The notes under the pieces are model-generated. The model did no database searches and had not been told where the DNA came from. It saw only the letters and a list, made by a program, of their open reading frames with translations. Shown piece after piece: positions 1 through 28,107 of a DNA stretch of 28,107 nucleotides. The position numbers and the translations under genes were made by a program. Within the stretch, counting starts at the first letter, position 1. Each line of letters opens with the position of its first letter. Source of the stretch: an uncultured virus (IMG/VR IMGVR_UViG_3300021197_000882) (Duplodnaviria; Heunggongvirae; Uroviricota; Caudoviricetes); the IMG/VR virus record IMGVR_UViG_3300021197_000882; one strand, written 5' to 3'.

Positions 1-2
1 AA

Positions 3-518
3 CTAGTTGATAAATTGCTGGCCGATTACAAAGAGTTTGGTGACGACAAAGAAAAAATAACAATAATAACAAAGAAACATTTGGAAAAAACTGAGAAAGT
101 AGGAGATAACTATGTAAAGTCAATAGAGCCTCCTTTAGAAAGGTATTTGAAAATATCCAAAGATATTAGAAACAACATAGGGCTAAAGGGAGGAAACTTA
201 GGTAATGATGCTCACATTAAAACACTAAAAACAACAGTGTATCGTGAGTTTAAATCCAAATTTGACAGACAGCCTAGAGGTATGAGTCAAGAAGATTATA
301 AAAGAGTAAAGCCTCTAGTAAATAAAATAAAATTAACAGGGGAGCAAAATGCGAAACTTAAATCTGATTTGGCCGAATTAAAAGATACAATAAAAACCCA
401 CTTAAATCAAATAAATACTTTTGTTGAATCTAGAAAGGCTCAAACAGAATTAAGTCTTTATGACCCAACAACCAAAAGTGCAGAGGACTTCGGGGCAAAC
501 CGATATAGCATAGATTAG
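3..518 (+). CDS. Hypothetical protein, 5'-truncated by the window edge
   Basis: The reading frame is open from position 3 (cta gtt gat aaa ttg...), so the TTG at 15 is probably not the real start. Lys-rich, no recognisable motif. Confidence 0.6.
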   Translation, partial: LVDKLLADYKEFGDDKEKITIITKKHLEKTEKVGDNYVKSIEPPLERYLKISKDIRNNIGLKGGNLGNDAHIKTLKTTVYREFKSKFDRQPRGMSQEDYKRVKPLVNKIKLTGEQNAKLKSDLAELKDTIKTHLNQINTFVESRKAQTELSLYDPTTKSAEDFGANRYSID

Positions 519-527
519 GTGAATAAT

Positions 528-935
528 ATGACATGGCAAGATATACTAAAAGTTAAGAGAACTACTAAGTTGCTAAATGCTAAGAAAGTAAAAGAATATA
601 TTGATAAAAGGATGGCAAAATATCCCGATTCCCCACCTAGTAATCAAAGTATTGCTAGGGTTTTGAATATGTCTCTTGATGATGTAGAAGAAGCAGTTCA
701 AGCAATAGAAGAAGCATATGAGGATTTACCTACCAGATTACAGAAGTATTGTGAAATGCACCGTAATGACCCCGAACCTATTCCTATTCCTATGAAAGAA
801 AAGATGGGTAAGAAGAAACTTGTTGGTGGTCAAAAGAAATTAGATACCGATAACGACGGCGATATTGACGCAAAGGATTTGAAGAGGCTAAGGAAAAAAC
901 CAAAAAAAAGCAAGGGTAGGGGATTTACAAGATGA
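528..935 (+). CDS. WxxILK-tagged protein with EF-hand-like loop and basic C-terminus
   Basis: AGGTGA RBS at 517-522 precedes ATG 528 (MTWQDILK). DTDNDGDIDAKD at 843-878 fits DxDxDGxIDxxD. Ends in a K/R-rich tail. Confidence 0.75.
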   Translation: MTWQDILKVKRTTKLLNAKKVKEYIDKRMAKYPDSPPSNQSIARVLNMSLDDVEEAVQAIEEAYEDLPTRLQKYCEMHRNDPEPIPIPMKEKMGKKKLVGGQKKLDTDNDGDIDAKDLKRLRKKPKKSKGRGFTR

Positions 936-1039
936 CACGGTGTAATAACTTAGATGCTTGGTTTGATGTTCAGTCAAAGAAGGTTGATGAGGTCGAAAAG
1001 AAAACCAAGAAAGATTTTGTGACAGGTGGTAAGAAATGA
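932..1039 (+). CDS. Small hypothetical protein, 35 aa (MTRCNNLDAWFDVQSKKVDEVEKKTKKDFVTGGKK), missing from the ORF track
   Basis: ATGA overlaps with both neighbours and fills the gap exactly. Its C-terminal TGGKK is shared with the next gene. Confidence 0.65.
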   Translation: MTRCNNLDAWFDVQSKKVDEVEKKTKKDFVTGGKK

Positions 1040-1307
1040 GTTGGAAAAATATCTTAAAAGAAGACTTGTCTACCGAAGTCGCTTATGCTTTACTTCCTAT
1101 TTATGATAGTATAGATAAGGTGTATGATTCTGAAATTATTGAACATCATCAAGGTAGCGACGGGGTTCTTAACGAAGGAGATGTTGAATCTTTAATATCG
1201 TATTTACTACAAGATATAGAAAAGGAAAGCGACGAAGCCTACGAAAAGATAATGGAATCCGTAGATGAATTAAGAAAGATAACAGGTGGTAAGAAATGAG
1301 TTGGAAA
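1022..1307 (+). repeat. 26-bp perfect direct repeat ACAGGTGGTAAGAAATGAGTTGGAAA at 1022-1047 and 1282-1307
   Basis: Read directly. Each copy spans stop codon, RBS and the start of the tag. Confidence 0.9.
1036..1299 (+). CDS. WxxILK-tagged acidic hypothetical protein
   Basis: Starts MSWKNILK after AGGTGG RBS; ATGA coupling at both ends. Confidence 0.8.
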   Translation: MSWKNILKEDLSTEVAYALLPIYDSIDKVYDSEIIEHHQGSDGVLNEGDVESLISYLLQDIEKESDEAYEKIMESVDELRKITGGKK

Positions 1308-2072
1308 TATATATTAAAAGAACGAAATCCGTTTATGAATAGATTGGAAGATTCGTTAAAGAAGTTGGCTAGTGCAGTCGGTAGCAGGGGAATTTATGTA
1401 GATACTGCTAAAAATCTAGTAAGTGAATATATTATGAAATTAGAAGGGACTGACCTTTTATCCGTTCCTCAAATAGAAGAATATATGTTAGAGGCTTTAA
1501 CAACGCCAATTAACTACTTTAGTGAAAAATTAAAAGATGAGAGTTTTAGAGAGGAAATACAAGAAATAGCAGATATCGGTGAATTATCCGTTAAGGAAGA
1601 GGAAGATAATCCGGATATGGAGAAATTCAACCTTTCTCCTAAACAAATAGAATTGGTCAAAAAAATAGGAAATCAAATCTTGGCTCAAGTAATAGAAATG
1701 GCTAGTGATAAGTTGTATGCCATGACTGGTAAACTAGAGCAGGAGATAAGGGATAGAAGAGAAGATTTAACCGAAGAAGATGAAGAGGAAATAGAAAGAA
1801 TATCCGTAAATGAAAGAAAGGTCATAAAAACCATACGAGGACTAATACGAGATAAAAGATATAAGATAAATTATACCTTGAATGTGAGTCAAGATATGAT
1901 TAAACTGGAAGTATTAGAAAGGATGCGATTCGCTAGTAGAATGACATCTAAAGATGACGAACTATATCCAATAGAGACAGATGCTTTTGCTCAACACTTC
2001 AATGCCTTTACTACTAAATTCCCAGACTATGATTGGGTTGGTAAAAGTTGGTCTAAATTTTTGAGGGATTGA
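1296..2072 (+). CDS. Hypothetical protein with N-terminal WxxILK tag and C-terminal tag-like KSWSKFLRD
   Basis: Starts MSWKYILK; helical, acidic protein; ends GKSWSKFLRD. Confidence 0.8.
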   Translation: MSWKYILKERNPFMNRLEDSLKKLASAVGSRGIYVDTAKNLVSEYIMKLEGTDLLSVPQIEEYMLEALTTPINYFSEKLKDESFREEIQEIADIGELSVKEEEDNPDMEKFNLSPKQIELVKKIGNQILAQVIEMASDKLYAMTGKLEQEIRDRREDLTEEDEEEIERISVNERKVIKTIRGLIRDKRYKINYTLNVSQDMIKLEVLERMRFASRMTSKDDELYPIETDAFAQHFNAFTTKFPDYDWVGKSWSKFLRD

Positions 2073-2073
2073 C

Positions 2074-2754
2074 TTGTCATGGCAAGATATCCTTAAAGAA
2101 ACCATAGCCCAAAATAGGGTTAAGGAAATTGAGGATATAGATATTGACATAGACGATGATGATTGTCGTAGATGGCTTCAACGACTTCAAGATATTATTG
2201 TAGACTTTGCTAAGAAACACGCAGGAATGGACAAGTTAAAACAGAATGATGTTGGTAAAGGTATAACAGAAGCAGAAGCCTGTGAATTTAAAGAAGCGAT
2301 AGAAAAAACTTTGGTAGTAAATAAAAAGGGAGACTTGCCTATTCCTATAAGTTCTTCTACTACGATTGAGGGAAGAAATAAAACAGGATGGGATATAGTA
2401 AGAATAGAACTATATGTTCTTGAGGAGGAAGGCGACCCTTATATGCATGAATGGACTATAAAACCTAAACTTAGCCTCAGACTTAGATTTATGGAATCTT
2501 GGCCAAGAAGTAATTTTAAGGAATCAAGCGAATCGTTTATTGAAATTCATATTGAAAGGGTAGACTTTGACGATTACGCTGATTCCGATAAAGATTTATT
2601 TAGATTTATTGAGAGGCTATATAGGCATTGTTCTTGGGATTTTACAGGCACTAGAAGATTGATGCAGGACTACATGGAGAGGGTTAGAGAAATACCCGAT
2701 TCATCGAAAGAAGCAAGAAAGAAATTTAATGGTAGGTATAAGGGGTGGGAGTAA
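2074..2754 (+). CDS. Tandem paralog 1 of 5 (tag + TIxQxRVKEIEDIDIDIxDDDC constant region)
   Basis: TTG start, SWQDILKETIAQNRVKEIEDIDIDIDDDDC; unique C-terminal part. Confidence 0.8.
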   Translation: MSWQDILKETIAQNRVKEIEDIDIDIDDDDCRRWLQRLQDIIVDFAKKHAGMDKLKQNDVGKGITEAEACEFKEAIEKTLVVNKKGDLPIPISSSTTIEGRNKTGWDIVRIELYVLEEEGDPYMHEWTIKPKLSLRLRFMESWPRSNFKESSESFIEIHIERVDFDDYADSDKDLFRFIERLYRHCSWDFTGTRRLMQDYMERVREIPDSSKEARKKFNGRYKGWE

Positions 2755-2755
2755 T

Positions 2756-3361
2756 ATGAATTGGAAATATATTCTAAAAAATGTAATTACTCAAGGCCGT
2801 GTGAAAGAGATAGAAGATATTGACATAGATATAGAAGATGATGACTGTCGTAGATGGTATAACAGATTATTAAAAATCGTGGATAGAATTAACCTTCTTC
2901 CGGATGATAGTACGGTTAGATTAGGTGGACGGGGAGTATATTCTTATTTACCGCTAGAAGTAGATGAACAAACTGCTTGTCTAATAAAAGAAGATATGAC
3001 TCATCCACATAGTGCGTCTACCAAAATTATTAATATGAAAAATAGAGCGAAGGAAACTTATGAGAAAACAGGTTTTATGACTGGCTTTAGCGTTAATAGA
3101 GCAAAAAATGTAAGACAGATATTTCATCTTTTTGTTTATAATTTAGTAGATAGATTAGGAGACAAACGAGATAGTGAATATGGAGAAACAGGATTAGATT
3201 TATATTTCGATTGGAGAGGAAATAAAAAAGACGCTAAGTTAATTCTTGTTATTAACGAAGAGGATATAAAAAGAGATAGTAACAATATTAAAGAATTACT
3301 TCGACACATAGAACAGTCTTGGGCTATAGATGTACTAACTAATTATGGGGTTTTCAAATGA
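2756..3361 (+). CDS. Tandem paralog 2 of 5
   Basis: Start reassigned to ATG 2756 (MNWKYILKNVITQGRVKEIEDIDIDIEDDDC), after GGGGTGGGAG. Confidence 0.8.
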   Translation: MNWKYILKNVITQGRVKEIEDIDIDIEDDDCRRWYNRLLKIVDRINLLPDDSTVRLGGRGVYSYLPLEVDEQTACLIKEDMTHPHSASTKIINMKNRAKETYEKTGFMTGFSVNRAKNVRQIFHLFVYNLVDRLGDKRDSEYGETGLDLYFDWRGNKKDAKLILVINEEDIKRDSNNIKELLRHIEQSWAIDVLTNYGVFK

Positions 3362-4023
3362 AGTGGGTAGATATTCTCAAAGAAACCATTACTCAAGGTA
3401 GAGTAAAAGAAATAGAGGATATTGATATAGATATAGAAGATGATGACTGTAATAGAAAATTACAACGAATGTATAACAAGTTAAAAAATTATAATCTTCT
3501 TTTAGAAGAACGGTGGAAGGCAGGTTGGCCGAGATATGCAGAGTATTTTGCAGGTGTGAAGCACAAAACTAATAATGAAACTAACTCTTTTGGAATATAT
3601 ATAGACGAGGAACAGTCTGATATGTATTCTTTTCCAGTTTTTACCGAAAGCACCATATTCATCTATAACCCTGTTCCCGAACCCGTAGCCTGTAAAGCAT
3701 TAGAAATTTTAGAAAGTCATCAAAAAACTCACTCCGATGGTGGAGGAAGTCAAAATATTAAAACATATTATTTTGAACATGACGGAGTAACTTGGGAAAT
3801 ATTAAGAAGTTTTAATTTTGACTATCAAGATAATAACAATAGTCTTGCTATTGGTAAGGAAGGTGAAGACCAAAACAATCCACAAATATGGTTAGAGTGG
3901 GAAAACGGAGAATCTTTCTTTGGTGTCTATGATAAAGACAGAGGCATAATTGATACTAGTGGAATAAATAAATACTCAGGATATTATGATGCTAGAAAGT
4001 TTGGATTTAGTTGGCAGGAGTGA
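3358..4023 (+). CDS. Tandem paralog 3 of 5
   Basis: MKWVDILKETITQGRVKEIEDIDIDIEDDDC; similar along its length to paralog 4. Confidence 0.8.
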   Translation: MKWVDILKETITQGRVKEIEDIDIDIEDDDCNRKLQRMYNKLKNYNLLLEERWKAGWPRYAEYFAGVKHKTNNETNSFGIYIDEEQSDMYSFPVFTESTIFIYNPVPEPVACKALEILESHQKTHSDGGGSQNIKTYYFEHDGVTWEILRSFNFDYQDNNNSLAIGKEGEDQNNPQIWLEWENGESFFGVYDKDRGIIDTSGINKYSGYYDARKFGFSWQE

Positions 4024-4774
4024 TTAATATGAAGTGGCAGAATATCTTAAAGGAAACTATAACTCAAGGAAGGGTAAAGGAAATCGAAGATATAGATATT
4101 GATATAGAAGATGACGATTGTAACAGAAAATTACAACGAATGGCAAATAAATTGAAAAATTATAATCTTCTTTTAAGACAAAGATGGAAAGCAGGTTGGC
4201 CACAGAACCAAAAATATTTTGAAATAGAAAGGGATGAGCAAAGGGCTGACTTTTCGTTTTTTGGACTTAAGGTAAAAGAAGAAAATAAATTTACCTCACT
4301 TAAACAATATATTTTTGAATCGGCTGCTTCTATATATAATCCAATACCTGAAAATGTTGCTTGTAAGGTATTAGAAATTCTTGAAGAAACACCTCAAACA
4401 GATAAGGAGTATGGTTCAGCAATAACTATCGAATTTGAAGGATATATAATTTACAGAGATTTTAATTTTAATTGGCAATATAATGTAAATAGACTTGAGG
4501 TTACATCCCCAAGCGGAAAAAACGAAATTATGTTGTCTTGGACTAATGGTGAAGATACTGGCTTAGTTCGGGGTGTTGGGGGAGAGACGGTAAATTTGGC
4601 TAGAGGCTCAAATAACATATATAGAACATCGGGATATTATGACGCAAGAGAATCTGGATTTAATTGGCACAAGTGATTGATATGAATTGGAAAGATATCT
4701 TAAAAGAAACTATAACTCAAGGTAGGGTAAAAGAAATCGAAGATATAGATATTGATATAGAAGATGATGATTGT
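3979..4774 (+). repeat. About 143-bp imperfect direct repeat (3979-4121 / 4632-4774) spanning gene end, RBS and next gene's constant region
   Basis: Both copies run ggatattatga.gc.aga...ggattta.ttggca..agtgatt.atatgaa.tgg...gaaatcgaagatatagatattgatatagaagatga.gattgt, 653 bp apart. Confidence 0.85.
4029..4676 (+). CDS. Tandem paralog 4 of 5
   Basis: Start reassigned to ATG 4029 (MKWQNILK) after GGAGTGA. Shares CNRKLQRM..KLKNYNLLL..RWKAGWP, YNPxPExVACKxLEILE and SGYYDAR..GFxW with paralog 3. Confidence 0.8.
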   Translation: MKWQNILKETITQGRVKEIEDIDIDIEDDDCNRKLQRMANKLKNYNLLLRQRWKAGWPQNQKYFEIERDEQRADFSFFGLKVKEENKFTSLKQYIFESAASIYNPIPENVACKVLEILEETPQTDKEYGSAITIEFEGYIIYRDFNFNWQYNVNRLEVTSPSGKNEIMLSWTNGEDTGLVRGVGGETVNLARGSNNIYRTSGYYDARESGFNWHK

Positions 4775-5263
4775 TTAAGATGGGTAAATAAACTACATAG
4801 TATTATAGATAGAGAGCCTTCAAATGAAAGTCAAGTAGGTGGTTCGTATAACTACCTTTCCGATGAAGAAAAAGCCTGTGAAATTAAAAGAGCATGGGGA
4901 AATCCCTTTGAAAAGGAGACAGGAAATACGGGTTATAGTGTAAAACAGTTCCCTTTAACATGGCTTCAGTATAGTGAGCAATCGTATTCCCGCCTTTTGT
5001 TGAATAAATATTTTGTTACAACAATAACTAGTCAAGATTTTTCAAAAGGAGCAGAAGTCGAATTTACAGTATCAAACTATGACTTTACTAGAGACGATAA
5101 AGCATTTAGTATAAGTTTATGGGGTTCTCCCGTTGGTGAAGGGCAAGGAATAGCATCTCAATTTGTTACTAAGGATAAAGAGAAAGCGATTAAGATAGTG
5201 AAGGAATTGTGTAATTATCTAAATCTTTCTTACAATGAAATGGCAAAGGGGATTTTATTATGA
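4682..5263 (+). CDS. Tandem paralog 5 of 5
   Basis: Start reassigned to ATG 4682 (MNWKDILKETITQGRVKEIEDIDIDIEDDDC). Confidence 0.8.
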   Translation: MNWKDILKETITQGRVKEIEDIDIDIEDDDCLRWVNKLHSIIDREPSNESQVGGSYNYLSDEEKACEIKRAWGNPFEKETGNTGYSVKQFPLTWLQYSEQSYSRLLLNKYFVTTITSQDFSKGAEVEFTVSNYDFTRDDKAFSISLWGSPVGEGQGIASQFVTKDKEKAIKIVKELCNYLNLSYNEMAKGILL

Positions 5264-5430
5264 GTTGGAAAAATATTCTTAAAGAAAAAACTAATAAGGA
5301 AAGCATAGAGAAAGAAGCGGGAGCAGTCACTACTACTTCTCCTTCAGCAGTTTCGGGAAAACTATTCAATATAACTTATGGGGGGAAAAAGCGTGGTAAA
5401 AAGAAGAAAGATAAAGAAGAAGACGATTGA
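5260..5430 (+). CDS. WxxILK-tagged small protein, 56 aa, missing from the ORF track
   Basis: MSWKNILKEKTNKESIEKEAGAVTTTSPSAVSGKLFNITYGGKKRGKKKKDKEEDD*; ATGA overlap with paralog 5. Confidence 0.75.
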   Translation: MSWKNILKEKTNKESIEKEAGAVTTTSPSAVSGKLFNITYGGKKRGKKKKDKEEDD

Positions 5431-6832
5431 TTACAAAGGTATGGAAATTAATCAAAACCTCGATAAGTATGATTTTGTTAATGAGTATGCTAAGTGGAAG
5501 AAAGCCTGTTTAGGTATTTCCGGTAGTAAGATGCGGGTAAAAAATATTCCAACTCTTTTTGATTTTCTTAAGAATCATCTTACGGGAACTTATGTTAGAG
5601 ACGATAGTAGAAATCGAGCCGCAGGTGCAATAGGACAAGGGGCAGTAGAGGCTATCAAAACAATGGATAGAGTTTTACAAAAGAACTATCTTAGCGATGA
5701 TGATTTAGAAGACATCACTGACTTAGCAAAGGTATTGGAGGAATTATATGAAACAGGAAAAGATGTGGGTAAAGAAGGCATTGCTTTAGACCCTGCTTTT
5801 ATTGTGTTTACTGAAAATAGAAAGGATGCTAGGGGAAAACCAATGAAGGCTAAAACAGTAACGGGTCACTATGCTACGGCTAAATATGCCAAAAAATACA
5901 ATACTACACAAGCCCCTAATGCTTGGTTTAGTGGAACGATGGACGGAGGTAATATTCCCCATCAAGCACTTTACAATAAATCTAATAGTTCTGAGTTTAG
6001 TTCTAGGGGACTTAGATATATTTTAGAAGATGCTATTCAAGCAGTAAAAGAACCTATAGAAGTAGGGGGCGCACCAATAGGGGAAGATGATTTTAAAGAG
6101 TGGGAAAAATTAAACGCCTTTGAAACCTTTTTTACTAAGGCAACAAGGAATACATCTTTTTGGAAAGATGGTAGACTACTAGTAGATAAACTTAGAAGAG
6201 AGTTTGAAAACACAGAATTTAAAATAGGTAACAAAGAAAAGTCTCTTATTGAGAGATTAACTAAACTAAACACTAAGGATTCTCCGGCAGGAACTATTGG
6301 AATGGTTACTTGTACGGCGACTCCTCAAGTTATTGTTAGATTTGTTAAAGAAGCACTACTTCGAAGAGGAACTACTAAAGCACCGGATGGTAAACCTGCT
6401 TGGCAGAATGTTATTAGAAGAAAAGAAGACGGTTTTGATTTTAGAGATGAAGGAATACAAGACCGAGTAGTAAGCGTTAGTCAAAAGAGACAGGCAGTTG
6501 AATTGGCAAAGATACCGGAGATAAAGCGATATGCACAGGCTTTGCTTAGGAATACCTCACTATATAATGATAATGATTTTCAAACTTCCCAATCACTGAG
6601 AATGTTAAGAGAGCGAGATTTTAATTTTTCTCCTTCCTCTAAAAATAAAATAATGGAGATGTTTAATTTATCAGATGTTAGGAAAATAAATTTCAAACTT
6701 ACTAAGAATGCTATGAAGGCTTTGTTAAATCAATCAGTGATTACTCGAACTAGAGATTTACAAAGCATGAATGCTCCTAATACTAAAGAGAGAATAGTAT
6801 TGAAATCATGGATGGATATTTTGAGGTATTAA
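5378..6832 (+). CDS. Hypothetical protein with basic N-terminus and C-terminal tag KSWMDILRY (true start possibly GTG 5393)
   Basis: 484-codon ORF ending IVLKSWMDILRY. GGGGG precedes GTG 5393. Confidence 0.75.
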   Translation: MGGKSVVKRRKIKKKTIDYKGMEINQNLDKYDFVNEYAKWKKACLGISGSKMRVKNIPTLFDFLKNHLTGTYVRDDSRNRAAGAIGQGAVEAIKTMDRVLQKNYLSDDDLEDITDLAKVLEELYETGKDVGKEGIALDPAFIVFTENRKDARGKPMKAKTVTGHYATAKYAKKYNTTQAPNAWFSGTMDGGNIPHQALYNKSNSSEFSSRGLRYILEDAIQAVKEPIEVGGAPIGEDDFKEWEKLNAFETFFTKATRNTSFWKDGRLLVDKLRREFENTEFKIGNKEKSLIERLTKLNTKDSPAGTIGMVTCTATPQVIVRFVKEALLRRGTTKAPDGKPAWQNVIRRKEDGFDFRDEGIQDRVVSVSQKRQAVELAKIPEIKRYAQALLRNTSLYNDNDFQTSQSLRMLRERDFNFSPSSKNKIMEMFNLSDVRKINFKLTKNAMKALLNQSVITRTRDLQSMNAPNTKERIVLKSWMDILRY

Positions 6833-6833
6833 T

Positions 6834-7496
6834 ATGGTAACAAGAAAGCGTTGTGGTATGTGCCAACATGAAGATAGAACAGAACTAGAAAATTTATTGG
6901 AAAGTGGTTCTATTACTTGTGATGAGTTAGATGAAAAATATGGATGGAGAAGCGGTACTGCTGCACAACATCAAAGAAATCACATGGGAGAATTTGAAAT
7001 GAGTTCTAACCCTAAGTGTAAATTATGCGTCGAGCCTAATAGAAAACAGATTGAAATGGCTCTGTCTAATGGAGATATAACTACTAGAGAAGTAGCGGCT
7101 GAATTAGATACTACCCAACAACAAATCCAAAGACATCTTAAACATCACTTAACTCCTATTGTCCAAGAGAGTGCGGCTATGATGATAGCAAAGAAAGATG
7201 TCAATGAAGTTGAACTACTATCAAACAATGTCGCTAAATTAGAAGTGAGAATGTCACAAGTCTTTGATGAATTAGGAAATGATTTAGACCCTAAGATGAT
7301 TGATGCTCTAACTAAACTCGCTAGAGAAGTAAGAGAATCATTAAAATACTTGATGGAGTTTAAGGGTAAATTGATACATAGGCGACAAGATACCGTAATC
7401 GTTCATCAAATGCAAATAGTCCAAGAAGTATTAGCCCAAAATAATCCACAAATATGGTTAGATATTAAACAAAGAATGCAGGAGAAATTACAATGA
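6834..7496 (+). CDS. Probable terminase small subunit / DNA-binding protein with two CxxC-HTH-HxxxH units and helical C-terminus
   Basis: CGMC...HQRNH and CKLC...TREVAAELDTTQQQIQRHLKHH, followed by coiled-coil-like helices; lies upstream of TerL. The function is inferred. Confidence 0.5.
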   Translation: MVTRKRCGMCQHEDRTELENLLESGSITCDELDEKYGWRSGTAAQHQRNHMGEFEMSSNPKCKLCVEPNRKQIEMALSNGDITTREVAAELDTTQQQIQRHLKHHLTPIVQESAAMMIAKKDVNEVELLSNNVAKLEVRMSQVFDELGNDLDPKMIDALTKLAREVRESLKYLMEFKGKLIHRRQDTVIVHQMQIVQEVLAQNNPQIWLDIKQRMQEKLQ

Positions 7497-7759
7497 GTTG
7501 GCAAGATATTGTTAAGTTTGAAGGTTTGACTCCTAGAGATATAGCAACTAAGTTTGCTGATGGTCTATTTGATAACTATGCAAGAAAAATGAAACTAGAA
7601 GAAATAGAGCCTGATGTTCGTTTAAGACTAATAATGAAACAATACAAAAGAAGATGGATTAAAAATTTACAAAAAGATATCGAACGGCTTGATGATGTTA
7701 TCAACGCTATGGCAGAAGGTAAAATACCACTTGAAAAAATGCAGGAGAAGTTACAATGA
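7475..7759 (+). repeat. 22-bp direct repeat AATGCAGGAGAARTTACAATGA at 7475-7496 and 7738-7759 (1 mismatch)
   Basis: Read directly. Each copy holds the GGAG RBS, stop codon and next start. Confidence 0.85.
7493..7759 (+). CDS. Tagged hypothetical protein (MSWQDIVK)
   Basis: ATGA coupling; ends MQEKLQ, identical to the end of the upstream gene. Confidence 0.75.
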   Translation: MSWQDIVKFEGLTPRDIATKFADGLFDNYARKMKLEEIEPDVRLRLIMKQYKRRWIKNLQKDIERLDDVINAMAEGKIPLEKMQEKLQ

Positions 7760-8037
7760 ATTGGAAAAATATATTACTAAAGATGCTACTTCCTAGACAG
7801 TTTATGGAACATTTTGCCTTTAAATTAGGTCTTGATGCTAGCGCAGTTAAAGGTGGTCATGGTAAAGCAGGAATTAAAATGTTTATTGACTTTGAAGATA
7901 AAAGATTGGAACTACTGCAAAAAGGAAGAGGTGGCTTTACTATTTTTATTAGAGAAAACAATATGGTAGTTGAGCGACTTGGCAACTACGATTTAGAAAA
8001 ACTACTAAAACCTGTTGAAGAAGCACTCAGTTTGTAG
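7756..8037 (+). CDS. Tagged hypothetical protein (MNWKNILLK)
   Basis: ATGA coupling, GGAG RBS, variant tag. Confidence 0.75.
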   Translation: MNWKNILLKMLLPRQFMEHFAFKLGLDASAVKGGHGKAGIKMFIDFEDKRLELLQKGRGGFTIFIRENNMVVERLGNYDLEKLLKPVEEALSL

Positions 8038-8048
8038 GGAGTGGCACT

Positions 8049-10088
8049 TTGAACTGGTTAGAAATACTCAAAGAAGATTTTTTACCTATTACTAGGGTAA
8101 AAGTTTTGGCTAGAACACTGGTTAGAGAACAAATCTTTGATGAGTTTTATCAAGATTTTAAAAATTCTAACAAAGACAGTAGAGAGGCTAAACAATTTTC
8201 TAGGTTTTTAGATAATCTTTCCGGAGATAACCCAAATAGAAAAACTTTGTTTGATGAAATAGATAAATTTTCTGAAAAAAGAGGAAAAGACCCTAGAGAA
8301 GCCAAGAAAAGACTTGAAAAATTAATGTCTTTGAGGATATCTCGCCCAACTAAAACAAAAGACCCCTTAATGGATATAATTACTAGGCTTCATGACACTA
8401 CTAAAGAGGTAGAGAGAGCAAAAAGGAAACCGGATGGGGCTAGTGATGAACTGTTAGCGCAACAAAGCCAGTTAAGAAAAGAAACTGAAGAGTTTTTGAC
8501 AAAAACTACACAATTTCCACTAACAGGAAAGGGCGGAAAGTGGAATAGATACCCCGATGCACAGAATATGTGGCAATATATTACTACTAGACAGCAAAAA
8601 CCATACTTCACTATAACTCCATACAAGGGAAATGAAGATATAGTCGATGAATTTGCAGAAATGATAGATTCAGACAATAAAAACGGTAAATTATACAAAA
8701 AAACTGGACAATTTACCGGATTTAATGAATTAATTAAACTAATTAACTCAAATCCGTCTATTTTGGAGTATTACAATGAAAATATTAGAAAACTTACAAT
8801 AAAATTAGTAAAAGATGAGTCTAGTTCTACATTAGACAAAGATGCTCTAAGAATGACAAGAGATAAACTATCAGGAATACAATATACCGTAAAAACCTTC
8901 ACTGAAGCCACTATTGACGAGTACATAGAGACTATAAATGAAGCAGTTTCCGGTAATAAATCTGCTTTTATACCAAATGACCCTCTGATTAAGAATTATG
9001 TTATGATTTCCGGCATGGGTGATTCTTTGCTTATGTCTCCTATAGCAAAAACCATAATAAGTAGCGAATTTGGTAAAGAATGGGTAGATGAACTTAGCCT
9101 AAAGATTAGAAATGAGAATCTTTTTAGCGATTATGCCATAGAAAGAAAGTTAATTGATGAAATATACCAAACTTTACAACAAGGAAAGACTGAATACCAA
9201 GGAATAGACCTATCAGAGTATGATTTTGAGGGAAGTGAAACACGAAAGAAGCGAAAAATCACCGATTTAGTTAAAAATAGGAAGAATCCCAGTAGGCTAA
9301 GTATGGGTTTTAAGCGTCTAAAAGAGCAAAATAGGGCTAATTTACCCGTATATTTAAGGAATAATCCTAGTATTTCGGAGGCAAAAATCATTGAAAATGA
9401 GTTATCTGACCTATATAATGTGGTATATTTTAATGGTAAAGAGGAAAACAACAAACCTACTAATCAAAGGGATAGTAAAGGGCAGATAATAATGGCCAAT
9501 ACCGAGGATGGGGCTACTCATGCTCAAATATATGATAAGGACAACCCAACAGAAGTAATAGAACTGAAAGATATTGATGTTGAATTGACGGATATTGGAG
9601 AACAAAGAACGGAAGGAGGTAGAAAATTCAACAATCCGTCTTTAATTACATTAAGAGAGATAAGTGGGCTAAATAACAGTATGTTTGCTGAATATCTTCT
9701 TGGTATATCCGAAACAAAAGGTCTTATGGAAATAGTTAGGACTTTTGATATCGAAGCAACTATCCCTAATTTAAGCATGAATGAATTTTTAGGTTTTATA
9801 GGCCTTACCGCAGAAGTAGTCGGAGCAGACGGACTACTATCTGCATATGAAGAACTAGATGATAAAGGAGATATAGAGGTAGCCAAGCAAATTGAAAAGG
9901 ACATACCTCAGATACTTAACAATTTAAAAACAGAAATAATTAGTGATTTTCAAAAGCATGTAGAGTTGTTTGCTAAAAACTATACCGGAGGAAAATTTAA
10001 ATTAGGAAGGGGAGGCTCGACTAAAGCAAAAGAGGCTTTAGAGGCTCTATCGGATGAAGGAGTCGGAATACTACGGAGGAATATGTAA
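8049..10088 (+). CDS. Large WxxILK-tagged hypothetical protein (candidate internal virion protein)
   Basis: TTG start after GGGAGTGG, NWLEILK; 679 aa, charged and helical, no recognisable motif. Confidence 0.75.
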   Translation: MNWLEILKEDFLPITRVKVLARTLVREQIFDEFYQDFKNSNKDSREAKQFSRFLDNLSGDNPNRKTLFDEIDKFSEKRGKDPREAKKRLEKLMSLRISRPTKTKDPLMDIITRLHDTTKEVERAKRKPDGASDELLAQQSQLRKETEEFLTKTTQFPLTGKGGKWNRYPDAQNMWQYITTRQQKPYFTITPYKGNEDIVDEFAEMIDSDNKNGKLYKKTGQFTGFNELIKLINSNPSILEYYNENIRKLTIKLVKDESSSTLDKDALRMTRDKLSGIQYTVKTFTEATIDEYIETINEAVSGNKSAFIPNDPLIKNYVMISGMGDSLLMSPIAKTIISSEFGKEWVDELSLKIRNENLFSDYAIERKLIDEIYQTLQQGKTEYQGIDLSEYDFEGSETRKKRKITDLVKNRKNPSRLSMGFKRLKEQNRANLPVYLRNNPSISEAKIIENELSDLYNVVYFNGKEENNKPTNQRDSKGQIIMANTEDGATHAQIYDKDNPTEVIELKDIDVELTDIGEQRTEGGRKFNNPSLITLREISGLNNSMFAEYLLGISETKGLMEIVRTFDIEATIPNLSMNEFLGFIGLTAEVVGADGLLSAYEELDDKGDIEVAKQIEKDIPQILNNLKTEIISDFQKHVELFAKNYTGGKFKLGRGGSTKAKEALEALSDEGVGILRRNM

Positions 10089-12664
10089 TGACAAAAATAG
10101 AGAGTGGTGGCATAGCCGTAGAAGTGGGCGAAGAAGATTTGAAGACCATAGCAGGAATTACTGCTAAAGGAAAGAGAAGAAGAAAGGAAACTGAAATCAT
10201 AGAACAATGGAGTAAACAGTATCTTGAGCAAAACAAGGTAGATAGAACAGACAAAAATTATCTAAAAGATAGAAAGTTGTTTAAAGAGGCTCTAGGAAAC
10301 ACCTTAGAAGACCTAGAATCAAGTGAAGAAGTTATTGATGTCGCAAGTATAGAAGAACAAGTAAATAACTATTCAAGGCAACTAATGTTAGAAGGCAGAA
10401 GGGGCAGACCTATTGAGGCAAGAGATATAGTAAGTAGGAGATTGCCCGAAGATTTCAATATTACTGCTAGTAAAGAAGTTCAAGACCGAGTAAAAATAGG
10501 AATAGAAAAAAGACTGGGCATGGGTGCCTTTGGCTCTAATAAAATAGCGCAGGATAATCTTTTATTTATTTTAGAACGAATAGAAGAAGTTGAGGCCGAA
10601 CCAAAACAGAGAGAACTAAAATATCCTTTAGGTGAACTTATGGGAGCAGTCGATGTTTCTAAAGGAGAGACTAGAAAGAAAGTCTACAAGTTTTGGGCTA
10701 ATGTAGTAAAAGAAAAGGAAGGAGTTTTTTTACAATCCTTGGAAGATTTATCTCAACTACTAAAACAATTAGATAATGAAGAGGCTAATAAATTTATTTC
10801 TAGATATGATTTGGATGGTGGAGATTATACACAGTTTGTTTATATTGCTGACTTTCCCTTTGCTGATGTTCTAGTAGCAGATGCCGGAGCAAGGTTTATT
10901 CTTCTGTTGATTAGAATTATGCAAGCACAAGGATTGTATGATAAAATATCAGAAATGAAAGATACTCCCGAAGAAAGACAAAGAGAAGAAAATATTTCCG
11001 GAGGAAAACAAGAGGCTATGGAACAGGCGTTTCTAAATGCCGTTGGTTCGGATAGTCAATATACAGGGGCTACTATATCAGAAGATGATTTGAATTCTGC
11101 TTCGGAGGAATTTGAAGAATTGCCAGCCTTTATGGAAAAAGCAAAATCTATTCCTGCTAAAGCAGACCCTTTGTTAGTATGGGAAAACAGTAGAAATGTA
11201 AAACTGGTAGCGATAATAAAAAAGCACTATGATATTCTAAAGACATACTTAGAAGGGGCGTTGGCTCAAGATGATTTAACTTTCAGTGTTAGAGGAAATG
11301 TTAGTAGATTACTAGACGAATTGGAAGATACTCTAGCAATAGAAGGAATAGAAGAAAACCCCGAAGGGGAGAATTCTACTTTCCCATTTGCTTTACCTCT
11401 TTCTGTTCTAGCGGATAAATCATTTTATGTTGTCTATGGCAGAATGGAAAAAGGATTTTATCCGTTATCTACTCGAGATGGAGGACAGAGGGTAAATTTA
11501 GACTATGATAAAACAATAGACTATGATAATATGAATTTTATTAAAGAGTTTTTCAATGACCTTGCTTCTTTAGTTTTAGTTTCCGATAAGAAATCATTCC
11601 CTCAAGGTGCTAGAGAAGCAGTAGGGGTAAGAGCCACTAGGGGACAAGATAAGACCATTACTGATTTTAAGGACACTCAAAGAGGTTCAGCGATACAATC
11701 TTATGCTAAAGACACGGCGTATAAACCAACACCTCCAAAACTAGAAAGCACTTTTAAAGAAGGAGAGGCAAAAGAAGTAGTTAAAAAATTCTTCAAGGCA
11801 GCAGAAGAATACTACTACGAGCCAATGAATAAAGGAATGCTTCCAGTTTCAGTTCCTTCTTTCTATAATGCAGTCGGTGGTAAAGTAGTAAAGGAAATAA
11901 ATAAACTGTTAGGTAATTCAACGGGAATCACTAGCCCATTCTTTAGAAGCACTAGAAGATTCGAAAAAATTACACCTAACGATTTTAGAAATATAATAGA
12001 TTATTTAAAAGACTATCAAGACATTGACACCAATGTTACTAATGATTTAATTACCGCAGGTAAGAGAGCAGCAAAATCTCTTAAAAAGTTCGGAGTAGAA
12101 TCAAGCGATGCTCTAGGTTTTATTTCTTTATTGTTATTTAATATCATGGACGAAACTCAAGACTTTAGTAAAAAGAATAGAAAAATAAAAGGTAAGACTA
12201 TAGAAGAAAGAGCAAATGAAACTAGAACGGGTTCTTCTTCATTTAAGTTGGATTTCATAAATACTCTAGAAGAAAAACAAAGTCTGTTTGCCGGAGGAAG
12301 CAGGGAAGAAAGTAAAAGAAGAGAGGCTTATTTCGAACTAATGGAATTGCTAAGAAATAGTGTAAAAGAAGACTCCCCCGTTACTATTGGTAAAATGATT
12401 AATAAAAAACTACTTAATGCTCATGATGTTATTAGAAAGGCATTAGGAAAAGAAACTGTATATGGTTTCTTGCCTTTGACTTTTGATAGTGTAGACCTAA
12501 TGATAGAGAAGATGCACAAAGAAGAAAATTTAGATTTAAGTCACATGGAAGTAGAAAGTATTGTTAAGTCAATTGATTCTCATGATTCCATAGGTAGAGA
12601 CTATGGCATAACTGCTGACCATGTATATTTAATTAAGGCTAGATTTAGACAAAGGGTTTGGTAA
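10088..12664 (+). CDS. Large hypothetical protein (858 aa)
   Basis: Long ORF, TAATG overlap with the upstream gene, GGAGGA RBS; no motif recognised. Confidence 0.75.
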   Translation: MTKIESGGIAVEVGEEDLKTIAGITAKGKRRRKETEIIEQWSKQYLEQNKVDRTDKNYLKDRKLFKEALGNTLEDLESSEEVIDVASIEEQVNNYSRQLMLEGRRGRPIEARDIVSRRLPEDFNITASKEVQDRVKIGIEKRLGMGAFGSNKIAQDNLLFILERIEEVEAEPKQRELKYPLGELMGAVDVSKGETRKKVYKFWANVVKEKEGVFLQSLEDLSQLLKQLDNEEANKFISRYDLDGGDYTQFVYIADFPFADVLVADAGARFILLLIRIMQAQGLYDKISEMKDTPEERQREENISGGKQEAMEQAFLNAVGSDSQYTGATISEDDLNSASEEFEELPAFMEKAKSIPAKADPLLVWENSRNVKLVAIIKKHYDILKTYLEGALAQDDLTFSVRGNVSRLLDELEDTLAIEGIEENPEGENSTFPFALPLSVLADKSFYVVYGRMEKGFYPLSTRDGGQRVNLDYDKTIDYDNMNFIKEFFNDLASLVLVSDKKSFPQGAREAVGVRATRGQDKTITDFKDTQRGSAIQSYAKDTAYKPTPPKLESTFKEGEAKEVVKKFFKAAEEYYYEPMNKGMLPVSVPSFYNAVGGKVVKEINKLLGNSTGITSPFFRSTRRFEKITPNDFRNIIDYLKDYQDIDTNVTNDLITAGKRAAKSLKKFGVESSDALGFISLLLFNIMDETQDFSKKNRKIKGKTIEERANETRTGSSSFKLDFINTLEEKQSLFAGGSREESKRREAYFELMELLRNSVKEDSPVTIGKMINKKLLNAHDVIRKALGKETVYGFLPLTFDSVDLMIEKMHKEENLDLSHMEVESIVKSIDSHDSIGRDYGITADHVYLIKARFRQRVW

Positions 12665-12666
12665 TT

Positions 12667-13191
12667 ATGGCTGTAACTATTTCAAATCAATTGTATTCCG
12701 AAGAGGACATGCTTAGGATTTGGAATGGCTACTGGACTAATAATAATAAAGCGTATCTAAAGTTACCTAGAAGGCAGAGGGCAACTATTAAAACTACCTT
12801 GTCTGCTGTCAATCCAATGTATTTTATTTCTTATGATGGAGAAGTCCCTGTTGCGTATAGTGGTATTGAGGATAACGGTTTATTTTATGCAAGTGCCGGA
12901 ACTTATGTTATTCCTGAATATGAAAATCAAGGGGTTGCTGGAGAATTAGTGAATAAAAAAATGAAAAAGTTTGGTTCAAAACCTGCAATTACTTTCATTA
13001 ATAATCTAGAGCCTTATTGGAAAGGGTTTTTTTTAAGAAGAGGGTGGCAAGTAGTTGATATGAACGATTTACCTAAGACTATTCCTAGAGACATAGTTCA
13101 AAAAGAAATAGATGCTTATGGTGAAGATAATGTTTTAATCTATAATAATGTAGTTACTAAGGCTTGGCATTCAATTTTAAAGAGATGGTAG
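12667..13191 (+). CDS. GNAT-family N-acetyltransferase with C-terminal tag KAWHSILKRW
   Basis: YVIPEYENQGVAGELV matches acetyl-CoA-binding motif A (V.P.Y[RQ].xG.[AG]); also PVAYSGI strand and N....GFFLRRGW motif B. ATG 12667 preferred over TTG 12658. Confidence 0.7.
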   Translation: MAVTISNQLYSEEDMLRIWNGYWTNNNKAYLKLPRRQRATIKTTLSAVNPMYFISYDGEVPVAYSGIEDNGLFYASAGTYVIPEYENQGVAGELVNKKMKKFGSKPAITFINNLEPYWKGFFLRRGWQVVDMNDLPKTIPRDIVQKEIDAYGEDNVLIYNNVVTKAWHSILKRW

Positions 13192-13192
13192 T

Positions 13193-14617
13193 GTGGATAT
13201 AGAGGCTTTAAATTTTGAACACCAAATGGATATGGAATTATCTAAAAACTCATTTCCATACTTCTTTCAAAATGTATTAGGTTGGGAGTTTGCTAAACAT
13301 CAAGAAGAGTGGCTAGAACTTATGGGAGATACTCAAAGAACTGTTATTATTTGTTCGAGAGGTCACGGTAAATCAGTATTTATGCACGCTTGGGTAGTAT
13401 GGAATTTGATATTTCAAGAACCACCATATCAAATGCTATACATTTCTTCTAACCAAAAGCAGACTATGGTTCACATGAGAGACATAGATAAACTATTCAA
13501 CAATCCTTTGCTTAAAAAATTTAAACCCGCAAGAGGTTGGGCTATTGGAAACATTACTTTGACAAACGGTAATCAAATTTTAGAGCGTTCCGTTGGTTCA
13601 CAGATTCGTGGTCTTCACCCTCAAGAGATTATTATTGACGACCCTTTGAAAGAGTTTAGTATAAGCGGAATTCAAAAAGTAACTGATTGGTTTTATGGTG
13701 ACATGATACCTACTCTTCACCATTCAGCATCGTTAAGAGTTATAGGAACACCATTTAGTTATACAGATATATACGCCCAACTTTCAGAAAATCAAGCATA
13801 TACTCTTAGAACCTATCCTTGCCTTAATGCGCTCAATGAACCATTATGGCCTAATAGATGGGACTATGATTCACTTATGGCTAGAAAGGCGGAAGTAGGG
13901 ACATTAATGTTTACAAGAGAGTATATGTGTGTACCTATTTCTACTGGTACTTCGCTATTTAATCCTGAATATTTGGAAGCAGCCAAGAATAGTAGTTTTG
14001 TTTTGAGGCCACTAAAAAGAGAAGGCTACAAATATTTTGTTGGTATTGACCCTGCCATTTCTACTGATGGAGACTACAATGTAATCACAGTTATTGAAAT
14101 GGATGAAGAAGAAAACAAATCAATCATTTATGTAGATAGAGCAAAGAATGTAGAGTTTAGAGAAAATATACAAAAAGTAAAACTAATCAATCAAGTTTTT
14201 AGACCCGAAGCAATACTCTTTGAAACAAATACTTTCGCTAAATCGTTTACACAAGAACTACGACAAGTGGCTGATATAAACTTACATGATTTTAATACTA
14301 CTAGAAAAAAGAAACAGGAAATAATTTTAAATTTACAGATGAGTTTAGAAAATAAAAAAATGAACTTTCCTTATGGTAATGAAGAAAGTAGGAGAGTTAC
14401 TTCTGCTTTAATCGAAGAGTTGTCTATGTTTGCCATTACTGAAAGAGGTAAGTTTGAAGGAGTCGGCGCACATGATGACATGGTTATGAGTTTAGCATTA
14501 GCAAACGCCGCTACTTACCAAAGTTCAGATAAATTCATACTCTTGGACAATATGGGATTATTTGATGACCCTAAACCTAACCGTAATTCGGGTGGATTAT
14601 TAGGACTAAATTTTTGA
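13193..14617 (+). CDS. terL: Terminase large subunit
   Basis: Walker A SRGHGKS, Walker B IIIDD, coupling motif VIGTP, RNase H-like nuclease VGIDPA and HDDMVMSLALA. Confidence 0.95.
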   Translation: MDIEALNFEHQMDMELSKNSFPYFFQNVLGWEFAKHQEEWLELMGDTQRTVIICSRGHGKSVFMHAWVVWNLIFQEPPYQMLYISSNQKQTMVHMRDIDKLFNNPLLKKFKPARGWAIGNITLTNGNQILERSVGSQIRGLHPQEIIIDDPLKEFSISGIQKVTDWFYGDMIPTLHHSASLRVIGTPFSYTDIYAQLSENQAYTLRTYPCLNALNEPLWPNRWDYDSLMARKAEVGTLMFTREYMCVPISTGTSLFNPEYLEAAKNSSFVLRPLKREGYKYFVGIDPAISTDGDYNVITVIEMDEEENKSIIYVDRAKNVEFRENIQKVKLINQVFRPEAILFETNTFAKSFTQELRQVADINLHDFNTTRKKKQEIILNLQMSLENKKMNFPYGNEESRRVTSALIEELSMFAITERGKFEGVGAHDDMVMSLALANAATYQSSDKFILLDNMGLFDDPKPNRNSGGLLGLNF

Positions 14618-14626
14618 GGTGAGAGG

Positions 14627-15985
14627 ATGAATCTAACGATAGATGAACTAGAAGACGCCGAAGAACAATTTGGTAGGCTGAAGGAATTAAGCCAACAAGA
14701 AGAAGAGATAATAGAAGGCCTTCCCGAAGATATTGAGGTTTCAAAACTATTATCTACAGATTATGTCATGTCCGAAGTAGAAGAATTAACTCTTATTTCA
14801 AAAACCTATTCTATTAATGCCAGTGAAGCAAAAAAAATAATGAATGTTTTTCCCAATGAATATATTATTCATGAACAAAATGTACCGGAACTGGTAAAAA
14901 AAATGAGAAACAATAGAAGACAACTAAAAGGTAATCTAAGAGAAAATATGACGAAGGCGATTGATGTTGTTATAGATGCATATAGTGAACATATAGGAAA
15001 ATCAATTGATAGTATCTATTGGCTATCACCTTACAAAGAAGTGTTTAGAAAAATGAGATTTTCCGAGAAAGATTTAGCCAAACTAAATAAAATGAAAGAT
15101 TTAGAATCTAGAAGAAATGTAGTAGATTCTCTCTGTAAATATTGGGAAGCAGAACTAGATAGAGAAGGCATGGCCTACTCAAAGGAGTATAGCGTCTTAT
15201 CTAAAAATATGTCAACTGCGAAAAAAGAGTTCAGAAAATGCTTGAAGGCAGTTGCTATTCAAACTCTAAACAAAAGTAAGAAACAAAGGCAGTTAGAGTT
15301 TATAGAATATACAATAACAAAACATCAAGGAATAACAGCAAAAGGAATACATGAAAAAATGCCTAGTGATATGTTTCATATTACTAATCCTAATATTATA
15401 TCTAAGTCTATTAAAAAGTTAGAAATCGCTTCAAGTGACGGATGTTATTACAAAGTTCCTTCTCTTATTAAAAAGAATATTTGGGCTTATACTGCGGCAT
15501 TTATTGACTCGGATGGCTATATTACTTTAGATAGAAATATGAATCCTAGAGTTGGGTTAGTGGCTACTGGTGAAAGAGGAAAGGTATTTATGAAAGAAAT
15601 GCATAAGTCAATTGGTTTTGGAAGAATGCACTTAGACCAAAAATCACCGCAAGATACTAGGCTAATTAACCGTCTAAATTTTTATTCTCAAGCAGATGTC
15701 AGTGAACTATTAACTAAATGTTTACCACACTTTAGATTAAAGAAAGGTAATGCTAAATTACTGTTAGAATTAATTCGTATGAAGAAGTCATATAAAAAAG
15801 CAGAATGGTATAAACCTAGATGCGATGAAATTTTCAAGTTAATGAAATGGGAAAACCATAGAGACCATGTTGGTTTTGATTGGCTAAAAGAAGGAATATA
15901 TCTTGACGATATTCAAAAATATAAAGACAACTGTAAAATATCTGTTATGGATGAACTAGAAAACATCGGAGGAATACTGGCGTGA
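14627..15985 (+). CDS. LAGLIDADG-domain protein with long N-terminal helical extension
   Basis: WAYTAAFIDSDGYI at 15482-15523, then a typical LAGLIDADG scaffold (FMKEMHKSIGFGRM...LLTKCLPHFRLK); GAGGTGA RBS. Confidence 0.8.
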   Translation: MNLTIDELEDAEEQFGRLKELSQQEEEIIEGLPEDIEVSKLLSTDYVMSEVEELTLISKTYSINASEAKKIMNVFPNEYIIHEQNVPELVKKMRNNRRQLKGNLRENMTKAIDVVIDAYSEHIGKSIDSIYWLSPYKEVFRKMRFSEKDLAKLNKMKDLESRRNVVDSLCKYWEAELDREGMAYSKEYSVLSKNMSTAKKEFRKCLKAVAIQTLNKSKKQRQLEFIEYTITKHQGITAKGIHEKMPSDMFHITNPNIISKSIKKLEIASSDGCYYKVPSLIKKNIWAYTAAFIDSDGYITLDRNMNPRVGLVATGERGKVFMKEMHKSIGFGRMHLDQKSPQDTRLINRLNFYSQADVSELLTKCLPHFRLKKGNAKLLLELIRMKKSYKKAEWYKPRCDEIFKLMKWENHRDHVGFDWLKEGIYLDDIQKYKDNCKISVMDELENIGGILA

Positions 15986-16128
15986 ATGCAGAAGAGTGGG
16001 TAATTAGTAAACAGAAACTACAGTTCAAGTATTGTGGTAGATGCTTTACTGTTAAAGATGTTCATCCATTCGGATTTTGTAAAAAGTGTTGGGAGCAAGC
16101 CGGTAAGCCCAAGGGGATGAAAGCATGA
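15982..16128 (+). CDS. Small CxxC-x11-CxxC zinc-finger protein, 48 aa, missing from the ORF track
   Basis: GTG start after GGAGGA: MNAEEWVISKQKLQFKYCGRCFTVKDVHPFGFCKKCWEQAGKPKGMKA*; GTGA/ATGA overlaps at both ends. Confidence 0.75.
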   Translation: MNAEEWVISKQKLQFKYCGRCFTVKDVHPFGFCKKCWEQAGKPKGMKA

Positions 16129-16502
16129 GTTGGCAGGACATATTGAAAAAGAAAAAGAAGCGTAAAACAAGTCCTTGCTGTTATAGAAAGGTAAGTGTTA
16201 GATATAAAGGTGGAAATTCTGCATACAGAAGTGGTGCTTTTGTAGCGTGTGATAAAGTAGGTTGTGAAAATTGGGGTAAATCTGTAAAAAAGGCTAATCC
16301 TTTGAAAACATGGTTTGAACAATCGGCTAGAGGCGAAAAAGGAAAACCGAAAGTAAAGGGTTGGGTTTCTTGCCAATCATGTGAAGATGATAAAGCAGGA
16401 GCAAAACCTTGTGGAAGAAAAGATGCTTCTAAAGGAACTAAACAAAGATGTAGACCTACTTGTGCGGCTTGTAAAACCTATAAGAGAAGAAAGGGGAAAT
16501 AA
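16125..16502 (+). CDS. WxxILK-tagged basic Cys-rich protein
   Basis: MSWQDILKKKKK. The segments CYRKVSVRY..SAYRSGAFVACDKVGCENWG and LKTWF..GWV..KPCGR..RCRP recall small basic domains of marine phages (from memory). Confidence 0.75.
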   Translation: MSWQDILKKKKKRKTSPCCYRKVSVRYKGGNSAYRSGAFVACDKVGCENWGKSVKKANPLKTWFEQSARGEKGKPKVKGWVSCQSCEDDKAGAKPCGRKDASKGTKQRCRPTCAACKTYKRRKGK

Positions 16503-16503
16503 A

Positions 16504-16716
16504 ATGTCTTGGACTAGCATTCTCAAAAGACCTAGACAAATGGGTGTCAGATTCAAAGTGGATGGTAAAAACTATCAATTAATGGACGAACAGTTGCAGG
16601 AACTTAAAAGAGAAATGAAAGACCCTTATTTACAAGGAAATAATAAAGATAGAATTAAAAGAATAGCCCTGAGAAGAGTAATTAGAAAGTTCGGCCTACA
16701 ACCCAAATCATTTTAG
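16504..16716 (+). CDS. WxxILK-tagged small basic protein (70 aa)
   Basis: Start reassigned from 16381 to ATG 16504 (MSWTSILK), after AGGGGA and just after the previous stop. Confidence 0.75.
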   Translation: MSWTSILKRPRQMGVRFKVDGKNYQLMDEQLQELKREMKDPYLQGNNKDRIKRIALRRVIRKFGLQPKSF

Positions 16717-16726
16717 AGATGATGAC

Positions 16727-17545
16727 ATGACTTGGATTAGCATTCTAAAACAAACCGCATTGGTTGGTAGAGATGCTAGAAGTCCTAATATTTGGCTACA
16801 TAGAAAAGCCACCACTAGAAACTTAGGAAGGCCAATGACATCTAAATCTACTAAACTATCAACCATTCCTGTTCAAGTCCCTACTGAAAAGTTTGAAGAG
16901 TATTATAGTTTCTTTGCTGATTTTTATTCTAGAGGTGGTTGGGAAATGTATTCTCAAGGAAGCCTACAACAAGGTCTAACTAATGATTCTGTTAAAAGAG
17001 TGCTAAAAGATTTTGAAAGAGGGAATATAAAAGTAGATAGAAAATACTCTAAAGGCTTAGATGAAGTCACAGAAAAAGCCTTAGAAAATACCATACAGAT
17101 GATGAAGAAAACTGCTGAACTACTAATGGTAGGTAGCAGAAGTAGAATTAGAGAAGGTCGAGATTTAATGAGATATGCTAAACAATTAGAAGAATCTTAT
17201 GATAAGGGTATTTTAAAACACATGGATATTCTTAAAGGAAGAAGATGGTTTAGTAGTAACTATTCTTTAGCAAAATCTACTCTACTAGAAGTAGTAGAAT
17301 CTATACCAATAGGCCAAACATTTGATATTAAAACAGAAAAATTCAAAAATAAATTCAAAGAACAATTGCTTAAAAATGGAGTTCAGCAAAAGGTAATAGG
17401 TACTCTCAAGAATAAATTAGATAGATGGATGAAGGCTGTAGGAAGTAGGATTGTTACTAATTCTTCTTTGGCAGAAAGAGCCTCTAACACAAGGGCAGGA
17501 ATCAACAATACTCGTCAAGCAGTAATAGAACATATCAGAGTATAG
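16727..17545 (+). CDS. WxxILK-tagged basic protein with internal GILKHMDILK
   Basis: Starts MTWISILK; internal tag-like segment near 17207-17235. Confidence 0.75.
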   Translation: MTWISILKQTALVGRDARSPNIWLHRKATTRNLGRPMTSKSTKLSTIPVQVPTEKFEEYYSFFADFYSRGGWEMYSQGSLQQGLTNDSVKRVLKDFERGNIKVDRKYSKGLDEVTEKALENTIQMMKKTAELLMVGSRSRIREGRDLMRYAKQLEESYDKGILKHMDILKGRRWFSSNYSLAKSTLLEVVESIPIGQTFDIKTEKFKNKFKEQLLKNGVQQKVIGTLKNKLDRWMKAVGSRIVTNSSLAERASNTRAGINNTRQAVIEHIRV

Positions 17546-17554
17546 GTGACTTAA

Positions 17555-18127
17555 ATGAGTTGGATGGATATTCTAAAAAGAAAGTGGCAGGGCAAACTGT
17601 CTGCTAATCGTAAGGAATCCTTAGATAGAACTCCATCTATTAAAATAAAAATACCTAATATGAGTTATCCCGACGAAGAAAAAGAGATTTCCAAAGTTCT
17701 AAAAATTATGAAAGATAAAAAACTTAAACCAAAAGAAATGGACGATGCTGACCTAAAACCGGATATAGAAATGTTTGATATTGTTGGGGAAGATGGTGAT
17801 GACTATGAAGATTTTATATTAGATATAAATCATTATGCTATTACTGAAAAAATGAAATACAATAGACCCAGACCATTTCAAGTAAGTGAAGAAATACCTA
17901 CAACAAAGACAACCACCGATGATACTCCTGCTTTTCCTAGTGGTCATGCTATGCTAGGCTATGGATTAGAAAGAATACTTAGTAGTAAATTTCCAAATAA
18001 GAAGAAACAGTTAAAAGAAATGGCTGATAGAATAGCACTATCTAGGATTCAAATGGGTAGTCATTATCCAAGCGACATAGAAGCCGGAAAGAAAATAGGA
18101 TATATGTTAGGTGATGCTTATGAGTGA
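17555..18127 (+). CDS. PAP2/acid phosphatase-vanadium haloperoxidase superfamily phosphatase, WxxILK-tagged
   Basis: All three family motifs present: KMKYNRPRP (KxxxxxxRP), PAFPSGH, SRIQMGSHYPSD (SRxxxxxHxxxD). AGGTGA RBS. Confidence 0.9.
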   Translation: MSWMDILKRKWQGKLSANRKESLDRTPSIKIKIPNMSYPDEEKEISKVLKIMKDKKLKPKEMDDADLKPDIEMFDIVGEDGDDYEDFILDINHYAITEKMKYNRPRPFQVSEEIPTTKTTTDDTPAFPSGHAMLGYGLERILSSKFPNKKKQLKEMADRIALSRIQMGSHYPSDIEAGKKIGYMLGDAYE

Positions 18128-18482
18128 CTGGCAAGATATTCTTAAAAAGAAAAAGAAACCTAAAAGTCCTAGAACCAAAGCACTAGAAAGAGCAAGAAAA
18201 AAGGGTCTCAAAGGGCTTAACAAACCTCAACGATTAACAAGTCATAAGACTAAATCTCATCATGTTTACGCATGGGAGAATAAAAAAGGAAAATATATTC
18301 CTTTTGGACAGAAGGGAGTCAAAACAAATCAAACAAAGGGACAAAGAGAAGCCTTCAAATCTCGTCATGAAGAAAACATTAAGCGTGGAAAAATGTCTGC
18401 GGCATATTGGGCTGATAAGGTAAAATGGAGTCCAAGTAAAACCAAAGAAAAGAAAAATAAGAAGTGGCGGAAGGGCAGTTAA
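18120..18482 (+). CDS. WxxILK-tagged basic protein
   Basis: Start reassigned to ATG 18120 (MSDWQDILKKKKK) after AGGTGA. NKPQR..KSHHV..IPFGQKG..FKSRH..KMSAAYWADKVKW recalls a widespread small phage protein family (from memory). Confidence 0.8.
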   Translation: MSDWQDILKKKKKPKSPRTKALERARKKGLKGLNKPQRLTSHKTKSHHVYAWENKKGKYIPFGQKGVKTNQTKGQREAFKSRHEENIKRGKMSAAYWADKVKWSPSKTKEKKNKKWRKGS

Positions 18483-18534
18483 GCCAAAGATACTATAATA
18501 GGTAGTAGATTGAGAAGAATCAGGGGTAGGTAAT

Positions 18535-20169
18535 ATGGTCGAACAAAAAAGATTTTCTCTTCGTAATTTATTTAGAAGGACTACTCCTAAACCGGCTGAT
18601 AGAGAAATCTACAATATAGGAATACAAGAGAGGCCTAACACCTATCATATGACAGCCCCTCTTATTTACAGCATCGTCAATCAGTCGGTCATAGTTAGAA
18701 CTTGCATTACCCAACTAAAGCAAGAAATATTTAGAAGAGGATATGTATGGGAAAAGGCATACGAAGCCCTTTGTTTAGACTGTGGTAAAAAACACCAAAG
18801 GCCTGTCTCCGAGTGTTCTAGATGTGGTAGTGAAAAACTAAAAACACCCGATGTAGACCAACTAAAATATGCTGAAAGTTTTATTGAGGGATATGTAAAC
18901 AAATCTGAACAATTATTCATTGATGTGATGAAGCAATTAGAAGATGACCTTAATGTTATGGACGATGCCTACATTGTTTTAGTTAAAGAGTATTTCTTAG
19001 ATGGTAATGGTAAAATAAGAATGCATCGAATAAAAGAATTGTATAGGGGAGACCCTGCGACAATGTACATTTATTCAGATGAATATGGGGAAAGAGGAAA
19101 TAAAGCATTTACTTGTGTAAATCATAGAACCTTTTTCTCTACTGAACCGCATGTTCCCTGCGAAGAATGCGGTGCTAAAACTTTCCCTGTTCACTATGTT
19201 AATAGAGCCACTGGGGAAGAACAGTATTTCTTGAAAGGAGAAGTATTGCATTTCAGTAAATACAGTCCTTCTAGATTATATGGACAGTCTCCAATAGTTA
19301 CTCTATTCAATAATATTATGACATTACTTGCTATGGAGAATTATGTCAATTCTTCCTACACTAAGAGCAGAATGCCTAGAGGACTACTAGCCGTTCAAAC
19401 TAGAAACATGGAGTCAATGCAATCTTTTTGGAAGGCTGTAAAAGAAAAGATGGAACAAGACCCCCACTTTATTCCTATTATGGGAATAGAAGCAGAAGGC
19501 AAAGGTTCGGTAGAGTGGATTAAGTTTATGGATAGCCTAAAAGAAATGGAATATGTTTCTGTTAAGGATGATTTAAGGGATAGAATTTCTGCTTTCTTCG
19601 GAGTAAGTAAGGTCTTTATGGCAGATAATACTACTAGTGGGGGATTAAACAATGAAGGTATGCAGATACTTGTAACTAATAGAGCAGTTCAAATGGCACA
19701 AAATGTCTACAATAATTATGTATTCCCTTTCCTTGTAAAACAATTCGGAATCACTGATTGGAATTTGAAATTACCTCCAAGTGAAGAGGAAGATGAAATT
19801 GCAGTATTAAGAAAGAGAGAGATTGAAGTTAATATTGCGGCCTCTACTAAGAATCTAGGCTTTGAAGTTGATATGGACGAAGATGGAAACTTTACTTTCA
19901 AAAAGCCTGAACCTGTGGAACAACCTGCACAAGAAGGCTCCAAACAAGATAATGTAGAATTAGACCCTTATGCGGGAACTAATATTGATGCTTCACAAAT
20001 GGGTCAAATGCAAGAAGAAATGATGCAAGGTTCAAAGAAACAGGAAAATCCCGCTACCACAAGAAATAAACCTTCTATGAGTGTAGGGCCGGATAAGCGA
20101 CTTACAGGATTACCCGAAGATGCAGGAAATCAAAATGTGGATAGAAGAAGCGAGAGGCGAATACCATGA
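18535..20169 (+). CDS. Portal protein with two zinc-ribbon-like insertions
   Basis: Portal-like segments FLKGEVLHFS..SRLYGQSPI, YTKSRMPRGLL and RDRISAFFGVS; lies between TerL and protease/MCP. Confidence 0.85.
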   Translation: MVEQKRFSLRNLFRRTTPKPADREIYNIGIQERPNTYHMTAPLIYSIVNQSVIVRTCITQLKQEIFRRGYVWEKAYEALCLDCGKKHQRPVSECSRCGSEKLKTPDVDQLKYAESFIEGYVNKSEQLFIDVMKQLEDDLNVMDDAYIVLVKEYFLDGNGKIRMHRIKELYRGDPATMYIYSDEYGERGNKAFTCVNHRTFFSTEPHVPCEECGAKTFPVHYVNRATGEEQYFLKGEVLHFSKYSPSRLYGQSPIVTLFNNIMTLLAMENYVNSSYTKSRMPRGLLAVQTRNMESMQSFWKAVKEKMEQDPHFIPIMGIEAEGKGSVEWIKFMDSLKEMEYVSVKDDLRDRISAFFGVSKVFMADNTTSGGLNNEGMQILVTNRAVQMAQNVYNNYVFPFLVKQFGITDWNLKLPPSEEEDEIAVLRKREIEVNIAASTKNLGFEVDMDEDGNFTFKKPEPVEQPAQEGSKQDNVELDPYAGTNIDASQMGQMQEEMMQGSKKQENPATTRNKPSMSVGPDKRLTGLPEDAGNQNVDRRSERRIP

Positions 20170-20390
20170 CAGAAGATAATAGGCAAAAAGAAATAAGATT
20201 AAGAAAGGAACTAGCACAAGTAAAGGCCGCCAATAGTAATGAAGGCAGAAAGACTACTAAGACTAGAGATTTTAGCGTGGGACTACCAAGAGATACTACT
20301 CATAAGCCTAGACCTAGCAGTTCTGATATTCCTGATGTTATTACTCTGCCTCCTAAGCAAAGAGGAAAGAAAGAAAATATTCCGTTTTAA
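20166..20390 (+). CDS. Hypothetical protein (74 aa)
   Basis: ATGA overlap with the portal gene; GAGG RBS. Confidence 0.6.
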   Translation: MTEDNRQKEIRLRKELAQVKAANSNEGRKTTKTRDFSVGLPRDTTHKPRPSSSDIPDVITLPPKQRGKKENIPF

Positions 20391-20399
20391 GGTGATTGA

Positions 20400-22058
20400 A
20401 TGTCTTTATTTTTCAAACAAGAAGATGAAGAAGACGAAGAAGATGAAGAAGATGATTTTATACCCGATGAGATAGCAAGGGATTTAGAAGAAGATAAAAA
20501 AACAGATGAAGATTTTAGTGAAGGTCTTGACCCATTAAAAGATACATCTAAAGAAACAGAAACAGAACAAAAAGTTTCTCAATTAGAATCCGATATGGCT
20601 AAAAAGCGGAGAAGAAAACCCGCTAGAGATATTAGAATCTTAAATCAATATCTTGAGGATATCAAAAGCATAAAAGAAACCGGAACTGAAACGGATGGAA
20701 TATATGATAGAGCCTCTAGAGCCAAATTTAAGAAAATAAGTAAGGCTAACATAAATATAATTTTTGATAAGATGGTTTTTTTACAAGTTAGAAGAAATCT
20801 TTTAACAGAGCAACCTTATGAAGAATTTATTGTGGACGGCAAGTTTAGACTAGGAGAAGGAGATAGTTCTCAATTAATAGATGTTAAGAAACTACAAAGA
20901 GAATATTCCGAATTGGGTTCGGATTCCGAGTTTATGAAATTTTTATCAGGTTTATATTCCAGAAGATTTAATGGAGAAGTTCCAAAATCAATGATAGATA
21001 AAGCAACTGCTAGACAGCAATATAACAGATTGATAAGTTCTGTTATAGTTGGAGACCCTAGCGGTGGTATAGTAAAACAAAAAGAAATACTAACTGATTT
21101 ATCTAGAGACTTGAATAGAAGTTTATTTGTTTTTACTGAGTTAGAAAAGGCTAGAGAAGTTTTAAGTAAACAAATTGACGACCTCGAAACTTTAGTAGAT
21201 GATGATTTAGAAATACTAATTGATAGAAGATTAAAGGCTTTAACATTAGCATACTCTACTGTTCAAAGAAAGGTCGCTGAATATGTAACTGGGAAACTTT
21301 CCGATACTATTCCGGAGAAAGAAGACGATGTTAAAACAGAAGAAAGGGAACCGTACAGAGGCGGAGGAAGCAAATTAACAGAAGCATCTAGAGCGATGAG
21401 GGAAGCCGAAAGAAAAAAATTACAATTCAAAAAAGGAGAAAAAAGTTTGACTCCGAGGCAATTAGTTCAAGAGGCTAAAGAAAAAGTTAGGGTTAAAATA
21501 GGAGATACTCCTAGAAGATTAACTCAAACTGAAATAAAAGAAATGTTAGATGCTCTTAAATCCTCACAACCCGAAGTATTAGAAGAAGCCAAATTAGAAA
21601 TTCAAAAAGAAATAGAAGGACAACTAGAAACAGAAAAGGATAGGCTTTCTACAATAGAAGGGAGGCTTAAAATTTTTAATAAATATAAGCCCCTGCTTTT
21701 AGAATCTAAAGACCTAGTAGGAAAATATACCGGAAAGAAAGATATTTTTGAAGAACAGGTCTCTTTGGCAAATAAGGCGAAACTTGCTGCTATGGGAATA
21801 AAAGAAATAGAAGGTATTCTTAAACAACTAAATGCAGAAAACGATAAGTCTATGGAAGAGTGGCTAGAAAATGCAGAAGAAGCAGTTATTATAGAAATGA
21901 CTAGAGAAGGCAAAATAGGAATGGGTATAGGAGACACTACTCTAAAAGAAGTTAGACTAGTGGGAGAATTAGCAGATAGAGTAAATGCTAGATTTGATTC
22001 TTTACAAGAACAGATAAATGTAGTTAATAATAAAATAAAAGAGAGTGATGAAGAATGA
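20400..22058 (+). CDS. Coiled-coil-rich protein with acidic N-terminus
   Basis: AGGTGAT RBS at 20390-20396; EDEEDEEDEEDD tract; long charged helices. Confidence 0.75.
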   Translation: MSLFFKQEDEEDEEDEEDDFIPDEIARDLEEDKKTDEDFSEGLDPLKDTSKETETEQKVSQLESDMAKKRRRKPARDIRILNQYLEDIKSIKETGTETDGIYDRASRAKFKKISKANINIIFDKMVFLQVRRNLLTEQPYEEFIVDGKFRLGEGDSSQLIDVKKLQREYSELGSDSEFMKFLSGLYSRRFNGEVPKSMIDKATARQQYNRLISSVIVGDPSGGIVKQKEILTDLSRDLNRSLFVFTELEKAREVLSKQIDDLETLVDDDLEILIDRRLKALTLAYSTVQRKVAEYVTGKLSDTIPEKEDDVKTEEREPYRGGGSKLTEASRAMREAERKKLQFKKGEKSLTPRQLVQEAKEKVRVKIGDTPRRLTQTEIKEMLDALKSSQPEVLEEAKLEIQKEIEGQLETEKDRLSTIEGRLKIFNKYKPLLLESKDLVGKYTGKKDIFEEQVSLANKAKLAAMGIKEIEGILKQLNAENDKSMEEWLENAEEAVIIEMTREGKIGMGIGDTTLKEVRLVGELADRVNARFDSLQEQINVVNNKIKESDEE

Positions 22059-22417
22059 CATGGGACTATTATGAAGAAGGAAAGGAATTTGACATCTCTA
22101 AAGAAGAAAAAAAATCTCAAGATGTTTTGAGTTCTTTAGGCTCTAAAGAGAAAAAAAGACTTAAGAAAACCTTACAAGCGGCTGAACCAACAGAATTCTT
22201 TGGTCAAGATTTTACTAAACTAGGTGACTTGTTAGAGATGATAGAGGGGCTAGATTTTACTAAATCTGACAAAGCCCTAACTAAGAAAGTAAAATCAATG
22301 GATGAAAGGAATATTGATATAGTCGCTACCGCTACGAAACTTCGTAAAGAGTATGAACTTCTTTACCGACAGATTCGAGATTTGGTATATCCTAAAAGAA
22401 AAGGTGAAGAAAGATGA
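22055..22417 (+). CDS. Hypothetical protein (120 aa)
   Basis: GAGTGA RBS; ATGA overlaps at both ends. Confidence 0.7.
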   Translation: MTWDYYEEGKEFDISKEEKKSQDVLSSLGSKEKKRLKKTLQAAEPTEFFGQDFTKLGDLLEMIEGLDFTKSDKALTKKVKSMDERNIDIVATATKLRKEYELLYRQIRDLVYPKRKGEER

Positions 22418-22644
22418 GTAAAGAAAGTACAATTAATGAAGAACTACTTGAGATTATAAAAGCCCTTAGTTCTAAAATAGAAGGTTTAGAAAAAGCGGTT
22501 TACAACAAAGATAACTTATTGATGAAATCGGGCTTTGTTGTAGCGAATAGTCCTTCTCCTACAATGAAAGTAATTGATAGTAGTGAAGAAGTAGCAACTA
22601 TGGATTGGAGCGAAATTCATAAAATGGTGGATAACATCGGGTGA
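22414..22644 (+). CDS. Mini-scaffold-like protein ending MDWSEIHKMV
   Basis: N-terminal coiled coil (LLEIIKALSSKIEGLEKAV); C-terminus nearly identical to the protease/scaffold C-terminus. Confidence 0.7.
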   Translation: MSKESTINEELLEIIKALSSKIEGLEKAVYNKDNLLMKSGFVVANSPSPTMKVIDSSEEVATMDWSEIHKMVDNIG

Positions 22645-22648
22645 TTAT

Positions 22649-22888
22649 ATGCCGGAGAGAGTAACTAAGGAAGAACGAATTATTTCTATGACAGTAGAGA
22701 AAGCCAAAGAGGTTAAGGAAATGCTCCACCAGTCTCTTACGGACAACAATAGAAACCCTTCGGAAGATGAAAGCGAAGCAGTTAAAATAAAAAGACCTAA
22801 AGACACTAAAGAAGAAAATGTTCCTAAAAGTCAAAAAGATGGAACTAATGTAGGTTACGGCCAAGCCGGAGATACATATGATTTCTAA
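22649..22888 (+). CDS. Hypothetical protein (79 aa)
   Basis: GGGTGA RBS; fills the gap before the ligase. Confidence 0.65.
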   Translation: MPERVTKEERIISMTVEKAKEVKEMLHQSLTDNNRNPSEDESEAVKIKRPKDTKEENVPKSQKDGTNVGYGQAGDTYDF

Positions 22889-22902
22889 AGGGCGGGGTTA
22901 TT

Positions 22903-25392
22903 TTGAAACTCGGCTCTTTTGAAAAGGACAAGCGTTCATCAATAGAATTAGTAAAATTGTTTGAAATATCTAGAGTGGCTTTTTTATCTGCTAATAGTGA
23001 CCCAAAAGAATACGGTCACAAATGGCGAAAGGCTGTAGAACAAATAAAAGAATCTTATGAAGAACTAGATGTCGCTGGAAGAGAGTTAAAAAATTTTATA
23101 GAAGGAAGACTCTTAGAACATAGAGATACTAGTGACCCAACTTCTCCTCAAGCAAGAGAATTGTACGAAGATATTAAATTAGTTAGATATAAATCCGATG
23201 TTGTTATTGACCCCTTCTCTAAAAGATTTGGGGAAGGTGTTTTAGAGGAACTTTTAGATAACCCTGAATCAATGGTTAAGTTTGTTCATTATGCTATTAG
23301 AGATAATACTCATGCTTTAGGAAAAGAAACTTTAGCAGTAAAGGACATGACAGAAGACGACCTTACCGATGGACTACTAGGTTTAGATTTGGAAGCAGAC
23401 GACATTGCTCTATACATTATAGAAAACTATGGCGACGATAAGGACTCTAAAAAGGTTGAAGCAAAAGTAAAGGCCGCTATGGATATGTTAGAGTTGTTAT
23501 ATTTTTCTCAGCACAGTGAAGAGGAATGGAAAGAACTTAAGGATATTGATATGAAAAAGGCAGAAAAAGCCCAAAGTGATTTTATTATTCCGAACAAACC
23601 GATGTATCGCATATTTGAAATAGAAGATATGAACGAATTAAAAGGTTTTAGCGGGGAATATTTAGTACAGGAAAAGTATGATGGTATGAGAATACAACTA
23701 CATAAAATAGATAATAATGTAAAAGTGTATTCTTACAATGAAAAAGATATAACCGATAAATGCAAAGACATAGTTAAAGAGTTGAAAGCAAAACACTTTG
23801 GGGAATGTATTCTAGATGCTGAATTAATTTTGTTTGAGGGAAAAGAGGCACTACATAGGGCTGATACTATTTCTCATGTGTTCAAAGATAAATACCCCGA
23901 TGCCACATTAAAGGCGCATGTTTTCGATATTATGCGACATGATTCTCAAATGTTACTAGAAGAAGAACTAGATAGTAGAATAAGAACTTTGTTTAACAAC
24001 TACTCCGAACATTCTTCTGAAGTTTTATTATTCCCTTCTAAGAAAGACACTAGATTTGCAGACTCTATAAAAGAAGTAGAATCCTACTCGAAGGATATTA
24101 TGGAATTGCCTACTTCGGAAGGAGTCGTAATTAAAGACATAACTTCAACTTATTATCTAGGGACTAAGAAAAATCCTAAATGGATTAAGTGGAAGAAGTT
24201 TGTAGATTTGGATGTAGTAGTTCTTAGTAAAACAAAAACAAAAAGTGGACTGCATTCCTATTCTATCGGTGTTGGGCCAATATTAGACGAGATACCAAAT
24301 ACTGTAGAAATAGATGAAGTAAAGTATCTAAATGTAGGAAAGGCGTTGAATACTAAAATATCAGTAGATGTGGGCGACATTATTAGAGTAAAAGTAGATG
24401 AAGTTAAGAAAACTTCTATGGGCTATTCTTTACATTCCGCTAAGGTTATAGAGATACCCGAAGTAGAATATCCTGATAAATTAGTTACTTTAGAGATGCT
24501 TTCTAGAGATACTAAGAAGTCACTAAACTACGATGTGTCTGCTCTCACAAAGGGAATAAAGATAACGGATTACATTCATGGTGAAACTACTGCTATAATT
24601 AAATATAATATGGAGGGCTTTACTTTATATGGTTTCGAAGAAAATAATCTAATGTCTAAGAACGCTTTAGCCGATTTAGATATGTGGAAAGGTAGAGCAG
24701 AGGAGATAATGAAAACTAAACAAGGAGAACTTACTGCTGCTATTCATCAATTTTTAACTAGTAAAGGAGAGCAAACTACTGCTCAACTACATGAGTTTTT
24801 GATAACTAATCATAAAGACCTGTATGAAGATATATTAGACTCTAAACAAAGAGACCTAAAAGATTGGGCTGTTCAAAGAGAACCTATATTAGAAGGCCAA
24901 AGTAATAAGATAAAGGCAGACCCAGAATTTAAATTTGGTTCGGATGAGATTAAAAAATACGAAACTCCTAAAGAATATAGACAAGGAGAATTTAAGATAT
25001 CACTTAGAGAAGACGACAATATTCAATTTTCTATTCGCTTAAAAGATAAAAATCTTCATTGGACAATAGAAGTGGATGATGAAAAGGAACTGTTTGATTT
25101 ATTTGGTGCTGCTGGTAAATACCCAGCACAAGTTTCAGATAATGTACAAACTAAAAAGACCATAGATTATGGTAAAATAAAACTAGGTATTCAAAGAAAT
25201 GGCTATCATGAGTATTTCCTAGAAGGTAATAAGTTTGAAACTAAACTACACATAAGGTATTTGCCGGTAAAAGATAAGAAGATGTGGTTGGCATGGACTG
25301 GATATGAACAAAAAGCCGCCGATAAATCGGGAGATGAGGGTATTTGGGACATTTATGAAGATAAGTTTAGTTCTGTTAAATTACCAAACTAA
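22903..25392 (+). CDS. lig: ATP-dependent DNA ligase with N- and C-terminal extensions
   Basis: Motif I EKYDGMR (23671-23691), III ILDAEL, IIIa VFDI, IV EGVVIK, V WIKWKK, followed by an OB-like region (LDVVVL..SYSIGV..NVGK). Confidence 0.9.
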   Translation: MKLGSFEKDKRSSIELVKLFEISRVAFLSANSDPKEYGHKWRKAVEQIKESYEELDVAGRELKNFIEGRLLEHRDTSDPTSPQARELYEDIKLVRYKSDVVIDPFSKRFGEGVLEELLDNPESMVKFVHYAIRDNTHALGKETLAVKDMTEDDLTDGLLGLDLEADDIALYIIENYGDDKDSKKVEAKVKAAMDMLELLYFSQHSEEEWKELKDIDMKKAEKAQSDFIIPNKPMYRIFEIEDMNELKGFSGEYLVQEKYDGMRIQLHKIDNNVKVYSYNEKDITDKCKDIVKELKAKHFGECILDAELILFEGKEALHRADTISHVFKDKYPDATLKAHVFDIMRHDSQMLLEEELDSRIRTLFNNYSEHSSEVLLFPSKKDTRFADSIKEVESYSKDIMELPTSEGVVIKDITSTYYLGTKKNPKWIKWKKFVDLDVVVLSKTKTKSGLHSYSIGVGPILDEIPNTVEIDEVKYLNVGKALNTKISVDVGDIIRVKVDEVKKTSMGYSLHSAKVIEIPEVEYPDKLVTLEMLSRDTKKSLNYDVSALTKGIKITDYIHGETTAIIKYNMEGFTLYGFEENNLMSKNALADLDMWKGRAEEIMKTKQGELTAAIHQFLTSKGEQTTAQLHEFLITNHKDLYEDILDSKQRDLKDWAVQREPILEGQSNKIKADPEFKFGSDEIKKYETPKEYRQGEFKISLREDDNIQFSIRLKDKNLHWTIEVDDEKELFDLFGAAGKYPAQVSDNVQTKKTIDYGKIKLGIQRNGYHEYFLEGNKFETKLHIRYLPVKDKKMWLAWTGYEQKAADKSGDEGIWDIYEDKFSSVKLPN

Positions 25393-25410
25393 TCCGAAAA
25401 TACCATGTTC

Positions 25411-25418
25411 TTTATATA
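25411..25418 (+). promoter_or_regulatory. Putative archaeal TATA box TTTATATA ahead of the protease-MCP genes
   Basis: Matches the TTTAWATA consensus and sits in one of the few intergenic gaps. Confidence 0.55.
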
Positions 25419-25431
25419 GTGAAAGTATAAG

Positions 25432-26700
25432 ATGACTAAAACGAGAGTTATGAGTTCTGCGGTGATAAGCAATAGAGCCAATGACTTTAGTATCTTAAAG
25501 GGTAGTCAAGACTTAGTTATCGGTGGATATGCAAGTATTGAGATTGTCGATAAGCAAAATGATTTAATTACATTAAAGGCTTTAGATGAAGCAGTAGTTA
25601 AGTATATGCAAAACCCTAAGTTTAGAAATGTTATGACAAATCATTCAAATGTTCAAGTTGGAGAAGTAGTAAAGTCTTATAGAGATAAGACAGGAAAACT
25701 TTGGAAAACTGAAGTAGACGATGTTGGATTCTTTGTTGTAATTAAACTAAGAGACGACATAGAGAAAGCCAAAGAAATAAACAGAGGCGTTAGAAAAGGT
25801 TCATTACGGTCATTTAGCATAGGAGGGCAAGCATTACAGAAAGTAAAGAAAAGCCATCCTGAGTTGGGAGACTATAATGAGATAAGCAAACTTGAATTGC
25901 ATGAAGTGACGATTTGTGAAAAAGGAATTAATCCGGAAGCACGATTTGATATTCTAAAACAAGACAAAAACACAAAGGAAGTGAAACAAATGACTAAACT
26001 AGAAAAAGCATTGGCGGAACTTGACACTCTAATGGAGCAAGTCAATACGCTACGAAAAGAAGAAGCAGAAGAAATGATGGACACTACTAAAGAGTCTATG
26101 GAAGATGAGAATATGTTAGAGAGAGCAGATGGTGAAAAAGAATCTATGGAAGAACTGGAATCTATGGAAGAACTGGAATCTATGAAGGAAATGGAAAGAG
26201 GTGCATACAAAGATGTTATGTCTGATAAAGCACTATTATCTACTCTAGATGGAGCCGGTGTAGAAATCGGAGAACCTGCGGATAGAATCGTTATTGATAA
26301 CGGAAACCCTAAAGCAAGTGGACTACCTGTTGTTAAAGCATTTAGCAACACTGAGTTAGATACTCTTAACCTTTCTAATCTAAACATTGAGAAGGCATAT
26401 GAATCTTACAAACAAGAGCAACTAGAAAAGATGGCTCTAGATAACCTAGAGAAAACCTTCAGTGCAAGATTCGGTGCTGAAAAAGCACAAAGAGAAACTA
26501 TTTTGTCAAAGGCTCAATATGATGCACAGACTGAAATTGCTTCACTAAAAGATGAATTTACTCAACTAAGAAAGTCTTTGACTGCTGAAAAAGAAACTAT
26601 TCTAAAGGCACAAGAAGCAGCAGTAGCAGAACTCCCAAGTATGGATGAAATGGCTAACATGGATTGGTCAGACATTCACAAAATGGTAGGAGGTTATTAA
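25432..26700 (+). CDS. HK97-type prohead protease fused to C-terminal scaffold (start possibly ATG 25450)
   Basis: IGGYAS..VDKQNDLI, catalytic His (TNHSN), catalytic Ser (SFSIGG), LHEVTIC..GINPEARF; then an acidic coiled-coil scaffold; directly upstream of MCP. Confidence 0.9.
   Translation: MTKTRVMSSAVISNRANDFSILKGSQDLVIGGYASIEIVDKQNDLITLKALDEAVVKYMQNPKFRNVMTNHSNVQVGEVVKSYRDKTGKLWKTEVDDVGFFVVIKLRDDIEKAKEINRGVRKGSLRSFSIGGQALQKVKKSHPELGDYNEISKLELHEVTICEKGINPEARFDILKQDKNTKEVKQMTKLEKALAELDTLMEQVNTLRKEEAEEMMDTTKESMEDENMLERADGEKESMEELESMEELESMKEMERGAYKDVMSDKALLSTLDGAGVEIGEPADRIVIDNGNPKASGLPVVKAFSNTELDTLNLSNLNIEKAYESYKQEQLEKMALDNLEKTFSARFGAEKAQRETILSKAQYDAQTEIASLKDEFTQLRKSLTAEKETILKAQEAAVAELPSMDEMANMDWSDIHKMVGGY
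26140..26193 (+). repeat. 18-bp tandem repeat x3 (GAATCTATGGAAGAACTG) encoding ESMEEL-ESMEEL-ESMKEM
   Basis: Two perfect copies plus one degenerate copy. Confidence 0.9.
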
Positions 26701-26701
26701 G

Positions 26702-28099
26702 ATGACAGGATATATTAACACAATTGCAGATTTAGAAAGACAGACATACGGAGTATCGGGTATTAGCAATCAATTGCTAAAACAAAGTGGTGCAGTTCAA
26801 GCACTACATAGTGGCCACGATACCACACTAGGAGTAGGAAGCGGAACAGGTACTATTGGAGATACCGCCGCTTTGTACAATAGAGTATTTGGCCAAAAGG
26901 TTTGGTCAATGTTAAACCGAGAATGTAATGCACTTTCCGTTATTTCAAAGAGACCATATGTTTCAAGTGGTTGGAGAGTATTGGTAGAAAGACCTGCTGG
27001 CGGTAGTGGAAATTCACTAGATGTAAGCGCAAGAGTCGGTGCTAATTCTGATGCATTCCTTGGAGCAACTTCTCTAAGACCTGACTTGATGGGTGGTGTT
27101 CCGGAAAACGCTAAACTAGGTACTAACGCTGATGGACTATTCTCCATCGCACCAAAGTATTCTACACTATTTACAAGCCCTAAGATTATTGCACATCAAT
27201 TCGAGTTCTCTGAACTTGCTATGGAAATGGCACAAATTGATGATGGTATTGGCGATATTAGAGCGCAAATGCGTGAAGATATGGGTAAGCACCATGCTGA
27301 AGTACAGAATCAAATGCTTGTTATGCCGCTAGAAGTTTATGACTTTGATGGTGGAGTTACAACAACAATCGCAACTATCGAAAGAAACTATACTTCTTTG
27401 CTAAAGATTGTTTCTAACAACACAGAATTACAAAACATGAAGGCTAACGATTTGATTAAGAACGGAACATACGATGATACAAACACAGCAAATGGTGTAG
27501 CAGAAGTTTCTACTCTATTCGGTAACAGTGATAGAGCCGCTACAACTTCTTCTTTCATGAATGCAGTTGTAAACTCAGGTGGTACTGGTCTATCTTCTTA
27601 TTCCGCAACTGGACAAAGAGCATTGACACTAAGTACAATTAACCAAACTCTAAGAGAAATCCGTCAAAACGGTGGTTCACCAAAGGTTATACTAACAGGA
27701 TATGATACTCTACAAACATTGAGTGACTTGCTACAAGCACAAGAAAGATTCATGGATGGTAAAGAAATTGTACCAACCGTAAACGGTGTTCGTGGTGTAA
27801 AGGGTCAAGAAGTTGGATTTAGAGTTTCTACTTACTACGACATCCCACTAATTCCTGTAGCGGCTATGCCATCTACAAAGCACCACTCTCTAACAACTGG
27901 ACTATCCGATATGTTGATTCTAGATACTGACCATTTGTGGCTATCGGTTATGAAGCCAACTCAATACTTTGAAGATGGTATTAGTAACGGAAACCCATTC
28001 GGTGTTGGAACTCTAGGGAACCAAGCCCTTTACCGTACTATCGGTGAAGTTGGTTGTTCATACTTTAGAGGACAAGGCAAGATTACAAACTTAGTTTGA
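26702..28099 (+). CDS. Major capsid protein (HK97 fold expected)
   Basis: Follows the protease/scaffold; GGAGGT RBS; 465 aa. Segments such as GGVPEN, PKIIAHQFEFSELA, GGSPKVILTG and YYDIPLIP fit archaeal tailed-virus MCPs. Confidence 0.85.
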   Translation: MTGYINTIADLERQTYGVSGISNQLLKQSGAVQALHSGHDTTLGVGSGTGTIGDTAALYNRVFGQKVWSMLNRECNALSVISKRPYVSSGWRVLVERPAGGSGNSLDVSARVGANSDAFLGATSLRPDLMGGVPENAKLGTNADGLFSIAPKYSTLFTSPKIIAHQFEFSELAMEMAQIDDGIGDIRAQMREDMGKHHAEVQNQMLVMPLEVYDFDGGVTTTIATIERNYTSLLKIVSNNTELQNMKANDLIKNGTYDDTNTANGVAEVSTLFGNSDRAATTSSFMNAVVNSGGTGLSSYSATGQRALTLSTINQTLREIRQNGGSPKVILTGYDTLQTLSDLLQAQERFMDGKEIVPTVNGVRGVKGQEVGFRVSTYYDIPLIPVAAMPSTKHHSLTTGLSDMLILDTDHLWLSVMKPTQYFEDGISNGNPFGVGTLGNQALYRTIGEVGCSYFRGQGKITNLV

Positions 28100-28105
28100 G
28101 GTGAT
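28098..28105 (+). promoter_or_regulatory. Archaeal-type Shine-Dalgarno GAGGTGAT for a gene beyond the window
   Basis: Same GGTGA motif seen at 517, 14616, 17544, 18109, 20390 and 22639, each shortly before a start codon. Confidence 0.7.
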
Positions 28106-28107
28106 TT

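Follow-up and report, generated by a model that had tools for sequence, protein, structure and literature searches.

Three open reading frames (ORFs) of an uncultured virus end in a short peptide that also opens many of its other proteins. As judged from sequence, the three C-terminal segments are protein-level copies of an address peptide of magroviruses; two of them are canonical and one is degenerate. The copies at C-termini and at the junctions between protein modules are the most informative ones. The whole stretch of DNA that was analysed, 28,107 nt long, is called the window here, and every feature with coordinates lies on its plus strand. No description of the address peptide was found in the literature searched.

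The tag at protein N-termini

The tag is found at the N-terminus of 17 proteins in the window that are otherwise unrelated, and it is shared among them in the way that a propeptide is shared among proteins with a T4-type capsid targeting sequence (CTS). The N-terminal tags are MTWQDILK (528..551), MSWKNILK (1036..1059), MSWKYILK (1296..1319, the start of ORF 1296-2072), SWQDILK behind a TTG start (2074..2097, 1 nt past the stop of the C-terminal tag at 2043-2072), MNWKYILK (2756..2779), MKWVDILK (3358..3381), MKWQNILK (4029..4052), MNWKDILK (4682..4705), a second MSWKNILK (5260..5283, on an ORF of 56 aa overlapping the beginning of ORF 5378-6832), MSWQDIVK (7493..7516), MNWKNILL(K) (7756..7779), NWLEILK behind a TTG start (8049..8072, on a 679-aa ORF), MSWQDILK (16125..16148, on a small basic Cys-rich protein), MSWTSILK (16504..16527), MTWISILK (16727..16750), MSWMDILK (17555..17578, on a PAP2 phosphatase-like protein) and MSDWQDILK (18120..18146). 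In the window and 26 related loci taken together, 253 of the 588 plus-strand genes carry the N-terminal tag.

The consensus of the N-terminal tags is [S/T/N]-W-[K/Q/E]-[D/N]-I-L-K. It contains three hydrophobic residues and an acidic residue at position +2 from the Trp, and its net charge is about zero. The tagged proteins are all soluble in the sense that they have no hydrophobic stretch, and none of them has a 19-residue segment above 1.43 on the Kyte-Doolittle scale. A Sec or Tat signal peptide was rejected because it needs an N-terminal hydrophobic core of about 7-15 residues, whereas the tag has three such residues and is also placed C-terminally.

C-terminal copies in the window

A sequence-only reading of the window had reported three ORFs with tag-like C-terminal ends, and translation confirms all of them, each closed by a stop codon: KSWSKFLRD (2043..2072) ends ORF 1296-2072, KSWMDILRY (6803..6832) ends ORF 5378-6832, and KAWHSILKRW (13159..13191) ends the GNAT-like ORF 12658-13191. 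The SWMDIL of the second is, as that reading had noticed, identical to residues 2-7 of the PAP2 gene product (17555-17578, MSWMDILK). When all six frames of the window are searched with the expression W..[IF]L[KR], 18 matches are obtained on the plus strand and none on the minus strand; 15 of the 18 are N-terminal, three lie 7-8 residues before a stop, and none is interior. The C-terminal ends do not occur at the rate of shuffled sequences: with this expression, which was fitted to the examples of the sequence-only reading itself, three C-terminal matches stand against a mean of 0.006 per window in 5000 residue shuffles of 34 ORFs, and only 0.6% of the shuffles yield at least one.

A scoring matrix was derived from 184 N-terminal tags only, which were collected by regular expression from the window and its relatives with a crude ORF caller; it is independent only for C-terminal and interior copies. 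On this matrix SWMDILR scores 16.9 bits, AWHSILK 13.7 bits and SWSKFLR 1.8 bits, and so the matrix marks two of the C-terminal tags as canonical and that at 2043 as a weak look-alike. ORF 1296-2072 had been described as tagged at both ends. This description is correct for its N-terminal MSWKYILK, but its C-terminal copy only resembles the tag (1.8 bits).

Each of the three C-terminal tags is followed by its stop, one base and then the next start. The closing codons of each tag spell GGAG or GAGG 5-12 nt before that start; TTG AGG GAT at the end of the tag at 2043-2072, for example, is the source of the GAGGGA ahead of the TTG start at 2074. Because the ribosome-binding site of the next gene is encoded there, the last residues of the C-terminal tags ([K/R/W]-R) are also constrained, and part of the motif thereby has a nucleotide-level reason.

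Conservation of the C-terminal copies in orthologs

The sequence-only reading had tied its C-terminal motif to conservation in orthologs, and such conservation is found across three sets of sequences (13/13, 12/12 and 10/10). ORF 1296-2072 (258 aa) has the motif at both ends. Its N-terminal MSWKYILKERNPFMN is invariant except for a change of Tyr5 to Asn in one of 13 homologs, and KSW[SP]xxLRD is kept at the other end in 12/12 full-length homologs, down to 44% identity. In the AF2 model of this protein, residues 1-9 and 212-258 have pLDDT values below 50, and the tag at residues 3-8 is helical.

In the homologs of ORF 5378-6832 (484 aa), K476, W478 and L482 are invariant in 13/13 sequences, down to 40% identity. 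The C-terminal peptide of most of these homologs is WQxxLWR, with Trp replacing Lys. Short homologs (371-404 aa) have lost the last domain and keep the ending ...SK[ML]WQxxLWR. The AF2 model places a helix of residues 477-483 on a tether, residues 457-484 having pLDDT below 50; a Foldseek search of the 484-aa model against the PDB returned nothing at E <= 0.001. Both tags of ORF 1296-2072 and the C-terminal tag of ORF 5378-6832 are thus modelled by AF2 as short helices in low-confidence ends that are not packed against the protein body.

The GNAT-like ORF (12658..13191, 177 aa) lies directly upstream of the large terminase gene. It has weak matches to Pfam Acetyltransf_1 and Acetyltransf_7 (E 0.002-0.003), and GNAT Pfam families are precomputed for three of its homologs. 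K168, W170 and L174 are invariant in 10/10 homologs; in this set the tag is C-terminal in seven and interior in three, to which a small basic module is fused. Even in copies that are only 23-25% identical, the tag is still present at about residue 165.

Among the N-terminal tags, Leu at +4 uses all six of its codons, Ile three and Lys both, and the C-terminal tags show the same synonymous variation. Such free variation indicates that selection acts on the protein. On this comparison of codons and orthologs, the C-terminal copies are selected and are no accidents.

Tags at module junctions

When the matrix is run over the window and the 26 related loci, with genes not de-duplicated, 14 C-terminal and 37 interior tags are found, where shuffles give 0.05 and 2.65, respectively. 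In a census of 97 protein families with at least four unique members each, 66 families are never tagged, 15 are always tagged at the N-terminus and 16 are mixed. The C-terminal state is seen in two census families only, at a score cut-off that misses the WQxxLWR and KSWSxxLRD variants. In the GNAT-like family of this census, the tag is C-terminal in seven members and interior in six, and a second module lies downstream of the interior tags. The module behind one GNAT-like protein (P0035) aligns with the free-standing tagged ORF 16125 from the tag onward (E 0.009). Some junctions in relatives carry tandem tags, and proteins with two or three interior tags are also present there. Movement of the tag from one terminus to the other, for which the sequence-only reading had proposed to look, was not seen among orthologs; families are either N-terminal or C-terminal/junctional.

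Because the peptide is kept at N-termini, at C-termini and at module junctions, it cannot be a translation-start or Sec-type secretion signal. The junction tags further imply that a free end is not strictly required, and the C-terminal and junction copies together indicate a self-contained unit that is active at any place in the chain. The sequence-only reading had called the tag a binding peptide rather than a translation or secretion signal. The second half of that statement stands, and binding is what we infer for the first.

The virus and its head genes

The virus of the window is a magrovirus (Magrovirales, viruses of Poseidoniales archaea). Genes for terminase, portal, S78 protease, capsid protein, ligase and endonuclease are grouped together in the window, and a relative of 92.8 kb (G002) encodes a thermosome-type group II chaperonin, RFC, a split PolB, ERCC4 and a second ligase. 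This gene content matches the description of magroviruses in the available text of PMC5434244, in which a genome of about 100 kb combines a caudoviral head module with an archaeal-type replication module, the structural module includes one ATP-dependent ligase and a homing endonuclease, and a chaperonin is also encoded. The tags of the window flank the terminase and portal genes. In four complete relatives, 29/78, 24/72, 14/73 and 22/77 genes of the head strand are tagged, and the corresponding numbers for the replication strand are 0/53, 0/64, 0/61 and 0/69 (247 genes in total).

The prohead serine protease of the window (25432..26700; Pfam Peptidase_S78, E 4.6e-9) is joined to a scaffold-like region. 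This protease-scaffold contains conserved hydrophobic-Leu-Lys sites: DFSILK (25483-25500), constant among the variants listed; FDILKQ at the junction of protease and scaffold (25945-25962), found in 80/80 loci; and KETILKA in the scaffold part (26590-26610), again constant among the variants listed. The adjacent gene encodes an HK97-like major capsid protein of the SU10 type (26702..28099; Pfam SU10_MCP, phrog_24667), which has a conserved LLK in SNQLLKQ (26765-26785).

The protease-scaffold ends in the tail MDWSDIHKMVGGY (26659..26700, up to the stop), presumably a capsid-binding tail, and the same tail, as MDWSEIHKMVDNIG, closes a 76-aa protein (22600..22644). The pattern M[DE]W[SN][DE]IHKM is thus common to the C-termini of two head proteins. 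Among the tails listed from 80 related loci, the W, I, H, K and M never differ; these protease loci all reach 69% identity or more, and the protease tail is almost constant among them. Four features are common to tail and tag: the Trp, and after it an acidic residue (+2), an Ile (+3) and a Lys (+5). On the matrix of N-terminal tags, DWSDIHK of the tail obtains 2.5 bits, a rank of about 30th among 1255 Trp-centred heptamers, and the likeness of the tag to the scaffold tail is modest. A distant capsid relative (P0041) leads to five loci of another virus group; no canonical tag was seen in the ORFs of four of these loci, and one near-miss is MFWLREVKK in locus L139. The protein upstream of the capsid gene in these loci has, about 15-20 residues ahead of its C-terminus, W-x-x-V-H or F-x-x-V-H.

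A docking and loading model

The tag may be a docking helix that is active at either end of a protein and loads cargo into the procapsid, in the manner of the T4 CTS and the cargo peptides of encapsulins; we give this model an even chance of being right. The peptide would be an amphipathic helix, short and N-capped, of the form [Met or Lys]-[Ser/Thr/Ala]-Trp-x-x-hydrophobic-Leu-[Lys/Arg], on the flexible end of an accessory protein or, in fused relatives, between two modules, and docking would be indifferent to its place along the chain. The most likely partner would be the inside of the assembling head, either the capsid protein or the scaffold core, where the tag would imitate the conserved tail (Met-Asp-Trp-Ser-Asp-Ile-His-Lys-Met) of the protease-scaffold and the small scaffold-like protein. 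About 20 fast-changing soluble proteins, among them the GNAT-like enzyme, the PAP2-like phosphatase and small basic proteins, would be co-assembled into the procapsid in this way, and the S78 head protease might then cut at the flanking Lys residues.

A bolder form of the model, which is possible although we lean against it, treats the tag as a position-independent zip code plus cut site. About 20 fast-evolving effectors would then be loaded into the head and delivered together with the DNA, and the multi-module ones would be cut by a Lys-directed head protease. If so, a helix in front of, behind or between modules would suffice for entry into the head, and multi-module proteins would be loaded whole and separated into effectors inside the capsid.

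Several observations weigh on the other side of the docking and loading model. With one gene in five to six tagged, the capsid load would be large. The C-terminal tag at 2043 has a poor matrix score, and most ORF 5378 homologs have the WQxxLWR ending. The modest likeness to the scaffold tail, the ribosome-binding sites encoded in the C-terminal tags and the junction tags without a free end also count here.

The flanking lysine and possible cleavage

A Lys was said always to lie between tag and cargo. This rule holds for all C-terminal tags of the window, with Lys at W-2 in 3/3, and for nearly all of its N-terminal tags, with Lys at W+5 in 16/17 and at +6 in the exception, MNWKNILLK; however, it is not universal in relatives. 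There about 33 of 37 distinct C-terminal DNA contexts have a Lys within the three residues that precede the Trp, 7 of 16 distinct interior tags (18 rows, three of the ORF 5378 family being merged into one) have one at -2 or -1, and the upstream Lys is absent from the 'DDPxPxW' family. Cleavage after the Lys is a plausible prediction. The conserved Lys at -2 could be a P1 residue, and it could equally well take the place of Met1 with its amino group, found at the same position in the N-terminal tags.

Processing might also be the main function of the tag. The head protease or another Lys-specific protease would then recognise W-x-x-I-L-K and cut at the flanking Lys; the multi-module proteins would be polyproteins, terminal tags would be trimmed, and docking would be secondary. 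The S78 protease of HK97 cuts the HK97 capsid protein after a Lys. In favour of processing, Lys is present at W+5 in 170 of the 184 distinct N-terminal tags, and Lys at W-2 is invariant in 13/13 and 10/10 orthologs and present in the 12/12 full-length sequences of the third set. Proteins with two or three interior tags, as found in relatives, would also suit such processing, as would the conserved hydrophobic-Leu-Lys that marks the two edges of the protease domain and recurs in the scaffold part and close to the N-terminus of the capsid protein; however, this tripeptide is expected about once in 400 residues by chance, as estimated from composition. Moreover, cleavage behind the last Arg or Lys of a C-terminal tag would take off only 1-3 residues, the hydrophobic-Leu is missing before Lys -2 in two of the three families, and several C-terminal or junction tags have no upstream Lys. 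Processing as the main function is unlikely.

Partners outside the head and other explanations

The helix could also bind a partner outside the head, namely the cell membrane, a hub protein of the host, the virus chaperonin or, with the tag as a degron, an unfoldase that depends on a free end. MinD and FtsA bind membranes by terminal amphipathic helices with a broad hydrophobic face and net positive charge, and the predicted helix of the tag is likewise short and amphipathic, with Trp, Ile and Leu sharing a face. In the literature searched, the sole matches to its hexapeptides are titles on frog dermaseptins. Dermaseptins begin ALWKDILK and are membrane-active. However, the tag has just three hydrophobic residues, is acidic at +2 and lacks a net positive charge. 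A group II chaperonin is encoded by the relative G002, but its gene lies in the replication arm, whereas tags are confined to genes of the head arm (0/247 in the replication arm of four genomes). Degrons are typically terminal, and the junction tags have no free end. A partner of this kind is rather improbable.

Alternatively, the C-terminal tags could be functionless leftovers of N-terminal tags whose downstream modules have been lost, kept in part by the ribosome-binding site of the next gene. The same position is indeed a junction with a downstream module in relatives, the closing codons of each C-terminal tag carry the GGAG or GAGG described above, and the tag at 2043 is degenerate (1.8 bits). 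However, 12-25 nt separate Lys -2, Trp and Leu +4 from the next start downstream. Three families keep these residues unchanged, or almost unchanged, down to 40-44% identity, and the codons for them show synonymous variation. The tag persists in the copies of 23-25% identity, and the short ORF 5378 homologs that lack one domain still have the peptide. Leftovers would also be expected out of frame or in spacers, and the six-frame scan of the window contains none. We consider this explanation improbable as well. A signal in DNA or RNA, such as a cassette recombination joint, a translation enhancer or a frameshift site into the next gene, is highly improbable: tags do lie at module borders, and the stop-one base-start spacing behind all three C-terminal tags means that a +1 shift would fuse the ORFs, but the same spacing is found at 2754/2756 and 16502/16504 where there is no C-terminal tag, free synonymous variation leaves little nucleotide identity for recombination or RNA pairing, and on this codon variation a signal for DNA recombination or in RNA was rejected.

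Implications

Among the viruses of ocean archaea, magroviruses belong to the most abundant ones, and a function is known for a minority of their genes; to our knowledge, no magrovirus has been cultured. If the docking and loading model is true, the address peptide would give about a fifth of magrovirus genes one role, that of head cargo, and this cargo would probably consist of tools for host takeover or for countering defence. An eight-residue tag placed on either end of a reporter would be a simple design, and possibly a capsid-loading tool later on.

Comparison with known cargo systems

The tail of the HK97 protease reportedly carries the protease and foreign proteins into the prohead (work of Duda and colleagues, Duda et al. 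2013). Similarly, the S78 protease-scaffold of the window and its 76-aa protein have a common conserved C-terminal tail. The difference is that a tail-like peptide would have spread here to about twenty unrelated genes, mostly to their N-termini.

We know of no sequence likeness between the magrovirus tag and the T4 CTS (IPI-III, Alt; gp21 protease). The CTS is likewise a short terminal peptide and the sole conserved part of a varied and quickly changing accessory set encoded among head genes; the end residue of the tag could be a cut site of the head protease, and the cargo, putative in magroviruses, includes enzymes and basic proteins in both. According to the available text of PMC3012670 and PMC7411985, the CTS is the only conserved part of diverse packaged defence proteins and is taken off by the prohead protease. 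The host of magroviruses is, in contrast, an archaeon, and the tag is carried by about one gene in five to six as compared with four in T4. Its additional placement at C-termini and junctions is unreported for T4 in the available text of the same sources (PMC3012670; PMC7411985). The T4 cargo is packaged and cleaved, whereas for the magrovirus proteins packaging and cleavage are predictions.

Encapsulin targeting peptides are similar: they are short, lie on flexible tethers and attach cargo to the inside of an HK97-fold shell, as the tag would do in the model. We know of no peptide pocket in the magrovirus shell protein, and this shell is, unlike that of encapsulins, a virus capsid that also takes in DNA. 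The Family 1 consensus SDGSLGIGSLKRS differs from the magrovirus SWxDILK. As described in the available text of PMC8346489, the targeting peptides of Family 1 are placed at the C-terminus, ferredoxin cargo has an N-terminal form, and one candidate motif is found both between domains and at the C-terminus.

In phage P1, the first 30 residues of DarB send this large antirestriction protein, and a reporter, into the capsid, and no consensus is reported for the Dar proteins' N-termini in the available text of PMC9024508. In contrast, the magrovirus consensus is strict and is common to many proteins.

The C-terminal tags and their frequency relative to chance

The Trp-centred tag occurs at C-termini as well as at N-termini. 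Three ORFs on the + strand of the window end in KSWSKFLRD (ORF 1296-2072), KSWMDILRY (ORF 5378-6832) and KAWHSILKRW (GNAT-like ORF 12658-13191), and these translations are exactly those written in the sequence-only reading. M-x-W-x-x-I-L-K or a close variant opens 17 ORFs of the window. The regular expression W..[IF]L[KR] has 18 matches on the + strand, of which 15 are N-terminal and three are placed 7-8 residues ahead of the stop; the window has no match on the - strand and none in an ORF interior. The comparison with shuffled sequences that the earlier reading had proposed gives 0.006 expected C-terminal matches per window (residue shuffles, 34 ORFs) against the three seen.

Because this expression was modelled on the examples of that reading, a position matrix was built from N-terminal tags only (184 distinct tags from the window and 26 related loci). 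Counted from Trp as position 0, its consensus is S/T/N at -1, K/Q/E at +1, D/N at +2, Ile at +3 (158/184), L/I/V at +4 and Lys at +5 (170/184). The C-terminal tags SWMDILR (16.9 bits) and AWHSILK (13.7 bits) are canonical, and SWSKFLR (1.8 bits) is a weak look-alike. Applied to the window and the 26 loci without de-duplication of genes, the matrix yields 14 C-terminal tags versus 0.05 in shuffles and 37 interior tags versus 2.65, many of the interior ones being N-terminal tags with unusual starts. Two interior look-alikes lie in the window, PAWQNVIRRK (6395-6424) and KFWANVVKE (10688-10714). A-W-Q of the former is invariant in 13/13 homologs, and short homologs stop about 40 residues beyond it.

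Conservation of the C-terminal tags

The C-terminal motif is conserved in the orthologs of all three proteins (13/13, 12/12 and 10/10), and the objection that it might not be, which the earlier reading had itself raised, fails. K476, W478 and L482 of ORF 5378-6832 are invariant in 13 homologs with identity down to 40%, the common ending being ...IVLK-x-(M)W-x-x-x-L...; shorter homologs (371-404 aa) are missing the last domain and nevertheless retain the ending ...SK[ML]WQxxLWR. ORF 1296-2072 ends in DWV[GST]KSW[SP]xxLRD in 12/12 full-length homologs with identity down to 44%, and its N-terminus, MSWKYILKERNPFMN, is invariant in all 13 homologs except for a change of Tyr5 to Asn in one. K168, W170 and L174 of the GNAT-like ORF are invariant in 10/10 sequences. 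The gene preceding the terminase is a divergent GNAT-like copy in every relative examined (23-25% identity where BLAST aligns), with the tag near residue 165. The untagged 858-aa ORF 10088-12664 has a C-terminal motif of its own, VY(L/A)IKAxFR (window 12620-12664), which is kept in all relatives at an overall identity of 25-30%.

Among 185 distinct N-terminal tag DNA sequences, all six Leu codons are used at +4, all three Ile codons at +3 and both Lys codons; C-terminal tags likewise vary synonymously at Lys -2, Ser -1 and Leu +4. This free synonymous variation indicates selection on the peptide. Codon 2 begins with A in 141/185 distinct N-terminal tags of the window and relatives, consistent with an influence of ATGA start/stop overlaps on the residue preceding Trp; this partly accounts for the S/T/N/K preference at -1. 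Ser at this codon is spelled AGT far more often than TCN. In nearly all of the 37 distinct contexts listed, the codons for the final residues of the C-terminal tags ([K/R/W] then Arg) spell GGAG or GAGG 5-12 nt upstream of the following start codon, which explains the preference of these tags for Arg or Trp-Arg where N-terminal tags have Lys.

Position of the tag within genomes and protein families

Every long ORF of the window lies on the + strand, including those for the large terminase (13193-14617), a homing-endonuclease-like protein (14627-15985), the portal (18535-20169), an ATP-dependent DNA ligase (22903-25392), an S78 prohead protease fused to a scaffold-like region (25432-26700) and the HK97-type major capsid protein (26702-28099). 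Complete genomes of relatives are 92-97 kb long, and one of them (G002) encodes a thermosome-type chaperonin, RFC, a split PolB, ERCC4 and a second ligase. These genes, together with the ligase and homing endonuclease within the head module, agree with the magrovirus description in passages of PMC5434244. Tags are confined to the head-gene strand in four complete genomes, where 29/78, 24/72, 14/73 and 22/77 genes are tagged; the corresponding counts on the opposite strand are 0/53, 0/64, 0/61 and 0/69.

The tag is also found at domain junctions. The GNAT-like 'C-terminal' tag precedes an extra domain in the related loci L009/L010 (about 400 aa), L018 (460 aa) and L030 (279 aa) and in the homologs P0033-P0035; the added part of P0035 aligns with the free-standing tagged ORF 16125-16502, the alignment beginning at the tag itself (E 0.009). 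In the 'DDPxPxWFNLLK' family, the tag is the end of the protein in L015 and L028, and the protein extends past it in L020, L021 and L023, with a tandem pair of tags in L020 and L021. The window has the unfused form of this layout: KSWSKFLRD, a stop, one base and then (TTG)SWQDILKE. No start codon is found at -2 of interior tags. Among 2075 unique complete proteins, a census identified 97 families of four or more members: 66 without any tag, 15 with an N-terminal tag in every member and 16 mixed. Only two families show the C-terminal state, and the movement of the tag between termini that the earlier reading had proposed to look for in orthologs was not seen, as none of the 97 is N-terminal in some members and C-terminal in others. 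An additional N-terminal tag is present on P0029 (GNAT-like) and P0013 (ORF 5378 family).

The first 53 nt of ORF 5378-6832 are shared, in a different frame and across a GGGGGGAAAAA run (window 5260-5450), with the 56-aa tagged ORF 5260-5430. The ATG at 5378 has no preceding ribosome-binding site; other relatives have a normal AGGAGG-ATG start, and the two counterparts are fused in frame in P0013 and L029. Slippage or frameshifting could yield an ORF 5378-6832 protein with a tag at both ends. The gene upstream of this family always ends in (A/G)AVTTTS-x-P-x-MF followed by a Lys-rich run (window 5320-5370; L005-L030), independently of its N-terminal body (56 aa in the window, 285 aa in the genome G004). 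Five tandem paralogs (window 2074-5263) have ITQGRVKEIEDIDIDI(E/D)DDDC directly after the tag and diverge completely beyond it.

Lysine next to the tag

Lys was claimed always to precede the C-terminal tag. All three families of the window do conserve Lys -2 strongly; it is missing from several C-terminal and junction tags in relatives. In N-terminal tags, position -2 is Met1 with its free amino group. Lys -2 may therefore serve as the P1 residue of a cut or, alternatively, stand in for a positive, unbranched side chain that belongs to the recognised element. Hydrophobic-Leu-Lys is conserved at four places in head proteins, namely as DF.ILK close to the N-terminus of the protease, as FDILKQ where protease and scaffold join (80/80 loci), as ETILKAQ within the scaffold part and as NQLLK around residue 27 of the capsid protein. 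These sites are consistent with, and do not prove, a putative Lys-directed cut by the S78 protease.

A scaffold tail and the proposed role of the tag

The protease-scaffold protein ends in (A/E)EMDW(S/N)(D/E)IHKM(V/A)GG and a 76-92-aa protein in M(D/E)WS(D/E)IHKMV in the window and four genomes, and none of the tails listed from 80 related loci differs at W, I, H, K or M. A C-terminal peptide common to two head proteins usually signals a tail that binds the capsid or core. Tag and tail have in common Trp, an acidic residue at +2, Ile +3 and Lys +5, a modest likeness on the tag matrix (2.5 bits, about rank 30 of 1255). In another virus group (L136, L138, L140, L139), whose capsid protein finds that of the window at 45% identity, the gene upstream of that for the capsid protein encodes a product with W-x-x-V-H or F-x-x-V-H some 15-20 residues from its C-terminal end in the first three loci and with W-R-E-V-E in L139. 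No canonical tag was seen on the other ORFs of these four loci, and the motif of the scaffold tail may therefore predate the tags.

In the AF2 models of the 258-aa protein (mean pLDDT 63.9) and the 484-aa protein (mean pLDDT 73.1), the tags form short helices within ends of low confidence (residues 1-9 and 212-258 of the former, 457-484 of the latter) and do not pack against the protein body. Membrane-spanning stretches are absent from all tagged proteins. The PAP2-family phosphatase homolog of the window (17555-18127) lacks hydrophobic segments, which suggests that it is soluble; PAP2 enzymes are usually found in membranes. The presence of C-terminal tags is confirmed, and the earlier proposal that the tag is a binding peptide is well supported. 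Head loading is the best candidate for its mechanism.

Comparison with known systems

A full-text literature search with six tag hexapeptides returned only papers on frog dermaseptin and other unrelated subjects. In the main text of the magrovirus papers PMC5434244, PMC11706807 and PMC10160649, a term search found neither 'N-terminal' nor 'N-terminus', and 'motif' occurs in only one, as a helix-turn-helix motif. The capsid targeting sequence of T4, as described in parts of PMC3012670 and PMC7411985, is a short propeptide that is the sole conserved part of diverse packaged defence proteins and is cut off by the prohead protease. According to passages of PMC9024508, DarB of P1 has its capsid signal at the N-terminus, without consensus. 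Encapsulins are HK97-fold shells whose targeting peptides are C-terminal, with an N-terminal form on ferredoxin cargo and one candidate motif found both between domains and at the C-terminus (sections of PMC8346489). The T4 sequence is the closest working model for the tag. The tag differs from all these peptides in sequence, host domain and share of genes involved, and also in its conserved use of both ends and of junctions.

Follow-up and report, generated by a model that had tools for sequence, protein, structure and literature searches.

The window that we analyzed, a 28,107-nt stretch of DNA, is the head module of an uncultured magrovirus, an ocean archaeal virus. All genes are encoded on a single strand; the terminase gene comes first, followed by those of the portal, small protein, ligase, protease-scaffold and capsid protein. 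The last two adjoin, a single base separating the scaffold stop (26700) from the start of the capsid protein (26702). The major capsid protein (26702..28099, + strand) matches Pfam SU10_MCP (E 3.8e-8) and the PHROG major head protein (E 4e-17) and is 22-23% identical to its counterparts in the haloviruses HVTV-1 and HCTV-1/5. Its N-terminus, YINTIADLE..TYG, is conserved but clade-dependent, and its AF2 model, with a mean pLDDT of 42, is unusable. In the related halovirus HVTV-1, neither a scaffold-type tail nor a 76-residue small protein was found.

The gene preceding the capsid gene (25432..26700, + strand) encodes a fusion of a prohead serine protease (residues about 21-180) with a scaffold region (residues 187-422). 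The protease belongs to the Pfam Peptidase_S78 family (residues 28-180, 37.1 bits with the cut-off at 21, E 4.6e-9), and the protein matches the PHROG head maturation protease (E 3e-15); H71 and several serines (S124, S127 and S129) are invariant in alignment A3. The conservation profile comprises the protease (21-175), a conserved helix (187-210), an acidic, variable segment (211-260), a second conserved region (265-400) and a tail (401-420) that matches the protease core in conservation. It is possible that the gene also gives rise to a putative nested, scaffold-only product from an internal start at Met187 (25990..26700, + strand): this codon is preceded, at a distance of about 6 bases, by a Shine-Dalgarno-like GGAAGTGA, a Met is found at most 4 residues upstream of the KLEKAL motif in 45 of 45 aligned scaffold homologues, and four database proteins of 209-227 amino acids begin at this position.

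The scaffold ends with the peptide MDWSDIHKMVGGY (26659..26697, + strand; stop codon 26698-26700), which the original prediction had singled out together with a similar end in a 76-residue ORF; both peptides were found where they had been placed. Among the complete homologues from a first set of 80 loci, the scaffold tail is kept in 78 of 78, as W..IHKM in 77 and as W..VHRL in one, and L401, P402, A408, W412, I415, H416, K417 and M418 are invariant (alignment A3). Distant protease-scaffold homologues (33-59% identity) have related ends, namely MSWDEIHGLF, MSWEEVHQLAG, MDWNDINALV, MSWQELEAFV and ASWGDIHKMA, and the tails of other magrovirus clades (for instance, MSWDEIHGLF and MSWDEINEMV) differ at positions +4 to +7 from the Trp (IHGLF, VHELM, INEMV, VNELV). 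The pattern M-x-W-x-[DE]-I-x-K, initially proposed for both tails, holds in the clade of the window but not elsewhere: 147 loci yielded 46 distinct scaffold tails, 17 of which have Lys at +5. In an ideal helix, this Lys and the Met at -2 fall on the side opposite to the Trp, Ile and Val residues and yet are invariant in this clade, so that an amphipathic helix with a single face may be too simple a description.

The second tail, MDWSEIHKMVDNIG (22600..22641, + strand; stop codon 22642-22644), closes the 76-residue product of a gene at 22414..22644 (+ strand), a small helical protein and a candidate for a CpmB-like second scaffold or adaptor. All 42 loci that have more than 4.2 kb of upstream DNA contain the gene, complete with the tail, at a position 2.8-3.7 kb ahead of the scaffold gene, and in a second locus set, a small-protein candidate was recognized by eye in all 28 loci that exceed 10 kb in length and have 6 kb or more of upstream DNA. 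Across 41 small-protein sequences (alignment A1), the invariant residues are L12, I14, K16, A17, L18, K21, E23, L25, E26, Y30, L36, K38 and G40, along with M63, W65, I68, H69, K70 and M71 in the tail. Nine comparisons of the ORF yielded 77/37/174 differences at the three codon positions, a third-position bias, and 138 synonymous versus 80 non-synonymous codon changes. The AF2 model (mean pLDDT 68.5) predicts a helix at residues 3-30, disorder at 39-64 and a second helix at 65-75; the N-terminal helix is confidently modeled, and a heptad pattern (L11, I15, L18, I22, L25, V29) can be read from its sequence. No Pfam or PHROG family matched the small protein, the Atlas neighbours of which are unnamed viral clusters with 300, 321 and 50 viral members, and sequence-based search retrieved no solved relative for either the small protein or the protease-scaffold.

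The two proteins have the tail, and the tail alone, in common, and both proteins with their tails are conserved throughout the lineage. In a BLASTP comparison, only 17 residues align, 12 of which are identical (E 2e-6), and profile-profile comparison of the two families recovers the same 17 C-terminal columns and no others (probability 95%, E 2.5e-8). The 10 shared codons are identical at 24 of 30 bases, and the two copies use different Ser codons (AGC and TCA), which indicates that the likeness is held at the peptide level rather than stemming from a recent DNA copy. Beyond the clade of the window, the two tails are related, not identical (MSWDEIHGLF versus MDWSELDELV), so that they might bind different sites there. 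Within a lineage, the tails of the scaffold and the small protein resemble each other more than they do between lineages, with a mean identity of 0.30 at variable positions, and a permutation test across 15 tail-type groups gives p 0.036 for their covariation, which is weak evidence. The scaffold C-terminus is highly conserved, and a small protein that is itself conserved has it too, so that the original prediction escapes the refutation that a poorly conserved C-terminus would have brought. Our literature searches returned no description of a tail common to the magrovirus scaffold and a small protein.

A related motif caps many other proteins in the window. Between 528 and 18146 (+ strand), 17 ORFs open with M-(x)-W-x-x-I-L-K, with the tag W codons at 534, 1042, 1302, 2080, 2762, 3364, 4035, 4688, 5266, 7499, 7762, 8055, 16131, 16510, 16733, 17561 and 18129. 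The motif also occurs C-terminally: a 258-aa protein with the N-terminus MSWKYILK has a tag-like end, ..KSWSKFLRD (2043..2069, + strand); a 484-aa protein ends with ..KSWMDILRY (6803..6829, + strand), kept as KSW[MI]DILRN in 4 of 4 relatives; and a GNAT-like 177-aa protein, for which a search for relatives recovered none, ends with ..KAWHSILKRW (13159..13188, + strand). Altogether, about 17-20 proteins in 28 kb carry the tag. Its Leu and Ile codons vary (CTA/TTA/CTT/CTC/TTG and ATA/ATC/ATT, respectively), implying conservation at the peptide level. A loose version of the motif is found 28 times in + strand frames versus once in - strand frames. In five related records, there are 48 tag matches on the coding strand versus none on the opposite one, clustered beside the head genes, and in a complete 96-kb record, the 12 matches are all confined to 60.6-73 kb, whereas the scaffold gene is located near 85 kb. 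When the 33 proteins were scored with a weight matrix derived from the 17 N-terminal tags, the C-terminal ends of the GNAT-like and 484-aa proteins ranked 1st and 2nd, and the scaffold and small-protein tails 4th and 10th, among 9,044 other positions; the resemblance of the tails to the tags that had been noticed at the outset is real but weaker than that between the two tails.

We consider it probable that the tail common to the scaffold and the 76-residue protein is a capsid-docking peptide and that the tags belong to a different, though related, class. At its C-terminus, the scaffold would form, in context, a short amphipathic helix of some 20 residues (LPSMDEMANMDWSDIHKMVGG) that most likely serves as the docking peptide holding the protein on the inner face of the assembling procapsid. 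The presumed partner is the major capsid protein, encoded immediately downstream, and the docking site is probably its N-terminal arm. The small protein would combine the same docking peptide with a flexible linker and a coiled-coil-type helix; given that it bears the same peptide, it appears to be a second small internal head-assembly protein using the same site, and its role could be that of an auxiliary scaffold, of a modulator of occupancy or size, or of an adaptor. Its modeled build, with a heptad-pattern helix, a disordered linker and a C-terminal helix, agrees with the role of auxiliary scaffold suggested in the original prediction. Both proteins would reside inside procapsids and leave or be cut at maturation.

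The closest known case is that of phage 80alpha and the pathogenicity island SaPI1, in which two proteins share one C-terminal coat-binding tail. As described by Dearborn et al. 2017 (PMC5644958), the 80alpha scaffolding protein (gp46) and the 72-residue CpmB of SaPI1 have in common a C-terminal helix-and-hook, with an 11-residue amphipathic helix, that binds the N-arm of the capsid protein, CpmB using the same site. As far as that account goes, both systems pair a long scaffold with a small protein of about 72-76 residues through the C-terminal tail alone, and both small proteins have an N-terminal helical part (dimerizing in CpmB) and a linker; with 76 residues, predicted helices at both ends and only the tail shared, the magrovirus protein appears to have a CpmB-type build. 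The tails themselves show no sequence likeness (a RIIK motif versus MDWSDIHKMV), the magrovirus scaffold, unlike that of 80alpha, is fused to a protease, and the binding mode is solved for 80alpha and CpmB whereas that of the magrovirus tails is putative. No homology to CpmB was found, given the lack of a Pfam or PHROG match and the unnamed viral clusters among the Atlas neighbours, and we regard the small protein as an analogue and not a member of that family. Nor is it encoded by a satellite: CpmB belongs to a parasitic island and shrinks the capsid of the helper, whereas the magrovirus gene is part of the viral head module itself in all 42 loci and in other clades, that is, in every lineage examined.

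Prohead proteases with targeting extensions offer a second comparison. The prohead protease of HK97, gp4, is reportedly brought into the prohead by a C-terminal extension, and the protease or protease-scaffold proteins lambda C/Nu3 and P2 gpO are targeted by their C-termini. The putative internal start in the magrovirus gene would parallel the nested scaffold product Nu3 of lambda. The prohead protease gp245 of SPN3US is likewise targeted by a C-terminal extension (PMC7411985). The magrovirus protein resembles all of these in being a prohead serine protease with a C-terminal extension and, to the extent that these systems are covered, differs from them in that the targeting peptide is also present on a second protein and a related peptide caps many others.

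Several other explanations for the shared tail have to be weighed. Both peptides are short, which might suggest chance or compositional similarity, or a 76-residue ORF that is no gene; the 12 identities in 17 residues, the retention of the tails in every scaffold homologue and small-gene locus, the coding-type substitution pattern of the ORF and its large Atlas clusters refute this, and we assign it a negligible probability. It is quite improbable that the shared tail binds a partner other than the capsid protein, such as the portal, the protease domain (an exosite bringing in both proteins) or other scaffold molecules in the course of self-assembly. The small gene is, indeed, closer to the portal gene than to the capsid gene, and invariant residues are found on both faces of the predicted helix, as expected of a buried peptide. 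However, the scaffold gene abuts the capsid gene, and both the C-terminal end of the P22 scaffold and the tail of the HK97 protease contact the capsid protein. The same applies to the C-terminal end of the 80alpha scaffold (PMC5644958).

According to the original prediction, the scaffold tail, the small-protein tail and the tags share one pocket in the capsid interior, with the tags loading cargo by mimicry of the scaffold helix. This model is favoured by the common core W-x-[DE/N]-[IV], its position at protein ends and the matrix ranks of the tails, as well as the similarity between the scaffold tails of other clades (MSW.E[IV]) and the commonest tag form (MSW.D[I]), the occurrence of tags at either end of proteins and the restriction of tagged genes to the coding strand beside the head genes. 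However, the tags do not follow the changes in the tail: ILK stays where the tail reads IHG, VHE, INE or VNE, and in 68 loci with a tail other than HK at +4/+5, ILK accounts for 35 of the 58 tags found. Among 404 coding-strand M(x)W sites, ILK comes next in 70, IIK in 12 and VLK in 5, whereas the tail-style continuation [IVL][HN] comes next in just 3, so that tail-type N-terminal tags are almost absent. Position +4 is Leu in 87 of 110 tags versus His or Asn in 44 of the 46 distinct tails, and the Met at -2 is no part of the tag, being the start codon, missing in MW..ILK tags and replaced by Lys in the three C-terminal tags. What survives of the mimicry proposal is the common core and terminal position, and the full single-pocket model seems unlikely. 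Alternatively, the tags could be removable, T4-like leaders that the head protease cleaves off behind I-L-K, with the I-H-K of the tail an uncleavable look-alike; the likeness would then reflect protease recognition, not docking. In keeping with this idea, [IL]LK occurs at invariant sites in the scaffold (21-23, 174-176 and 390-392) and the capsid protein (25-27), the LLMKSG of the small protein resembles the LLKQSG of the capsid protein, and every clade seen retains an [LI][LM]K around residues 22-35 of the capsid protein. However, sites 21-23 and 174-176, which border the protease fold or fall inside it, persist in distant S78 homologues and may therefore have a structural role; other clades have IRK, IAK or IIK at site 390-392; and, by a rough estimate, the 14 non-tag [IL]LK sites in about 9,100 residues are close to the composition expectation. 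We regard cleavable leaders as possible but doubtful. From their sequences, the W-x-x-I-L-K tags look like a related but distinct class of terminal peptides that evolves independently of the scaffold tail and plausibly also addresses proteins to the head.

The best analogue of these tags appears to be the capsid targeting sequence of T4, an N-terminal peptide of the internal proteins IPI-III and Alt that directs them to the prohead, binds the scaffold core and is removed by gp21 (PMC7411985). Like that sequence, the tag is a short N-terminal peptide on unrelated proteins encoded near head genes, in 17 ORFs here; it differs, as far as the T4 account extends, in being also C-terminal and in the number of proteins that carry it in 28 kb. 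Loading and cutting of the magrovirus tags would be putative, the [IL]LK sites being no more than suggestive. Encapsulin targeting peptides (PMC8346489) are short, usually C-terminal and sometimes N-terminal, with the consensus SDGSLGIGSLKRS, and anchor cargo in a pocket partly formed by the N-terminal helix of the HK97-fold shell protein. The magrovirus tails and tags are likewise short and terminal; on inspection, the GSLGIGSLK-type Family 1 consensus proved unlike both MDWSDIHKMV and W..ILK, which rejects membership in that class. Encapsulins are cellular compartments without a genome, whereas the magrovirus shell, which goes together with a portal and a terminase, is a true virus capsid.

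Two proteins encoded in the window end in nearly the same peptide. An S78 prohead serine protease extended by a long C-terminal region (25432-26700, + strand; Pfam and PHROGs matches), here called the protease-scaffold or scaffold, terminates in LPSMDEMANMDWSDIHKMVGGY (M of MDW at 26659), and a 76-amino acid protein (22414-22644, + strand), here called the small protein, terminates in EEVATMDWSEIHKMVDNIG, with the M at 22600, so that the two tails are 4.0 kb apart, as the original prediction had it. The tails agree at 9 of 10 residue positions and 24 of 30 bases are identical; the Ser codon is AGC in one and TCA in the other, indicating that the peptide, not the DNA, is conserved. BLASTP comparison of the scaffold with the small protein aligned only 17 residues (12 identical, E 2e-6), and profile-to-profile comparison recovered the same 17 columns only (probability 95%, E 2.5e-8). 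Because the similarity is confined to these C-terminal columns, the small protein bears a copy of the scaffold tail as a separate module, and the possibility that it is a shortened copy of the scaffold is ruled out.

All long open reading frames (ORFs) of the window lie on the + strand. Apart from the protease-scaffold, Pfam and PHROGs searches identified a T4-type large terminase (13193-14617), a portal protein (18535-20169), an ATP-dependent DNA ligase (22903-25392) and a major capsid protein (26702-28099; SU10_MCP, E 3.8e-8; PHROG major head protein, E 4e-17). Among named viruses, the haloarchaeal tailed viruses HVTV-1 and HCTV-1/5 have the capsid proteins closest to it (22-23% identity). 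The window conforms to the published account of magroviruses, groups A and B (PMC5434244), described there as abundant viruses infecting uncultured marine group II archaea, in having a ligase and a LAGLIDADG-type endonuclease within the structural module, in the size of the relatives' contigs (~90-96 kb) and in the halovirus link. The 452-amino acid product of an ORF between the terminase and tagged genes (14627-15985) includes a LAGLIDADG-like segment, FIDSDGYITLD, and weakly matches a PHROG endonuclease, consistent with the homing endonuclease that the same paper reports from the structural modules of magroviruses. The ligase is 829 amino acids long, with the ligase domain spanning only residues ~246-431; in Pfam, the flanking ~240 N-terminal and ~400 C-terminal residues belong to no family.

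A scan of viral contigs yielded at least 568 stretches encoding scaffold relatives, the best 80 of which were taken as loci. The scaffold ORF is complete in 78 of the 80, and the tail is terminal in all 78 (W..IHKM in 77 and W..VHRL in one); its conservation (residues 401-420) is about that of the protease core, with residues 211-260 being highly variable. The small gene was found, 2.8-3.7 kb upstream of the scaffold gene, in 42/42 loci with more than 4.2 kb of upstream sequence, so the conservation of both C-termini, proposed originally as a check, is borne out. In an alignment of 41 distinct small proteins, M63, W65, I68, H69, K70 and M71 are invariant, together with many residues of the N-terminal helix, and the linker is variable. 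Nine pairwise comparisons of the small gene gave 77, 37 and 174 differences at codon positions 1, 2 and 3, respectively, and 138 synonymous versus 80 non-synonymous codon changes, a pattern that identifies the small ORF as a real gene. The AF2 model built from the 41-sequence alignment (mean pLDDT 68.5) consists of a helix at residues 3-30 (pLDDT up to ~90), an unstructured stretch at 39-64 and a second helix at 65-75; read from the sequence, the N-terminal helix has the heptads of coiled coils (L11, I15, L18, I22, L25, V29). The small protein matched no Pfam or PHROGs family, and its matches in the Atlas were unnamed viral clusters only.

The best precedent for a scaffold that has its C-terminal tail in common with a second, small protein is provided by phage 80alpha and CpmB. 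According to the account in PMC5644958, the last 16-21 residues of the 80alpha scaffold form an amphipathic helix and a hook that pack against the capsid protein's N-arm helix, and CpmB of SaPI1 (72 residues) combines an N-terminal dimerisation domain with a near-identical helix-and-hook C-terminus that binds the same site. By analogy to 80alpha, the magrovirus tail would dock the two proteins that bear it on the inner surface of the procapsid. The magrovirus feature, in which a second, small protein has the putative docking tail of the scaffold, is an arrangement known in kind, and, if only this two-tail part is true, the arrangement of 80alpha and CpmB, a phage and its parasite, is also built into an archaeal virus. 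The conserved, portable, putative docking peptide on two head proteins offers a culture-free experimental handle, through joint expression of the capsid protein, scaffold and small protein or transfer of the tail or tag to a reporter. Comparison of the capsid protein and protease-scaffold profiles with solved structures produced no matches at E 0.01, and the AF2 model of the capsid protein (41 close sequences; mean pLDDT 42.1, pTM 0.29) was too poor for a fold search.

Beyond the close relatives, the tail diverges. A library-wide HMMER search with the scaffold protein retrieved 1,167 proteins (E up to 0.001), and full-length matches at 33-59% identity carry related C-termini (LSWGDIHNLA, MDWNDINALV, MDWNEIHATL, MSWEEVHQLAG, MSWDEIHGLF, LSWEEVNELV, MSWDEVHSLA, ASWGDIHKMA, MSWQELEAFV). 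When one of these distant relatives served as the seed for a further 80 loci, the scaffold and small-protein tails were both clade-specific, as in the respective pairs MSWDEIHGLFSKHEGGI and MDWSELDELVGKLEGTL, MSWDEINEMVRELQ and MDWKDIDELVVRLSGE, and MTWEEVHNLASK and MSWEEIHDMAQQ; only the clade of the window and one other therefore have nearly identical tails on the two proteins. The general pattern across clades is [ML]-x-W-x-[DE]-[IVL]. Among 46 distinct scaffold tails from 147 loci, with positions counted from W, all 46 have W and all 46 have M or L at -2, with E, D or Q at +2 in 45 and H or N at +4 in 44; K occurs at +5 in only 17. The two tails are slightly more alike within lineages than across (mean identity at variable positions 0.30), a weak covariation (permutation p 0.036, 15 groups) in which relatedness is only crudely handled. 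The N-terminus of the capsid protein also varies by clade (GYINTIADLEAQTYG, GYFKTIGDLERATYG, LNQIRTIQDLEAATYG, YVRTITDMERYYYG), as expected from shared ancestry alone. In HVTV-1, the named virus with the closest capsid protein, the protease ends in ..AAQQLYDL, the motif is absent from the Cys-rich 63-amino acid ORF preceding the protease, and no tags were found in 20 translated coding sequences.

The tags are peptides of the form M-(x)-W-x-x-I-L-K that open 17 ORFs of the window; tag-like C-termini occur in three proteins (..KSWMDILRY, ..KAWHSILKRW and ..KSWSKFLRD), one of which is also tagged N-terminally. A loose version of the motif was found 28 times in + strand frames versus once in - strand frames. 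Every synonymous codon is used for the Leu and Ile of the tag, which rules out a DNA or RNA signal and identifies the tag as a peptide signal. In five related records, the back-translated tag pattern had 48 matches on the coding strand and none on the opposite strand (4 matches for the control), and the 12 tag matches of a complete 96-kb record all lie at 60.6-73 kb, directly upstream of the head genes. The C-terminal tag of a 484-amino acid protein is retained in 4/4 relatives; for the GNAT-like C-terminally tagged protein, the search for relatives gave only two 12-residue matches, which were unusable.

It was originally proposed that the tags mimic the coat-binding helix of the scaffold and share its pocket on the capsid interior. 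Tails and tags do have a common core, W-x-[DE/N]-[IV], and both are located at protein ends; moreover, the scaffold tails of other clades start with MSW, as the commonest form of the tag does, and when a matrix built from the tags was run over 9,044 positions, ..KAWHSILKRW ranked 1, ..KSWMDILRY 2, the scaffold tail 4 and the small-protein tail 10. However, the tags remain ILK irrespective of the tail: 68 loci whose tail lacks HK at +4/+5 contain 58 tags, of which 35 are ILK and the others IIK, VLK and similar, and among 404 coding-strand M(x)W sites, ILK follows in 70, IIK in 12 and VLK in 5, the tail style in only 3. Furthermore, the tags owe their M at -2 to the start codon; the MW..ILK tags lack it, the C-terminal tags have K instead, and an initiator Met preceding Ser or Thr is usually removed. 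The original interpretation is partly supported: tails and tags are related in form and evolving apart, and a shared pocket, though possible, is not indicated. If the tags nevertheless use the same or a neighbouring site, they would amount to a naturally occurring, general means of loading proteins into a virus capsid of the HK97 type, with a bearing on viral protein delivery alongside DNA and on capsid engineering.

The I-L-K of the tag could also be a cut site of the head protease, given that [IL]LK is invariant at residues 21-23, 174-176 and 390-392 of the scaffold and 25-27 of the capsid protein, and that an invariant LLMKSG at residues 35-40 of the small protein resembles the tag end. Two of the three scaffold sites, however, lie inside or beside the protease fold and recur in distant S78 homologues, and the third differs between clades; we accordingly rejected [IL]LK as firm evidence of cleavage, although the cut-site reading stands as a rival, and these invariant positions could be just structural. 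We regard as unlikely the full scheme under which one inner groove of the capsid protein reads the scaffold tail, the small-protein tail and the W-x-x-I-L-K tag, all derived from one W-x-[DE]-[IV] helix, with the universal coiled-coil small protein (76-100 residues) competing with scaffold and cargo and so setting cargo load or capsid size, the head protease clipping tags after I-L-K, and ~20 fast-changing tagged proteins being addressed in an encapsulin-like manner inside a true virus capsid.

Literature searches on the magrovirus scaffold and capsid, on N-terminal motifs and the virion, and on the motif strings returned no description of the feature, the strings matching unrelated frog-peptide and other papers; the main text of the founding magrovirus paper has 0 occurrences of 'N-terminal' and 'motif' (PMC5434244).

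Met187 of the protease-scaffold (25990) is conserved in 45/45 homologues and is preceded, ~6 bases upstream, by a Shine-Dalgarno-like GGAAGTGA; four database proteins of 209-227 amino acids begin at this position. This suggests either a candidate nested scaffold-only product, comparable to Nu3 of lambda, or split genes in some relatives.

Five paralogous ORFs in a row (2074-5263; ~193-226 amino acids) have in common the tag and a leader of ~35 residues, M.W.DILKETITQGRVKEIEDIDIDIEDDDC, beyond which they diverge. Two tagged proteins look like enzymes, namely, an N-terminally tagged PAP2-family phosphatase (17555-18127, E 1e-13) and a C-terminally tagged protein with a weak GNAT acetyltransferase match below the Pfam cut-off (12658-13191). 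The products of 16125-16502 and 18120-18482 are tagged and very basic, the former also being Cys-rich. A poly-Lys run (MSWQDILKKKKKRK) comes directly after the tag, and one of the pair has a weak DUF7208 match; they may be DNA-binding internal proteins. The 120-amino acid ORF directly before the small gene (22055-22417) starts with MTWDYYEEG, an M-x-W without ILK that may be a decayed tag. In other clades (loci L103, L104, L110, L113, L121, L124, L127, L129, L133, L141), a 700-830-amino acid protein tagged with MWETILK or MSWQLILK adjoins the small gene on its upstream side (~2.5 kb upstream), so that large proteins are tagged too.
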